Shown here: positions 1 to 64,000 of the stretch, in pieces
Position numbering within the stretch: position 1 is the stretch's first letter
Layout of the letters: the number at the start of each line of letters is the position of its first letter
DNA from: Epithemia pelagica
Taxonomy: Eukaryota; Protista; Bacillariophyta
Length of the DNA stretch: 64,000 nt
NCBI GenBank assembly: GCA_946965045.2
Contig: OX337229.1
Location: 3,782,001 to 3,846,000, forward strand
Direction: 5' to 3'
Position numbers and translations under genes: made by a program
The notes under the pieces: model-generated
Told to the model about the DNA's origin: nothing
Database searches by the model: none
What the model saw: only the letters and a program-made list of their open reading frames with translations

Positions 1-373
1 TCTTCGCGACGGGAGACGGGATATCTTGTCCTGTGTTGTTGTGGTAGGAGTACTTTTTATTTTTGTTATGCGTTCTCCGTGGTCGCCATTGTGGAGGATA
101 AACGCTTCCGCGACCGCAATAGATTTTGTGGGGTCATCCTACCTCCTAGCGGAAGCGTGAGTCGTGCTCGTGAATGAGAGTGGTTTAACTACACAGCATG
201 AATCACGATCAACCTGGACTCATGCTTCCGCTAGGGGGTAAGGTCGTCCCTGTAGGATATTATTTTGTAGACGACCAGACCAATCGAATCGGAACTTTTT
301 GGATTCTTCTTCGGCATTTCTTTTGGATCCATTTTCGTGGTCTGTTGCTCAGGAAGTCGCTGGAGTAACAAGG

Positions 374-1950
374 ATGCCGAAATACAATCATCACACAATG
401 TTTATTTTCCTTCTAGTACTCCTGACCGTGGAAGTGGTGTTGTCATCTCATAGAGACAGCGTCGTGTTGTCCGCATCCGAGTTCCATCCATCAAAGTTGA
501 CACATGTACCTACCCGGAAGCACCGAGTGGTCGGCGAGATTCCCTCACGAGATCTAAATGTACGAGGTGGAAACAAGGAATCCGATAAAACCCAGAAGAA
601 TGAGGCTGCTACCAGTACAGAAGGAAGCACCTCAATGACGGCATCTGTTTTCAACTTGGTAAACAACGTGGCAGGAGCGGGGATACTGGCTCTATCGGCG
701 GCGCAGGCAGCCGGAACTGGGTGGATTCCCTCAATAGCTATTTGTTCAGCTCTTGGAGCAATCTCTGCGAGAACCTTTGTCATGGTTGGAGAGTCATGCG
801 ATATGCTAAACGAGAGAGATTTCAAGGTAACTTGGACAGCATCTCGGAGTATTGACTCTGTTCACGACAAGTTCTCATACTTCTATTCTGTTGTTCACGT
901 TAGGGTTTATGGATGAGGACCGTGTCCAAGGAATCAGCATTCTTTGTTGATGCTATTGTAGCAATGCTGTGCTTGGCAGTCAGCATCATCTATTCAGGAA
1001 TCTTAGGGGATGTTTCCACGTTCTTGTTGGCGCAGACTGGCCTTCCTGAACGGTTCAACACTCGCAATTCGAATATTCTTATCACAACGATCTCTCTTCT
1101 CCTTCCAATGGGTGTCATTAAGGACCTCTCCGTTCTTGCGTTCACGTCTATTTTGGGATTTTGCGCTGTGATGTACACAGTTTTGCTAATTGTCGGCAGA
1201 GCTATTGATGGGACGTACAAAACCGGTACGGGTATGTTTGTCAAGGATGGAGTACTACTTCAAGCGATGCCTTCTTTTGAAAACCAGTCGCTATGGAACA
1301 TAGACTTTGCAAGCCTTGTGCTGACCTCGACTTTAGGACTTGCCTACATCTCCCACTATAATGCTCCCATCTTCTATCGGCAACTTGAAAATGCTTCGCC
1401 TCGCCGATTTGGTAAGCTGGTCTACTCCTCTTTCACTTTCCTCACATTTCTTTACGTTGTTACAATGGGCGCTGGATATAGTACATTTGGAGATAACTGT
1501 ATGGGCAACATCCTGCTGAACTATCATCCCAAGGACTTACTTGCCACTTTCGGACGAGTGGCGACTTGGTTCTCAATTCTTTTTGGTTTTCCTCTGGTCT
1601 CGGGAGGTGCCAGAGAGGGGCTGATTGGAGCTGCCACAAGCCTTGGTTACCCGCAGATTGGAGATGATCGATACAATTTTCCACTTGTTGTTGGCATTCT
1701 GACGTTTGTTTCAGTAATCGCATGTGCAGTGAAGGACGTGTCGTTTGTGGTTGGACTCGCTGGAGCATTGTTCGGATCCTTCATTGTGTACATTTGTCCA
1801 ACCATTATCTATGTGAAGACGGTTGAGTTGACGAGAGGCAATGCTTCAAAAGAGTACAAAAATGCGCGATGGAACTACGCTTTGGTTCCGTTTGGTATTT
1901 TTATCGGTGCATTAGGTGTTTACATGACAGTAAAAGAAGCATCTACTTAG
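374..1950 (+). CDS. Amino acid transporter (AAAP/Aa_trans family), 2 exons (374-826, 904-1950)
   Basis: Motifs SVFNLVNNVAGAGILAL, LAYISHYNAPIFY and FSILFGFPL, with many TM segments. A GT..AG intron at 827-903 joins the two ORFs in frame (DFK|GLWMRTV). Confidence 0.9.
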
Positions 1951-2292
1951 TAAAGAGATGGCTAAGGGCACAATGAAGGCGCCAGTTGTATTAGCGCCCG
2001 GAGATGCCAAGTCTCGCGTGTTCAAAACACAATCGACCTGCTCAAAGGGAGGTACACAAACGTCCTATTCGGAAGAGGAGAGGAAACGCTACTACTCTAA
2101 AATCATCTTACATATTGGTTACCAGTTACAACACGGAAGACTACGAGTATAGATGATCAAAGGTGCTATTAAAGTCATTGGATTAAAAACGCCGTCCACA
2201 GAATCCGATCTATCAATTCTAAAGTGCTCCCATCGGATAAGACATTTTTCTTCTGACTATCATGACACTAAGAAAGGTACTATTTCCCCGGC

Positions 2293-2871
2293 TTACGCGC
2301 TCAACGCTTCGGCCCGAGTCGTGTCGTTCTTCAAGAGGATCAACGTATCTATCATGCGTTTCACGTCACCCTTTTCACCACCATCGTGAGAAAGCTCAAT
2401 CAACTTGCAGACTCGCTGCCAGCTGTTATCATTCTCGAGGTCAGCCTCAATTGCTTCCAATTTGGCTTGTTCGTCTTCACGATTCTTCGTCATCTTGGCT
2501 TGACGTTTCTTTTCGCGCTCCTCTTGGAACTTCTCCATATCAACGCGTGCTTTCTCCACGAGCTCGGCTTTGGCGGCATTCTCCTCGTCTTTGCGTTGCT
2601 TGAGTATTTCTTGCCACTCTTCATTCCATTTTTGCATAGGAGAGGGCCCTTGGGGTTCACTGGGCTCAACCGGAACAGCTTCCCCTTCCATACCAAGGAC
2701 AATTGGCGCATCTGCATCCTCGGTTGGCGCAGGAGCTTCACTCACTTCGCCAAGATATTGAGGATCTTCGATCGCAGGCTCCGCTGGCGGTGGAGCAGCA
2801 AAGTCAGGTGGAGATTCACCTAGGATAATGGGAGCTGTATCTCCTTCATTGACTTCAACGAATTCCGACAT
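2293..2871 (-). CDS. CLC: Clathrin light chain
   Basis: Acidic N-terminus, then PMQKWNEEWQEILKQRK...coiled coil...ENDNSWQRVCKLIE, matching the clathrin light chain pattern. Confidence 0.85.
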   Translation of the reverse strand: MSEFVEVNEGDTAPIILGESPPDFAAPPPAEPAIEDPQYLGEVSEAPAPTEDADAPIVLGMEGEAVPVEPSEPQGPSPMQKWNEEWQEILKQRKDEENAAKAELVEKARVDMEKFQEEREKKRQAKMTKNREDEQAKLEAIEADLENDNSWQRVCKLIELSHDGGEKGDVKRMIDTLILLKNDTTRAEALSA

Positions 2872-3173
2872 TGTTCAAGGCTTGGGGTTTGGTGTCTAAA
2901 ATGAACCCGTCTTTGTTTTTTTTTTTCTCAACGGTCTTCGGTGTTGGTCGTTGGTGGGATCTTACCCAGCTCCTCCAAAGCCGAATCACGGATTATATTA
3001 TACGTGACTCATCCTTTCGAGTGCACGCTGCACGAGCCAGCGAATCCCTGGCGAATGTACACAGACAAGGGATACACTGTGTAAAGTGAAAATCATCGTA
3101 GCGATAGGTATTGTGACGCAGTTGACAGCCATTTGGACCATAGTAAAACGAGAGCGGAAAAGCAGCGATCACC

Positions 3174-3706
3174 ATGGTGAGTTTCATTTTTACGTCTGAC
3201 TTCTGCCACACTTATTGCATAGTAGCGTTGATTGAATGAAGTATCGGTGGTGTTGCTCTATTTCTAACATATCGTGTCGCCAGTCATTTTGCTTGAAAGC
3301 CTCCCGATTTGCGTCTCGCGCCAGATCGCAGACGTTTGCCGTCCCTCGCCGCAGTGCCATGACGGTTCCAAAATTGGGTACCGAAGCAGAAATGAAAGCC
3401 GAAGCGATCGCTCAGCTTCGTGCCCGTATTGAGTACCAGAAAGAGCTTATCAAAGCAAAAGGGCATAATCACGAAGAAGAAGTCAATGAAATGTGGCGCT
3501 GGATTAATCTCACTTTTTATGTGGGAGTTCCGGTTTGTATCGCATCTTCGCTTTATTCCTACTTGTTTGACGAACATCCTCACCGCGTTGAAGGCGATCT
3601 TCCGGAATATATGAAAATTCGCAACAAGGAATTCCCTTGGGAATGTAGTGATTGCGATTACCTTGACAAGAAGTGCTGGAATGAATGTCGTGCAGAGAAG
3701 AATTAA
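3174..3706 (+). CDS. COX6A: Cytochrome c oxidase subunit 6a; ATG-only first exon (3174-3176), intron 3177-3283
   Basis: MWRWINL-TM-EHPH...PEYMKIRNKEFPW is the COX6A signature. ATG|GTGAGT donor, CTAAC branch site and CAG acceptor give the Arg-rich mitochondrial presequence MSFCLKASRFASRAR. Confidence 0.9.
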
Positions 3707-3823
3707 TTCGTTAACTCGCGTCGAAGCATCAGAATGTTCAAACGAGAAATGGTAGTTATCGCGTAAATATCTATTCTAACAAACTCTTTGTTTCAGAAAA
3801 TCAATTCCCATTATAGGTTATTC

Positions 3824-5386
3824 TTAGTTATCTGGCGATTGAGGAAGCAATTCGCGTCTTCCAATCGAGAGATGAAAGTACAAGGTAAGAAAGTATTTCT
3901 TATGGAAGCACCACCGAGAGACAAATACGTACCTGTAGACAGTCATCCAGTTCTCTAAACCATTCCAAAATGACGCAAATGTCACACTATCAAGCCCGCG
4001 TTTATCGCGATTCAGCTTAGCTTGTTTGACTGACCACGTAGCGACATCTTTTGGCGCCCGATCTCCCTCCATACTGATAAAAAAGCCAAACGACCTCGCA
4101 AAAAGTTGGACAGGGTTGGAATAAGGGCCAAGCCAGTCCTTGAACTGCCAGGCCTGTCCGAGAACGATGACAGCCACGATTCTATCCCATTCCTTAGGGT
4201 CAGCACCAAGTTTCTTTGGATTGTCCAATATTTCATACTCAACGGGTCCATTAATGGTTGGGGAGCGGATCGTTCGAGTGAAGGTAATTTTGGCTGACCT
4301 TGCTGCGGCTTGTCCGGTTTTGATCGCGATATCTCGTGGGATGAAGCGGCCATTGCAAAAGAATTCATGGGCGTTCGCTAAAGTTATTGGGGCTGTCATA
4401 CCCTTTGGAACGACAATAACAGGCTTTTTCCCAATCAGATATGGCCTCTGGTGCGTGGGTTTCCCTGTTGCTGCCGTGCCCCGAGATCCTTTCATTCTTG
4501 ATGTCTTTGATGGCGGGTTGATAGTCTCATTGAAGATTTGCAGTACACGTGAAAGATCTTTGCGTGGGTTCGATGCTCGAAGAATAGATGCAGAATTTCC
4601 CACAGGTATTTCATTTTTGAAAATAAGACTTGCCGCTTTCTTATGTTGTTCAAGGAGTTCAGCAGAGACTTCAAATCCGTCTGCCGACAATGCTTTGGTA
4701 ATTTCAATACGAGTGGCGTCAAGATCCTGTGTTCTCTTCTCAACCACAACGTTTAAATTGGAAAACAGTTCCTCATTAGTCACTTCCTTAGGCTTCTTTT
4801 TCGGCGTTTTACTGTCTCGATGTTTGTGGCTTTCTTTACGTTTCTTGCTTCCATCTTTATCTTTGTGAGATCGTGATGACTTAAGGTGACGGTCGGTGCG
4901 GTGACGGTCATGTTTGGATGGCATCGAGATCGGCTTCTCTTTTCTTGACTTGTCTTCTTCCGTGGCTGTTTCAGCTGTGGATGCAGCGGTCGTCATGGCT
5001 ACTATGCCTGTCTCATCCTCGTCGACCACATTCCGAGGAGCTGTGCCAGAGGTTTCTGCTGTTGTCGACGTATCCGTTTTTGTACCATAGAAGAATCCCA
5101 CCACAGCAGACTTGTCCAAAGCTTTTACCGGGTCGTCTACTTTGTGTTGCTTACAAGCATTTCGGTACGCCACGAGACCTTGATTTGGATCAAGGATCTG
5201 TAGATACACAGAGGCGAGGGAGTACTGGTAAGATTTTCCATCATCGCCTGAAATCGTCAACTGCTGATACTTCAGCGTCGTTTCTCCAAGAACTAGGCCC
5301 TCCGGTGATAGCTTTGCTTCTTGAAGTTTGCCCTTATCACTCCACTTTTTAAGTGTTGACAGGATGGTGGCGGTCTCCGATTCCAT
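3824..5386 (-). CDS. CDC73: Parafibromin / Paf1 complex subunit Cdc73; 75-nt intron 3858-3932
   Basis: C-terminal PVIVVP...NAHEFF and EWDRIVAVIVLGQAWQFKDW motifs. A GTACGT..AG intron lies near the 3' end. Confidence 0.9.
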   Translation of the reverse strand: MESETATILSTLKKWSDKGKLQEAKLSPEGLVLGETTLKYQQLTISGDDGKSYQYSLASVYLQILDPNQGLVAYRNACKQHKVDDPVKALDKSAVVGFFYGTKTDTSTTAETSGTAPRNVVDEDETGIVAMTTAASTAETATEEDKSRKEKPISMPSKHDRHRTDRHLKSSRSHKDKDGSKKRKESHKHRDSKTPKKKPKEVTNEELFSNLNVVVEKRTQDLDATRIEITKALSADGFEVSAELLEQHKKAASLIFKNEIPVGNSASILRASNPRKDLSRVLQIFNETINPPSKTSRMKGSRGTAATGKPTHQRPYLIGKKPVIVVPKGMTAPITLANAHEFFCNGRFIPRDIAIKTGQAAARSAKITFTRTIRSPTINGPVEYEILDNPKKLGADPKEWDRIVAVIVLGQAWQFKDWLGPYSNPVQLFARSFGFFISMEGDRAPKDVATWSVKQAKLNRDKRGLDSVTFASFWNGLENWMTVYRYVFVSRWCFHKKYFLTLYFHLSIGRRELLPQSPDN

Positions 5387-5803
5387 CTTGGACACTTATC
5401 TATTTTTTGATGAAAGTGAGAGCGTGAGAGACGTCTCTCTTTGTGTTGGAAGCCGTTATAGTTTCGGGGGCCACCACCCCCAATCCAGTCGTGACCTTTC
5501 CATTCATTCTCTCAAGGTTAGCTCTCCAAAACAAACAAAAACCAAAAACCAAGTAAATCATATGAGTTTGGAGTTTGTATCTTCGAAGGCGATGGCTTAT
5601 CGGGACCTGGAACATGCTAGGTGATAATCTCTTGATGAATCACACAGTTCATCAAAGCAACTTGACGGGCGTATCGCTTGTGCGCGAAAACTCGAGGCTG
5701 GTAGCAAAATTGCTGATAGCTACGTCGTCCACGATAATTTCTGGTTCGTTTAAGGTAGTGTTAAGATGGCCTCACTTCTCACAGGGCTCAGTGTGAATGA
5801 TCT

Positions 5804-7561
5804 TCAAAGAAAAGTGTGGTACGCTGGATTATTAGTTTCTTCAACATAGCGATATCCTAGATTGTCCAGAAACGCTTGTAGGGCCGTTTGGGAAGTATCT
5901 GGAACTTGGATGCCGACAAGAACTCGTCCAAAGTTATCCCCATGATTACGATAATGAAACAGACTGATATTCAATTCCATATCCAGGCTTGATAGAAATC
6001 GTTGTAAAGCTCCTGGAGACTCTGGGAACTCAAATCTGAACAATCGCTCGTTAGTCACGCTGGAGCGACCACCTGCGAGATGTCTTACATGTACCTTTGC
6101 TAGCTCGTTGTGCGTTAGATCCAAGCATGAAAATCCATTCTCCTTCAACGAGCCCATAACTGCCTCAAAATCGTTCTCAATACTGACAACCGGTTGAAAA
6201 GATAGAAGGATATGTGCTTCTCCTTCGCTTTCAAAACGATACGAGAACTCCGTGACATTTCTTGGCCAGACAAGACTGTACAATGCCCGGAATGTCCCTG
6301 GAGTCTCGGGAATAGTACAAGCCACGGTTCGTTCAGATCCGTCTGCACGTTCGGAGACAAAGCGAAGTCGATCAAAGTCCATGTTGGCTCCAGATGTAAC
6401 CGCAACGAGCGTTTGACCTGATATCTGGTTTTCTGTAACATATTTCTTCATTCCGGCAACTCCCAACGCTCCAGCAGGTTCAAGAACAACTCGAGCATCA
6501 TTGTAGGTCATTTTTATAGCGTTGCAGATCTCATCCGTGTTCACAGTTATCATGTCGTCCACGAGTGTATTGCAGACACGAAAAGTTTCATCACCCACAG
6601 TTCTGACAGCTGCCCCATCAGCAAAAAGTCCAACATGGTCGAGGGTCACAACTTTTCCTTCCCTCAATGATGCCGTCATTCCTGCCGCGTCGTCCGCCTC
6701 AACCCCAATGACTTTCACAGTAGGACGAACACGCTTCACATATGCAGCAACACCGGCAAGCAGCCCCCCTCCCCCACAACAAAGGAAGATAACATCCAAG
6801 GGCTTGCTCACGCACTTTTTCAAAATTTCCATTCCCACTGTTCCCTGGCCAGCTATCGTCAGCGGGTCGTTGAAGGGATGGACAAAAGTCATCTTCTCTT
6901 CCATCTGAAGCCGCTTCGCCTCAGCAGCCGCTTCATCATAGTTGTTACCAAAGAGCCTTACTTCGACAGTTGGCCCACCATGAACACGAACCGAAGACAC
7001 CTTGATTGAGGGAGTCGCAAGTGGCATCACAATGACTGCTCGACACTTAAGCATCCTTGCCGACATCGCAACTCCCTGAGCGTGATTCCCGGCGCTACAA
7101 GCAACGACACCCGATGACAACTCTTCAGGAGACAGATGAGCCATCTTGTTATAAGCTCCTCTTATCTTGAAGGAGAAAATTGGTTGCGTGTCTTCTCTTT
7201 TAAGGAAGACGGAATTCTTCAAATGGCCACTAAGGTTGGGAGCATACTGAAGATCAGTTTCGATCGCTGCATCGTACACACGTGCGTTAAGTATCCGGCT
7301 CAAGTACCCGACAACATGCTCTTTTGCATTAAGAAGAACAGGTTTCTCTCCTGTTTGGAAGCTGATGTATTCTTCTTTCGAAGCCAGCGGTTTGGTCGTC
7401 GAATTCGTACTGTCAACCTCCGCGTGAGTTGACGAAGGGTTTGTAGATTGAAAACGACGCCAGAACCTGCAGAAACTGGGCCACAATGGACGATGACGAA
7501 GACAATGACGGCCCATTTGGCGAGCAAAACAGGCACTGAATGAACTTGTATTCATGACCAT
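5804..7561 (-). CDS. ilvA: Biosynthetic threonine dehydratase with ACT-like regulatory domains
   Basis: FLKREDTQPIFSFKIRGA (PLP lysine), SAGNHAQG, EPAGALG and C-terminal FEFPESPGAL/LFHYRN. Probable start is ATG 7561 or 7555. Confidence 0.95.
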   Translation of the reverse strand: MVMNTSSFSACFARQMGRHCLRHRPLWPSFCRFWRRFQSTNPSSTHAEVDSTNSTTKPLASKEEYISFQTGEKPVLLNAKEHVVGYLSRILNARVYDAAIETDLQYAPNLSGHLKNSVFLKREDTQPIFSFKIRGAYNKMAHLSPEELSSGVVACSAGNHAQGVAMSARMLKCRAVIVMPLATPSIKVSSVRVHGGPTVEVRLFGNNYDEAAAEAKRLQMEEKMTFVHPFNDPLTIAGQGTVGMEILKKCVSKPLDVIFLCCGGGGLLAGVAAYVKRVRPTVKVIGVEADDAAGMTASLREGKVVTLDHVGLFADGAAVRTVGDETFRVCNTLVDDMITVNTDEICNAIKMTYNDARVVLEPAGALGVAGMKKYVTENQISGQTLVAVTSGANMDFDRLRFVSERADGSERTVACTIPETPGTFRALYSLVWPRNVTEFSYRFESEGEAHILLSFQPVVSIENDFEAVMGSLKENGFSCLDLTHNELAKVHVRHLAGGRSSVTNERLFRFEFPESPGALQRFLSSLDMELNISLFHYRNHGDNFGRVLVGIQVPDTSQTALQAFLDNLGYRYVEETNNPAYHTFL

Positions 7562-7650
7562 GATGGAGATGTGAGGGCGCACATCGAGAAATCGAAGCGC
7601 GATTGGTGGTTGTGCTTGGTGCGTGTCTGTGGTCTGTGATGGTGATGTCT

Positions 7651-10214
7651 GGAACACGCGAAACTATGTCGGCTATGACCTCACGCGCCCTATGCTAGCA
7701 GACAAGGCAGCATTTTAGCTTAGTACTAGCTAAACAGCTCTAGTCCTTGTCGTTTTGGCGATTGTCTCTTGTTCAAAAGACCGGGGCAATAAAAACGGTG
7801 CACCCGGTATTAAGCCTCATGACACACACAAGATGAAATTGTTGTCTTGTAATGTCCTACTTATCACTCATTAGCTAAGCCCGACGAGAAATGTTGTGTA
7901 CACTACATAACTTCTCAGTCTTGTGACTTGTGAGCTATCGGTAAATAAGCTCAACGGCAAGGACTACGTGTAGCTGCTCGCCACAATAGGCTATAATATT
8001 CTTGAACAGCCCAACCCTCGGTATCAGTGTCCACTGCTTAGCTGTTTTTTGTCTGTGCCACCTTTACAGGCTCCCAAGTGGACACAGACAGCATTTTTTG
8101 TTTTTCGTCTGTCTGTCTAACCATTAAAATTCCTCAGGGTTGAAGCAAGGCCAGCGTGCAAGTGACAGTTGACGGGTGGTTGTCCTCGCCGGGTCACCAC
8201 GATTCAAATTTGGGCATCCATCATCATCTCGACACCTGTCACAAAAACCCAAAACCGAGCCAAATGCTTGACCATGACGGGGGTGAGGTGAGAACAATGG
8301 ATGGATCATGCTGGACTGAACCGTTTCTGTCTATTGCTGCTTATTACTTATCTTGTTGTCTCTTTTCCCTTTTTCTCACGCATCACTGCTGCAGCTGTCT
8401 TTCCTATTGTTCTTGCATGATCCTTTACTTTGTCTCATTTTGTACGAGTAGATGACAAGCCGCCAGATGTCAACTGGAATATCTTTTCCTTGTCGTAATC
8501 GTTTGTTGTTTGATTGTTTTTTGGCTACTGTCATATGCTCTATAGGATAGATTATTCTCTCTCGTCTCTCATCATAGCGTCATTCTCAATCATTTCTCAA
8601 CGCTGTTGTTTTTGCATCAAATAGATGGGAAGCCATCTTGCCACACCCTACTGACCAATTATCATATCCTACCTAGGTAGTCGACACAGAGTGCTCAAAG
8701 TGAGCGGTACAAGCTTGTGAGAGCTGTTCTGTTGTGTTTTCATAGCGAAACTGAGAGTCATCGTCGTGCTCACAACAAAGAACAAAGCTGCAACGAATTC
8801 ACGAATTCAGAAGGCTCAAAAGTCTCATGGATGACAAGCACTGGCGTTCTACTACTAGTAAATAAACAAAAGAAGGTCTAGAGTATAGAGTATGTATTTT
8901 AATGCAATCAAAGTTATGGCGCTCAGCAAAAACCAGTCATTTCTGTTCAACAAGAATGAACAATGGCAAGTAATGAGCTGCCCAGCGACTAAACAGATGA
9001 GTAGCGTCTCCCACGAGCAGAGCAAACAAAAGTGGCAAGTGGCAGTGAGCATGAGTGATGTCATTGACAACATGGCAATTGGCAATGGATCAAGCTCACC
9101 TGGAAAGCCAGTAACATTCGTAAGTAGTAAGTACGATGTGCTTTGGCAAAAGAAAAGAGAATGTGAGCTTGCCCCGAATTATGCAACAACCAACCGTCAT
9201 CCACGCAGGGGACGCTTGTTGGGCTTGCGTCCGTTTCAAACGTCGAAAAATTCAGCTGGGCATGCGTGCTAATTTGCAATTTGATAATTTCTATTTGCAT
9301 CAAAAGCGAAAAATTCTGTCTGTGTCCACCTGGGAACCTGTGAAGGTGGCACAGACAAAAAACAGCTAAGCAGTGGACACTGATACCGAGGGTTATTTGG
9401 TCTATTTAACAGTACATCCAGTACCTCTCTAGTACAACATTAATGCAGAAGTACGAGTCGTGCTTCTATTTTGTCACGGTGCTCCCACGGGATGGTTCTC
9501 GCAAACCTCACAAAATGAAGCGGACAAGACGACAAGCGGACAAGATGAAGCGGACAAGACGACAAGCGGACAAGCGGACAAGAAGACAAGACGACAAGCC
9601 GACAAGACGACAAGCGGACAAGACGACAAGCGGACAAAACGACAAGCGGACAAAACGACAAGCGGACAAAACGACAAGACGACAAGCTTGTCGTCTTGTC
9701 CGCTTCATTTTGTGAGGTTTGCGAGAACCATCCCGTGGGAGCACCGTGACAAAATAGAAGCACGACTCGTACTTCTGCAGTAATGTTGTACTAGAGAGGT
9801 ACTGGATGTACTGTTAAATAGACCAAATAATGGGAATTGGGCTGTTCAAGAATATTATAGCCTATTGTGGCGAGCAGCTTCACGTACGAGTAGTCCTTGC
9901 CGTTGAGCTTATTTACCGATTACCGATGGCTCACAAGTCACAAGACTGAGAAGTTATGTAGTGTACACAACATTTCTCGTCGGGCTTAGCTAATGAGTGA
10001 TAAGTAGGACATTACAAGACAACAATTTCATCTTGTGTGTGTCATGAGGCTTAATACCGGGTGCACCGTTTTTATTGCCCCGGTCTTTTGAACAAGAGAC
10101 AATCGCCAAAACGACAAGGACTAGAGCTGTTTAGCTAGTACTAAGCTAAAATGCTGCCCTTGTCTGCTAGCATAGGGCGCGTGAGGTCATAGCCGACATA
10201 GTTTCGCGTGTTCC
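7651..10214. mobile_element. Non-autonomous long-TIR (MULE/Foldback-like) element, ~2.56 kb, with ~450-bp inverted arms
   Basis: 7651-8014 is the reverse complement of 9837-10214, and ~8015-8100 of ~9310-9392. Termini are GGAACACGCG...CGCGTGTTCC. There is no transposase inside and no clean TSD. Confidence 0.75.
9393..9830. mobile_element. Foldback/MITE-like hairpin insertion: 145-bp arms around an 8-bp-unit tandem array
   Basis: 9393-9537 and 9686-9830 are inverted with one mismatch seen. The spacer is built of GACAAGCG/GACAAGAC/GACAAAAC units. It interrupts the right arm of the larger element. Confidence 0.8.
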
Positions 10215-10225
10215 TGGTGGGTGTA

Positions 10226-10819
10226 AGGGCTGGGTAAGCCGATCCATGTTCGGCTAAGTAGGTTCAGTACAAAAGCTACGTAGCGTACATAAAATCCGAT
10301 AGTACACGTCATACCTGAAATGGTGGGAAGTCCGAAAAAATTCAAAAACACTCCACGATGACGGCGAGATCCGTTGATGCCGCATGCATTTACCGATGCA
10401 TCGCATCAACATCCTACTACTGTAAGTTGTTTGAGTTTGCTAGTATTACTGTGTTCTGCAGCTACAGAAGATTTGTCGCGTTGGATCAAAAGGTATACTG
10501 GTGATGTAATCCAAAAACCTTCCTAATTCATTCATTTCTCAACGGTGACTGAATCAAATTGAAACCATAGTTGCTCTAGTATTCAAGAGTATTATTCTAA
10601 AAGTGATTCAGTTAGGCTCAATTATCCATGAAGTTATTGCCATGGGGGTGATTTCTTCGACCATTGTCGAGTGATGGTTTCCGGATTGCATTGTTTCTCG
10701 TGGCAGCAAGTTTTCGATTTGTGACCATTCGTCCCACTTTTTACAGTGATGAAAATAGTACTACGTAGCTTAATGTACTGAGCCTACTTAGCCGAACATG
10801 GATCGGCTTACCCAGCCCT
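10226..10819. mobile_element. MITE, 594 bp, ~60-bp TIRs, TA target duplication (Tc1/mariner-type)
   Basis: TA|AGGGCTGGGTAAGCCGATCCATGTTCGGCTAAGTAGG ... CCTACTTAGCCGAACATGGATCGGCTTACCCAGCCCT|TA, with a non-coding interior. Confidence 0.8.
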
Positions 10820-11375
10820 TACTTCACAGCACACCGCGCCCTCCCAAAGCTAAAAGTAATGAGTACTCCTACGTACTTAGCATACATAGCTTCTCGTTCC
10901 CCTTAACCATGGGATTCCCAAGTGAAAACAAAGCCAATTGAAGGTATCACTACTCCTATATTATCAGAGGATCAGAGGACAAAGTTTCTTTGGGAAGACG
11001 CTCAAGGTATTATCCAAGCTTCTCACGGGCGTCTTCTGTCAGCCGTACAAGAACTTTAGAGCTAATGAAGCTTCGAAAGCTCTGGATGCGCTTCAAGACA
11101 AACGTGCCAAAGTATCACTAGAGATGGGATCGACAAAGCTATAACCGAGCGCCATTGTACAAGAATTCTCATGTCGACAACTGTGTCTCCACGACTACCA
11201 CGTTTGTTTGCTTACTAACTCCGTAATAATGATTTATCAACTTACTCCTAGTAGTATATGTTCTCGGTGTTGATATCTAGCCAATGAGCATGGATTCTCT
11301 TGAATTTTAGAGTCGGAAATCGATCCTCGTTCATTCTCCCGTTACCGGATCTTGTCCACTCATTCGCAAAGTGCC

Positions 11376-13064
11376 TCACGGAAGCTCTTCAAAAGATTTT
11401 TTCGAGACTGGATTGGCCACAAACGATCGAACGTAACAGTCACTGGGACGACCCTCGACTGGGGAAGGCTCTGCCCATTTTGTCTTCAGTTGGCCGTGTG
11501 AGGAATTTCGTCGGCGGTTCTCCTGTTCGATTCGTTCAAATTTCGCTTTCTTGAGACCAACCTTTGTCAGTACGTATGCGTTGTGTCCGTTCTGTTTCGA
11601 GCGCTGAACTAAGAGCTTTCGTGCCTCACTGAATCCAAGTCCTTCTTCCTTCGATTCATCTTGCTCATACTTCGAATTGTCCGCCTGGGTGTCCCTTTCA
11701 TTACTCGGGTCAGCGTTGTTTTCTTTTTCACGCGACTCCGAACAAATGATGCTTCTTTCTCTGCGATGGTCGTATGTTTGCTTACCCGCGGATTTAATCG
11801 GATCGTTCCCTCGTCGACTTGAGCTTGTGACGGGGTCAACGCAAGTCCGCCTCTGAATTGGAGTCTTAGGAGGTAGTCGCTGTTCAGCCCCGGACCTCTC
11901 CCGCCACATTTGCTTCGCCTTCGACGAAGGACAAGCAGATCGATTTCTCCACATCTGTTTCGCCCGAGCAGAGACGTCATCTCGTTTCTCTTGCTCTGTG
12001 ATAAGCTCAGTTTTGGCTCGGTCGACCGAGGGATCCGGCTTTTTGAAAGCACTGGCAAGCCACTCCTTCTTATCAGAAACTGATACACTTGAATTCGTTT
12101 CCAATGCGAAGCTTTGGTCGTCGGCTTCAGCCTCTGATTCGGCTTCAAGCTCTGCTCTGGTTTCGTAGCGATTTTTCTCCCTGCGAACTGCTCCAGAGCG
12201 AATGGAGTGCTGTTCAATGATTACATCTGCGAGCCCCTTGTCAAATGTTCGTGATTTAGCAATCACGTTGGCGCCACGACGCAGGGTCTTGATTTCAGTT
12301 TTGCTTTTAGTCGGGTCATCAGCCAACCATGCTGCAAGCTTGGCAACTGACTTGTATCCTTCGTTAGTTGCCTCGACATTCGAGTGTCTGCTTTTAATAC
12401 GTACTGGAGTTGATCTGGCGCGGGGGGCAGAGCTGTCCAACTTTCGTTGGAGGGAAATTGCAGCTTTTGAGGGAACTTGCGAATGGGGTACGTCGGACTT
12501 CGCTTTCGGGATACACATCTTCTTAACCTTTAACGCGTCCAATGAAACCAGTCCTACCGACGAAGCCTGCTCGTAGTGTTTCTTTTGCTTTTGACCAAAG
12601 TCATCAAGCCAATTGCGTAGATGGGCAACAGAAGATGTTTCGGTGTTGCTTTCCGAAGTCATCGATGCAGTGTCAGTTGGAGCTAGTTTAGCAAATGTAG
12701 ACATTCTTTGCGTGGTTTCCGTCGACAAGAGAGTGGTGTTCTCAATGACGAATTCGCCGGAGCAGTCCGCCGTTTCCTCCTTGTCAACGGCGCGACTTCT
12801 TTGGGGTGTATCCAGGACAACGGACATGGCTTCTTGACTAAAACGATTATCAGGATGTGTCTTTATGCGCTTTGCTGTGCTCTCTTCATTCTGGTTTTGA
12901 TTACTGGTTGACACCGAAAACATGCCTTCGGGTCCGTTTCCTTTCGCATAGTCCTCCGAGATCGGTTTTTGCGGTCGTCGTGGTTTGCGTTTGGTAACTA
13001 GATCTGAACCTCTGCACTCAGTTGTGGCATCTCCGTCCAAACAGGTCTCGCCCAAGACTCTCAT
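11376..13064 (-). CDS. Hypothetical, largely disordered protein with repeated SVxxxxxW-type motifs
   Basis: 562-aa open frame with no recognised folded domain. Motifs: SVAHLRNWL, SVAKLAAWL, SVSDKKEWL, SARAKQMW, SKAKQMW. Confidence 0.75.
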   Translation of the reverse strand: MRVLGETCLDGDATTECRGSDLVTKRKPRRPQKPISEDYAKGNGPEGMFSVSTSNQNQNEESTAKRIKTHPDNRFSQEAMSVVLDTPQRSRAVDKEETADCSGEFVIENTTLLSTETTQRMSTFAKLAPTDTASMTSESNTETSSVAHLRNWLDDFGQKQKKHYEQASSVGLVSLDALKVKKMCIPKAKSDVPHSQVPSKAAISLQRKLDSSAPRARSTPVRIKSRHSNVEATNEGYKSVAKLAAWLADDPTKSKTEIKTLRRGANVIAKSRTFDKGLADVIIEQHSIRSGAVRREKNRYETRAELEAESEAEADDQSFALETNSSVSVSDKKEWLASAFKKPDPSVDRAKTELITEQEKRDDVSARAKQMWRNRSACPSSKAKQMWRERSGAEQRLPPKTPIQRRTCVDPVTSSSRRGNDPIKSAGKQTYDHRRERSIICSESREKENNADPSNERDTQADNSKYEQDESKEEGLGFSEARKLLVQRSKQNGHNAYVLTKVGLKKAKFERIEQENRRRNSSHGQLKTKWAEPSPVEGRPSDCYVRSFVANPVSKKSFEELP

Positions 13065-13618
13065 CAGTAGATCGGGTACAACGTTTCAAGTTGGGCGGGA
13101 AAGAAACTTCTGATGGCTGTTCAGTTTGACAGGTCCAAGCGCAAATCTGTGCTTCTTCATTTGACCTGTCTTCTTGCGGATTCATGATCATGGATTGTTC
13201 TGGCGATAGAATTGGGTGGTTCGACTGGCGCGGAATACAAATCGCTGACAGGTGGCTGGCGCGTGAAGTATAGGAAAAACTGTAGCGGCAGGAGTACACT
13301 AATGTACATTGTACCCTTGTTTCTTCAGCACAAGGATGCTTCGTGCGACTCAACACACTTTCTGGTCACATCCGCGACTACCTCTCCACCAACTCCTTCA
13401 CGTTCACGTCATTTCCATTACAATATCCGTATCGACTGGCACTCCCCTACCCCCATGGAATTAGACAGAAGGGTGTAATACAACATACAACATGATGAAT
13501 GTTGCGTAAGGTTGTCCGTCTCTCATCTCTCATCGTCACATTTGTGTCTCACCACCAGTCAATAAACAAGAACAGAGCGTCATCATTGTCGTAATCTAAC
13601 CTCATCTTTGAGTCAAAT

Positions 13619-15189
13619 ATGGAGGTACGTACAATGGATGGGCGTAGTCTATTGTTTCTACGCATGTGAGATGTGAGACTTCGGCCATTTGATTGTGAAA
13701 CGCATAAATTTCTCGGATTTTTGTCAGATAAACCACCCTTTGAGGTTTGAGGTACCAGAAGTTTACGATGAGAATTCGGACAGGATGGCTTATTCATCAT
13801 CTTCACGGTTTCTAACGCTGCGTGCCTTTGTAAAAATTGTAAAGGTTAATAAAGGCGAAGCAGAAAAATGTCTTCAGATCGGAGCTGAAGCATTGAAACG
13901 AGGTGACAATGCGCGGGCCTTAAAATTTCTGAAGAAGTCATTGCAGCTCTATCCACTTCCTGGGGTGGAAGCATTAATATCACAGGCTGAACGCCAACCT
14001 GAGGCGGAGGGAAGGAGACCGTCTTCATCATCTTCTTCCAAACAACGATCGAATGGTAGCGCCTCGACAGAGGCAGCGTCAACAGCAACAGGCTCAGACG
14101 GCCGAGAATACACTGAAGAACAGACTCGAATTGTAAAGCAGGTGTTGAGAGCAAAAGAAGGCGGGAGAGGATCACACTATCGAGTGCTTGGACTTGAACA
14201 GAACTGCTCGGAGAATGACATTAAAAAGGCTTATCGTAAATTGTCTCTGAAAGTCCACCCGGACAAGAATTCTGCGCCTCAATCGGACGAGGCTTTCAAA
14301 GCAGTTGGCCTTGCATACGCGACGTTATCGGATACCCAAAAACGAGCAGTGTACGATCGCTATGGCGATGAAGATCCGGATAATATCGGAGGTGGGAGAG
14401 GCATGGGACGGAGAGGTGGAGGAGGAGGTGTCCACATGCATGGACAAGAGGTCAGTCCAGAAGAAATCTTTAATATGTTTTTTGGCGGCGGGGCTGCCGG
14501 TATGGGCGGAATGGGACCAGGATTTCATATGTATACAAATGGTTTTGGAGGTCCTGGAATGAATTTTCAAGCTGGAGGACCTCGCAGACGCCCTCGTGGC
14601 CCCGGTGGACAACAACCACGAAATGGACGAGAAGAAAATGGCCTTCAAATGCTGTTCCAGCTGCTACCTGTCATTATGATTTTTCTTATCTCATTTCTCC
14701 GCTGGGGTGATACGGGGTCAAGCAGTTACGCATCGGGTCAGTACCAATACTTCAGTCTCAAGGTAAGCGCAGGACAGATCTTCCAGAATCCTTTTTTGGA
14801 TGTGAAGCTTATCAGTTCAATTTTGTTACGATCCGCAGAACGAAGCACCGTTTGTCAATCAGGTGCACACAAAAATTGCAAAGGTTCAGGGTATTCCATA
14901 TTACGTGTCCGACAAATTTTTGAGAACACTCTACAGAGACCGGTATCAACTTTCGCAGGTTGAGCGGATGGTGGAGCGTGCTTATGAACAATATCTTGTC
15001 GACGAGTGCGATGCGCAAACAAAATACAAGAAAACGTTACAACGGAAAGCAGCGTTAGAGAAAGATCCTTTGGAGCAACAAAAGAAGTCGCGAATAGCAC
15101 ACGAATTCAGTCTGACTTGGTGCAGCGAGCTTGACGACTTGTTCCCAAACCGGAAGAATAGGAAAAAGAAGACAGGTGGTCGGTTTTGA
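13619..15189 (+). CDS. DNAJB12: DnaJ subfamily B member 12/14-like (J domain + TM + DUF1977-like); exons 13619-13624, 13845-14762, 14839-15189
   Basis: The spliced N-terminus MEVNKGEAEKC matches the family. J domain HYRVLG...YRKLSLKVHPDKN, G/F-rich region, TM, and two canonical introns. Confidence 0.9.
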
Positions 15190-15346
15190 AATGATAAACT
15201 ACTTAATAGATCCGCAATTCTGCTGTGTTGAAAGAATTCCATAGCATGCAGGAAAGGCTGTGATCTCTGCATCAACACATTCTTCACGAAACGGGGTGGA
15301 GGGTTTTAATTCTAGAAGGACTTTCGAGGTGGAACCTGCGACTGTG

Positions 15347-15431
15347 TCGCTATTTGAAGAACGACAGCGCCGAAGAATCTACTCAACGTATCGCTATTTG
15401 AAGAACGACAGCGCCGAAGAATCTACTCAAC
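15347..15431. repeat. Tandem duplication, 44-bp period, 2 copies
   Basis: TCGCTATTTGAAGAACGACAGCGCCGAAGAATCTACTCAAC occurs at 15347 and 15391. Confidence 0.9.
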
Positions 15432-16625
15432 TATTCAAATCCAACTCAACGACTCGGATCGTGCAGAATTCGCGTGTAAGCCAAACCACAATACAGGGCG
15501 TAAGGCAGCAGCCAAGTAGACCGGCCAAGATATACGCTGAATCGCGAATCGCCAGAACAAGAGTGTGCCCATACACAGAGAACATTTTTTCGCTGGGATT
15601 CTCAAGTCGACAACCAATTCCAGCCTAAGAACCAACGGGGAAATGGATAAAACAAACGTTAGCACAAGATTTCCCGCAAGTTTCAAATGACTCAGGCGTA
15701 TACTTACAAAACACCACAAAATAACGATTGGAATGACAAAATCGCTGTACGGTGGTCGTATTAGGCAAGCAACCCCAACTGCCAACAGAACGGATAGGGA
15801 TAATATATCAATGGCTGCTTGTACATGTGCACTCGTACCGAACGCCCGGAAAAGAAGCGCAAAGTGGTCCGTTGACATGAGCACCATCCATCCAGTATGC
15901 AAGTAAAAGGGAAAACGAAAGAGCAAATATTCGAGCCAGCTTCGTCGCTCGTCGTTGGATATTGTGTGAAGTTGCGATAGTAGCAGGGAAAGTAACGATA
16001 AAAGGGCCAGAACAACAGAAATAAAAGAAAGAGTGAACAGTTCGAAAGAGAAAAAGAAAGTCCATGCAGTTTGCAAGACGAAGCAGTAAAAGAAGAAATA
16101 TCCAGTTCCCGCCTGAATTATGGGTCGATTCCGATAGTGGGGAGTGAGCTGGGCCAGTGCAAATATTCCCTCCAGAATGAGAATTGGTACCCATAGAAAG
16201 TAAGCCCATTCGGCGGGGGTGACAAGAGTTTCGAACTCTTGTGTTATCTCCCATCTTGTGCTTAGTTTACCATCCAAACCCCAAATTCCAATGCCCCAGG
16301 ACACGAACAAATGAGCTCCGTATGTAACCACATTCAAATAGTTTACGGAATTCAATGCTGACGGTTCCCTCTGAGGAACATAGAGAAGTGGCTCTTGATT
16401 GTTCATCATGTACTCGTCACTTCGGCTAGGCAGCGTCGTGGCATCTTCTTCAAAGTATATGCTTGTCCTACGATGTGACGGATCATTTTGAACATCAATT
16501 TCATCACGTAAGGGCGTGATTGGCGACATCATTCGTTCGCTTTTCTTGGAGACTGAGTCATCGACAAGAATGTTGTAATCCGCAAAACTGCAACGAGATT
16601 GTTCATTGTCGTCGTTTCTCATCAT
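15427..16625 (-). CDS. Multi-pass membrane protein, TspO/MBR-related; intron 15625-15707
   Basis: LNVVTY...ETLVTPAEWAYFLWVPI...LQTAWTFFF...FYLHTGW pattern. A GTAAGT..TAG intron restores a final TM and a stop at 15427-15429. Confidence 0.7.
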
Positions 16626-17129
16626 CGTTCTTTGATTGACACGACGATTCCCGCAATGTCGTTATTTGAGTCGACCTTTCAATAAAATGGCATGAGACAC
16701 CAAAAAGACGACACAGCGTAGAGAGCAACTTCCGATTTCAAAGGCGACCCAAAGTTGCTACCGGTAGTACTAGGGAGTAGGTAACTGGCCCCGCTGCTGA
16801 CTGTCTGTGGACAAATAATTTCAAATTTTGTATGTGTAGCGCGCGACCAACGAGTAAAATTAGTCGCCTTAATACATCACGTAGACCCTGGTACAAACCT
16901 ACGGGGAACTGGCCGGCTCATTCGGAGTCGAATTTTACAGATGAACATACCACGAGACACGTGCATAAAACTCATCCTAGTCTTCAACACCAACTCCCCA
17001 TCGGTATGAACGCTCATTTGTCTCCCTCCACCAGCCACACAAAACAAACAACACGAACAAACAAACCCTTCCTAATATCAAATGCTGTCCTATGGTGACA
17101 ATCAATGGCCGTAGCCCCTGGCCGCCTCC

Positions 17130-18559
17130 TGTCTCACTTGGAGGTCGGCCAGGTATTCAATAGATCTACTAGTGTCATTAGGAGTCTATATGCAAATTGT
17201 TGTTTGAAGGATGTGAGTAGGCATCGGTCACCTCCAGAACAAGGGGGAGCTCTCCTCTCCACAGCTTGTTTGTTTCTGTGAGGTATGGACGCAATGAGTT
17301 GGTGTGAGACTTCAGAATGCCTCTTTCTTTCCATCGTTGCACAGTTCCCTTACCAACATCCAACTCGGCGGAGAGTTTTCTCTGTGTTGTTCGACGAAGT
17401 AGAGGGATTGATTTAACGGCCTCCCTAACGATCGGAGACAAACAGATACGCTTTCGTCCGCGCCTGCAAGCCTTGGATCGCATTTCTGGTGAGTTAATTA
17501 CGCCCGACAAACGAGTCAGCTTGGCACGCGCCCAAAGATTACTTATAGAGGTTCTGTGAACACCAAATTTTTTGGCAACTTCTGAAATGGCACCATGAGG
17601 AAGCTTGCCATTTTTAGCCATGGCCAGGAGAAGCACCATGGCACGTCCACGGTCTTGGGGACGCATTTCCCTTCTCTTTGGACCCCCCTGGGCCTCCCCT
17701 AGAAGGGCTGGGTCTTGAAAGGAGTCAGGGGGCATGAACCGGTACGGCAAAGTTCGACAAGTTTTTTTGGTGTGCTTTAGTTCCCTCGTATGTAGTGTTG
17801 AGGGCACGGTCCTGGAAGAGGGGTCACGGGTCATGGGTCACGCTGAGTTAAGGGGTCACAAAAAATGACCCCCGGCATGCCCCGGCATGCCCCTACGTAA
17901 CCATTACGGCACCTCATGCAACATCAACACGTAAGGGACTTAGTAATTAAGGACATCTTCTAAAGTGAACTCCTCTTCTTCTTCATTGGAACCAATAGTA
18001 GCTGTAGCATGTGCACTACTGGGGTTCCCCTTGATCCAGCAACCTCTCTATCCATTATCTCCTTCAAGACTGACAAGTCGAACATTTGGCGAACGAATGA
18101 CTGGGTATTACCTGTTATTGGAGGAGAAGGTGGTGGTCCCTCGACTTGTGTTCTAGGTAGACTTGATTCTCATTCAAGAGAGTTTCCAGGATCATCACTG
18201 TCATGTTCTGTTACTGTCTTCATGTCATTCGACCTCAAAATCAACATCATCAACAGGTGTGGTCGCTTAACAGTCGCGCTAAGTCGTGCGGCATGCCCCG
18301 ACTATATTTTTCGATGAGGGGCACAGGGTCACGGGTCATGGGGGCATGCACCTTTTGGGCATGCCCCGTGCCGAATGCCCACAACACTACTCGTATGGCT
18401 CCAGAAATGAGAGATCGAACATACAAATTATACATGGAAATGTAGGTCTTGGAAAGACTGACCGATCTATACAATTTTTAGTATAAACGGACATAAGCCC
18501 GTAAAGTTACAGTATTTTTTTCAATTCGCTACACAATTTCGGTCCAGAGGGAGGGAGTA
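17130..18559 (-). mobile_element. Degraded plant-type mariner (DD39D/Stowaway-related) element, 5' part only
   Basis: A Stowaway-like terminus TA|CTCCCTCC lies on the minus strand at 18559, upstream of a truncated transposase. Confidence 0.7.
17178..17735 (-). pseudogene. Truncated DD39D mariner transposase (HTH region up to the first catalytic HID)
   Basis: NGKLPHGAISEVAKKFGVHRTSISNLW...RGRK...IPLLRRTT...HTNSLRPYLTETNK...LHID, followed by several stops. Confidence 0.8.
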
Positions 18560-18749
18560 ACTTGTAACCTTGCTGGGTATTTTCTATGAGGAACACCCCC
18601 ACCTTTAACTCTGGGTAGCGGGGGTGGTACTGAGGTTCTGTTAACCGCCCCCATTAACATTTACTCCTAAATCTCCACCCAGAACCCAGACAGCACAAAA
18701 ACAAACACAATCATCAGTATCCGCAAGTAGATCCATAGAGTTTGAAATA

Positions 18750-19057
<308 letters not shown>

Positions 19058-19687
19058 GAAATTTCCATATGGTGGGTTCATCAATTATACTTGAAGCAGT
19101 CCCCGTCTCTTCAAGGGATCGAAGCTTGGTGTCCTTTTTACCCTTGAATGTTGGTAGTAGTGGGGTATCCATGCAAAATTCGAGTCCGTTGTTCTCGCGT
19201 TCTTATTTCATTCAAGTGGAGAAGCCACAAGTCCTCTAGGAGTATTATGGTGACGAAGGAGAAGGACAGATAGATATCGGGGGGTTTAATCCGTTGCTAT
19301 TGAATCCTTAGCTCATTTTGGTCTATGCCTTTGCCTAGATCGTTGCAACGGCCGTATGGATAAATTGTCGCATCAACAAAGTGATTGCCCATATGGCATG
19401 GTTGAGGGGTTATATAATGTTCCAGCTTCCCCGTGTGATTCTGATGGCGCATAGAGGTTGAGTCCGTGGTGGAGGACAGACGACACGTGATACTCCTTGC
19501 ACATGCAGGCCACATTTTCCCCTTCTATTATCTAACTGTTTCACGATTTACACGCTGAGGATACTAGCAAAGAGTGTTTTGCAGAGGATGTGCTGTGGCT
19601 GCGACTGTTGCTGCAGCAGCACCAATTTTTCAATCCCAATTGGAAACAACAGCAACGAAGAGAGACGTCTTTCGAGATCACTAGCTA

Positions 19688-22600
19688 ATGCGCGATACCA
19701 TTTCTGTTGCAAACAATTCCCAAAATGAACCAAAAGCAACTCTAGGAATTTTATCAAAAGCGCGCTTTGTCGAGGAAGAGGGCAACAACGGCGAAAAAAG
19801 TGAACAATCGCATAACGGCGCTCCAACCCCGCAACCTTTTACTTCCAAGAACAACAATACAAACGCAGAGGATAGCCATTTTTCTGGAAACGATGGATCA
19901 GTGATGGATGTTGATGACCAGGATTCAAACCAAGCATCGAAAGTTTCGGGAGATGGAGACGTTGAGATGGAAGATAGCACGCAGAACGATGTAGGAAACT
20001 CTTCCGAAACCGCTCAAACGGGAAGCAGCAGTGCGAATGAAACTGTCAAGACGAATGGAGAATCATCCATCAATGGTGAAAAATCTCAGTTTTCGGAAGG
20101 AAACAATTCGCTCGAGGCACCAAAAGGTCGGCATGATGACAAGAAAAACAATTTACAGAAAAAGGAAGGGAAGACCAATGGATCCATTTCTGCAGCCGAC
20201 GATACTTCCACTGCCAATCCTGCACCCGTCATGAGGGGAACTTTCTTCTATGAAGATAAAGAAAAGGGCCGTCGTCACATCATTCGTGGAAACTGGAACT
20301 ACGAAAACTCAAGTATGTTTCCACCGCAGAGATTTGAATTGCAACGAACGCTTGCTCCTGAGGAGGAGCTCGAAAAACTTCCGTCAGATGGGGAATTTTC
20401 GGGGTCGTTCAGTCTGGCATACCTGCACTTGACTTCGAAGGGGAAACAAAAAGAAAGAAGTAGAGTGGTCTCAGAAAATGGTGTTAAAATTTCCTTCAAA
20501 CCAATAGATGGGACAAACCAGTACAAAGTCGATGGGAAAGGGAACAATCAATTTGGTGTCTTCTACATAAGTGGAACGGCCAAGCCCAGTGATCATGACG
20601 GTGACAAAGTGATGGATATCGAATTCAGAAAAACATATGAGCCATCTGCACCTGCGCCCGTGGACAATTCACAAGCACAACATTCCGGAGCAAAACAAAG
20701 CACTAAGAACAATACTACCGCCAAGGCTGCGGAGAATAGAGGTCCGCTGCCGGATCCGTCCCCATCATTCTCAACTGGTGTGTATTGTTTACGTGGCCAA
20801 TTATGTAAAGAGCAATCGCAGGACTTGGGAATGACAGAAGTCGTCCATCGTATCAATGGAATGTGGGCAGCGGGGCTTGATTTGATCCTTGCGGACCCTC
20901 AAAACGATGTGGGGAGACTTTCACGTTTCGAGTACGAGCACAAAAGTATGATGCCTTCTGCAGAGTTTCCAGTATCGGGGCGATACAGCGGCTGGTTTGA
21001 GTGGAAGACTGATGACGGCTCAGCGACACGAATTAACGAGCGTGATGTGACTTTAAAATTCCGAAAGAATAATGCGGGCTACCACAACATTGAGGGAAAA
21101 GGCAGCAATGTGTTTGGAAAATACACAATTTCCGGTACGCTCACGCTGGACAATATCGTTACTATCTTTCGTCATTTCGCGCCAAGAAAGTTGAAAGCGC
21201 CGAAAGCTGTGACCTCGGCACCGCCTCCTCTCAATGCCCCTCAAGCAAAACGAAACTCTGTGGTCGCGACCGTGGCAGCTGATGAGCCAAAACTTAAAAT
21301 GGACGATGTAAAAGCGCCGGACGAAACTGGAAGTTCTCTGGAACCAATAAGGCAGCCTTCGAATACTACATACTCTGCAGTTTCCCAAGGTGTTCTTAGG
21401 GTGAACAAAGACGGCTCACACAGTTGTCAGGGAAAGTGGGCTGTTGCACGTGATCATTTGGCAAATGATGCACAAACAAGCACCTTTAACGTGCGTCTTG
21501 AGGCACATGATGCGCATTCGGCAGCAGAAAGTGCAGGTCTGGATGTTTCCAGCTCTCCGTTCCCTCTTGATTCTGCAATGTACAAAGGGTCTTTTCAACT
21601 TAAGAAACAGGGAGGATCCCGAGTGAAGTCAGATACAATTGTCGATCAACAGGTTGTGATGAAGTTTCGCCAAAATTCTCAAGGGTTCTTTAACGTTTAT
21701 GGAAAAGGTGTTAATGCGATTGGTACATTCGAGTTGTTTGGTACGCTCGTTGTAATTGGGAAAAGCAGTGGCCAGATTGAATTGTACAGAACATATCCAG
21801 CAGATTTACTCAACAAAACTCCAACTGTCGCAAAGCCAGGTGCTGCGTTGAGCAGTTCATCAACCTCTGGTGGGCCACCCGATATGGGTGACACAGAAAT
21901 TGGAACAAGGGCCAACAATTCCTTACTCTCTGGACCGCCGCCAGCCCCAGGAGCTCAGCGAAGAGAGTCCACAAGGCAAGTGAAGCTTCCACCAAAGCTA
22001 GAAGACGACGACCCTCAAGCGCAACTGAGAAGGGCAATGGACAAGTGTGTTCAGCTCCTTCGAACGATGAAGGAAAAGGATGTACAGATGGGAGCGTTCT
22101 TCGGAGAACCTGTTGACCCTGTGGCATTAGGGATTCCCACTTACACTCAGATCATCAAGGAACCGATGGATCTGAAGACCATCACCAAGAAAATGGATTC
22201 GAACCAAATTTATAGTCCCGAAGAATTTGCCAGGTTAATGCGGCTGGTTTTTGAAAATGCCATCAAGTTCAACATTGATCCTGCTCACTCAGTTCATCGA
22301 GCTGCTCGACAACTTCTTATTCTGTTCAATCAGAAGTTTCGAGATATTGATAGACACGTACAAAAGATTCGAAAGGATCAAGGCCTCGACGTTGATGACA
22401 AGACGAAGAAGAGTCAAGACCCGAAAGCATCGAAGAAGAAGAAACTCCCAGAAAAACCCAAGTCCCTTCGTGAGCAGAGGGTTGCTGAGGCCAAAGCATT
22501 TGCAACAGAAAATGCTAAAGCTGTTGCAGCGATTGTAGCTGCGGCTCCGCCAAGCTCTGCAAATGTATCACGGGCAGAGTTTAATCTTCTCCTGAGAATG

Positions 22601-23918
22601 ATAGAACAAATGCAACATCAACTTGTGCATACACACACTCTCCTTGCAAGTCTTTTCCCTGGAGACGAAGACAATGGTGCTGTATTAACTCAACCAGCAC
22701 CCGTTGTTCCCCAACCTTCCGCGCTGACGCAGGCTCCCGTAATAGAACGGGCCCCTGCTCCAGCGCCAGCTGAAAAGAAGAAACCCCCAAAACGGAAAAG
22801 TGAAGCACTGAAGGAGCAACCACCAGTGGTCAGCGATTCTACTCCACTTACAATAGAAGAGCAAACTCTCCTCACTGAGACCATTAACGATCTTGACCCG
22901 GAGCACCTGGGTGGTGTGATTCAGATCATTCGGGAAGCGGCTCCAGTAGGAGCAGATGAAGATGAAATTGATCTAGAGATTGATCTTCTGGACCACAAAA
23001 CACAACGAAAATTACTGAGACACGTATCAAAGGTACGATTTGCGGGTTTGTCGTATTGTTGTTCGTATTTTCGCATCACAGGAACTAACAAAAGAGTTTG
23101 GGCTAATTCTGCAGTTTGTTAAGAAGTCTCTGCCTAAGACCAAGAAGCCGAAAACCTCATCAGCACAAGCGAAAAAGTCCAAGACAGGAGCGCAGAAGCA
23201 AAAGACTTCACAAGCACCCCCTCCGCCTGATCCTGAGCCTACCCCTGTCGCTAAAGCACCTCCTCCATCTACAGATTCATTCTTTTTGTTTGGAAGCAAA
23301 GACGGTAGTGATTCTGATTCAGACGAAGAACCCGGGGAGGTTACCACTCAACAACAGAATCAGACGGTTGACAAACCATCCTCGCAAGGAGGCAAAGAAT
23401 TCAAATTAAGCAGTGAACTCGATGACGACGAGGATGAAAAGGATGATGATGACAACGACTTTGACTTCGGTACAAAAGCAACAAGTTGGAACATCTCAAA
23501 GCCCTCGACGGAAAATTCTGAACTAGATGGGGAAGAGGACGATGCATGGGGCGCGGCACGAGAGGCTGCTGCAGCCGGGAAGGTTCGCGACGCGGAGCGA
23601 AAGCTCAGAGAGAAGAAAATCGAAATCGAAGCAGAGAAAGCCAAAGACCAGAGGTTGGCAGATGCGGCGGCACGTGGAGAAGAAATCCGAGCGCAAAGGG
23701 CAGAGGAAGAAGCAAAGGAGGCTGAGCTTCGAGAACAGCAAGAGAAGGAAGCAGAAGAAGCGAGGAAAGCAGCAAGAGAAGCAGCACGGGCCCAAGTCCA
23801 GTCAGTAGAACAGACAGTAGACTTGGACGCCCAACGGGACATTATGAAGCAATACGAACAGAGTTACGCTGGTGGGGACTACGGAAGTGCCAGTCCTTCC
23901 TCTGACTTTGGTTTCTAA
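19688..23918 (+). CDS. BET/GTE-like bromodomain protein (3x N-terminal beta-rich repeat, bromodomain, ET domain, C-terminal motif); intron 23033-23114
   Basis: Bromodomain FFGEPVDPVALGIPTYTQIIKEPMDL...NAIKFN and ET domain LTIEEQTLL...IIQII...EIDLEID. The C-terminal AREAAR...TVDLDAQRDIM resembles the BRD4/GTE tail. Confidence 0.9.
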
Positions 23919-24019
23919 CATGTGTTGGTGTAAGACCTTGTTTCGTGAGAAGGATGTATGCTTGTCAGTAGTATAGATCTTACAATTGTATACTAGGCGG
24001 GGCTATCTTTTTCCTGAGG

Positions 24020-27000
24020 TTAGTTTTTTTCTCTATTCTTTAGAGCGAGGATAGACTTGAAGCCAAACTCATTATTTGACGTCGATGCTCGAGGCTTAGA
24101 TCCTCCACCCCCAGCCGCCTTTGCAATTCGGACAACATCGAGAGCCCCTGGGTCGAGCTTGTCTCTGTAGATCGAAGAACTGAGTTTTTCCCACCTGCCG
24201 AACCACTCAAAAAGAACCTTCACGAGAGCTTTCCACGCAACAGGCAACAGGCCTCCTTCTTCGGAGAGGTGCTTTCCCATTCGCGAATTCATTGAAGTGA
24301 TTCTGTCCTTCAAAATTTCTCGGCTGGCTTCCTTTGTCAATGTTTTGACAAATTGTTGTTTCGATATATGCTCCGACACTTCTTTATCCCCAAATTCTTT
24401 TCGTATTTTTGATAACTTCGTAAAAAGTTCATGCAAGACAGCGAATTCCTTCTTGATCATCCAACCAAGGTAAGCATCCGTACTCTCCTTCGTGATTGCG
24501 TTAGCTTTAGTCACCTGTTTGCTAAACAGATCCGATATTGAAGATCCTCTTTGCTTGATTGACTGCGTAAAGAAAAACGTGTTTTCCATTTGCATCACAT
24601 CCGCAGCATACTCTTTGTCCGTCGATTCTCTTGTTGCACAGTCTTTAAGGCTTTCCAACAGAGTCGCTGCCAACTTTTGGAGATAGTAATTAATCACCTT
24701 GATATGGGCCATATTTGGGACATAGTCATCGTCTTTCCCTTCTCTGCAGCACAAAAGGACGTGGTCGATATAACAGGGGAAACGAGCAAAGCTCGGGAAA
24801 ACACCGGCACGTTTCCCACTAAGCGGGACACCATCGTTGCTCCTAATCCATTCCATTTGCTTTTCAACCCAGACAACCCACTGTTTATCTGCCCTCTTTC
24901 GAAGATCAAGAATTGTGGCACGAACGTAAGCCAGAGAGAGTGAATGATCCCCTCCTTTCTTTTCGTGGTCGATATAATTTTCCATTGCTTCATTTAAGCA
25001 GATGGAGGCCACGAGGTTCAGAAGTGGATCGCCTTTGACAGACATCTCGGCAGTTGCCTTACCACTCGAGTCATCGGAATTAATGCCACAGCTTCTATTA
25101 ATGTAGTAGCGAAAGTGCTGCGATGCATTATCCACCGCCGCACGGGTATTTTCAAAGTTCCTCTTTTTCTCGCGACCATCTTGTTCTTTCTTGCTGGACC
25201 CGAAGAGTGCAGATGTGAAATACGCTTCTCTTGCAATAACTGGAAGCAATTCGGACAGAGCACCTCGGATATCTGGGGCATTAACCACTTCTTCGCGACC
25301 TGAGTGGTCAAACGGGACATAGTCTTTAATATCTTTACCCGCTCGATTCATGTAGGCTGCATTTTTCCCAGGTAAAGCTTGGAAGTAGCCTTTGCATCGT
25401 TTCTTCATGAGAATTCCCTCAGAAACCATTTCAGCGTACGCGTCCCTAAGGGCAGGAAGCATGTCGGGACTGAGGGCAGCCAAAACTTCCACACTTTTTA
25501 TGTACGTGAGCAAAGCGGAATGGAATTTCTTTTGTGTGTCACGAATCTTCTTGGCAATGGTGGAGTGTGTGTCGTTCTTCGACACTTTACCGTGATCACT
25601 CTCGGCAACCACATCGGTCTTGAACTGTTCCATAATTGTTGCTAAAATGGTAGCCAACGAAGTGCAATAGCTCTTTTTGATCTCCTCCAGGCGATTACAT
25701 CTCTCTCGCACGGCCTTCAGGTGCAAACCTCCAGATTGCTTTGGGTATTCAATAGCTTCCAGCAGAGCTTTGCCGGCACGATATATCTTCTCTATACCTT
25801 CTTGGCTTTCTTCAATCATCACACGACCATTTGAATCATACACAAGTGCAGACGCCGGGTTTTTGAGAAGCTTTTCCGCGTCAGCATTGATTTCCGAACC
25901 CTGTAACAAACGCTTCATCTCTAAGCCAAGCATATCGTAGCTCTTCCACTGTTGTTCGAGTTGTCGGTTTTCTTCCTCGATATCAGCACAATCGTCAGTC
26001 AAGGGCTTGATCGCTGCGGCGCGTTCCTGTAGCCAATGTTCCATTTGTTCCAGTTCTTGATCCAGCGAATCAAGCATTTTAAACAACGATGCCAACGCCA
26101 GTGCGTCAACGGTTTCTCTATCATCGAATGGAGTCGACATTACCTTTGCCCCGCCAGAAGAAGAGTAGTGCTTTTCGTCCTCCCATGCAATCAACCTCCG
26201 ACATGTCTCCGCCTCCAGGTCTCTCATTCTCATCTGTAACATCAATCCAATTTTCTCTGCGACACTAACCACAGCTGTAGTTTCTTCTTTAGGAAGAGAG
26301 TTTTGAGTCCACTCTGTTGAATTCAATACTTCCTCTGCATCCTTGCGCTCATTCTCTGATTGGAATAGAGAAACTCGTGTGTTAAAATTCCCCATCATCA
26401 TTGCATACGCAAGGCTATCCATTTCTTCGAGTTCCACTTTTTCTTCTCCCTTCGACGTGGTCGTTGTGAGACCAGCGTTTGCAGGGCCATCTTCCTCAAT
26501 GTACACACGCTGTCGATCTAGAAGTTTTCGGAGAACTTCCGATTCACCCAAGAACCCATTGACTGTTGCAACATACTGTAGTTCCGCGCGATCCAGATTT
26601 CGCACATTCAAAGGGGGCAAGTAAATGCGGTCTCGATTTCCTCCCATGTGTGATGCTCTCTCCACAGCTGCTGTGCAAAGCATGGCATGAATCTGTAAAA
26701 GGGACCAAATGAAGCGTTCCTTATCCATGCTCCTCTCCGCTGCCTTGTCCTCGTCACCATCACGATCACCAAAATCAATGCGAATCGTATCACCGCTCCG
26801 AAAAGCTAGCTGAACAACAGTTGACTGCAAGTTCTGAACTGTAGTGAGTTGGTCAAGAGGTACGAGCTTTCGCACATCGGGGGCGCTTCCATCGCTGTTC
26901 AGAGTCATGCAGATGAGAACGGGGAAGGATGATGATTCCTCTTCTTCAGGAGCAAGTGTGTCGTTGTTGTCACCGCCAGATGTGGCGGTGCTCGTTTGAG

Positions 27001-28240
27001 TGCGTTTTGTGGAAGGAGTGGTCGTGGGTGGATTGGATCCTGTACTGCTGTCCCCATCCGCTTCGATCTCTGATTCATCTTCTGGTGCAAACATGGTGTC
27101 ATAGTCTCCACGATTTGAATCGTCGTCACCTCCTTCCTCTTGAACTTCTCCGGATGTGCCATCTTTTGACGAGTCGCCCGGCTTCCCATTAAGTAGCGAA
27201 ATAAGAGACGCGGCTTCTGGGATCACTGGATGGTTAGTGCTTCTCGCAATAATGACATAACGATATTTGTTTCTCGCCTTCGTTCCAACCGAACTGAGTA
27301 GGCCCAATCGTCTCTTATGACTTGTGTACTGAGACGGATATTGTAGAGCCGTCATGGTTACAGTTTCATTTCCTGTTGACTCAAATTGTTGACACTGGTA
27401 ACACATGAGCGTCTCTTGTTTCATTTTAGGAGGATATTCCTCCAAAGTTCCACTGCTTATACTATTCCCGTCGACTTTGAGCGGAGGGAGAACAAGCCTA
27501 GCCACAAATTGTCCAACAGCAGCCATATCCTTAGGGTCGTTGATGCGCTCAAACTTCTGGTTGTTGCTGCCGGCTGAATTCGGCATGCTCTTTCCAACCA
27601 ACTCACCAGCGGTCCCTGAGGTGTTTGTCTCATCATCACGATGTGTTTTGTTCAGAATACGATTCAGACGATGCGTACCAGCAGATTCAGCAATGTTTTT
27701 TGATTTGATTACTGAAACTGTGAGATTGCTTTTTTCCTTCTTTGAGGACTTGCGATCAGGGGAGCTACTTGATTTCTTTTTCGACGATGATGGATCTTCT
27801 TTCTCTTCAGCTACCAATAGTTGAGTTTTCTCTTTATCACCACTTGGCATTTTGGATGATGACTTCTCTACGTCATTCGGACCGACACTCTCATTTATGG
27901 TTTCGAAATCTCCAAACGGATTGGACCCAGCAGCACTTCCCTCGTTATTGCCAATGCTTTCGCCTGTGTTGTGCAAAGATTGTTGTTGCCTGTTCGTGTC
28001 AGTAGTTTTACTGGTACCTTGAGAGGGTTCTGAGATAGGAAAGAGATCTTCTTTACTTTTGGGAAATTCCTTCTTACTCGATCGTGGCGGTGATTTGAGG
28101 GCGGCACCAATATCTTCTTGATCTTCGTCATCTACTTCGTCCGAGCTACGGCTTTTGGAAAGCAAGTTCCCACCACCATTTCCTCCTTCTTTGCCCTTTT
28201 TGTTTTTATCTCGAAATATTCCACGGACGCTCTTTCTCAT
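24020..28240 (-). CDS. SEC3: Exocyst component Sec3 (EXOC1)-like; start uncertain (TTG 28270 or ATG 28240)
   Basis: 1.4-kaa ORF with a PH-like region, then the coiled coil LEAET...LDQELEQMEHWL...DIEEENRQLEQQ, then a long helical C-terminus. Confidence 0.8.
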   Translation of the reverse strand: MRKSVRGIFRDKNKKGKEGGNGGGNLLSKSRSSDEVDDEDQEDIGAALKSPPRSSKKEFPKSKEDLFPISEPSQGTSKTTDTNRQQQSLHNTGESIGNNEGSAAGSNPFGDFETINESVGPNDVEKSSSKMPSGDKEKTQLLVAEEKEDPSSSKKKSSSSPDRKSSKKEKSNLTVSVIKSKNIAESAGTHRLNRILNKTHRDDETNTSGTAGELVGKSMPNSAGSNNQKFERINDPKDMAAVGQFVARLVLPPLKVDGNSISSGTLEEYPPKMKQETLMCYQCQQFESTGNETVTMTALQYPSQYTSHKRRLGLLSSVGTKARNKYRYVIIARSTNHPVIPEAASLISLLNGKPGDSSKDGTSGEVQEEGGDDDSNRGDYDTMFAPEDESEIEADGDSSTGSNPPTTTPSTKRTQTSTATSGGDNNDTLAPEEEESSSFPVLICMTLNSDGSAPDVRKLVPLDQLTTVQNLQSTVVQLAFRSGDTIRIDFGDRDGDEDKAAERSMDKERFIWSLLQIHAMLCTAAVERASHMGGNRDRIYLPPLNVRNLDRAELQYVATVNGFLGESEVLRKLLDRQRVYIEEDGPANAGLTTTTSKGEEKVELEEMDSLAYAMMMGNFNTRVSLFQSENERKDAEEVLNSTEWTQNSLPKEETTAVVSVAEKIGLMLQMRMRDLEAETCRRLIAWEDEKHYSSSGGAKVMSTPFDDRETVDALALASLFKMLDSLDQELEQMEHWLQERAAAIKPLTDDCADIEEENRQLEQQWKSYDMLGLEMKRLLQGSEINADAEKLLKNPASALVYDSNGRVMIEESQEGIEKIYRAGKALLEAIEYPKQSGGLHLKAVRERCNRLEEIKKSYCTSLATILATIMEQFKTDVVAESDHGKVSKNDTHSTIAKKIRDTQKKFHSALLTYIKSVEVLAALSPDMLPALRDAYAEMVSEGILMKKRCKGYFQALPGKNAAYMNRAGKDIKDYVPFDHSGREEVVNAPDIRGALSELLPVIAREAYFTSALFGSSKKEQDGREKKRNFENTRAAVDNASQHFRYYINRSCGINSDDSSGKATAEMSVKGDPLLNLVASICLNEAMENYIDHEKKGGDHSLSLAYVRATILDLRKRADKQWVVWVEKQMEWIRSNDGVPLSGKRAGVFPSFARFPCYIDHVLLCCREGKDDDYVPNMAHIKVINYYLQKLAATLLESLKDCATRESTDKEYAADVMQMENTFFFTQSIKQRGSSISDLFSKQVTKANAITKESTDAYLGWMIKKEFAVLHELFTKLSKIRKEFGDKEVSEHISKQQFVKTLTKEASREILKDRITSMNSRMGKHLSEEGGLLPVAWKALVKVLFEWFGRWEKLSSSIYRDKLDPGALDVVRIAKAAGGGGSKPRASTSNNEFGFKSILALKNREKN

Positions 28241-28589
28241 TTTGCTTTCGTCTCTTTTGTCTTTAAACAATGGAACAAGCGTGACGACAACGCATCGGTC
28301 AAAAGCTGAAAGGTTACCCGAACAGCGACGAACAGAGAATCCGCAATAGATCTCTATCTCTCGGCAGCAGTCCCTCCTCCGCTATCCCGCATCGCGCACT
28401 CCTACTATTTGTGGGGTGCGCGTAACCTTCTCACTGAAGAAAACCACCTCCGCACGGGGGGGGGGCGGGGGAGTATTTTAAGTAGGTGAGTTCTTTTTGT
28501 GATTTAGTTTTGGGGGGACATCAGGTCTTTTTTCGCAATACACTGCATTCATCTTGCGTTTTCTCACAAAACCCTTAGAGAACAACACG

Positions 28590-30790
28590 ATGTCGGGCTG
28601 GTTGAAATCTGTTAACAACATGCTGGAGAAGCTCGATGATCGAGTTGAAACTGCGGCAGAGGATGCGTCGAATATTCTAATGGACGCGGATGGAGTCCCA
28701 ACAAGCAGCGCTGCCCTCAGTCGCTTCTTGGGTAAGGCTCAGAGCGAGAGTGACGACCGGAGCTACTACGAAGGAGACGAATATCTTGATGATAAAGATT
28801 TTGGTGAAGAAAAGAATACGGAGGAATCGGGTGAAGAACAAGATGCTGTTGATGTAAACAAGCGGCAACATGCACCAGATAATTCCCTGTCCGCTGACAT
28901 TCTTGATGATAGTCAGGTTGAAAGCTCTTCGGAAGTCGGGACGACGACAGATGCCGAATCTTTGAAAGACGGTTCAACTATTCAACCTACAGATCCAGCG
29001 ACGTCTGTTAAAAAGGAAGTGAAAAGTGTAATCGGTCAGCTCAAATCTGCACCACCGTCTAGTGGAAGTCACGTGAACCCCCCACCGCCTCCATCCTCTC
29101 AAAATAGTGCTGCTAAAATGAGTGGGAAGTCGTCTGGGCGCGCGGAGCTCCTTAAGGCACAGCAAGAGATACAACTGCTAACGAAGCAAAACGCAGCACT
29201 CCAAGCACAACTGGAGACATGCCAAGCCGAGTTGAACGCACAAAATGAAGAGCTGTTGAGAGCAGCTGATCGTATTGACGAAGATCGTCAGATGGCTGAT
29301 GAAGAACGTGACGAGCTGATCGATGAACACGATGAAGCACTTAGAAACCTCAAAGCTTCTTATGAAGCAAGCCTGGCACATCAAAAGGAAAATTTCGAAG
29401 GTCAAATTGACGCTTTGCAGAAACAATTAGCGACAGAGGCTCATATGCGAGCAAAAGAAGGAGGGGATATGACAGAGGAATTGGCTGGTGCGGTTGAACG
29501 CGAACGACAAGCTCTGGAAAAAGTTGATGAACTTCATCAGGAAAAGAATCTGCTTGAGCAAAACAACAAAGAACTCAAGTCTCTAGAAGAAACTCTTCTG
29601 GAAGAAGTCAAAAGTTTAAAGGAGACTGCTCAGGCTTCTGCTGACCGGGAACGTCTAATGGAAGAAAAGTTAGATGCGGCTAATGAAATGCATCAGCGTG
29701 CCCTTAGCCACCGGCAAACACGAGAATCTGAACTAGAACGAACTGTTGCGGAGTTGGGAGCTGCCCTGGCTCTGAAGGAGTCAAAGAACAATAGATCTGT
29801 CGTTGATTCTGCCATGGCTCGTGCCGCTGAGGCTGGTTCTGGCATACAGAAGAAGTATGGTGCTTTAGTTGACGAACTTGACGGCACGAAAGCCCAACTA
29901 AGTCAAGCCACTCAGAGGTGTGATGCTCTGCAGAGTGAACTAGAGCTCATTTCCCGTGAGCGAACAGAAGAAGCTTCGATACTACAAGAGAAAGAACGTG
30001 AGCACGACAGAAGAGTGGAACAGATGACTGCGAAAATGTCGCAACTGGAGGCGTCATTGCGTGAGTATAAGTCATTTAACGGGGACTTGGCCTCGGTGAA
30101 ATCATCCGCGAAAAGCATTAAAGAAGCAAGTGGTAAAGCCCAAATTGCGTCAAATGGGGAAATAATAGGGCAGCTTTCTCGTGATTTGGAGAATTCACGC
30201 CGACAGATTGCTTCATTGTCAGATCAACTCTTGAGGCAACAAGGATTAACAGAATCCGCAACATCAGAGGTTCTCGCGTTAAGAGGTCGCCTCCAATCTG
30301 CTACATCGCGAGCGGAGGCAGCCGAGGCATCCTTTAATCATGTTGGAATGTATGAACTGGAGAGTGGGGGAGTGGGATATGGAGCGAATCCTGGGCAGAA
30401 AAGAGTGAGAAGAGGTGGACAGCATCGAGGACGTTCAATCCGTTCCGCTCTGGGTCTTCGGGTAATGGAGAATAGCAACCTTGAACAAGTAGCACAAACA
30501 GTGGACGCTATTGATCTTTGGATGCTTCAAACGGGCGTGATCCTGAAGCATGAACCCTTGGCCCGTATCGCGCTCATTTTCTATTTCACGCTTGTTCACC
30601 TTTGGTGTTTTGGTTTGGTTTTCTTCCATGCCGTGGTACGTAACTTGTTAGTATATGGGATTGTTGTCGTTGAGTGTCTTATCCTCGTATCGTTGGTTAT
30701 ATCTGGACTTCCCAGGAATCCGAGCACGGCGACCTGGGGACGCTTACCGCAGGACGACATTCTCTGGGTAATAACGGACACGTTCCATAG
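28590..30790 (+). CDS. Golgin-84 (GOLGA5)-like, copy A; intron 30636-30715
   Basis: N-terminal MSGWLKSVNNMLEKLDDR, long coiled coil, C-terminal TM PLARIALIFYFTLVHLW. The spliced tail is ESEHGDL. Confidence 0.8.
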
Positions 30791-31236
30791 ACCCTGGTGA
30801 TGTTGAACGTGTCATTTAGAATGGAGCAGCATCAGAGCGGGTTGACAAATTCAGAAAGACTTGCAAGGTTTCTGGACTGATTGTTTCCACTTGAACCGAG
30901 TACAAACCAACAATACACCACCGTTGAATTGTGACGACTCATAGATGCTTGCCCCTTGGGTAATTGTTTCCTGTTTTATACTCATAACCATTACCGATAC
31001 AACTACAAAGTCTCAGTAACCCTAACGGCTCCGTAGAACGCTCTGATGGAGAAATAAAATGGTTTTGTTGGAAATTTTCTAGGAGTAGAATCTCACCAAA
31101 ATACAGGGATTTCTATCGTTGTTCAGCTTTCAGCTACGAACACAAAGTATTGAGAAACGAAACCTGGGCCACAATAGTGTCTTCACCTGTTTTGTTACCT
31201 TCCACTTTAAAGTAGCCCTTGTCTTCAACGCCAAAA

Positions 31237-33373
31237 CTATGGAGTCTTTTGTTGAGAATCAATTTCATGACTTCGCGCAGTGAGGGCACCAAGATCTCCG
31301 TGTTCTGATTCCTGAAAACAAACAAGAACAAAGCGCTTATAATAAAGCCGACGATATACGCAGCCGCAGGCGGACAAAACCACGTACCACCGAATGAAAG
31401 AAAACCAAACCAAAACATGATACATGAACAAGACACAAGTATAAAAGACAACCAATTCTCGCCAAAGGTTCATGGTGGAGAATGACTCCAGTCTGCAGCA
31501 TCCACGAATCCATCGCATCCACCGTTAGAGCTATATGATGAAGGGCACCACTTTCTGCAGTATCAAGACCAAAGACTGATCGAAGAGCTCGTCCTTTCTT
31601 CGCTCCTCTCCTCTTAACTTTTCTCTGTCGAAGATTTGTTCCGTATCCAACTATTCCACCATCCATTTCATTCATAATATCGTTGTTCCCTCCAGTCTCA
31701 ACAGCTTCAGCGCGTGATGTTGCGGATTTCAGGCGTGTCCTCAGCGTAAGAGCCTCTGATTTTGCGGATTCAGCGAAGCCTTGCTGCCTCAAGAGTTGAT
31801 CAGAAAGTGTCTTGATCTGGCGGCGGGACTGCTCCAGATCTCGAGTCAATTGCCACATTTCACCGTGGGTGCCACCATCGTTTTGACCGGCAGCGTGTTC
31901 ACGACCAGCTCCTTCTAGATGAGCAATCCTCGATGTGAGTTGTTGAACCTTTATGTCATGTTCCCGCTGTTTTTCATGCTCCATGGAAGCTTCCTCCGTT
32001 CTCTCACGAGATATTGATTGAAGTTCGGTCTGCAGGGCTTTACTTCGTTGATTGGCTTGCGCAAGTTGACCTTTAACATTATCAAGCTCCTCCATTAAAA
32101 CGTTATACCTTTTGTGGATATCAGAGCCGGCTTCCACGGCCCGAGCCATGGCTGAATCTATGACTGGCCTGTTGCTCTCTGAAGCCTTGAGTGCCAATGC
32201 AGCTCCCAACTCCGCAACAGTTCGTTCCAGTTCTGCTTCCCGTGCTTGGCGATGGTTTAGAGATCGAAGATGTTTTTCGTTTGCCGCATCAAGCTTCTCT
32301 TCGACAAGACGCTCCCTTTCTGCCGACGCCTGAGCGGTCTCTTCCAAACGTAGGACTTCCTCACGCAGTGCCTGTTCCTGTAACACGAGGTTCTTATTCA
32401 TCTGCTCAAGCTGAGAGTTGTCCAATTCAAGCTGATCAACTTTTTCTAATGCCTTACGTTCACGATCAAAGGCTCCACCCAGCTCCTCAGCCATGTCCCC
32501 TCCTTCTTTGGCTCGCATCTGAGACTCCGCAACCAATTGTTTGCGTAGAGCTTCGTGTTGGTTTTCAGACGTTTCCTTTTGATGTGCAAGGCTAGCTTCA
32601 TAGGAAGTCTTCAAGTTTCGAAGCGCTTCCTCGTGCTTGTTCACTAATTGTTTGCGTTCTTCCTTAGCTTTTTGGCGGTCTTTCTCCATACGATCAGCTG
32701 CTCTCAGGAGCTCTTCATTCTGAGCGGCAAGCTCATTTTGGGCTGCCGTCAGTTTGGCCTGAAGATTAGTGTTCTGCTTCGTCAGACGTTGTGCCTCTTG
32801 CTGCGCCTTTTGTAAGCCAGCACGAGAGGTTGCCCTCCCACTTGCCTTGGTGGCCCTATCATCAGGAGAAGGAGGAGGGAGCTTCGACCCACTGGAATCC
32901 TGGCGAGAGAAAGAGTTGGGGTCCTCTTTCTCCGATGGGCAATCCTCCCTACCAGCTGAAGAAGAACCTTCCGATGATCTTTTACTGGTATCTATATTGG
33001 ATACAGAGCCAGAACCACCCTCCACAATGTATTGACCCTCGGCCTCCTTTACAACATCATCAGTTTGTGTACTATCAGGGATGTTTTCTTGGTGAGGTGT
33101 GTCAACTTCACCTCCATCTTCCCCAATTGCATTCTCTTCTCCAGATTTGATGTTCGAATCTTGCTTCATGCCTCCCTCCTTTTCCAAATCTTCGTTTTCA
33201 ACATCTGCCTCATCGTCGTAGTAACTTCCGTCCTCGCTCTCGTTTTGTGCGTTGTTGTTGCCCAACAGGCGACTCAGTGCAGCACTGCTTGTGGGAGCAT
33301 CTTCTGCCACTGTTTCTACGCGATCGTCGAGCTTCTCCAGAATATTGCCAACTGATTTCAACCAATGGGACAT
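31237..33373 (-). CDS. Golgin-84 (GOLGA5)-like, copy B; intron 31312-31387
   Basis: MSHWLKSVGNILEKLDDR, coiled coil, TM PLARIGCLLYLCLVHV. It shares the intron position and ESEHGDL tail with copy A. Confidence 0.8.
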
Positions 33374-33752
33374 TTTATATGTTTGAGCTGTTGTTATGTG
33401 TTTCCGTTTTCTTCAATGATTAAGATCGATGATGATCATGCCACCATCTCGTCATCTTCGGATTTTTTTTGGAGCTAAATGCTGTCTTCACGGGAAAAAA
33501 GCAGAGAACAGGAAATTCGACGGCCCGTGCGCCTACAATAGAGCTAGGAGTACCACAAAAACTACTCCTATGAGAATCGGAGTACTCCTAGGAGATTAGG
33601 AGTACATGAAGAAATTCGTCTCTGCCTATTACTCCCATGTGGCGGTAACAACACTCCCCTAACAACCTATAGAGAGCCATAGAGGAGAACAAAATGACCG
33701 GATGTTCTGGTTGCCATATGAGAGGAGTAACTTCATCTATGAGGTACCTGTT

Positions 33753-34808
33753 TTAGTACAATTTGACAACATATCGACCACGAATCTTCCCTTGGAGCAT
33801 TTTATCAGCAACCTCCGGGACTTGCTCAAGGTCCAAAATGTGCGTGTCGTCGCATATCAGACTCAGTAAATTGCTTTTCACAAGCAGTGGTCCATAGGTG
33901 GTGTACGCATTTTTGCGCACAGTGTGATCGGCAAAGACAGAATCTACCCCACACAAAGACACCCCGCGAAGAATAAAGGGCGCAACAGTTGTCGACAAGG
34001 CCATTCCACCTGCTAGGCCGCAGTTAGCGACAGTGCCACCATATTTCATCATACTGAGCACGTTTGATAGGACAACTCCACCAACCGTGTCCACACATCC
34101 AGCATATAGCTCCTTGTTGAGTGGTTTGGGTTCAACTTCCATTTCAGAACGATGAACGATTGAAGATGCACCCAAGCCTTCCAAATAGGCTGTCGTATCT
34201 GGATCATCGGTCTTTCCTGTTAGTGCCACTACATTGTAACCAAGCTGGTTCAACAACACCACGGAAATCGAGCCAACACCACCGGTAGCACCAGTTACTA
34301 TAATCGAGCCATCCTCTGGCTTGACGCCATTTCGCACAAGGCTGTCGACGCATAACATCGAAGTATAGCCAGCCGTTCCAATCTTCGCGGCATCAATCTC
34401 ACTAATTCCTTCAGGCAGAGGTATAGCCCATTCTGATGGTATTTTGGCTTCTTGGGCATAACCGCCGTAATGATCGGTTCCCATTCCAAAACCATTTACG
34501 AGAACAGTCTCGCCAACTTTAACTGTTGGTGCCTCATTCGATTTCTTCGTCTCTTCTATAACTTTTCCGACAAGATCAATCCCACCAACCATAGGTGGTT
34601 TGAGGCCTGGGTATTTTCCAGTTACAACCATCGCATCTTTGTAGTTCAGGTTCGAGTAAGTCACTTGGATCGTGAGATTGCATTCCGCTCCGGAAGATTG
34701 CTTGACAGTGCTAGATGTGGGAAGATCAGTTCGAGTCAGTTGCTCAACAGTTGCAAGCGTCTTTTTCGCCTTTGTTACTAGAGCGCGGAATCCTGGTTTG
34801 GTCGCCAT
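33753..34808 (-). CDS. acuI: YhdH/AcuI-family MDR oxidoreductase (putative acryloyl-CoA reductase); the ORF extends to 34991
   Basis: FRALV...YSNLNYKD...PMVGGIDLVG...GTAGYTSML...VTGATGGVGS...APFILRGVSLCGVDSV...RGRYVV. Intronless. Confidence 0.85.
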   Translation of the reverse strand: MATKPGFRALVTKAKKTLATVEQLTRTDLPTSSTVKQSSGAECNLTIQVTYSNLNYKDAMVVTGKYPGLKPPMVGGIDLVGKVIEETKKSNEAPTVKVGETVLVNGFGMGTDHYGGYAQEAKIPSEWAIPLPEGISEIDAAKIGTAGYTSMLCVDSLVRNGVKPEDGSIIVTGATGGVGSISVVLLNQLGYNVVALTGKTDDPDTTAYLEGLGASSIVHRSEMEVEPKPLNKELYAGCVDTVGGVVLSNVLSMMKYGGTVANCGLAGGMALSTTVAPFILRGVSLCGVDSVFADHTVRKNAYTTYGPLLVKSNLLSLICDDTHILDLEQVPEVADKMLQGKIRGRYVVKLY

Positions 34809-35133
34809 GTTTGTTTTCGTTGTTTGGGATTTGGGATCTGTACAGATCTCTTTTTTTATGACTTGATGAATTTTTGAGAAGTGATGAGATGCTCTTGACA
34901 CGTAAAATCTTGGGTATACGAACACTCCTGCCCCCCTTAAAATCATAGACCCCCCCCAAAAAAGCGTGCAAAGTGCAAACCCCAACTTCATTCCCTATAC
35001 TATGGGACCACTTACAGAAGTAGCTACTCCTAGGTAGGTATGCTCGAGATTAAACAATGACCCCAGATTCCGCTTCTAAGGCGTATAAAAGCTCGGCAGA
35101 ACGGTTTTTGTAGCGTTGAAAGTGAACAACGCA

Positions 35134-37137
35134 TTAGCTGCCAGGACTTAGATCTGTCAAGCGAGTCGATCCTGTCACCACATTCTTCCGCGCTTGTTTT
35201 GGTCCCAAAGACTTTAACCTCATGCCAGTACTCCACCGTGAGTTCGTCACAGTAGAAATCGACGAAGAAGATCCCAAAGCAGGAAAATCGCTCGACGATC
35301 CCAACGAAGGGAAGTCATCACTCGAAAGGAATCCTCTTGAATTCGACACGGGCGCGCTTTCAATCGATGCTTTTCTCGCAATCGTGGAAAACGATGGACC
35401 CACAGGTTCGGCGGGTGATGGCACATCACTCGGGGCAGCAGCAGCACGTGTCGAACCCAATGGCGGGGAAGCACATAATGCGGGTCCAAATGCCTCACTC
35501 GTAATATCCACTGCTTCCGATCGAAAGGTTCGGTTGACGAATGGTATTTGTGATAACCGATCTTCCATTCGTTGTTCCTCCTTTCGGCGTGCTTTGTCAT
35601 CGGCGCGTTGCTCGGCACGAGAACGTCGATCACGGGCATTTCGACGCTTTTGGAACTCCTTGGTAAAAGACTTTTTGGTTTGGTTACTCAGCACATTCCC
35701 CAGGGTAATTTCGACAAATGAAACGGGAGTACCGATTGGCAAATGAGACAGAAATCGTAATCTCTGGCGAAGTTGATGGGTCAAGACCACATGTTCCACC
35801 TCCAACACACGGCCTTGTACAGCATCGGGCAAAGGTTCAAGTCGTCTCGATTGTCTCTGTGATTTGTCATGTTGTTGCGGCGAAGACATAGATTCATTCA
35901 TGCTGCTTGTCGTCCCTTCGGATGGCACCGAGCTGCTAAATTCCGCTCGTAAACACTGAATATTGAAACCACACAGAAAGCATAGCTGCCCATCTTCAGA
36001 TTGAAAGAACATGTTTTCATCTGATCCTAGGTAAAGAGTACCCCGGGTCAACGAAGCTTCCTCCACTGGTCGTTGTTTGGGGGAGACCGGCGAGGACGTA
36101 GATTTTGGTGTCATACAGGAGGTTTCGGATTCAAAAGAGGCGCTACGATTTCGTATGGATGGTACCCCACCGCTCTCCAAGTACTCGGATGAAACAGAAG
36201 AGCTCCGGCATCTAGTGGATTCTTGGGTGTTACTGTGTTCGGATATGGTCCGTGGGGAGCCCGGAGACACCATAGCAGCCGTGTTGTCGGTAACCACTTC
36301 CACAGGCTCAGTCGTGCCTGCACTAAAGATTAACCCTGGGTGATGCTGCTGGTAAACTCCAGAAGAGATACCAGCGAAGCGCTCTTTGATTTCCCTTTCG
36401 GCCGACGCCTCGGCCATGGCCCTATGCAATTCAGTAGCCACAAATTCAATTGCCAGATTGCGACAAACTTCAAACATATCACCTTCTGTAGGCAGCCTTT
36501 TCAGTTCCTCAATGTCTCGACCAAGATTTTCAATTAATAGGTCAGGCTCAATATAATTAAACCGACTGAACCTGGCATCCGGATCTGATTGACTGGGCAG
36601 GGCAATGGGAGATGAACGACGCGGTTGATCAGGATGCGGTAGAAAAGGTGACGAGCACCCTTTCGTGCGATGGAGCTTTACAAAACGCATCTTCTTTCCC
36701 AACGAACTCCTGTGGTTTGGTCTCCTATTATTCTTTCCTCTAGGTTTTGAATCCAATTCTTCGGTCCTAGGCGGTGATACCGTGAAAAACTGGACCGATC
36801 GAACATCGTCCAAATGTAACGAAGCAGAGCAACAGGGGCACTTGGGACCATCTTGAAACGCGGAACATTGAATGTGTCGTATCAAACAGGTCAAACAAAA
36901 GCAGTGTCCACATTTGGTAATCCGGGCACAGGCAAAGTGATCCAAACAAATGGGACAGGTTTCCACGTCACTGGAAAAATGTTTCACCAATCTTACAGAA
37001 GAGTTCCAGGAGACTGGTTCGTCGCCTCCTGAAAAGCTCTTGCGGATGTCCGCAGACGATCCTGTCGAAGACTTCTTCTCATGGACACCTCTGTTGATCA
37101 CAAAGCCATGGTTGGCAGAGCAATGCAAGGGAAACAT
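35134..37137 (-). CDS. RNF10: RING finger protein RNF10/Mag2-like E3 ligase; 5' end uncertain
   Basis: C3HC4 RING CPICLD...RITKCGHCFCLTCL...CPCC, FFQSEDGQLCFL, LRQRLRFLSHLP, and C-terminal DFPSL/DFPAL repeats. Confidence 0.8.
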   Translation of the reverse strand: MFPLHCSANHGFVINRGVHEKKSSTGSSADIRKSFSGGDEPVSWNSSVRLVKHFSSDVETCPICLDHFACARITKCGHCFCLTCLIRHIQCSAFQDGPKCPCCSASLHLDDVRSVQFFTVSPPRTEELDSKPRGKNNRRPNHRSSLGKKMRFVKLHRTKGCSSPFLPHPDQPRRSSPIALPSQSDPDARFSRFNYIEPDLLIENLGRDIEELKRLPTEGDMFEVCRNLAIEFVATELHRAMAEASAEREIKERFAGISSGVYQQHHPGLIFSAGTTEPVEVVTDNTAAMVSPGSPRTISEHSNTQESTRCRSSSVSSEYLESGGVPSIRNRSASFESETSCMTPKSTSSPVSPKQRPVEEASLTRGTLYLGSDENMFFQSEDGQLCFLCGFNIQCLRAEFSSSVPSEGTTSSMNESMSSPQQHDKSQRQSRRLEPLPDAVQGRVLEVEHVVLTHQLRQRLRFLSHLPIGTPVSFVEITLGNVLSNQTKKSFTKEFQKRRNARDRRSRAEQRADDKARRKEEQRMEDRLSQIPFVNRTFRSEAVDITSEAFGPALCASPPLGSTRAAAAPSDVPSPAEPVGPSFSTIARKASIESAPVSNSRGFLSSDDFPSLGSSSDFPALGSSSSISTVTNSRWSTGMRLKSLGPKQARKNVVTGSTRLTDLSPGS

Positions 37138-37506
37138 GTGTGATGTGCAAGTCTGACAGAACGAACGAATCTGCGCGTCTCAAAGAGTGAGAATCAGGAA
37201 AATAGCGATCAATCAAAGACGTCTGTTCCACTCAACTAGAGCAGGTTCCTCATTCAGGATAGGAGTTTGATCTAGCGTTCGAGCAGCCGTGGCATGAACC
37301 AATTCCACAAGGTCGGACAAGTATATTATATCAGAAAGGAACTGGTAAAGAAAAGATTTGGTTTTGCCACAGTCTGGGGGGGGGCACCGTAGTAATAGAG
37401 AATAGAGACTCTCCCCCTCTTTTTTCACCATTGGATCTTTTAGTGACATCACACATCACAGAAAAAAGATCGGCTTCTTTCCACAATCATCACACCCACA
37501 CCGACG

Positions 37507-38604
37507 ATGAGATTGTCTTGTTCCTTGGCCTTTCTCATTTCTTCTCTCTCTTCTTCACGAGCCTTTGCTCCTCGTCGTTTACAGCCCAATCCGCTGGCAC
37601 ATGCGTTTTTGTTTCGGCGTCCATCAAGACACTCTCCAAGTCCCACCTATATATTACATAGACTTTCCTCCACGTCCTCATCCACCACGGATTCGACCAT
37701 GAATAGCGACGCCAACAATAACGAGACGATCAAGGTTGGTTTGTGTCAATTCCGCGTCACGGAGGATCCACAGCAAAATCACAAAACCTGTGCGACCTTT
37801 ATTGAACGAGCTGTCAAGGAGGGATCGCAATTGATTGTCCTTCCCGAGATCTGGGCCAGTCCCTATGCCACAGCCGCCTTTCCCGAGTATGCCGAAGAAC
37901 TTCCCTCGGTGGGCGATATGAGCGACACTGTGCAGTCTTCTTCTCCGTCGGCTGAAGTGTTGAAAAACGCTGCGCGAAAGCACAAGGTGTGGATCGTGGG
38001 AGGAAGCATTGCCGAACAAGACCAAGGCAAAATATACAACACATGTCTCGTGTACAATCCAGAAGGCGAGTTGGTTGCCAAGCACCGTAAAGTACATTTG
38101 TTCGACATTGACGTTCCTGATGGTATTACGTTCTTTGAATCCGATACGTTGAGTCCAGGCAACTCGGTTACACACTTTGACACGCCATGGTGTAAGATTG
38201 GTCTCGGTATTTGCTACGATATCCGGTTCGCGGCCTATTCGATGCTGTTGCGACAAGAGGGATGCAAGATTTTGATTTTCCCAGGTGCCTTCAACATGAC
38301 AACGGGACCGGCTCATTGGGAACTCTTGCAACGCGCCAGAGCTGTCGACAATCAATGCTATGTTTTGACGGCCTCACCCGCTCGAACTGACCCACCCACA
38401 ACGGCATCTGGCAAGTATCCGCACTATACGGCATGGGGGCATTCCACCGCAACCTCTCCATGGGGAACAGTTTTGGCGACCACCAATGAACAAGAAGATG
38501 TGGTGATTGTGGAATTGGACCTGTCTCGCGCCGATCAAGTTCGACAATCCATACCAATTTCAAATCAAATGCGAACAGATTTGTACACAATAGATCGTGT
38601 GTAA
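37507..38604 (+). CDS. NIT2: Omega-amidase NIT2 (nitrilase family) with bipartite plastid-type presequence
   Basis: Catalytic E/K/C motifs LPEIW, HRKVHLFDID and GICYDIRF, plus FNMTTGPAHW. The N-terminus is a signal peptide ending SRA|FAP. Confidence 0.92.
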   Translation: MRLSCSLAFLISSLSSSRAFAPRRLQPNPLAHAFLFRRPSRHSPSPTYILHRLSSTSSSTTDSTMNSDANNNETIKVGLCQFRVTEDPQQNHKTCATFIERAVKEGSQLIVLPEIWASPYATAAFPEYAEELPSVGDMSDTVQSSSPSAEVLKNAARKHKVWIVGGSIAEQDQGKIYNTCLVYNPEGELVAKHRKVHLFDIDVPDGITFFESDTLSPGNSVTHFDTPWCKIGLGICYDIRFAAYSMLLRQEGCKILIFPGAFNMTTGPAHWELLQRARAVDNQCYVLTASPARTDPPTTASGKYPHYTAWGHSTATSPWGTVLATTNEQEDVVIVELDLSRADQVRQSIPISNQMRTDLYTIDRV

Positions 38605-39288
38605 CACTTGACTTGAGGACTAATGACACTCTGAAAATCATATAGGTTCAGTCGAACTCGGCTACAAGTTTCGTCGCGGAGTAAAAGATGCCGAACCTAG
38701 CAATCTCTTGACATGATAATGGCAAAGCGACATATTTAAATGAGCTTGACACTTTCCACCCATGCTCAATCACTGAACGAAAGACGGGAGATCTCTTCCA
38801 CAAATATCTTCCGACATTTGATGAATCATTACCAGAAACATCGGCCTTCGAGAATGAATCCTTCCTTGAGTTTGGAGTGAGGACACGTTCTAACTCTTCT
38901 TTCTTGCACCATTCTTTAGCCTGTCCCCACATGATTTTCCAAAGCTCCACATGTGCACCATTCCTACAAAGGCCTCTTTCTGTACTGCTATATACTAAGA
39001 GGTGCAAAGAATAGCGTGCATCCGACTCAAAGCCAAACGGCGAAGACTAATAGAGCAAACTGGCATTTGCTTAAGACCAAGCAATACAAGAATCTCTTTG
39101 ATCAGCCTCTGAGCAAGAAGGACACGTTTTGGTGATCCACGTCAGGTTACAGCTGGAGCGCATACCGATAAAATTGCTTATTGGCGAGAAATCATTCTGG
39201 AATTTGAGAGAATTCAGATGTCATACTTCAGCGAAAACTGGAGGTCCAATTATGTCTTGTTCTCAAATCAAAACATTTGGGTTTCTCT

Positions 39289-40843
39289 TCATGACTTTGA
39301 CCAATCGTGGACAAACTCCAATGAATTCTTCGCAAAACGGCTGGAAGCACAAAAAAGTGAGAGACTCAAACACGGAAAATCACAAAAACACACGGCTCTT
39401 ACAATAAGGCAAAGGAGAGAGAGCTGGCAATGGTGGTTTTGAGGACAGATGGTACCAGGCCACGGTAGAAACTCCCAACGCCCTCTTCTTGAACAATGCG
39501 AAATGCGCAATTGACCATGCCAGTATATTTTTTGTTAGAGGAGGTTGCCGATGACCACGAGGATACATTGGTAGCGATTGGCAACCCATAAAAGGCTTGA
39601 GCTTGCAGTCGGCGTTTAATGGTATCAATGGGATAGACCAGGATTTTGCTGGTCGCTCCGCTCAAGGCTCCGGCCGAACCGGAATTTTGGACGCCCTTGT
39701 CTCCGGCCACCAGGGTATCGTAAATCATAAAGTTGAGTCCCATATATGGTATGATTTGCAAGACAGCTGGGTTGGATCCATAATAAAATCCTCGAATGCC
39801 CTTTTGTTGATACAATTGTACGGCAAATTCCGTTATGGTCCGAGGAGGTGCATTATTGGTGACAGATGATGAGGCCAAAGTCGCAGTTTGTTCCATGGTT
39901 CGATGATACGACGGTTCCATCAGAGACGAAAAGGGAACAGGTTGGCGTTGACGGGCGTTTCTCGAAGACAGAACTTTCAAGGTTTGTGTCGTTGAGGTAG
40001 TGGCCATTTCCTGGTTACTGGACGGCGAGGAAAGGCCTCGAGCGGCAAATGTTGTTCGACACAAGTCGAAGGGATAGGTGGCAAGGGTGGCACAGGTTCC
40101 TCCAGCAGCACCAGCCCAAAAGGCTGCAACTGAAGCGGATGATGTGAAGGTTGCTAGATTGTACTCACGAATGTGATTGTACAAGGAAAATTGAACGGCC
40201 GAATAGCCAATCCAGAGCTGATTGAAGTTCATTATAGACGAATCACGACGAGATAAGATAAACAAACGGGAAAGAATGGAAAAAGCAGCATCATTTGTAT
40301 GAGAAACAAAACGTCCAGTTTTTTACAACAAAACACATTTTATGGTTTTGCTCCACTCACAAAAATGGCAGCCATATTACCACGAAACAAGGCTGCAACA
40401 CCTCCCTCATTTCGGACAATGTTTGTCCAGGTATCCCACAAACTTTCACTGGGATACACAACGGGAGGAGCCAATTGACGGCGAATGCGAATCAAATCCA
40501 ACGGTGCCGTTACTACCCGTGACCCAGCCCCGGCCACGCCTCCTGCTACAAAAGTATGCCAAAACGGATATGGTGTTGCTGCTGCGGGACGCTCGTCGGT
40601 CGAGGTCATCGTGGTGGAGGATCCAGCTGAATGCAAGCCATGCTGGTTTCCAAGTGCGTTGCCAGCTTTCACATTGGTAGAATCATTGTTTGCATCCTTG
40701 GTTTGGTTCTGGGTTGCAGACGACAAACAGAGCAATACGGGTGTCAGATTGTTGCCGTTTGGGTGGTTCTTCTTGTCGGAATGTTGTGCCATTGCTTCTC
40801 CATGATTCCCATAACTTGGTTGGCGAACCGGCAGAACCGACAA
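39289..40843 (-). CDS. Mitochondrial carrier, thiamine pyrophosphate carrier (TPC1/SLC25A19)-like; introns 40218-40360 and 39341-39402
   Basis: Three PX[DE]XX[RK] signatures (PLDLIR, PFDLCR, PIDTIK). LFRGNMAAIF|LWIGYSAVQF resembles TPC1. Confidence 0.85.
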
Positions 40844-41188
40844 AAAATGGCTTGAAACACGGTAAAAATACTGACAACGGGGTAAATTACTTCATCGCTT
40901 CGATAAACCTGCGGGACCGGGAACGGGAACGGGTTTAGGAAATCGGCCCTGCCAGATTTTAGTATGATGTAGTACTCCTCGGCGGAACTAAGTAGTGATT
41001 ATTGGTGAAAAAAGGCTTTCAATATTCAATCACCAATATCCAGGACTCATCCCCGCTGGGAAGCAATTTTTGCGCGGAATTTTTTTTGACCGACGCGTTG
41101 TCCGCAAGAGTGACGAAGAGAACAAGAGAATCTTTCTCTCTCATTCTTACGCACTGAACGCGGAACGGCTCTTTCCCAAAGAACCACC

Positions 41189-41899
41189 ATGATGCAACAT
41201 ATGATGCTTCCTGCCACCACCAGTAGTAATTCTCGTGGTAGCAACGCGGCAATGGACGCATCCAATTCGACGCCGACTTCAGCAACTCCGTTCCGTCCAA
41301 CGGCCATGAAGACTCAACCAGCAGAATCCCCCCAATCATCATGGAGGGTATCTCCCACCACACAAGAGGAGACTTTTCCCAGATATAATTTGGCGACCGA
41401 TCATAGAGACATGTCGTCCAATCCTGTAACCACTACAACCAGTGTTTCCTCCAAACGATCGAGGGATGTGCCCTACAACCATTGCATGCTTTCGGAGCAA
41501 CATGCGACATCAACGACTCTCCGAGCTTCGTCATGTTGGGGAGGTGCAACCATGAGAAAGGATGACGAGTCAGTTCATACTGCACCGTCAGAAAGCGCGT
41601 CAAAACGAGGACGCTATCGCAAAGAAGTGAACCGAGGAGGCACTCAACCTTCCAAGGGCTTGTTGAGTGTCATGGGAACCTTGGCCCATCCACCGAATTA
41701 TCAAAAGACTGTGTCCACCAACAACAGTAGTAATACCATGTCCATGGAACAAATTCAAGCACGACGACGATTGTCGGGTGGTATAATTGAATCATATCTT
41801 GTCAGCACAAGCACTGGATCATCATCGACAACATCAGGGCGGACGGATGATATGGATACGGACAGTGTTGTAGGTCGTCCAAGAAGCATGAGCTTTTGA
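41189..41899 (+). CDS. Hypothetical Ser/Thr-rich disordered protein
   Basis: 236-aa ATG-initiated ORF with the short motifs RRRLSGG and C-terminal RPRSMSF. No recognised domain. Confidence 0.6.
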   Translation: MMQHMMLPATTSSNSRGSNAAMDASNSTPTSATPFRPTAMKTQPAESPQSSWRVSPTTQEETFPRYNLATDHRDMSSNPVTTTTSVSSKRSRDVPYNHCMLSEQHATSTTLRASSCWGGATMRKDDESVHTAPSESASKRGRYRKEVNRGGTQPSKGLLSVMGTLAHPPNYQKTVSTNNSSNTMSMEQIQARRRLSGGIIESYLVSTSTGSSSTTSGRTDDMDTDSVVGRPRSMSF

Positions 41900-42204
41900 C
41901 TTTTGACGGAGGTGGGGCTGGATTAGTTCATTATTCTTCTTGTCTGCGATGGATTGAAACCTTTCTTTTCATGCCTTTGTGCTTGCACACGCGGACTGTA
42001 CACATGTGTCTTCTGGTTTTTTCTGGTTACGTATCTTGTTTGTGCGAAAAGACAAACGCAACATTTGCTGCCGAGTAAATTACAACGAAAGAGAACTCTA
42101 CACACGGCCACTGTCCTATCAAACGATGAAGAAGGCCTGACAAGAACAGAGGCTCGAAAATGTTTGGAATTCGAGAGTGTAAAGACTACTCCTACGCAAC
42201 AAAG

Positions 42205-43185
42205 TCATGGCAAGGACGCTGTCTTGTTCAAGTGGTCAAGCGCATCACGAATGGCTTCGACCCATCCCTCAATGCCTGGGCTACCCGATGAAAAAAAGAT
42301 GCAAGATTCATCCCATCCCAACTCTTGACACGCGGAAGCACTTGTCTTTCCAATACAAGCTGCCATGACAGAGTTGTTATGGTTCGTATTGCTCAACCAA
42401 CCTCGAATGGAAGATGGGGAGGCGAAACAAGCAATTTGACAATTTTGTGACACTTGTTTGCACTCCGCATCCCAGGTAGCAGTGACAGTGTCATAGGTAT
42501 TCAATCGCACCACTTGGAATCCACGATCGGCCAGTCCATTCGCCACCGTGCCCGGCGCCCGACAACTGGCTGGATACAAGGCCTTGGATCCCTCCGATCC
42601 AGGCAATTCTTCGACCAGGTTGGTAGCGTAAGCCTTGGAGGGTGTAAACACTACCTTGATTTCATTGTCCAATAGTATCTGTTCGGTAGCTTTACCAACG
42701 GCCGCCACTGGGATGGAGTGCATGCTAGAGCTATCCCATACACTGGCCAAGACCCTGGCCGCTTCGGGTGAGGTAACAATCACATAATTCCAAGATTCTT
42801 CCAAGAGACAATTTTTTAAGCGAGCCAAATCAGGACCATCGGCATGTTCAATGCAGGGCAACTCAACTGGTTCAATCATGCTTCGAAGCGCTTGGTCCGT
42901 ATTGAGAGCTTTAAGGAGTTTGCCATTCTTTCCATCTTCACGCGTCAATGCCACGGTAATCGGGTGGCTGTGGCAGCATGTCGAAGTCGTTGATTTTTTT
43001 GTCACGGGGCGACCTAGCAAACGTCTACTGTTGTCTCGTGTTGTTGTTGGTATTCTTGGGGACAAGGAGAATGCATGAACTTCATATTGGACCTTAGTAA
43101 AGCAAAACAGCCATTGGAAGATACCCAAGTAAACCAGTGATTTGGCATGCCCCTGACAAACGCGTTGTCGGAAAATATCCATCAT
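42205..43185 (-). CDS. hemD: Uroporphyrinogen-III synthase, plastid-type presequence
   Basis: VALTREDGKNGKL...ELPCIEH...VTSPEAA...AVGKAT...LYPAS...RLNTYDT...FASPS...ACIGKTSA. The presequence contains VHA|FSL. Confidence 0.92.
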   Translation of the reverse strand: MMDIFRQRVCQGHAKSLVYLGIFQWLFCFTKVQYEVHAFSLSPRIPTTTRDNSRRLLGRPVTKKSTTSTCCHSHPITVALTREDGKNGKLLKALNTDQALRSMIEPVELPCIEHADGPDLARLKNCLLEESWNYVIVTSPEAARVLASVWDSSSMHSIPVAAVGKATEQILLDNEIKVVFTPSKAYATNLVEELPGSEGSKALYPASCRAPGTVANGLADRGFQVVRLNTYDTVTATWDAECKQVSQNCQIACFASPSSIRGWLSNTNHNNSVMAACIGKTSASACQELGWDESCIFFSSGSPGIEGWVEAIRDALDHLNKTASLP

Positions 43186-43664
43186 CTTCAATTGAAGTTT
43201 GACATCGTCTATGGTCTCATTCTAAAATTCTAATGGCCGACCCCAAGCACACGTAAGTTATCTCGGTCGCTCAACGGTCTCATGTAGATTTCTTTCTATG
43301 GCCCCTACCTACCGCTACCACGTCCTAGGAAGGTTTTCATACATGTAAGATTAAGTAGAACGGTTTGCAAATCACCCAAGGAAACGAATACTGATTAAGT
43401 TTTGACCGATATCCCTTGCCAAGCACTTGAAACTCTCTTGTTGTTGCGTGTTTAGGTTTGGATCTTTCTTCAGCTCGTCACAAGCGCTGTGGCTTACCCT
43501 TTAGAGGCGCTCTGTTAACCCAACAAGGAAGCTAGAAAGTCGTTGTTTCAGCAGCACTCTCTCTCAGAACAGAACTATGTGTCATACACTAGTCAATATG
43601 GTTCCTCAAGTCTTGACTTTTGTTTGTCGCATGAATGAATGTCATCACAATAACCGCCACATGT

Positions 43665-45827
43665 TCAGTCCGCTGGCGCAGCATGCTCGGAGGTATTGAT
43701 CGCCGGCAAACGATCTAGGCCTGGTACAGTTGAGCCAGTCCAAGAGCTTGTCGCTCCAGTGAGAAGGGAATCTTTCTCAGTGTTACCAAAAGCATCAGAT
43801 CCAAAAAGGCCAACTCCGCCAGGACCTGCTCCCCAACCCGAAAGGCCATTGGTGCTTGCTTTGTCGCTGCCCCAAGTACTGGAAGTTCCAAATGCGAAAA
43901 ACGAACGAGAAATGGATGAGTCTTCACCATTGTGCGTACCGGAAAATACAGGAGGATCCAGAGCTAACGAAGGAAGGCCCACTGTAGCGATTTCTTCCGT
44001 TGATTTAGACGCAAGGTTCGCGGGAGAGCTCATGAAATCAATTCCCTGCAAGGGATCGAAACCAAGGCCATCATCTGCTTCATTGCTTTCCTCTTCATCT
44101 TCAGTATCTTCTTGGGGTTTTGCGCCCTCTACCAAACTAGAGGCATCATCAGACCCCTCCTTGATTGCATTGGATGCAGCCACGGCGGCAGCAATCGCAG
44201 CAACACTAGGAGCCCACTCTTTTGCGGTAGGCTTTAAGGTCGGCGAGTCATCGACGCCAGTGATTAACTCAATTTTTTCGTCAGCCTTCACCCAATCCAT
44301 AACAGGTTGTGCTTCTTCCGCAGTGAATCCAGTATCCAATGACGCACCCATATTTAAATGGTTCTCCGCATTTTCCGAAGTGCCATTGTCATAGTCGGTT
44401 TCAACATACGAGCGCTTGTTGTCTTCCACCCACTCATCGTAAGCTTCCGAGTTCCGAACGCGTCCACCAGGGACACTATGGGCACCATAACCAAGATCAC
44501 CCTCGCATTCGTCCACCGAACGAAGGCCACCTTTACCGTCACCTTTGTAAAGAATACCATGAGTTCGAGGGAAACGACGATTGGGGTTTGCCTTCTTCTT
44601 TTCAACGTGAGAGCTACCCGTTGTCTCTTTGCGACTTTTCTGTTTGTTGCGGCCATTTTTCGTTATTATTTCTGGTGTTGCGGAGTCCTTTTCTTTCTTC
44701 CCTTTGGTGCGACTCTTTCGTGCCTTTCCAGTAGTATTCTCGGTCTTTGCTTTGACCTCTACCATCGAACCGCTCTTGGGATCGTACAACATACGAGGGG
44801 CGGTTCCAGAGCCACGCTCTCCACGATCTCTGTCTTCATAACTGGAGAGATGGATAAGAGGCTCCGGGTCCGGGATATCGACACTTTCGGACGTGGTCGG
44901 AGCTGCACCTGAGGAAGACTCCTTCCCATTCACCTTCATTCCGTTCGCCTTTGTTTCTGGCTCCCAAAGGAGCCTCGAACCTTTTTGCTGATGGTCATCT
45001 AATTTATCTTTTGATTTCGACTCGCCATTGACACCTTTCTTCTGTTCCAAGTCGAGAAGACGCGAAGCAGCCTTCGCTTTTTGTTCTGCAAATCGAGCTT
45101 CCTCTTCCTGCAACTTCATCTGAGCTCTTTCTTTGGCCAAACGTGACATATACGCTCGCTGGTCGTCACTATCTACCAATGTTCCGTTCGTGGAGGCTGG
45201 CGGTTGGCCGCGGCCACCGTACTCATCCCAAGAGGCACTTTCCTCATATTGTGGAAAGCCACTAGAATCTTCAAGCGTTTCATGTACAAACTCAGCATTC
45301 GGGGGGAGGCCATGCAAATCAGGGTAAGTGTCACGCTCCTCGAAAGATTTCTCTTCCCCCATTTCATTTTGTGAAATATCATAGTGCATATGTTGCTGTT
45401 CCTTCATTTGATTGGCCACACCCCAAGCATCGAGCTTGTGTTGCGAATCAGATTGAGATGCTCCAACCACCGCGGAAAGTAGGACTTGATGAGTAGTCGG
45501 ATTGGACTGAGATTGTAGATTCAACGACTGAACTGCGTTGTTCGAAGATCCCGAACTTCCTAATCCTCCATTGTTCGCAGATATTGTTGCGTTAGTTTTA
45601 CTTGCGAGCAATCCAGATGAGGGCTTCTTGGTACTGAGCAACAGAAGGCCATTTTTCATGTTACGGTCGAGCTTATCACTGGGAATAGGAGGGGCAGCAG
45701 GCTTCACTAGCTTGTTGAGATTCTTTCCGAATTTCTTCTTGTTGCTTAAACCCCCTCCGTTACCAGTTCCACCTGAGTTCCCATTATCACCGCGTTCATG
45801 ATGGGAACGTGAGGTGTACTGCGGCAT
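43665..45827 (-). CDS. PRRC2/BAT2/MOS1-like disordered protein with a PAM2-like motif
   Basis: N-terminal KKFGKNLNKL, charged helix MSRLAKERAQMKLQEEEARFAEQKAKA, and TLKPTAKEWAPS. Confidence 0.6.
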   Translation of the reverse strand: MPQYTSRSHHERGDNGNSGGTGNGGGLSNKKKFGKNLNKLVKPAAPPIPSDKLDRNMKNGLLLLSTKKPSSGLLASKTNATISANNGGLGSSGSSNNAVQSLNLQSQSNPTTHQVLLSAVVGASQSDSQHKLDAWGVANQMKEQQHMHYDISQNEMGEEKSFEERDTYPDLHGLPPNAEFVHETLEDSSGFPQYEESASWDEYGGRGQPPASTNGTLVDSDDQRAYMSRLAKERAQMKLQEEEARFAEQKAKAASRLLDLEQKKGVNGESKSKDKLDDHQQKGSRLLWEPETKANGMKVNGKESSSGAAPTTSESVDIPDPEPLIHLSSYEDRDRGERGSGTAPRMLYDPKSGSMVEVKAKTENTTGKARKSRTKGKKEKDSATPEIITKNGRNKQKSRKETTGSSHVEKKKANPNRRFPRTHGILYKGDGKGGLRSVDECEGDLGYGAHSVPGGRVRNSEAYDEWVEDNKRSYVETDYDNGTSENAENHLNMGASLDTGFTAEEAQPVMDWVKADEKIELITGVDDSPTLKPTAKEWAPSVAAIAAAVAASNAIKEGSDDASSLVEGAKPQEDTEDEEESNEADDGLGFDPLQGIDFMSSPANLASKSTEEIATVGLPSLALDPPVFSGTHNGEDSSISRSFFAFGTSSTWGSDKASTNGLSGWGAGPGGVGLFGSDAFGNTEKDSLLTGATSSWTGSTVPGLDRLPAINTSEHAAPAD

Positions 45828-46617
45828 GCTCGTTGGCAGCGCTGATCACAGAATGGCGACCACCACTCTCAACTGTTATCCGTAAATTCCACAGTAAAAA
45901 TCTTCTTCTTCCAAAACACGTTCTAGACCAGATAAGGGAGCCTCGCCCTGGTTGAACACAACGGTGGAGATTGGAATAAACCCGAATATTTCTGGTTCGA
46001 AAGAATAATGATTCGCTCGACGTCGGACAAGTGAAAAGTGGACACACGACGTGTATCTAGTTGCAGCAGCGAAGAGGGTGTTCACAACGTCGTCTCTCCC
46101 TCCGCTATTAAACTCATGCAACTTGCAACAGAAAGTATACAAAGCAACTAGGTAGGAGTAAGCAACTCGAAAAATTTGTTTGCTGCTGCTGCGTTTGTGT
46201 TGCTGCTTGCTGCCGCTCCGCTCTGTGTTTTGCGTTGTCTTGGTGTTTTCTACTCTAGCCAGAAGAGTACAGATCGCATAGCTTTACAGTTAGATAACTT
46301 TGCCGTGGTGTATCTCGCGTTGATTGACTATGAACAATAGAGTATCATGGGGACAGACACGCGCCAATACTTTTTAGTGGAAAAGCGAGTCACGCGATTT
46401 ACAGTCTCTTCTAAGTCGCGTGTGTGTCGCTTAGTGATGTCTCCTCCCACCATCAAAAAATTCATTCCGTATTCCATTCCATCGATTGTCGTAAATGAGA
46501 TGGGCATTCCCATCTCTTGTCAACTAGTTTCTCCCCTTCTTCGTCATAGTCCGCTCAAGACTGTTTATGTCGAGAACTGTTGATGACTTTCGATTCCAAA
46601 TGAAAAATTCTTATCTG

Positions 46618-48894
46618 ATGATGCCTGCCAAGATCTCGTTGTTCGCGAAAATAGCTTGGTTGCTGTCTTTCGCTCATAATAGAGGATGTCTGCGTGCGGT
46701 TGCTTTTTCTGTTCGCCCAATTCAAAGAGAATCGATTGTGCGCCCTATGGTATTGTATGCGTCATCTCTTCTGTCCAAGGATGGTGGAGAGAAAGACGAC
46801 TACTTGCCGCGATCGTTCTCCAACAGTACGGTTGTTGCGGGTCCCAATGGTGCAGAAGATGTGACAAAAAGGAACAGCACAGGAACGCCTCGCTCATACT
46901 CAAATTCATCGGTCCTTTCGGCCGGGTTCTCCAGCAATGGTGCGAAGCTTTCGAGCCCGCCTCCGTATGATGCGTCGGCAACCCTTGGTGTAGACCCGAA
47001 TCAAATTACATTTCAACCCGTGAGCAAAGACGAGAAGGAGGCATTCTCCAGTTGCCAGTCGCCCTTTGTTACCATGTTTAGAGGCTCGGCAAAATACATT
47101 GCCAACCACAGGAACACGCTAGCCGTCTATCACATTCCGGGAGGACTTTTGGATTTGCCAGACCCAAACGTCTTCCGTGATCTCATGCATGATATTGCCA
47201 TTACGTGGTTACTGGGTATGAAGATAGTTCTTGTCGTAGGGTGCCGACACCAGATCGAAAAGCGACTTGGGGAAGTAAACCGAGATCAAGGGTTAAGAGT
47301 GACCAACAAAGAAACTTTGAAAATTGTCAAGGAAGAAGCTGGGTCGGTCAGGTTTGAGGTGGAACGGCAACTTGCACGTTGTCTTCGTGGGCAAGGCATG
47401 GGGGCTTTTGGTGGAGGCGTGGCATCAGGAGGCTACTACGATGGCAATGTTGTGTCGGGAAATTTTTACTCGTCGCAACCCTATGGAATCCGTGATGGAC
47501 TAGATTTCGAGTGAGTAGTTTTCGTCAGAGTGGCAATGTCTAATGGACTTTGACTCACATTGTTTCGACCTTCTGCAATGTGGATGACAGATTCTCTGGT
47601 TTTCTACGGAAAGTAGAAGTTGAAAAAATCAGGCAGCTGCATGATAACCGAGATATATGCTTATTGACGGCTCTTGGTGTTAGTCCATCAGGCGAAGTCT
47701 TCAATGTAAATTCCGAGGCGCTGGCTGCGGGAGTTGCAGGGGCTCTAGAGGCCAGCAAAGTGATATATTTCACCGAAAATGATATGGAACTGAGACATAA
47801 GATACACGAAATGCAAGTACAATCCTTGCGACTCTCCGATGCCTCCGCACTGCTTCAGCATTATGGTGTGAACTGTCATAAACAAGGTATGTGTCTTTTA
47901 CCTCGACGTACTGAGCGTATGTAAATTTCTGATGACATTAACTTCTTCATCGAACAGGATATGTAACACTAGATGAGGACCCTCTATGCCGAGGTTCCCG
48001 GGATGTACGCAACGTACTCACCTGTATTGGCTGGGGAACTCGCGCTCTGGAACAAGGTGTGAGACGAGCTCACATCATTTCTCCCAGATATGGCGCCGTG
48101 CTGCAAGAACTCTTCACACGCGATGGCAACGGGATACTTGTTTCGGGCGACATTTATGAGGGAATAAGAAGAGCAACAGTGCAAGAAGTAGCAGAAGTAT
48201 GTTTTCCATTGCAGTGGATTCAACAGCATGTTATGTTGCCTTTCTCACCTCCCCTTGTCTGGTTGCAACATTTCAGATATACGAGCTTATTCAGCCGCTT
48301 GTGGAAAGAGGGAAATTGATTTATCGACCAAAAGCAACACTAGAGCATGACATTGACGATTATTACGTCTATACTCGAGACAACCATATTGTTGCCTGCG
48401 GACAGCTTAAACTTTTCGAGGATGGCTATGCTGAGATTGGATGCCTAGTCGTGTAAGACATTCAGTGCTGATTGCATGAGAGGGTACCGTACCTGCCTCA
48501 ACTTACTCCTTTCTTACGATGCAGGAGCAAAGACTACCGCAACAGGGGCCGTGGGGATGCAATGTTGGGCTATCTAGAACGATTGGCTCTGACCAATGAA
48601 TGTTTCACTGTTTTTGTTTTGAGTACGTATTCGGTTTGTTCGCCAATATTCCGTAATCTGTCATCTAATAATCGTCCATGACTTCGTGGTACTGAACCAT
48701 TTTCATCCTTTTTGCTTGCAGGCACACAAACCATGGAGTGGTTTTTAGAACGTGGTTTTCATGCAGCAGGTGTTGATCAACTTCCCAAAAGTCGACAAGC
48801 TACGTACAATCATGACCGCGCCAGTAAGATTTATAAAAAAAAGATCGAGACACAAAGAGACCTTGATGCAAGTGAACTTTGGTGGAATCGCTGA
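46618..48894 (+). CDS. argA: Amino-acid N-acetyltransferase / N-acetylglutamate synthase; 6 exons (46618-47510, 47591-47886, 47958-48196, 48277-48452, 48525-48622, 48722-48894)
   Basis: AAK domain FVTMFRGSAKYIANHR...ELFTRDGNG and GNAT domain EIGCLVVSKDYRNRGRGDAML...EWFLERGF. Five canonical introns restore the frame; presequence AVA|FSV. Confidence 0.92.
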
Positions 48895-49296
48895 GCGTCT
48901 TCTCTTCTACCCCTGATTTTGAACCACAAGTGTGATACTTTTCTCTTTGTGAACTTGATTTTCCCAATAGCCGCATGGAATTGCACGAGGCCAACGACAA
49001 TCTACATTGTGTGCTCATCGCACCAGGTTCATGACTGATTTTGAGCTCAAGCTTTAATACTTAATGATGATTCGAGTAGATTCCATCGAAATTGATCGCA
49101 TATTTAGCTCCTAAACGAGAGAAATATCACCTACGAGGCATTTCTTTCATGTAACCAGTGCCTTTCTTATTCCTATTGTCATACAGGAGAACAAACGAGA
49201 CAAGACATATGGACTGACTATAGACAGTCGGCGTTCAAAGCGCAGACGTCAACATTATTTCTATTAATAACTCACAGATTGGTTGAAAACGAATGC

Positions 49297-50775
49297 TCAA
49301 TCGTCATCATCATCGTCATCATCATCGTCATCATCATCGTCGTCGTCATCGTCGTCATCATCGTCATCGTTACTTGCACCTGGCTGGTAGTCGTCGTCGT
49401 CCTCGTCATCATCATCATCATCATCGAGGTCGGCGGCCGGGCTGTCTTCAATCATCTTGGGCTTGTCGTCTTCGTCGTCGTCGTCATCGTCGTCGTCATC
49501 ATTATCATCGACATCATCAACCGGAAGAAGATCAGGAGCTTCTGGGTTGTCGAAAACGACATCAGCATCTTGTTCATGTTCGTCACCTGGTATGACACCA
49601 ACATCAGCCTCAAATCCTGGGAATTTGAAGCCAACTGCTCTGTGTGTGGAAAACTTGACTGTTCCTTCTGGGCTTGAAAAAGCTACAGCAAGCTTGGGCT
49701 TATCCCCAGTTTCAACTGTGACCCCGGTGACACCGACATGGTCGAGGAGCTTGTGTACAGGATCGTCGTCGGGCGCCCTGATTGTCAGCTTCTTCAGTTT
49801 GCCAACCACTGGGAGTGTTGCACATGGATGGTCTGAGTTCGCCCAGTTGATGAAGAATGGACATGTTCCGCCCATCTTGTGTCCATAGAGATAAAGCATC
49901 TCCCACTTGCGCGGAGTTCCATCGGGCTTGGCACCGAACATGGTGATGTGGTCAGGGGTGTACCCAAACTGGCCGACTTCGTCCTTGAGTTCTTCAGCAC
50001 GCGTTGTTCGAATTGCGAAGTGGAAAGGAGTGAGTTCCTTGATCCCTTTTGCTTTGATGAGCTCACCAATGGGCCCAGGTCCCTTCGGATCCGGTGCAAT
50101 GATCTCCAAGTAACTTGAGTCCGTGAAAGATATACGAGCACATTTGATACCGAGTCCCTTGACTGTACCAGCAATAACTGCCGCAAGACCAGTTTTCTTC
50201 TCAAATTCTCCCATGGCTTCCTCGAGATCAGGGGCAGCAAGGACAATATGATCGATGACATTGTCGTCAAGAACAACTTCACGTTCGCTTGCTTCACTGT
50301 CATCATCATCGTCGTCATCATCGTCGTCATCATCATCATCGTCGTCGTCTCCACCATTCTCGGCGTCCCACTGGGCCATGAGCTGCTTCATTTCAGCGTC
50401 TTCCTCGTCGTCTTCTTCATCAGGGTCTGTGATCTTTTTCTTGGACTTCTTCTCTTTCTTCTTCTTGGGCTTCTTCCTCAATTCGTCAACAATGGGTTCA
50501 TCGCCTCCCGTCGTTTCAGTATCCGCCGTCATGTACGTCATCTCATCACCATCCATCATGGCTTCCTTTTTCTTCTTCTTATCCTTCTTTTTCTTCTTCT
50601 TTTCTTTCCGTTCTAACTCCTCTTGGTCTTCGTCCACGTCGTCCTCCTCTTCTCCGTCCACATAGACATCGTCTTTGGCGTCATCCTTTTCGTCCCACTC
50701 GGCTAGAAGCTTCTGCATCTTGATGTCTTCCTCATTGGGGGCATCATCACTGAAATCAGAGTCGTCGTCAGCCAT
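49297..50775 (-). CDS. Glyoxalase-like (VOC) domain protein flanked by hyper-acidic and Lys-rich tracts
   Basis: IDHIVLAAPDLEEA...G...NARI-like...SYLEIIAPDP and PFFINW motifs. Poly-Asp tracts on both sides, with a C-terminal run of more than 20 Asp. Confidence 0.85.
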   Translation of the reverse strand: MADDDSDFSDDAPNEEDIKMQKLLAEWDEKDDAKDDVYVDGEEEDDVDEDQEELERKEKKKKKKDKKKKKEAMMDGDEMTYMTADTETTGGDEPIVDELRKKPKKKKEKKSKKKITDPDEEDDEEDAEMKQLMAQWDAENGGDDDDDDDDDDDDDDDDDSEASEREVVLDDNVIDHIVLAAPDLEEAMGEFEKKTGLAAVIAGTVKGLGIKCARISFTDSSYLEIIAPDPKGPGPIGELIKAKGIKELTPFHFAIRTTRAEELKDEVGQFGYTPDHITMFGAKPDGTPRKWEMLYLYGHKMGGTCPFFINWANSDHPCATLPVVGKLKKLTIRAPDDDPVHKLLDHVGVTGVTVETGDKPKLAVAFSSPEGTVKFSTHRAVGFKFPGFEADVGVIPGDEHEQDADVVFDNPEAPDLLPVDDVDDNDDDDDDDDDEDDKPKMIEDSPAADLDDDDDDDEDDDDYQPGASNDDDDDDDDDDDDDDDDDDDDDDD

Positions 50776-51954
50776 TGTTGATGTGTTTGTTTTTGGGGGG
50801 TGTCCAAGCTCTTAGGATAGCACAGAGGACAACGTCGAACAATTTGTGACCATGACATGAGGGGAGAGTTTCTTGCTTAGGACACTTGTAGCTGTAGCTG
50901 GTTGGACCAAAGGTAGCCCAACACCCAATCGAAATCTCAAAGTTCTTGTCTTGATCTTGGTAGGTGTTGAGCGTTGAGTGCTAAATGACCAAAATATCCA
51001 GCAGTCTCCAGAGATCACTTCATTTTTCTGCAAACGGATGTTTTCATTTGAGAGCGATTGGGATTTGTTTCGTTCTTGTGCGAGATCTTGTTGTTGGTTG
51101 GGCGGGCGGAAATCGCCCAAGACCAAATAGAATGTCTCTCCCATATCTTGTGACCGAGGGAAGAATCAGTACTCCTTGAGCCACACTGAAAGAGCCCATG
51201 AGCTTCCCAACTCTCCAATAAACGCCCAAAACGAAAGATTTGAATTTTGACCGAGGTAGCTCAGGTACTCTCCAGCTAGAGGCCCGCTAGCTAGCTAGTA
51301 CTCCCTCTACTCTCTAGCTGGAAAGGCCTGGTAATCTGTAGCAAGAGGAATGGCCTCTCATAACCCGCTCTATTTCCTCTGGGTTGGATTCTCTTCTTCA
51401 GAAGAAGATGAACGGTAGAAAGAGGAAAGTTTAACCATCCAACCTGGATGAACAACTGTCATGGGAAACGTTTTGATATAGAGCAACTACCTTGTACTCC
51501 TAGTGCCTTCACGGGTGATACGGCCAGACCCTGCATTTTAGCGGCCAAATGACCATGGTGGTCTTTAACGATTACTAGCTCAATATAGCACCTCCATAGA
51601 AATGGGATGATAGAAATCATCTTCATACAATGCTTTAGGTCCCCACCGGGCACTTTTTCCATATCTGCCATCGTCATCGAGTTCTCTCTTATCATTGTAG
51701 GGTCATTTTTTTTTTGCGATTTGGCCGCTAGATTGCCCGTTGGCCGGTACATTCACCATGCGATTTCTCCACCAATACTTGACCAATTGCCATGAAATTA
51801 AAATATGTTATCGACATTAGTGTAAATGAGAACACTATTGACCCATATAGGCTATCCCCAAGCATAGGATGCCAACGAGCTTCCACACCATTGCGTCGAT
51901 TTTTCGACGTGGCACGGACCACATGAGATTAGCCTACTCATTCGTCGAAGTCAG

Positions 51955-53897
51955 CTCCATGAATACGGCCGCTCCAGACGTCCTACTTAGTAGTCTTTTA
52001 TGTTAGGCTCTACTTTAGCGATCTGAGGTATCAGATTGATCATCGGTGATATGGCCATTGAGAAAAGGCCATCCATCGATGGACGCTTCTTTTCGACGCA
52101 TCACACACAACACGAGTTTTCGACCAAAGGATGACGAGACCCGGCTCCATGGATATGGCCGCTCCAGACGTCCTACTTAGTAGTCTTTTATGTTAGGCTC
52201 TACTTTAGCAATCTGAGGTATCAGATCGATCATCGGTGATATGGCCATTGAGAAAAGGCCATCCATCGATGGACGCTTCTTTTCGACGCATCACACACAA
52301 CACGAGTTTTCGACCAAAGGATGACGAGACCCGGCTCCATGGATATGGCCGCTCCAGACGTCCTACTTAGTAGTCTTTTATGTTAGGCTCTACTTTAGCG
52401 CATCGATGGACGCTTCTTTTCGACGCATCACACACAACAGGAGTTTTCGACCAAAGGATGACGAGACCCGGCTCCATGGATATGGCCGCTCCAGACGTCC
52501 TACTTAGTAGTCTTTTATGTTAGGCTCTACTTTAGCGATCTGAGGTATCAGATCGATCATCGGTGATATGGCCATTGAGAAAAGGCCATCCATCGATGGA
52601 CGCTTCTTTTCGAAGCATCACACACAACACGAGTTTTTGACCAAAGGATGACGAGACCCGGCTCCATGGATATGGCCGCTCCAGACGTCCTACTTCTTTG
52701 ACCGTTACTATAGAGACTAAGTTAGGTTGTACAAGTTTCAGATCTGGCGTAGGGGCCATGGTCCTCATGGTCGAGGCGATCATCCATGGACGATTATTCG
52801 TCGTGCCACGGAGCACAAGGATTTTGGACCAATGGACGATGCCATGCCAATATTCGAGAATGGTCCCTCTGGACGTCCTACTTTTTTGCCCGTTACTATA
52901 GAGACTAAGTTAGGTTATACAAGTCTCAGATCCGGCGTAGGGGCCATGGTCCTCATGATCGAGGCGATCATCCATGGACAATTATTCGTCGTGCCACGGA
53001 GCACAAGGATTTTGGACCAATGGACGATGCCATGCCAATATTCGACAATGGTCCCTCTGGACGTCCTACTTTTTTGCCCGTTAGTATTGAGACTACATTA
53101 GGTTATACAAGTTTCAGAGCCGGCGTAGGGGCCATGGTTGTCAAGCTCGAAGCGATCGTTGTTGGACAATTTCTCGTCGTGCCACGCACCACAAGGTTTT
53201 TGGACCAAAAGACGACGCAACGCTGCTCGTTCAAAATGAGCTCTCGGCTCGTTGTACTTCATGGCCATTTAGTGTAGACACTAAAGTAGCTTACCGAAGT
53301 CTCAGATCTGGCGTAGGGGTCATGGTGGTCGAGCGCGATGCGTTCGTTGTTGGACAATTTCTCGTCGTGGCACAGACCACATGAGATTTCGACCAAAAGA
53401 CGACGCAACGCGGCTTGTTCAATATGAGCTCTCGGCTCATCCTACTTAGTGGACACTTGGTTTAGCTCCTACAGTAGCTTACCGAAGTCTCAGATCTGGT
53501 GTAGGGGTCATGGTGGTCGAGCGCGATGCGATCGTTGCTGGACAATTTCCCATCGTGGCATAGACCACATGAGATTTCGACCAAAAGACGACGCAACGCG
53601 GCTCGTTCAATATAAGCTCTCTGCACGTCCTACCCAATGGACACTTAGTTTAGCTCCTACAGTAGCTTACCGAAGTTTTAGATCTGGCGTAGGTGCCATG
53701 GTTGTCGAGCGCGATGCGATCGTCGATGGGCAACTTCTCGTCGTGGCACAGACCACATGAGATTTTGACCAAACGACGACGCAACGCGGCTCATTCAATA
53801 TATGCTCTCTGCACGTCCTACCCGATGGACACTTAGTTTAGCTCCTACAGTAGCTTACCCAAGCTTTAGATCTGGCGTAGGTGCCATGGTTGTTGAG
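51955..53897 (+). repeat. Left tandem array, about 10 units of 188-190 bp grading from type A to B to C
   Basis: Measured periods: 190, 190, 137 (deleted unit) and 190 for type A, then 188, 188 for B and 188, 188, 188 for C. Shared cores include GACGTCCTACTT and GACCAAA. Confidence 0.95.
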
Positions 53898-53988
53898 ATT
53901 GAATCGATCTTAAAGCAGAAACTTTTTTAACTAATGAAGCAAGTGTCTTGCCTTGTTTCTAACGTCAGCACTATATGTAGTTACTCAA

Positions 53989-54591
53989 CTATTCATCTTC
54001 AGAACTATCGCACAGGTCAACGAAGAACATAATCTTGGGCTTCTTGCGCTTGCGATGAGTCGGTGCCTTTTCCTTCGTGGTGGCTCGGCGTGGGATCGGC
54101 ACAAACAAAGAAGAGGCACGACTGTAGCGAGGTTTCCGATCGACCTTGGTGATGGTACAGGGAGGATCTTGTTGGCGGCAGCGTTTGGTTGGTCGTGGCT
54201 TGAATGGTTGAAACGGACTCGTTGCATCGTTGTGATGCAATTCGTCGTGTGGCTTGGGGGAGGCCGCAATCAAGTGACGATGCGGTGCGGCAGGAGCTGG
54301 ATCTTGGTGGGCTTCTTCTTCTTCTTCTTCTTCTTCTTCTTCTTCTTCTTCTTCTTCTTCTTCTTCTTCTTCTTCTTCTTCTTGTTCTTCTTCTTCATAA
54401 TCTTCTTCATAATCATCATCATCATCTTCTTCTTCTTCTTCATAATCATCATCTTCATCATCTTCATCTTCTTCTTCTGCTTGGGCTTGTCGTCGTTCGT
54501 TGTGGTTGCTCCGCATGGCGTCCATTTCCAACAAGACTCGTCCTACGAGTTCGGCAATGATGGCCGCATCAGACGGCGATGGCGACGACAT
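53989..54591 (-). CDS. Acidic cargo protein: poly-Glu, NLS and C-terminal SIM-like motif
   Basis: 200-aa ATG ORF with an N-terminal helix, an E/D tract, HRKRKKPK and FFVDLCDSSEDE-stop. Confidence 0.55.
   Translation of the reverse strand: MSSPSPSDAAIIAELVGRVLLEMDAMRSNHNERRQAQAEEEDEDDEDDDYEEEEEDDDDDYEEDYEEEEQEEEEEEEEEEEEEEEEEEEEEEEAHQDPAPAAPHRHLIAASPKPHDELHHNDATSPFQPFKPRPTKRCRQQDPPCTITKVDRKPRYSRASSLFVPIPRRATTKEKAPTHRKRKKPKIMFFVDLCDSSEDE
54312..54383. repeat. (CTT)n trinucleotide microsatellite, about 24 units
   Basis: An uninterrupted CTT run that encodes poly-Glu on the minus strand. Confidence 0.9.
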
Positions 54592-55098
54592 GCTTTTACT
54601 GCAAGTGATGGCAGGACTGAGGACCGACGAATCGAATCCCGCCCCGTACCAGTCAATGAAAGTGTTGGGAGGGAGAAGATCTTTTGTTTTGTGGCTGCTT
54701 TTTCGGAATTTTGTGGGAAGGCGATGCCACCAAGTAACCTATGACTCCCAAGCGTCAACTCTTCGAACACTATTCTATATAGATCAATAGTGTATAATTC
54801 ACTCCTTCTCTCCATAAATTTTCGAGCGCTAGAGTGCTTACTTGAGGGTGTCGTATCTTTCGGTCGCTCATCAGCATGATAGCCAGGCATAGCATGGGTA
54901 GTCGGAGGAGAGTTGGAGGGAATATGTCACACGTCCCCCACATTTCCCCCAATCCACAGATGAATTTTATTGCAAGTCAACTGATCGAGATCGCAGACAC
55001 AAGTGACAAGAGACGAGAGAGACAAGAAACCATGTCCGAGAGCTCATTCAACACAACAATGAACTAAAGTATTACATGCAGCTATAAACTAATAAGTC

Positions 55099-57678
55099 TC
55101 AATTGTTCAAATCGAGTCCACCGAGCACTTTCGTTGGTGAGGAGTAAGGGATGTTGTGACCGTGCTTGTAGAATTTTGCGAGACGATCATTCATCTCATA
55201 TTCGGTCGGTAATTCATAGTTGTTTCTGGGTGGGTATGTATGGACAGTCTCATCGCGTCCTTGGTACACGTAGAAATGGGCACGTGGATCACCTTGGGTA
55301 CCATTCACGAAGCCTCCAGCGTGAACGGTATCGCCTCGCGTAAGCAGCATCGTTCCATAAGGGATCTCAACCACCTCACCCAGCTGATGGAGTTTGGCAG
55401 TGTGGTTGTTACGATGCTGCCATATTTCCACGGCCATGCCGGCTTCCGTCAGGGGCATGAAGACAACAAACGGGACACGTTCTTTGAACGGTGCCTTTTT
55501 CTTTCCCACTCCCAGAGTTGTCACTCCTTACGATCTCGGGCTCTCACCGGGCAAAAGGTCATTGGAACTCGGCGTGACAACTTCCCACATGAAGTCCAGG
55601 TGCGGCTCTTGGACTTTTGGCTCTTCGGTCTTGATATAGGACAGGTGAATCTGGATTCCGTCCGCAAACGAGACGTCTGCTGCGTAGCCCATCTCCACAA
55701 GGGCTTGAGCGAGAACTGTCTTGAAATTCTTCGTCATTGCAGCTAGCTCGTCCTTAGAGTAGGCGCTAAAGTCATGGCTCATCACAAAACCTTCATTTTC
55801 CTGCATGCGCATTTGAATTTGCTTCGAGAAGTTTTGAACCCCTCGCATCCTCTTCGTGATCTTGTCCTTTCCGTGCCTGTCCGTTCCGAGACACCACGGT
55901 AGACGCAACGTATCAAGCAGCTCCTTCGCAACCACCACAAAACGTCCTCGGCGGTCACCCTCGAGATCGACCAACAAATGGGCATGCTTCCGGTGCAGTT
56001 CCTTCACTTGCTGCTCTGTAGTCGCTTGTTTGACGACGGAATCTTCAATGCGCTCGAGTGACGGAGCTGCCGATCCTCCCGGACTGGAGAGATGATGGAG
56101 TACCGGGTGATGGGAAGGATGAATGGGCTGTGGTGGTACCTGCCCATATTCTCCATAAGGTGGCTGCCCGTAGGCCGGCGAGTAATGAGGCTGACTTTGC
56201 CCTGGGTAGTGCACCGACGCGAATGCGGACTGCTGATAGTGGGGAGGAGATTGGTACAGAGGAGGTTGGCGTGGAGGATGATAGTACGGTGGAGGCTGCT
56301 GTGGATGTTGGTACGGAGGAGATTGGCCGTAGGTTTGATGGTCGTGAGCAGGGACAAGACCACGGGCTGGAGGAGGGGAACCAAGAGGAACAGGGGCAGT
56401 CAAAGTGGCAGCAATGGCAGGAGTAGTGACCTGAGGAATCGGAAAAACAACAGGAGCATCATCCACCGGACCATGTTCAGAGAGCTGCACTGGAGAATCC
56501 GCCTCACCAGAACGACGTGTATTTGGCTTCTTCTTGTTCTTCTTCTTTCCCGGCAAATCTTCGCTCTCTTCCCCACCAGTGGATCTACCACGCTTCTTTC
56601 CTGCGCCCTCGCGAGGGATGTAGGATGAAGCTTGCATTGCATTCTCCTGGGTGATGTTGTAGAACAAGAAACACTCTTTGCCCTCGTCGATGTCCCTGAT
56701 TGCGCGGACGAGAAGATTTTTTTCCACTTTAATGTTGTACATTTCATCTGCTTCGTTGGGGACTTCACCCTTGTCGTAGAGGTTGTAGTAGGGATCGTTG
56801 CTCAGATGGAATCCCATGAAAAAATAGTTCTCGTTGTCAGGTTGAACAGTGTGTGGTTCATCGTCGGCTCCAAATTGAAGCGAGTACTTGCTCCGCGGGA
56901 CAAGTTTTGTTGTTACATCCTGTCCTGCATAGACACCTATCACCTCTCCTTCTTTGTATTCCTGCGCTGCAAAAATACCAAATCCACCGTCTTTTCCGTC
57001 TTTGACTTTGACCTTCGACTTCTTCACAACAAAGAGAGGTGTTTTTCCCAGCATAATGTTGAACTCCGGGTCATGGTCGAGCGTGAAACTGACATTCGGG
57101 AATACGTTCATTTTTTTCCCTCGGTGTTGCTTCAACGGAATCCCAATTCCCACAGATCTCGGTGCATTTGTTCCGAGTTCGACACCGTACTCATCGACCT
57201 CCTTCTTGATACCTGTCCCTGATTTCCGAATGGGAGCAGCTTTCACCGAAAATGTTACGCTAATCTTCTGCGAGACGAACTCTCCGTATGCGTTGAGAAG
57301 CACATCACTTTCGTGGATTGTAGAGGCCAGATGTGTGAGTCCTTGGATGAAATTGGTACGCGGATCTCGCGTAGAGCTCTTAATGCGCTTCACTGCTGCG
57401 ACGGCGGTCCTGTAGGCCTCTTTACGTCGGTCAACGAGGCGCTGACTCATCGCCCGGTGCGTGACGCTGTAGGCTTTGTCACTATCATCCTTCAGATTGC
57501 CTCGACGACTCTCCGCAATCCTATTTTCGGTCACCATAGCAAGATCTGCGTCCGAAAGAAACCGATGATGACCCGCTGTTGGTGTCGCTTCCTTCGTTGT
57601 TGTCATCTCCTCTTCGGGCGCTTCGTCTGCTGTTGCTGTTGTTGCTGCTGTTGCTGCTGTTGCTGTTGTTGCTGCTGT

Positions 57679-57726
<48 letters not shown>

Positions 57727-57792
57727 TGGCGGTGCGGCTGCCTGTGAGACAGTGTCTACAGCATCCAAAAGAGTATCAAACCTCGTTGGCAT
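55099..57792 (-). CDS. SET domain + 2OG-Fe(II) dioxygenase-like fusion, interrupted by one in-frame TAA (55528-55530)
   Basis: SET-like GGFGIFA...GEVIGVYAG...GFHLSNDP...VRAIRDIDEGKECFLFY. Dioxygenase-like QEPHLDF...RGDTVHAGG...DPRAHFY spans both ORFs in the same frame. Confidence 0.75.
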
Positions 57793-57950
57793 CGTTTATC
57801 GTTTTATTCTCGTGTTCAACAAAAGGTTTCCTTCGTCGGTCGAACACTTGAAACGCGACGAAACACCACGATCCACAGTTGACTTGAACTAAAATTGAGT
57901 AACGCTTTTGAGAATCCAAACTTACTTATGCCCTGTGCGCATGGCAAAGC

Positions 57951-58021
57951 CACATTTTTGGTGCGTTGACTGCTGCGACTGCATTAGGCACATTTTTCGG
58001 TATGTTGACTGATGCGACTGC
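57951..58021. promoter_or_regulatory. Direct repeat (38-bp period) in the ~400-bp head-to-head spacer between the SET gene and the transposase
   Basis: CACATTTTTGGTGCGTTGACTGCTGCGACTGC and CACATTTTTCGGTATGTTGACTGATGCGACTGC. A regulatory role is inferred from position only. Confidence 0.45.
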
Positions 58022-58190
58022 GTCACAAACTGAGAGGTTTTCCCTCCAACATTGATCCACAGTTCATTTAACAACCATGTTTCCAAATCGGAAATTTGCT
58101 TTCGACCCACGATGGAAATTGTCTTCCTTTACCTTTTACATTGCTCAGAATAGAGACGCGAGACAAAGCGGTAGAGAAAGATAATCAAAG

Positions 58191-58783
58191 ATGCCCACGA
58201 CGCAGAAGGCGAAAGATCAGAAAGCACCTTTAGGAGTTGGAACGAAATGCTACATACGACAAGGAGACAAGGGCATGTATTATTATTGAGGCCCTTGATT
58301 TGCAAAAGTGGCGTGTTGCTGTAGTAGACAGGCAAGGCAATCCTACTGACCAGATAGAAGAAGCCACGTCCAAGAGACTACGGAAAATAAAGAAAGATGA
58401 GCGCTTTCCTGGGGAACCCGTACCGGACCCAGATGAAACAGCCGTAAGCACAACCGCAGCCGCAACCGAGACCGTGGCCGTAACCGCAACCGCAACCGCA
58501 GCCGCAGCCGCAGCCGCAACAACAACCACAACCACAACCGCAGCCGCAGCCGCAGCCGCAACCGAGACCGCAACTGCAACCGCAACCGCAGCCGCAGCCG
58601 CAACAACAACCACAACCACAACCGCAGCCGCAGCCGCAACCGAGACCGCAACTGCAACCGCAACCGCAGCCGCAGCCGCAACAAGAACAACAACCACAAC
58701 CGCAACTGCAACTGCAACCGAGACCGTGGCCGCAACTGCAACGGAGACCGTGGCCGTAACCGCAACCGCAACCGAGGCCGCGG

Positions 58784-58815
<32 letters not shown>

Positions 58816-61589
58816 GGAGCTGAGCCACCCGTCACGGAAGCGAGTACAATTCACCCACCGATTTTGACAGATGTGGACCAAGACGAAGACGATCCGAACA
58901 TCATAGCGCAAGCTGCGGAAGCGGAGAATGTAGACCACGGGCCCCCAACCAATGAAGGCAATGCAAATGATGAAGAGGAAGGTGGTGCTGCTGTTATTGC
59001 CGAGGCAGCGGCCGCTGCCGCCGCCGATGAGGATGACTCGTCGGTTGCAGCAGCGGATAATGAAGCCGCTGAAGATCCAACGGAGCTTGATGCAGATCTT
59101 GAGAATGAGGGGGCTGAGCAAGCCAATGCAATGGCTCTCGGGGCCCTTGTTGAACAAGACGACGACATTCACCGTCAGAGATTCGCGGCCTATAGGGCTC
59201 GAAAACAGCATCTCATTACGTCCAACTGGAAAGTGACCATGAAACCTCCAAAGAAGAAAGGGATTGAGGTCGGGGATAGAGTTTCCGAGAGGGGTGCGAA
59301 TCCTCAATACGGGATAGTCATCAGCGGAAGAAAGGTTCCAAATGCTTCTCAAGGAAACCTGTGGACGGTGCATTTTGATGGAGATGAGGAAGCGACCATA
59401 GATATCAAGCATACCCAACTCCGAAAGCCCGACGACAACCGAACTTTCGTATGGAAGATTGTACGGGATTCGTCTCCCGATGAGTCAGTCACCGAATACC
59501 AAGAGGCTGTTGGAATTGTAGGCTTCGACTTTTTGGGGAAAATGGCTCCGTACGAAATTAGCGCAGATAATATTGAGTACAAGTACCCCTTTCTTGACTT
59601 GTTGCTTCATTTCTGGCCTGGTAAGTCAGCACTCTTTTTCTTGAATGCCCTTTAGTCCATGTCTCATTTTTCTATCGATTTGCTCATCCATTTCAGGAAA
59701 TTGGCGTGATCAGCTAAAAAACCTTAATTTATTCTTAGAGCGAACAAACCCTTCTCGCCATAAAAAGAAGAAGATTCGACCCGTGACAGAGAAAGAATGG
59801 TGGGTTGTATGGGGAGTGATCCTCTCTGCCAATCCCCTCAAAAAGGGAGGAAAGGCTCTTTTCCAGAAGCCTGAACAACGACGGCTGTCGTCCACAGTGA
59901 ATCTCGGCACAAAAGGCGAAAACTTTATTGCTGAGAGTCGGTTCATGGATATCAAAGAGCATCTCAGGCATGCCTTTGCGGGACGGGACTCCACTGACCC
60001 CTGGAATGAAATCCGTCCATTGATTGACGGCTTTAATCAGAATTGCCGAGGCGTAGTTGCAGCATCCGCGACACAAGTGCTTGATGAATGCATGAGTGCA
60101 TTTCAACCACGGACAACCAAGTCATCATTGTTGCCACATCTGTCTTATGTGGCACGGAAGCCCAAACCTCTTGGAACTGAATTCAAGGTGAGTAAATGGA
60201 GAAGAGGATATTTCCAGAAGCTTTGTTACTCACTGTGTGATATTCCCTTGACAGGTGACTGCAGACACTGCGACTGGGTGTCTGACCTTTCTTGAAATCC
60301 AAGAAGGCAGACTCCCGATGCGTGCGAAGAAGTATGTTGATGGTTTGGGAGTAACTGGAGCGACAACTCTGCGACTGATTGAGGGCTCGCAATACTCAGG
60401 GCAGCAATTAAATGGTCGCTATGAATCCCAACTCGATTCCAAGCGATGCCTCTATATCGGAGACTCTTGGTTTGGAAGTGTCAAGATGGCCGAGAACCTC
60501 AAGTGTACGTGGCACGAGCAGACGGAGGACGACGATGATGATGGTCTCGTGTATTACGTGGATAAGGAGAAAGGGGTCAACCCAGACGCCCACGAAGTGA
60601 TTGGTGCCGTCAAGACCGCCCACTCTTGGTTCCCCAAGGACGAACTTGAGAAGGAGATGAAGGACTTCCCATCCGGCGCCTATCTCGTCATGGAGTGCAC
60701 GGCACCTGAGACGGGAGTAAAGCTTGTTGGAATCGGATACAAGTACAACTCACGGAAGGTCCTCCTCTTTGTTATGACTAAAAATGCGGGGAAAACGACC
60801 CCGGGATCTCCGTACATTGCTCGATTTACCGATGAGTTCGGCAATGTCAAAAGCCGGAGAGTCGAACGGCCTGACTGTATTTCCCAGTACTTCAAGTGTG
60901 CGAATAAAATTGACCGTCACAATCATCTGCGTCAGGGCATCCTCCGTCTCGAGCAGTACTGGAGAACAGTTGATCCATGGTTTCGCATTGCGACAACGGT
61001 GTTCGGAATGACAGTGTCTGATTGTTACCTTGGCATGCGTTTTCATCTGCAAGCGGAACCATTCTCGAGCTTTACGATCGAAGACTTCGCGGATATGCTC
61101 GCAAACGACCTTTTGAGAAACAACTTTTCCGATGATCGCAGCAATCGAAAGGCGGGCATGTTACCAAACATCCCAGTGACACGTCGTCCGCCGCTTTCGG
61201 TACACACTGTTGGGCCCTCAGCTTCTGTGCCATCGAGCGTGCACAATGTGGGGGGGGGGGGGGGGGGGGGGAATGCATCTCCTAACTCCATGGTGTCTGA
61301 TCTGACCAATGATTCACTGGTTTGTCATGAGGTTGTGGAACAGGCAGAAAAGTCTTTATCTGACCAGCGGCCCGTGAAGCGCAAATGTGTTATTTGTAAA
61401 AATGACACGAGATCAATGTGCGGGCATCCAACATGCTGCAATATAATCAAGATGTTTCGTGGGGAAGCCAAAGTTGGAGTTCCTTTGTGTAAGCCCTCCA
61501 TGGGTATTCGTCGCGGGCAAGTGCGGACTTGCCTTGAAGAGCACATGTGCCGTGTTATTGCGGCAAGCCAAAAGGAAAACCACAACTGA
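58191..61589 (+). CDS. piggyBac-like transposase (DDE_Tnp_1_7 type), ~1084 aa if one extra base near 58271 is removed; introns 59621-59696 and 60188-60254
   Basis: VLDECM, RKPKPLGTEFK|VTAD, YIGDSWFGS, IGAVK and NKIDRHNH give the catalytic D/D/D. The C-terminal Cys-rich domain is CVIC...CGHPTC...PLC...CLEEH. Confidence 0.88.
58445..58815 (+). repeat. GCA/GCC/ACC/ACA codon-repeat tract (Ala/Thr-rich, with internal higher-order duplications)
   Basis: Repeated ACCGCAGCCGCAGCCGCAACAACAACCACA and ACCGAGACCG blocks. Confidence 0.9.
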
Positions 61590-61720
61590 TTTGTCCCGAA
61601 CATGAGAACCAGGTCGACTCTACATTGTTTAATGTCTTTGCATATTAATAAATTATGATTAGGAGCTTAGTAACATCGAAATCTTAGTACTCAAGTGTAA
61701 TATGCTATGGGATCCTACGA

Positions 61721-62263
61721 CTAATAGGTTCGAACGCTCTCCTGATGGGGCCACGTCTCTGTCGCTTTATCAAAAAGTGACATGAACGTAGCCATCCCAA
61801 CAACACTCATCCGCACAGTAATGACCATGGGCCCCATGGCCATCTTGGTATCCAAAGAATGAGCCGGCTCAATCGTGAGCTCTCCTTTGACAAGGGAACC
61901 ACTCTTGGAACGGAACTTCTTGGAGCGTATTTTCTTGTAGATCGATCCGACTGGGATGACGACATCAGGCATCAAATCATCCATCTTCTCCCGACCAAAT
62001 GCGCTAATTGATAGCATCCCACCGTTGCTCCCGTACTTGGAGCGCTGTAAAAGAACGACACCTCGATCCACCACAAGCGTCCCCTTTCCACCTTTCCCAT
62101 CACGAGCACGAGCGGCGTCTTGGACGTACACATTCACGCCCGCTTTGCCATAGATCGTTGCTCGGCTACCATGGAGCTGAATCTCGCTCCCGTCATCTTG
62201 CATCACGTTGAACCCATTTGCAAGGAGAAGTCTATTGCGCGATTCGTGCTCGTATTCCGACAT
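61721..62263 (-). CDS. Hypothetical 180-aa beta-rich cargo protein (probable ATG 62263)
   Basis: Open frame with alternating hydrophobic strands and a terminal helix. No confident family assignment. Confidence 0.55.
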   Translation of the reverse strand: MSEYEHESRNRLLLANGFNVMQDDGSEIQLHGSRATIYGKAGVNVYVQDAARARDGKGGKGTLVVDRGVVLLQRSKYGSNGGMLSISAFGREKMDDLMPDVVIPVGSIYKKIRSKKFRSKSGSLVKGELTIEPAHSLDTKMAMGPMVITVRMSVVGMATFMSLFDKATETWPHQESVRTY

Positions 62264-62752
62264 CGTCCTTCGTCCATCGTAAATGTAGAAAATATGAAGG
62301 GTGAGACGCGATGAGTCGCACAGTGCAAAACAAGTTTGAGATAGGCACTTATCTCTTTTCCTACTCCTTATTGGATTGTCAAATGAAAAGTCTTTAGTTA
62401 GAGGAGCTTGCCACTCAGATGGCCGATCAATTCTCTCCTCTCTGCACGAAAGGACGAACACGTCCGTGGTATCCAGTCGGCTTGCATAAAAATGCAGTTG
62501 TGGTTTGGGGGAAACGGTGGGGACTTTCTACAATTGCCACTCGGGATTAATTAAAACAACGTGACGATATGCTTAAGAAAAGTTCCATCCGTTGAAGCGC
62601 GTGCCCTCCACAATTTACAGCGCGACAAGATTTTAATGTGAGACGACTGGTCGATCATCAATCAAATAACAAGAGCAACCTTCCCATAAAGGCATAAAGG
62701 ACAGCAAGGAAAAGAAAACAGACGACAAAAGCAAGGACAAAGAAAGAAAGAC

Positions 62753-63265
62753 ATGTCGCTCTACATCGACAAGCGCCGTGTTAGTGCGAGGCTCCAAGGC
62801 CGTACGACCAAAAGTGTTGTCACAACTGGTGCATCCAAACCCACTATGCGCCCAACCCAAAAAGGTGCCCACAAGAACAACAAGAACAACAACAACGACA
62901 ACAATGCGAAAGCCGTAGATACGGAGAAGAAGAAGGAGATCTTGCTCGGGTGTGATGCAATTGGTGTGGAAATGAGTCGATCATCAATCCTCAAGATGAG
63001 AAACGATTTCCTGGAACATGGATCGAACGGAGGGAGCAACACTCCAGTGCGCCATTCCAAGATCAATTTTGCTGATGAGATCAGCCCCATCCCTGAAGAC
63101 AATCAGAAGCCTTCGTCCCGTTTATCCACCCTGAGCACCGCCTCCATACGTAGCCTCAAGAGTGCATCTTCCCGTGGAACTGCTGTAGACAGCGATCTTT
63201 CGTTCGACTTTGCCGAGACTCAACAAGATGACGGTGACTTCCTCTTCAACACCTATGGAAAATAA
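62753..63265 (+). CDS. Hypothetical 170-aa disordered cargo protein
   Basis: ATG ORF divergent from the 61721-62263 gene. Basic N-terminus with RRVSARLQ and a KINF motif. Confidence 0.5.
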   Translation: MSLYIDKRRVSARLQGRTTKSVVTTGASKPTMRPTQKGAHKNNKNNNNDNNAKAVDTEKKKEILLGCDAIGVEMSRSSILKMRNDFLEHGSNGGSNTPVRHSKINFADEISPIPEDNQKPSSRLSTLSTASIRSLKSASSRGTAVDSDLSFDFAETQQDDGDFLFNTYGK

Positions 63266-63344
63266 ATGATAGTTAAGCCTGTCAAGTATAGCAATGACGA
63301 TAAATATGGAAACATAAGCTTTAGAGTTGGATCATAGCGCGGCT

Positions 63345-64000
63345 TCGTCCATTGGTCCAAAATCCTTGTGCTCCGTAGCACGACGAATGATTGTCCATGG
63401 ATGATCGCCTCGATCATGAGGACCATGGCCCCTAAGCCGGATCTGAGACTTGTGTAACCTAACTTAGTCTCTATAGTAACAAGCAAAAAAGTAGGACGTC
63501 CAGAGGGACCATTGTCGAATATTGGCATGGCATCGTCCATTGGTCCAAAATCCTTGTGCTCCGTGGCACGACGAATGATTGTCCATGGATGATCGCCTCG
63601 ATCATGAGGACCATGGCCCCTACGCCGGATCTGAGACTTGTATAACCTAACTTAGTCTCTATAGTAAGGGGCAAAAAAGTAGGACGTCCAGAGGGACCAT
63701 TCTCGAATATTGGCATGGCATCGTCCATTGGTCCAAAATCCTTGTGCTTGGTGGCACAACGAATGATTGTCCATGGATGATCGCCTCGATCATGAGGACC
63801 ATGGCCCCTACGCCGGATCTGAGACTTGTATAACCTAACTTAGTCTCTATAGTAACGGTCAAAGAAGTAGGACGTCTGGAGCGGCCGTATCCATGGAGCC
63901 GGGTCTCGTCATCCTTTGGTCAAAAACTCGTGTTGTGTGTGATGCTTCGAAAAGAAGCGTCCATCGATGGATGGCCTTTTCTCAATGGCCATATCACCGA
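63345..64000 (-). repeat. Right tandem array, inverted relative to the left array: three type-B units then type A, cut by the window edge
   Basis: CGTCCATTGGTCCAAAATCC at 63346, 63534 and 63722 (period 188). From about 63860 the sequence is the reverse complement of the left A/B junction and type A. Confidence 0.95.

Follow-up and report, generated by a model that had tools for sequence, protein, structure and literature searches.

The window studied here, a stretch of 64,000 nucleotides, ends inside a large block that a preliminary description took for a giant piggyBac-like element equipped with its own chromatin toolkit. This raises two questions: whether the block is a mobile element with defined ends, and what the genes that it carries contribute. 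Our results support the earlier view that the family is mobile, piggyBac-type and large. We consider it highly likely that the interval from 51500 to ~64.9 kb is a non-autonomous, doubly mutated copy of a piggyBac-superfamily DNA transposon that moves by cut-and-paste and has been active recently. Its size is about 14 kb, of which a further ~0.9 kb lies past the window end at 64000 (~925 bp by analogy with L006, a complete copy at another locus). The element is predicted to encode four selected genes: the transposase, a fusion of a SET/PR-like domain with a 2OG-Fe(II) oxygenase (hereafter the cargo gene), and two small genes, ORF178 and ORF170.

Extent, mobility and target site

The block (>12.5 kb) is indeed bracketed by inverted copies of one tandem array, the arms being 94% complementary over 665 nt. 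Its left boundary, formerly placed at 51435, had to be moved to the CTAG at 51500. The inverted repeats are ~2.4 kb long and consist of a 450-bp unique end followed by arrays of 188-193-bp units. On the left, the unique segment (51504-51953, plus strand, ~450 bp) starts with TGCC, and the complete copies L006 and L003 have one such segment per end, in mirrored orientation; it leads into the subterminal array (51954-53893, plus strand), with 190-bp A units outside and 188-bp B/C units inside. The right array (63336-64000, minus strand) mirrors this order, with B units inside and A units outside, and is interrupted by the window end. Besides these two, no further array copies were found within the 64-kb window. 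Between these units and the 193-bp ones of subfamily L003, a 118-nt core is ~77% conserved. The arrays may supply repeated transposase-binding sites, as subterminal repeats of other transposons do.

We compared the window with another assembly for this organism (ENA ERZ21939226), in which seven related copies fall into three subfamilies, two of the seven being complete. Over up to 11.3 kb, four of them (L001, L004, L005 and L006) match the window at 96-98% identity, but their flanks differ. L006 is complete at 14,036 bp, and L003 at ~14.3 kb; in the latter, the two inverted repeats share 95% identity across 2480 nt. Arrays, transposase and cargo gene co-occur as a dispersed unit; across the window and 11 assembly loci (L001-L011), the arrays were seen solely inside such elements and never independently around unrelated loci. 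One of these loci, L007, is the window's own locus without the element, 99.9% identical to window positions 39297-51452. Contigs from the sequencing runs contain the left junction (GTACTC-CTAG-TGCC), the right junction (GGCA-CTAG-GAGCAGG) and the empty allele (GTACTC-CTAA-GAGCAGG). The right end that the preliminary description hoped to see past 64000 was recovered in this way, together with its flank; lying outside the window, the right terminus of this copy is known solely through a 27-nt flank in the run contigs. Beyond 64000 we would expect a mirrored ...GGCA-CTAG terminus adjoining GAGCAGGTAGC. In the runs, the filled junction reaches about half the depth of the flank (71.8 versus 156.8, and 65.3 versus 121-135), and both junctions are present, which points to a probably heterozygous and recent insertion. 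The same unit at unrelated loci, together with its presence and absence at a clean site, identifies a mobile element.

CTAG followed by TGCC stands at all 16 termini examined, spanning five subfamilies, and the base preceding CTAG is variable. The CTAG at 51500-51503 either represents a duplication of the target site or already belongs to the terminus as its first bases. The TTAA duplications anticipated earlier occur at 0 of these 16 termini, and one empty site likewise lacks TTAA, the junctions showing CTAG and the empty allele CTAA. Enzymes of the piggyBac family make 4-nt staggered cuts. We infer that this transposase would make the cut typical of its superfamily, but at CTAG rather than TTAA, and that CTAG would thereby be duplicated; with a single empty site compared, reading CTAA, this interpretation requires one base change. 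The duplication could instead be TA (2 bp), with the flanking C and G reflecting a preferred target sequence or belonging to the inverted repeat, and with a cut geometry unlike that of piggyBac. The sole empty site, read as CC-TA-A, fits TA equally well as CTAG, because either needs one base change. However, all 16 of 16 termini have a C ahead of TA, with variation setting in one base farther out, four bases are kept between the two flanks at the empty site, and 4-nt staggered cuts are the established behavior of the family; we regard a 2-bp duplication as quite improbable.

Genes of the element

The piggyBac-superfamily transposase (58191-61589, plus strand) is encoded by three exons (58191-59620, 59697-60187 and 60255-61589) separated by two canonical GT-AG introns (59621-59696 and 60188-60254), which we placed on the basis of the GT-AG signals, the restored frame and conservation in five copies. 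That this is a spliced piggyBac-type transposase with three catalytic Asp motifs, as first proposed, is confirmed by a Pfam DDE_Tnp_1_7 match at 59645-60295 (exon 2, E 2.8e-9), by a profile of exon-3 homologues that matches Trichoplusia ni piggyBac (6x67, E 1.2e-7) with catalytic Asp motifs 1 and 2 aligned, and by the third catalytic Asp, which is the invariant column D220 in our alignment A5. The A5 consensus has a conserved CxxC...C...C...H pattern at the C-terminus, which aligned to the 6x67 tail at just 6.9 bits. In the window copy, a 1-nt insertion in exon 1 (58269/58270) causes a +1 frameshift that is missing in four sister copies. An intact 1111-aa transposase was found in L004 alone (one of five close copies), and among the copies checked none has both large genes intact. 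At the N-terminus lies a pair of small repeats, conserved between subfamilies (51-78% at the amino acid level) and giving no match in a Pfam search; here the preliminary description had seen a Tudor-like reader, a candidate for which the AlphaFold2 model has a pLDDT of 35 and Atlas features are weakly SH3-like (0.78-0.83). A spacer of 398 bp (57793-58190) separates the divergent start codons of transposase and cargo gene; it is presumed, purely from the gene positions, to be a bidirectional promoter.

The cargo gene (55099-57792, minus strand) comprises an N-terminal region, the SET/PR-like domain, a Pro/Gln-rich linker and the oxygenase. It is a single ORF of 891 aa in L001, 894 aa in L006 and 921 aa in L003. 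In the window it is broken by an AAA-to-TAA stop (55528-55530), missing in 3/3 copies alignable there (L001, L004 and L006). The preliminary description did not notice that the copy is defective. Both domains of what had been described as a divergent SET and 2OG-Fe(II) dioxygenase-like gene were confirmed, the former by Pfam and the latter by its predicted fold. The SET/PR-like domain (56656-56985, minus strand) reaches 24.6 bits with PF00856 (gathering cut-off 22.4) in three copies, those of the window, L001 and L006, whereas L003 scores 17.9 bits. A profile of the domain searched against the PDB gave weak matches, all of them to SET/PR proteins (PRDM, EZH2 and KMT2A chains, E 0.005-0.8). The GFG motif and the terminal tyrosine of LFYN are conserved, and HL-x-ND stands in place of NHSC. 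Because the domain looks PR-like and is without the canonical NHSC motif, the methyltransferase activity of the proposed SET writer is uncertain. In L002 the SET domain has been lost and the oxygenase retained, and thus the former is dispensable, at least in that copy.

The oxygenase domain (55102-56052, minus strand) is a predicted double-stranded beta-helix (AlphaFold2 pLDDT 85.5, pTM 0.85). Foldseek gave a probability of 1.0 to FtmOx1, KanJ and AsqJ, and 255 matches in the PDB at E<=1e-3, the best 50 of these 255 being all 2OG oxygenases; a VIA structural comparison gave Z 11.9. A Pfam search of the domain gave no match. Among 28 homologues there is no variation in the sequence columns QxPHxD, RxDxxHxGG and PRxH, nor in H151, D153 and H244 (iron triad) or R257 (basic residue for 2OG). 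Its nearest structures are PhyH-like proteins, AsqJ, FtmOx1, KanJ and prolyl hydroxylases (P4H/PHD), and no JmjC, TET/JBP or AlkB protein is among the top matches listed (PDB, AFDB clusters and Swiss-Prot), which speaks against the chromatin "eraser" suggested for it. A TFIIS/Med26 domain or C2H2 fingers are fused to some of the homologues, which weakly hints at a role in the nucleus. A cellular homologue lies within ordinary, syntenic gene neighborhoods on metagenome contigs.

Two of the three small ORFs reported earlier proved to be conserved genes. ORF178 (61721-62257, minus strand), convergent with the transposase, is 75-83% identical at the amino acid level when subfamilies are compared, and 48-51% identical to its counterparts in the compact elements discussed below, with no relatives in Pfam, PDB or Atlas. 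It may be the ancestral accessory gene, or helper, of the clade, which the preliminary description overlooked. ORF170 (62753-63265, plus strand), with 52-60% amino acid identity between subfamilies, has no protein-family match, and neither of the two contains a recognizable motif. The third, a putative acidic poly-Glu ORF of 200 aa (53989-54591, minus strand), fared less well: it gave low-complexity noise alone in Pfam, is missing from L003 and has an uninformative 35-aa match in L002.

Selection and possible role of the cargo gene

Between subfamilies, dN/dS is 0.19 for ORF178, ~0.3 for ORF170, 0.35 for the cargo gene and 0.19-0.35 for the transposase, and all four genes are under purifying selection; among recent copies it is ~0.5-1. 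The cargo value was measured over a divergence with dS ~1.1. Since the cargo gene co-occurs with transposase and arrays in three subfamilies, and since its dN/dS is 0.35, the data support a long-standing, selected part of the element and not a neighboring host gene. Two relatives, L010 and L011, are compact (6.4-6.5 kb), their inverted repeats measuring 215-240 bp; both contain the transposase and ORF178, but neither has arrays or a SET-oxygenase gene. A second, unrelated element family (~9.8 kb, TA-flanked), possibly Tc1/IS630-like, carries a paralogue of this gene. We suggest that the gene derived from a cellular oxygenase family, that it and the arrays joined the element together in the ancestor of the long subclade, and that it would have been kept for a benefit to the element, most plausibly the modification of a nuclear protein or of chromatin around it.

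That the locus is no transposon at all, but an immobile cluster of host genes that includes one derived from piggyBac and domesticated, segmentally duplicated and satellite-flanked as a whole, would agree with the broken transposase genes of most copies; it is contradicted by the precise, identical termini at unrelated loci, by presence and absence at a clean site within one sample and by neutral evolution of recent copies alongside purifying selection between subfamilies, and we find it scarcely credible. The original proposal was far more specific: a self-contained system of Tudor reader, SET writer, dioxygenase eraser, histone- or SUMO-binding peptides and nucleosome-length arrays, which would prevent silencing or direct integration. 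In its favor, both the SET and the 2OG-oxygenase domain exist and are under selection, a second transposon family carries the module too, homologues are joined to TFIIS/Med26 or C2H2 domains, and the two N-terminal transposase repeats are conserved, with Atlas features hinting at SH3-like barrels. Against this, the oxygenase folds nearest to PhyH-, AsqJ-, KanJ- and P4H-type enzymes, with no JmjC, TET or AlkB among the top matches listed, the SET domain is PR-like and lacks NHSC, the Tudor model has a pLDDT of 35, and ORF178 and ORF170 are devoid of recognizable motifs. As a complete system, we think it rather unlikely.

At the other extreme, the SET-oxygenase gene could be a passenger, or a gene beneficial to the host or selfish without a link to chromatin, in either case with no role in transposition. 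Transposition of the compact relatives proceeds without it, the SET part is gone from L002, the window copy contains a stop codon and cellular homologues exist, all of which fit a passenger; its dN/dS of 0.35 at a dS of ~1.1, its retention in two or three subfamilies and the separate paralogue in an unrelated transposon family do not, and we regard this as possible without being probable. A bolder reading, which we likewise hold to be possible but not probable, makes the SET/PR and 2OG-oxygenase protein an effector encoded by transposons, which two unrelated superfamilies of DNA transposons within one protist's genome, the CTAG-targeting piggyBac elements and a TA-flanked, Tc1/IS630-like element, may have acquired independently. 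It might act on chromatin or on a nuclear protein, counteracting silencing or preparing integration sites, with the arrays serving as a landing platform for the effector or the transposase.

Comparison with known transposons

Three features depart from the piggyBac norm: the CTAG target, the kilobase-long tandem-repeat ends and the conserved SET-oxygenase fusion gene. With canonical piggyBac (T. ni, 6x67; DDE_Tnp_1_7) the element shares the transposase superfamily, the three Asp motifs, the cut-and-paste architecture with terminal inverted repeats and, at both junctions, a 4-bp palindrome centered on TA; a Cys-rich tail at the C-terminus, which aligned weakly, may be shared as well. It differs in its target (CTAG instead of TTAA), its termini (TGCC...GGCA instead of CCC...GGG), its size and content (~14 kb with four selected genes instead of ~2.5 kb with one gene), its inverted repeats (~2.4 kb, made of tandem arrays, instead of 13-19 bp), and the two introns and 500-aa N-terminal extension of its transposase. 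Of the features of the superfamily, the RNase-H-like DDD core (DDE_Tnp_1_7) is present, whereas the TTAA duplication and the short CCC... inverted repeats are not seen at the termini examined. A piggyBac-family enzyme working at a TA-centered, 4-nt, non-TTAA site has a parallel in ciliate PiggyMac, which removes internal eliminated sequences at TA-centered sites; PiggyMac is, however, a domesticated host gene, whereas the element described here moves as a transposon and has ends of its own.

Foldback-type and similar long-inverted-repeat transposons likewise have kilobase-scale ends of tandem units, the number of which varies between ends and copies, although they belong to another transposase superfamily, and the arrays of the window element lie inward of a 450-bp unique terminal segment. 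TET/JBP 2OG-oxygenases are found on fungal KDZ and Plavaka transposons, and VANC on the VANDAL elements of Arabidopsis; in these DNA transposons too, an accessory gene for an anti-silencing factor or for a 2OG-Fe(II) oxygenase is stably carried and recurs across families. Unlike the TET/JBP enzymes, the oxygenase of the window element is of a different type, as judged by its fold neighbors, and is fused to a SET/PR-like domain; its carrier is piggyBac-type, with possibly a Tc1/IS630-like second. Teratorn of teleost fish, a piggyBac-like transposon fused to an alloherpesvirus (41-182 kb, with 18-bp inverted repeats), is similarly a natural piggyBac-type element with extra genes and far above the usual size (PMC6431247). 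Its cargo is a whole herpesvirus genome (PMC6431247), whereas that of the window element is one SET-oxygenase gene and two small ORFs, between array ends.

Structure, copies and empty site

The preliminary description had proposed a giant piggyBac-like block bracketed by inverted tandem arrays; the block is confirmed, with corrected borders. Tandem Repeats Finder and a repeat finder place the left array at 51954-53893 (190- and 188-bp periods) and delimit an inverted right array (63336-64000) that runs into the window end. The two arms are 94% complementary across 665 nt, and the 64-kb window holds no further array copies elsewhere. Between the arrays lie an acidic ORF (53989-54591), a 754-aa ORF with a Pfam SET domain (55528-57792, minus strand), a 141-aa ORF that follows it in frame (55099-55524, minus strand), three transposase ORFs (58237-61589, plus strand), and two further ORFs, at 61721-62461 (minus strand; this region includes the small gene ORF178, 61721-62257) and at 62753-63265 (plus strand; ORF170).

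Paralogues were located by searching with the C-terminal transposase ORF, on long contigs of one ENA assembly of the same organism (ERZ21939226). Four loci (L001, L004, L005, and L006) show 96-98% identity to the window across up to 11.3 kb, and their flanking genes are unrelated to those of the window. L006 is complete, measuring 14,036 bp from terminus to mirrored terminus. A second subfamily, L003, with a transposase 63% identical at the amino acid level, is also complete (∼14.3 kb); its inverted repeats are 95% identical across 2480 nt and its array units measure 193 bp. L002 represents a third subfamily (transposase 79% aa). The same mirrored order is observed in every copy: terminus, 450-bp unique segment, outer A units, and inner B/C units. 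The arrays are confined to such elements, both in the window and at the 11 assembly loci L001-L011. Arrays, transposase, and cargo occur together as a dispersed unit, the pattern that the preliminary description had proposed to look for. Taking L006 as a guide, the window copy would end ∼925 bp past 64000, and the sequence beyond that position is expected to consist of A-type units, the mirrored 450-bp segment, and then GGCA-CTAG-GAGCAGGTAGC.

Several of the copies have been truncated or nested. L001 (13938-21026) is without the right terminal 450 bp, and a Copia-type RVT_2 gene comes next; L004 (1-1493) is without the first ∼300 bp of the left end, where an HTH/DUF7769 gene adjoins; and L005 (14211-14724) carries extra terminal-segment fragments directly past its right end. 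At L002 (2863-6065 and 1-932), a 1247-bp segment spanning the 3' portion of the oxygenase domain occurs three times at >99% identity, and the left margin of the locus contains an unrelated piggyBac-type gene (702 aa, DDE_Tnp_1_7).

The window's own locus was also found without the element, in the assembly (L007) and in one sequencing run (X2). The Glyoxalase_3 gene next to the window's element on the left led, through its exact protein, to L007, a locus that shares 99.9% identity with window 39297-51452 and then runs on without the element. We compared the left junction with contigs from four DNA runs of the same organism, two of which (X1 and X2) come from the same sample. The filled junction contig, spanning 51420-51526, has about half the depth of its flank (71.8 versus 156.8 in X1; 65.3 versus 121-135 in X3), and the empty allele was recovered in X2. 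The mirrored right end sought past 64000 was likewise recovered from run contigs, and, when reverse-complemented, the 27 letters before its terminus match the right flank of the empty site. The left junction reads GTACTC-CTAG-TGCC, the right junction GGCA-CTAG-GAGCAGG, and the empty allele GTACTC-CTAA-GAGCAGG. From both junctions, the half depth, and the empty allele, we therefore conclude that the window insertion is complete, with CTAG on both sides, and that the sequenced strain appears to be heterozygous for it. A host locus or a segmental duplication was rejected on account of the empty site and the defined ends.

The left neighbour (49297-50775, minus strand) is an ordinary host gene with a Glyoxalase_3 domain and long Asp-rich codon repeats (GAT/GAC arrays). 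After 12 kb at 99.9% identity, the two haplotypes diverge sharply over the 50 bp that precede the insertion on its left (window 51453-51499 versus L007 reverse strand 12157-12320): there is a 12-bp indel, TTCTCCTAGGAG, with a palindrome, CTCCTAGGAG, resembling the target, and a replaced segment of ∼110 bp. Both may be traces of an earlier insertion and excision. On the empty haplotype, a DDE_Tnp_4 (Harbinger/PIF-type) gene lies between the insertion site and a GT34 gene, at L007:4802-5722, the reverse strand of the window's right flank. This gene may account for the ∼6 kb of extra distance relative to the window's haplotype, and hence be a further structural difference between the two.

The transposase and the SET-oxygenase cargo gene

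The claim of a spliced piggyBac-type transposase holds. The gene starts at 58191, and its two predicted introns (59621-59696, 76 nt; 60188-60254, 67 nt) are both GT-AG, frame-restoring, and conserved in five copies. No RNA run was found to contain the element. The middle ORF matches Pfam DDE_Tnp_1_7 (piggyBac) with E 2.8e-9. Single-sequence phmmer searches of the exons against PDB gave no match and a profile search was required: an exon-3 profile of 22 sequences matches Trichoplusia ni piggyBac (6x67) with E 1.2e-7, in an alignment that covers the DE and D-x-WF motifs, with the third invariant Asp coming after. After in silico splicing, only L004 yields an intact protein, of 1111 aa; the products of L001, L005, and L006 end early, at residues 731, 520, and 265, respectively. 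The N-terminal 500 residues contain two conserved repeats of ∼65 aa with a Thr/Ala-rich tract between them. For these repeats, described previously as Tudor-like, an AlphaFold model from a six-row alignment was unusable (pLDDT 35), and Atlas features provide weak SH3-like leads.

The SET ORF and the ORF downstream form one frame in L001, L006, and L003 (891, 894, and 921 aa), and the window gene (55099-57792, minus strand) carries an AAA to TAA change at 55528-55530. The window transposase carries an extra A at 58269/58270, absent from all four sister copies. With both lesions, the window copy is defective.

The proposed SET plus 2OG-Fe(II) dioxygenase-like gene is substantiated for both parts. 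The SET part passes the Pfam threshold (24.6 versus 22.4 bits); its best PDB matches are weak (MECOM, PRDM, and EZH2), its NHSC motif is not conserved, and it looks PR-like. The C-terminal domain, of 317 residues, has no Pfam family. The full-length query returned nothing, owing to low-complexity words, and a word-index search with the C-terminal domain returned only four proteins, all of the same assembly. An exhaustive search with this domain replaced the full-length query, and 216 representative homologues were obtained at E<=1e-3, with QxPHxD, RxDxxHxGG, and PRxH as invariant columns. Its AlphaFold model (pLDDT 85.5) has a 2OG-Fe(II) dioxygenase fold, whose nearest neighbours are FtmOx1, KanJ, AsqJ, OkaE, AusE, prolyl hydroxylases, and PhyH-like proteins. 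No JmjC, TET/JBP, or AlkB protein is among the matches listed. These neighbours do not support the demethylase-type "eraser" suggested earlier, the only specific part of that proposal open to a check; a chromatin-toolkit mechanism as such is possible.

Growth of the element and the wider oxygenase family

Comparisons between subfamilies give dN/dS values of 0.19 (ORF178), ∼0.3 (ORF170), 0.35 (cargo gene), and 0.19-0.35 (transposase exon 3). Recent copies compared with one another give 0.5-1, in line with the decay expected after insertion. Two compact relatives of 6.4-6.5 kb (L010:7217-13712 and L011:7528-13939) belong to the same piggyBac clade (transposase 46-54% aa). Besides the transposase they encode an ORF178 homologue (48-51%) and retain a remnant of the ORF170 C-terminal motif; a SET-oxygenase gene is lacking, and their ends contain no arrays. 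Their inverted repeats, of 215-240 bp, have CTAG-TGCC termini, and beyond the first ∼13 nt they resemble neither the terminal 450 bp of the window copy nor its arrays. Judging from these sequences, ORF178 is the ancestral accessory gene, because the compact relatives have a homologue, and the long subclade gained the cargo gene and the arrays later, because the compact relatives lack them. The family documents stepwise growth, from 6.4 kb with two conserved genes and an ORF170 remnant to 14 kb with four genes and array-built ends. No relatives of ORF178 were found in Atlas, a PDB profile search, or Pfam; a P2X7-ballast-like gene was considered and is not supported, as ORF178 has no Pfam match and no Cys-rich pattern.

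Of the cargo gene, L002 retains the N-terminal part and the oxygenase, without SET. Two loci (L008 and L009) carry SET-oxygenase paralogues (∼40% aa) with no piggyBac gene nearby; they belong to a second dispersed element of ∼9.8 kb (L008:3861-13693 and L009:3821-13534), ∼80% identical at different sites, with inverted repeats of ∼32 bp starting CAAGCTG and TA on both sides. This unit has an 840-1113-aa ORF with language-model (Atlas) features like those of DDE_3 (Tc1/IS630-type) transposases (scores 0.90-0.94). The 1113-aa ORF of L009 has no match in Pfam, hhalign against the piggyBac profile, or PDB, and because these are silent the DDE_3 assignment is a lead only. A SET-less homologue, P0078 (39%), has the same, ordinary gene neighbours in each of three independent contigs from metagenomes or runs; a fourth is too short to show them. 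The oxygenase family therefore includes cellular members. In P0089 (523 aa) the oxygenase domain is joined to a TFIIS/Med26 helical-bundle domain (PF08711, E 3e-12), a hint that the cellular family acts in transcription or chromatin. C2H2 fingers are present in oomycete structural neighbours of the domain. To our knowledge, transposon control in marine stramenopiles is poorly known; a SET-like/2OG-oxygenase fusion under selection in two transposon lineages is a candidate modifier of host chromatin or proteins.

CTAG as the target site

All 16 termini, from five subfamilies, read CTAG-TGCC: both ends of the window copy, L003, L005, L006, L010, and L011, the left end of L001, the right ends of L002 and L004, and one further copy known from reads alone. 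The TTAA duplications expected in the preliminary description are at none of the junctions. The base preceding CTAG varies (C, T, A, or G), and no direct repeat is found outside CTAG at the examined termini. We take CTAG to be the target and, probably, a 4-bp duplication. The rival reading is that only TA is duplicated. The empty site keeps four bases at the target position, CTAA, so that one base change is needed under either duplication; a nearby SNP is unsurprising, because the two haplotypes diverge markedly immediately to the left.

piggyBac is a main tool of genome engineering, and one of its defining traits is that it strictly requires TTAA. Our literature searches found no CTAG-targeting piggyBac; for diatoms, piggyBac-related elements are described no further than as "weakly related" and uncharacterised (PMC2806351). 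Within the piggyBac superfamily, the element described here is a new form, unusual in its target (CTAG), its size, its array-built ends, and its set of four selected genes. A clade that uses CTAG in nature, has been active recently, and has an intact 1111-aa transposase in L004 offers a direct route to study target specificity, and could possibly help to re-target that of piggyBac.

Follow-up and report, generated by a model that had tools for sequence, protein, structure and literature searches.

A predicted SET and 2OG/Fe(II) oxygenase fusion gene as probable transposon cargo in the diatom Epithemia pelagica

The window analysed here, a stretch of 64,000 nucleotides of the Epithemia pelagica genome, contains at 55099–57792 of the minus strand what is very probably a copy, inactivated not long ago, of a gene carried as cargo by a transposon, which in its intact form would encode a SET domain and a 2OG/Fe(II) oxygenase domain on a single chain. 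The minus-strand open reading frames (ORFs) at 55531–57792 (754 aa) and 55102–55524 (141 aa, with a GTG start) share one frame and are separated by TAA-GGA, reading through which gives a total of 897 codons, as the sequence-only reading of a single frame split by a single TAA had proposed. The intact gene would be an intronless ORF of approximately 895 aa, the product of which would comprise, from the N- to the C-terminus, a conserved N-terminal region, the SET domain, a basic patch resembling a nuclear localization signal (NLS), a Pro/Gln/His-rich linker and the oxygenase domain. Intact paralogues, in place of the window ORF read through its stop, were used for the structure and domain work. 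The features of the gene, all on the minus strand, are:

55099–57792, minus: SET + 2OG/Fe(II) oxygenase fusion gene, very probably a pseudogene in the window copy
55102–56058, minus: predicted 2OG/Fe(II) oxygenase domain (AlphaFold, Foldseek, VIA), with a variable basic insert in which the stop falls
55282–55284, minus: Arg of R-x-H-x-Y (PRAHFY), invariant in 36 homologues
55321–55323, minus: distal iron-ligand His of VHAGG, invariant, aligning to His205 of FtmOx1 (PDB profile match)
55528–55530, minus: private nonsense codon TAA, AAA (Lys) in three sister copies
55594–55602, minus: H-x-D iron ligands, H731 and D733 of the 754-aa ORF, invariant in 36 homologues
56524–56601, minus: conserved basic bipartite stretch KKRGR ... 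KKKNKKK, K/R columns invariant across four subfamilies
56656–56985, minus: SET domain (aa 270–379), PF00856 at 24.6 bits (cut-off 22.4)
56977–56985, 56794–56808 and 56656–56667, minus: SET motifs GFG, HLSND and LFYN, respectively

The T of the TAA corresponds to the plus-strand A at 55530. Three sister copies located elsewhere in the genome and approximately 99% identical to the window copy (L002, L003 and L004) all carry AAA (Lys) at this site, and two of them are open throughout (897 and 895 codons, 894–896 aa). The intact copies lie at C2:1495214–1497895 and C18:1268712–1271399. A single A>T change would have converted the Lys codon into the stop, within the variable insert that separates the HxD strand from the remainder of the barrel. 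The product of the window copy would retain the SET domain and would be devoid of the distal His and of the Arg, and therefore could not function as an oxygenase. Recent inactivation had initially been proposed alongside expression by readthrough or unusual splicing, and the comparison of this codon in the paralogous copies bears out the former: the stop is private to the window copy. Because the gene is the cargo of a multicopy DNA transposon, its stop is best regarded as ordinary decay of one copy.

The perfect continuity of the frame, along with the GTAAG that overlaps the stop, could be taken to mean that the window copy still produces the full-length protein by readthrough, recoding or an unconventional intron. 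This is extremely improbable. The sister copies read TCGAAAGGAG at the GTAAG site, with the sense codon and no GT, so that the ancestral gene had no recoding signal and no intron here, and it is the A>T change that produced the GTAAG donor. The earlier remark that an in-frame acceptor is missing nearby was also correct, as the nearest acceptor-like CAG, the only one in the vicinity, would cause a 115-nt, frame-breaking excision with the loss of the conserved PF..F.PL and W strands. Real introns of the element are canonical GT–AG, such as the 76-nt one at 59621–59696, and the ORFs of the SET-oxygenase family finish at ordinary stop codons. Splicing rescue was ruled out on account of the out-of-frame acceptor and of the mutation-made donor, and an alternative genetic code by the sense codon of the sister copies.

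It may also be argued that the TAA arose as an error of consensus calling or assembly, the repeat having four copies, and that the window copy is truly intact, by taking into account that repeats of 99% identity are where polishing errors arise and that the public contigs covering the region, which are Logan contigs from three runs (X1–X3) of one organism and of which no run is listed as RNA, contain the AAA form alone. However, in these contigs the four copies are collapsed into the majority form and minority variants are lost, so that their AAA says nothing on the window copy. The latter must have been separately resolved, since, apart from the stop, it exhibits 21 private substitutions distributed along 4 kb (22 with the stop included). 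Furthermore, stops of their own are found in another family-1 copy (C5) and in copies of other subfamilies, so that decay is usual in this repeat. Thus, an error is quite improbable, and genuine inactivation of the window copy is the preferred reading.

Frame continuity across the TAA is, as judged from the aligned sequences, not due to chance, since the paralogues continue straight through the stop position and all 36 homologues possess the H/D/H/R residues unchanged. The coordinates agree with the motif placement described earlier, namely HLD upstream of the stop and the VHAGG His and PRAHFY Arg downstream, and the proposal that the two halves form one gene, with catalytic residues on both sides of the stop, is upheld by the finding of a SET domain joined to a genuine, albeit predicted, 2OG/Fe(II) oxygenase fold. 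The Q-x-P-H-x-D, V-H-A-G-G and R-x-H-x-Y motifs are without variation among the 36 homologues; Q150, H153, D155, H246, R259 and H261 are invariant, and the facial triad and the basic residue are both present. From the usual His-to-Arg spacing of 2OG oxygenases, the Arg of R-x-H-x-Y is the presumed ligand of the 2OG C5-carboxylate.

A first AlphaFold run with eight sequences was poor (pLDDT 56), and its fold matches, all to 2OG oxygenases, were not significant. It was superseded by a confident model of an intact paralogue obtained with 36 sequences (pLDDT 87.6, pTM 0.87). With this model, Foldseek returned 220 matches in the PDB at E ≤ 1e-3, led by FtmOx1, KanJ, AndA, SnoN and AsqJ at approximately 3e-6, and the top 50 chains of the VIA search were all 2OG/Fe oxygenases, with AsqJ first (Z 11.5, rmsd 3.6 over 196 aa). 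Neighbours in the ESM Atlas fall in the PhyH and 2OG-FeII_Oxy clusters, and in the sequence profile the VHAGG..PR segment was aligned with the His205 segment of FtmOx1. The C-terminal domain is thus modelled as a double-stranded β-helix of the 2OG/Fe(II) oxygenase type.

At the sequence level, Pfam gave no match to the C-terminal domain at E ≤ 1 in the window ORFs or the intact paralogues, and PDB and Pfam sequence searches with the two window ORF pieces and the intact C-terminal domain found nothing for the oxygenase. Specifically, there was no Pfam match to PhyH (PF05721) or to the prolyl 4-hydroxylase (P4H) model, to TET/JBP (PF12851) or to JmjC (PF02373), and neither TET nor JmjC chains were among the top 50 structures of the confident model, in which PhyH-type structures tie with prolyl hydroxylases among the top matches. 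The oxygenase is, on the basis of the model and of these profiles, a member of an unannotated family whose nearest relatives are PhyH-type and prolyl-hydroxylase-type enzymes, and which is neither JmjC nor TET/JBP. It shares the double-stranded β-helix, the HxD...H triad and the Arg with FtmOx1, AsqJ, KanJ, AndA and the prolyl 4-hydroxylases, its best structural matches (Z 10.4–11.5), and the sequences also match locally along the strand of the distal His. However, it differs from PhyH-type enzymes and P4H in that sequence identity is only 8–15%, a large basic insert follows the HxD strand, and its context is nuclear or that of a transposon rather than secondary metabolism.

The SET domain is recognized by PF00856 above the cut-off in the window ORF and in the L015 copy (24.6 bits in both) and with 27.5 bits in family 3, while that of family 2 is under the Pfam reporting threshold. 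The four subfamilies show no variation in GFG, Y-x-G and (E)L-x-L-F-Y-N, so that the AdoMet-pocket and C-terminal Tyr motifs are present. In every paralogue the His of the NH motif is replaced by Asp (H-L-x-N-D) with the Asn retained; the substitution, already noted in the sequence-only reading along with the GxG, the Asn and the terminal Tyr, is by comparison of the paralogues a fixed family trait and not decay. Profile matches of the domain in the PDB are to PRDM3 (1.7e-5) and EZH2 (1.2e-3), and also to PRDM16 and MLL1. The GxG, YxG and C-terminal Tyr motifs are common to this domain and to the PRDM PR/SET and EZH2/MLL SET domains, but ND takes the place of NH here, and both the pre-SET zinc cluster and the post-SET Cys cluster are absent. 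Methyltransferase activity is not assured because of the Asp in place of the NH His and the missing post-SET Cys cluster. The KKRGR ... KKKNKKK stretch is NLS-like, and may act as such.

A tblastn search of the genome yielded 49 matches, most of which have open frames of 860–993 aa. Approximately 40 paralogues, more diverged than the three sister copies, show an identical architecture. Eleven full-length paralogues, which can be aligned end to end and fall into four subfamilies (41–51% aa identity to family 1), share GFG, Y-x-G, N-D, F-Y-N, Q-E-P-H-x-D, T-V-H-A-G-G and P-R-A-H-F-Y as invariant motifs. The dN/dS values calculated between subfamilies were 0.18–0.23 for the SET domain, 0.22–0.30 for the oxygenase domain and at least 0.57 for the linker. 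Overall, values of 0.2–0.4 between subfamilies indicate purifying selection and what would be a working cargo gene.

The gene lies within a piggyBac-type DNA transposon, which shares 96–98% identity over its full length, and terminal inverted repeats (TIRs), with the elements at C18:1260978–1275028 and C2:1487867–1501902, and in which it is placed between inverted terminal arrays of approximately 2 kb, adjoining a spliced transposase gene:

51497–64000, continuing to C2:3847252 (1252 bp past the window end), no strand: piggyBac-type DNA transposon, approximately 13,756 bp
51497–53897, no strand: left terminal inverted repeat array, tandem sub-repeats of approximately 188–190 bp
53992–54738, minus: acidic poly-Glu ORF, 249 aa, in 3/3 full copies, Pfam matches low-complexity only
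58234–61586, plus: transposase gene of at least three exons, piggyBac DDE match at 59726–60139
59621–59696, plus: GT–AG intron, 76 nt, in-frame link between the first and second transposase ORFs (junction ...HFWPG/NWRDQ...)
61724–62527, minus: conserved element ORF, 268 aa, 57–64% aa identity to the family-2 element, no Pfam match
62690–63262, plus: conserved element ORF, 191 aa, 51% aa identity to the family-2 element, no Pfam match
63342–64000, continuing to 65252, no strand: right terminal inverted repeat array

Self-comparison by BLAST aligned 51497–53406 with 65252–63342 in inverted orientation at 85% identity, with internal register shifts of 190 bp. The transposase matches PF13843 (DDE_Tnp_1_7) with an E-value of 2.8e-9 and 37.2 bits (cut-off 22.4), over profile positions 16–149 only, and its three ORF pieces show 41–64% aa conservation in the 70% family, where the gene order is unchanged. 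Terminal repeats of piggyBac start with CCCTAG, which the C-CTAG- start of the present TIRs resembles, and a DDE_Tnp_1_7 match above the cut-off is likewise shared with canonical piggyBac. On the other hand, the element differs from the latter in its length of 14 kb, its TIR arrays of approximately 2 kb made of 190-bp units, its several extra genes, the partial match to the Pfam profile and the CTAG flanks in place of TTAA. All four elements examined have CTAG, and not the canonical TTAA, on both flanks; as a palindrome, CTAG would need an empty site to be distinguished from the end of the TIR.

The diverged versions of the gene (subfamilies 3 and 4) travel on a different, 9.7-kb element (C1:3340346–3350065), present in two copies and bounded by 36-bp TIRs and TA flanks. 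Its 1120-aa ORF gave no Pfam or PDB sequence match, and DDE_3 proteins were the only look-alikes by ESM features. From the TA flanks, the short TIRs and these look-alikes only, the second carrier is a candidate Tc1/mariner-type transposon. That the SET-oxygenases are instead a host multigene family merely found near transposons would be in line with the stand-alone oxygenase homologues, which are ordinary host genes, but is very improbable: every full-length SET-oxygenase copy examined sits within a TIR-bounded unit with differing flanks, these units are 92–99% identical along their whole 9.7–14 kb, and the SET module is found in 0/172 homologues from other sources, same-lineage fragments aside. 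Transposon cargo is thus the reading retained here.

As to the origin of the oxygenase, a word-index protein search gave just five and two same-lineage relatives, and an exhaustive profile search found 425 among 1.8 billion representative proteins. A Pfam scan of the 60 top relatives detected no domain beyond one Med26. In the tree, the four transposon-borne oxygenase domains form one clade (100/100), and a stand-alone E. pelagica gene is placed with a protein of Epithemia clementina. Stand-alone homologues sit among housekeeping genes, and one of them is fused to a TFIIS-N/Med26 domain. The oxygenase may thus have been captured from a host gene family. Homologues of a cyanophage dioxygenase have been remarked in diatoms (PMC2938197); tblastn against phage genomes returned no match.

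The protein would act in the nucleus on chromatin or on other nuclear proteins, to the benefit of the element, for instance through counteracting or redirecting silencing by the host. The sequence-only reading of a methyl writer/eraser or hydroxylase stands as far as the fusion of a SET domain with a 2OG oxygenase is concerned, but the eraser part is not borne out, the oxygenase being neither JmjC nor TET/JBP by Pfam and fold ranking. A true writer/eraser pair, in which a lysine demethylase or a TET-like 5mC oxidase opposes the SET mark or DNA methylation, could be envisaged from the pairing of the two domains on one chain, from the TET/JBP or SET genes of transposons elsewhere (PMC12730594), from JmjC–SET fusions on record (PMC2938197), and from the basic character of the variable insert and the TFIIS-N link of one host homologue. 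It is, however, unlikely, given the missing Pfam matches, the JmjC- and TET-free top 50 of the confident model (NgTET1 ranked 42nd with the poorer first model) and the nearest structures, namely those of PhyH-type enzymes acting on small molecules and of prolyl hydroxylases. A bifunctional nuclear enzyme may tentatively be considered, though with considerable doubt, in which a SET methyltransferase is combined with a 2OG oxygenase of a clade not described before and directed at proteins or nucleic acids. The oxygenase would stem from a host family linked to transcription, and would have moved between piggyBac-type and Tc1/mariner-type elements on account of its letting them rewrite host silencing marks on their own chromatin.

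The closest parallel is provided by fungal DNA transposons (KDZ and other lineages) that encode TET/JBP dioxygenases (PMC12730594). There, as here, a 2OG/Fe(II) oxygenase is carried beside the transposase, one cargo recurs in transposon lineages that are not related to each other, and countering of epigenetic silencing is the proposed role; by contrast, the present oxygenase is not TET/JBP by Pfam and fold rank, it is fused to SET, and the host is a diatom with piggyBac-type and TA-flanked carriers. SET genes are also carried by the Phytophthora HarbingerS and MuDR transposons, according to Repbase Reports as cited in PMC12730594. These are likewise stramenopile DNA transposons with a gene of the SET histone-methyltransferase type, but of superfamilies that differ from the present carriers and, in so far as that citation describes them, with no oxygenase fusion reported.

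The stop codon itself is ordinary, being that of one decayed repeat copy. The present family is, rather, a stramenopile addition to the short list of transposons carrying chromatin- or DNA-modifying enzymes, distinctive for the two predicted catalytic domains on one chain and for a cargo common to two unrelated transposon types, and it exposes an unannotated family of 2OG oxygenases. Elements of the piggyBac type are very abundant in diatoms, the E. pelagica genome giving at least 119 transposase matches, and, should the protein act on silencing marks, it would offer a tractable handle on the conflict between transposons and host chromatin in these organisms.

The reading frame of the window copy is divided as the sequence-only reading described it, into two ORFs in a common frame parted by a single in-frame TAA, with each motif named there found at its position.

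Reading frame and motifs of the window copy, from the sequence
55531-57792, minus strand: ORF of 754 aa, with ATG start
56656-56985, minus strand: SET match with GFG, HLSND and LFYN
55594-55602, minus strand: H-L-D, upstream of the stop
55528-55530, minus strand: TAA stop, followed by GGA
55102-55524, minus strand: ORF of 141 aa, in frame with the 754-aa ORF
55321-55323, minus strand: His of VHAGG, downstream of the stop
55282-55284, minus strand: Arg of PRAHFY, downstream of the stop

The stop falls within a variable basic insert that separates the HxD strand from the conserved strand following it, so that the fold requires both halves, as had been argued. A DNA search of the window genome (60.5 Mb, 23 contigs, eukaryote-like) revealed the gene to be multicopy, with three further copies at approximately 99% identity, five at approximately 70% and some 25 shorter and more distant matches. 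In the comparison of paralogous copies that the sequence-only reading had proposed, the codon is AAA in all three near-identical copies and TAA in the window copy only. In two of the three the frame stays open over 895-897 codons; the third is broken by another stop, its own. The nonsense change is one of 22 substitutions private to the window copy in 4 kb, and is an A>T transversion. With respect to the sister copies, about 14 of the 22 (53824-57450) are G>A or C>T, a pattern as would be expected from deamination of methylated cytosines.

From these comparisons, the split appears to be the ordinary decay of a single transposon copy. Of the explanations put forward earlier, recent inactivation agrees with a stop private to this copy, while readthrough or unusual splicing was not supported. 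Recoding at the TAA was rejected given the AAA of the sister copies, which also carry TCGAAAGGAG where the window has GTAAG; the latter was therefore created by the mutation, and the nearest downstream acceptor-like CAG would yield a 115-nt excision that breaks the frame and removes conserved strands. Public runs with the stretch were searched as Logan contigs only, in which copies are collapsed and the majority AAA form is displayed; no RNA run with the stretch was found among them.

The gene is enclosed in a repeated unit with full copies, at 96-98% identity, on contig C18 of the same genome and at another site of the window's contig, C2. The unit ends in inverted arrays of approximately 2 kb, made of 188-190-bp units, with tips CTAG|TGCCTTCACGGG... 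The gene adjoining the cargo, on the opposite strand, has a middle exon matching PF13843 (piggyBac transposase family) above cut-off.

Carrier element (C1, C2 and C18 are contigs of the window genome)
51497 to 1252 bp beyond the window end: repeated unit enclosing the gene, ~13.8 kb
59621-59696: canonical GT-AG intron of 76 nt, restoring the frame between transposase ORFs 1 and 2
51493-51500 and ~65249-65256 (L009, the right-end stretch): CTAG-flanked ends, window element
C18:1260978/1275028: CTAG-flanked ends
C2:1487867/1501902: CTAG-flanked ends
C1:2255477/2269032: CTAG-flanked ends

The transposase is spread over three ORFs in differing frames, the third beginning directly after an acceptor-like TTGACAG (~60255), for which no matching donor was found. 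Elements of the 70% family (e.g. C1:2255477-2269032, 13.6 kb) share the gene set and order of the window element, and its CTAG|TGCC tips. CTAG, not TTAA, is found on both flanks of all four piggyBac-type elements examined, and may represent a target duplication of unusual, palindromic sequence or else the TIR tip. An acidic poly-Glu ORF of 249 aa (53992-54738, minus strand), for which Pfam returned low-complexity matches only, is kept in all three full element copies. A shorter unit on contig C3 (C3:2414180-2420467), which retains the two TIR arrays and, of the element, only its right-hand 3.2 kb (98% identity), is probably an internal-deletion, non-autonomous derivative without the SET-oxygenase gene. 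The transposase family has at least 119 matches genome-wide, many of them in open frames 730-1189 aa long, and piggyBac-type elements are unusually abundant and diverse in this genome.

Eleven full-length paralogues in four subfamilies can be aligned end to end (41-51% amino acid identity to family 1, that of the window copy). A conserved N-terminal region of approximately 190 aa, with no Pfam match, precedes the SET domain; an invariant basic patch (KKRGR...KK.KK) is followed by a variable Pro/Gln/His-rich linker, and a C-terminal domain of approximately 320 aa completes the protein. The dN/dS values between subfamilies are 0.18-0.23 (SET), 0.22-0.30 (C-terminal domain) and at least 0.57 (linker); the SET and C-terminal domains were therefore kept by selection during element diversification. 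Of the three subfamilies scanned, two score above the Pfam cut-off for SET, and the profile of the domain matches PR/SET domains (PRDM3, PRDM16) and SET domains (EZH2, MLL1). In all paralogues the NH motif has Asp in place of His, and a post-SET cysteine cluster is lacking.

The C-terminal domain has no sequence match in Pfam or PDB. When 1.84 billion representatives were searched exhaustively with a profile, 425 relatives were found (45 with E<=1e-30); Q-x-P-H-x-D, D-x-x-H-x-G and R-x-H are invariant in a 36-sequence alignment. The AlphaFold model built with this alignment (pLDDT 87.6, pTM 0.87) retrieved 220 PDB chains at E<=1e-3 with Foldseek, headed by FtmOx1, KanJ, AndA, SnoN and AsqJ. 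In an independent all-against-representatives structural search, the top 50 were exclusively 2OG/Fe(II) oxygenases (highest-ranking: AsqJ, Z 11.5; bacterial prolyl hydroxylase, Z 11.0; KanJ, Z 10.9), and in the ESM Atlas the neighbouring clusters are PhyH and 2OG-FeII_Oxy. The VHAGG..PR segment aligns by profile to the FtmOx1 strand bearing His205, an iron ligand of that enzyme. Membership of the JmjC or TET/JBP groups found no support in Pfam or structural searches.

The two more distant subfamilies are carried by another element (C1:3340346-3350065, 9720 bp; loci L035/L040), found in two copies with 36-bp TIRs and TA on either flank.

Further locus of the second carrier
C16:2466879-2476607: 9.7-kb element

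Its 1120-aa ORF has no Pfam match, the sole look-alikes by protein-language-model features being DDE_3 (Tc1/mariner-type) transposases. The same cargo, in diverged form, is therefore present on a second, unrelated transposon type. Subfamilies 3 and 4 (L035, C1:3344354-3347254, and L029, C16:645744-648701) are 97% identical over transposase, N-terminus and SET, whereas linker and oxygenase are only ~90% identical, a difference that would mark a mosaic formed by recombination or gene conversion.

The four oxygenase domains borne by transposons group as a single clade in a maximum-likelihood tree (100/100). A stand-alone homologue in the same genome (L031, C1:6216190-6217233; 6216205-6217146 in the tree; 348 aa, 38% identity, without SET) pairs with hypothetical protein KAL7564762.1 of the diatom Epithemia clementina (96/98), and likely represents the host lineage that gave rise to the cargo domain. 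On metagenomic eukaryote contigs, stand-alone homologues have housekeeping neighbours (MutS/Smr, UGGT, PP2C, PGK) and no transposase nearby. One host-type homologue among housekeeping genes, P0015 (L043:10001-11572, a metagenomic contig), joins a TFIIS-N/Med26 domain to the oxygenase domain, a hint that members of the family may act together with the transcription machinery. The N-terminal/SET module was found in none of the 172 fetched homologues, apart from same-lineage fragments. The simplest reading would be that a host nuclear oxygenase was captured once, became fused to a SET module and later moved, as fused cargo, between transposon types.

Transposons with epigenetic enzymes are already known: several fungal DNA transposon lineages carry TET/JBP dioxygenases and, as cited in the same source, SET genes occur in HarbingerS and MuDR elements of Phytophthora, an oomycete (PMC12730594); cellular JmjC-SET fusions are also on record (PMC2938197). 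What sets this case apart is the pairing of the two predicted activities on a single chain, an oxygenase from an undescribed family rather than TET/JBP, the piggyBac-type and TA-flanked carriers, and a host that is a probable diatom rather than a fungus or Phytophthora. A nuclear or chromatin role to the element's benefit can be proposed tentatively, a true writer/eraser pair being improbable. The interest, which is moderate, lies in the gene family itself and not in the split.
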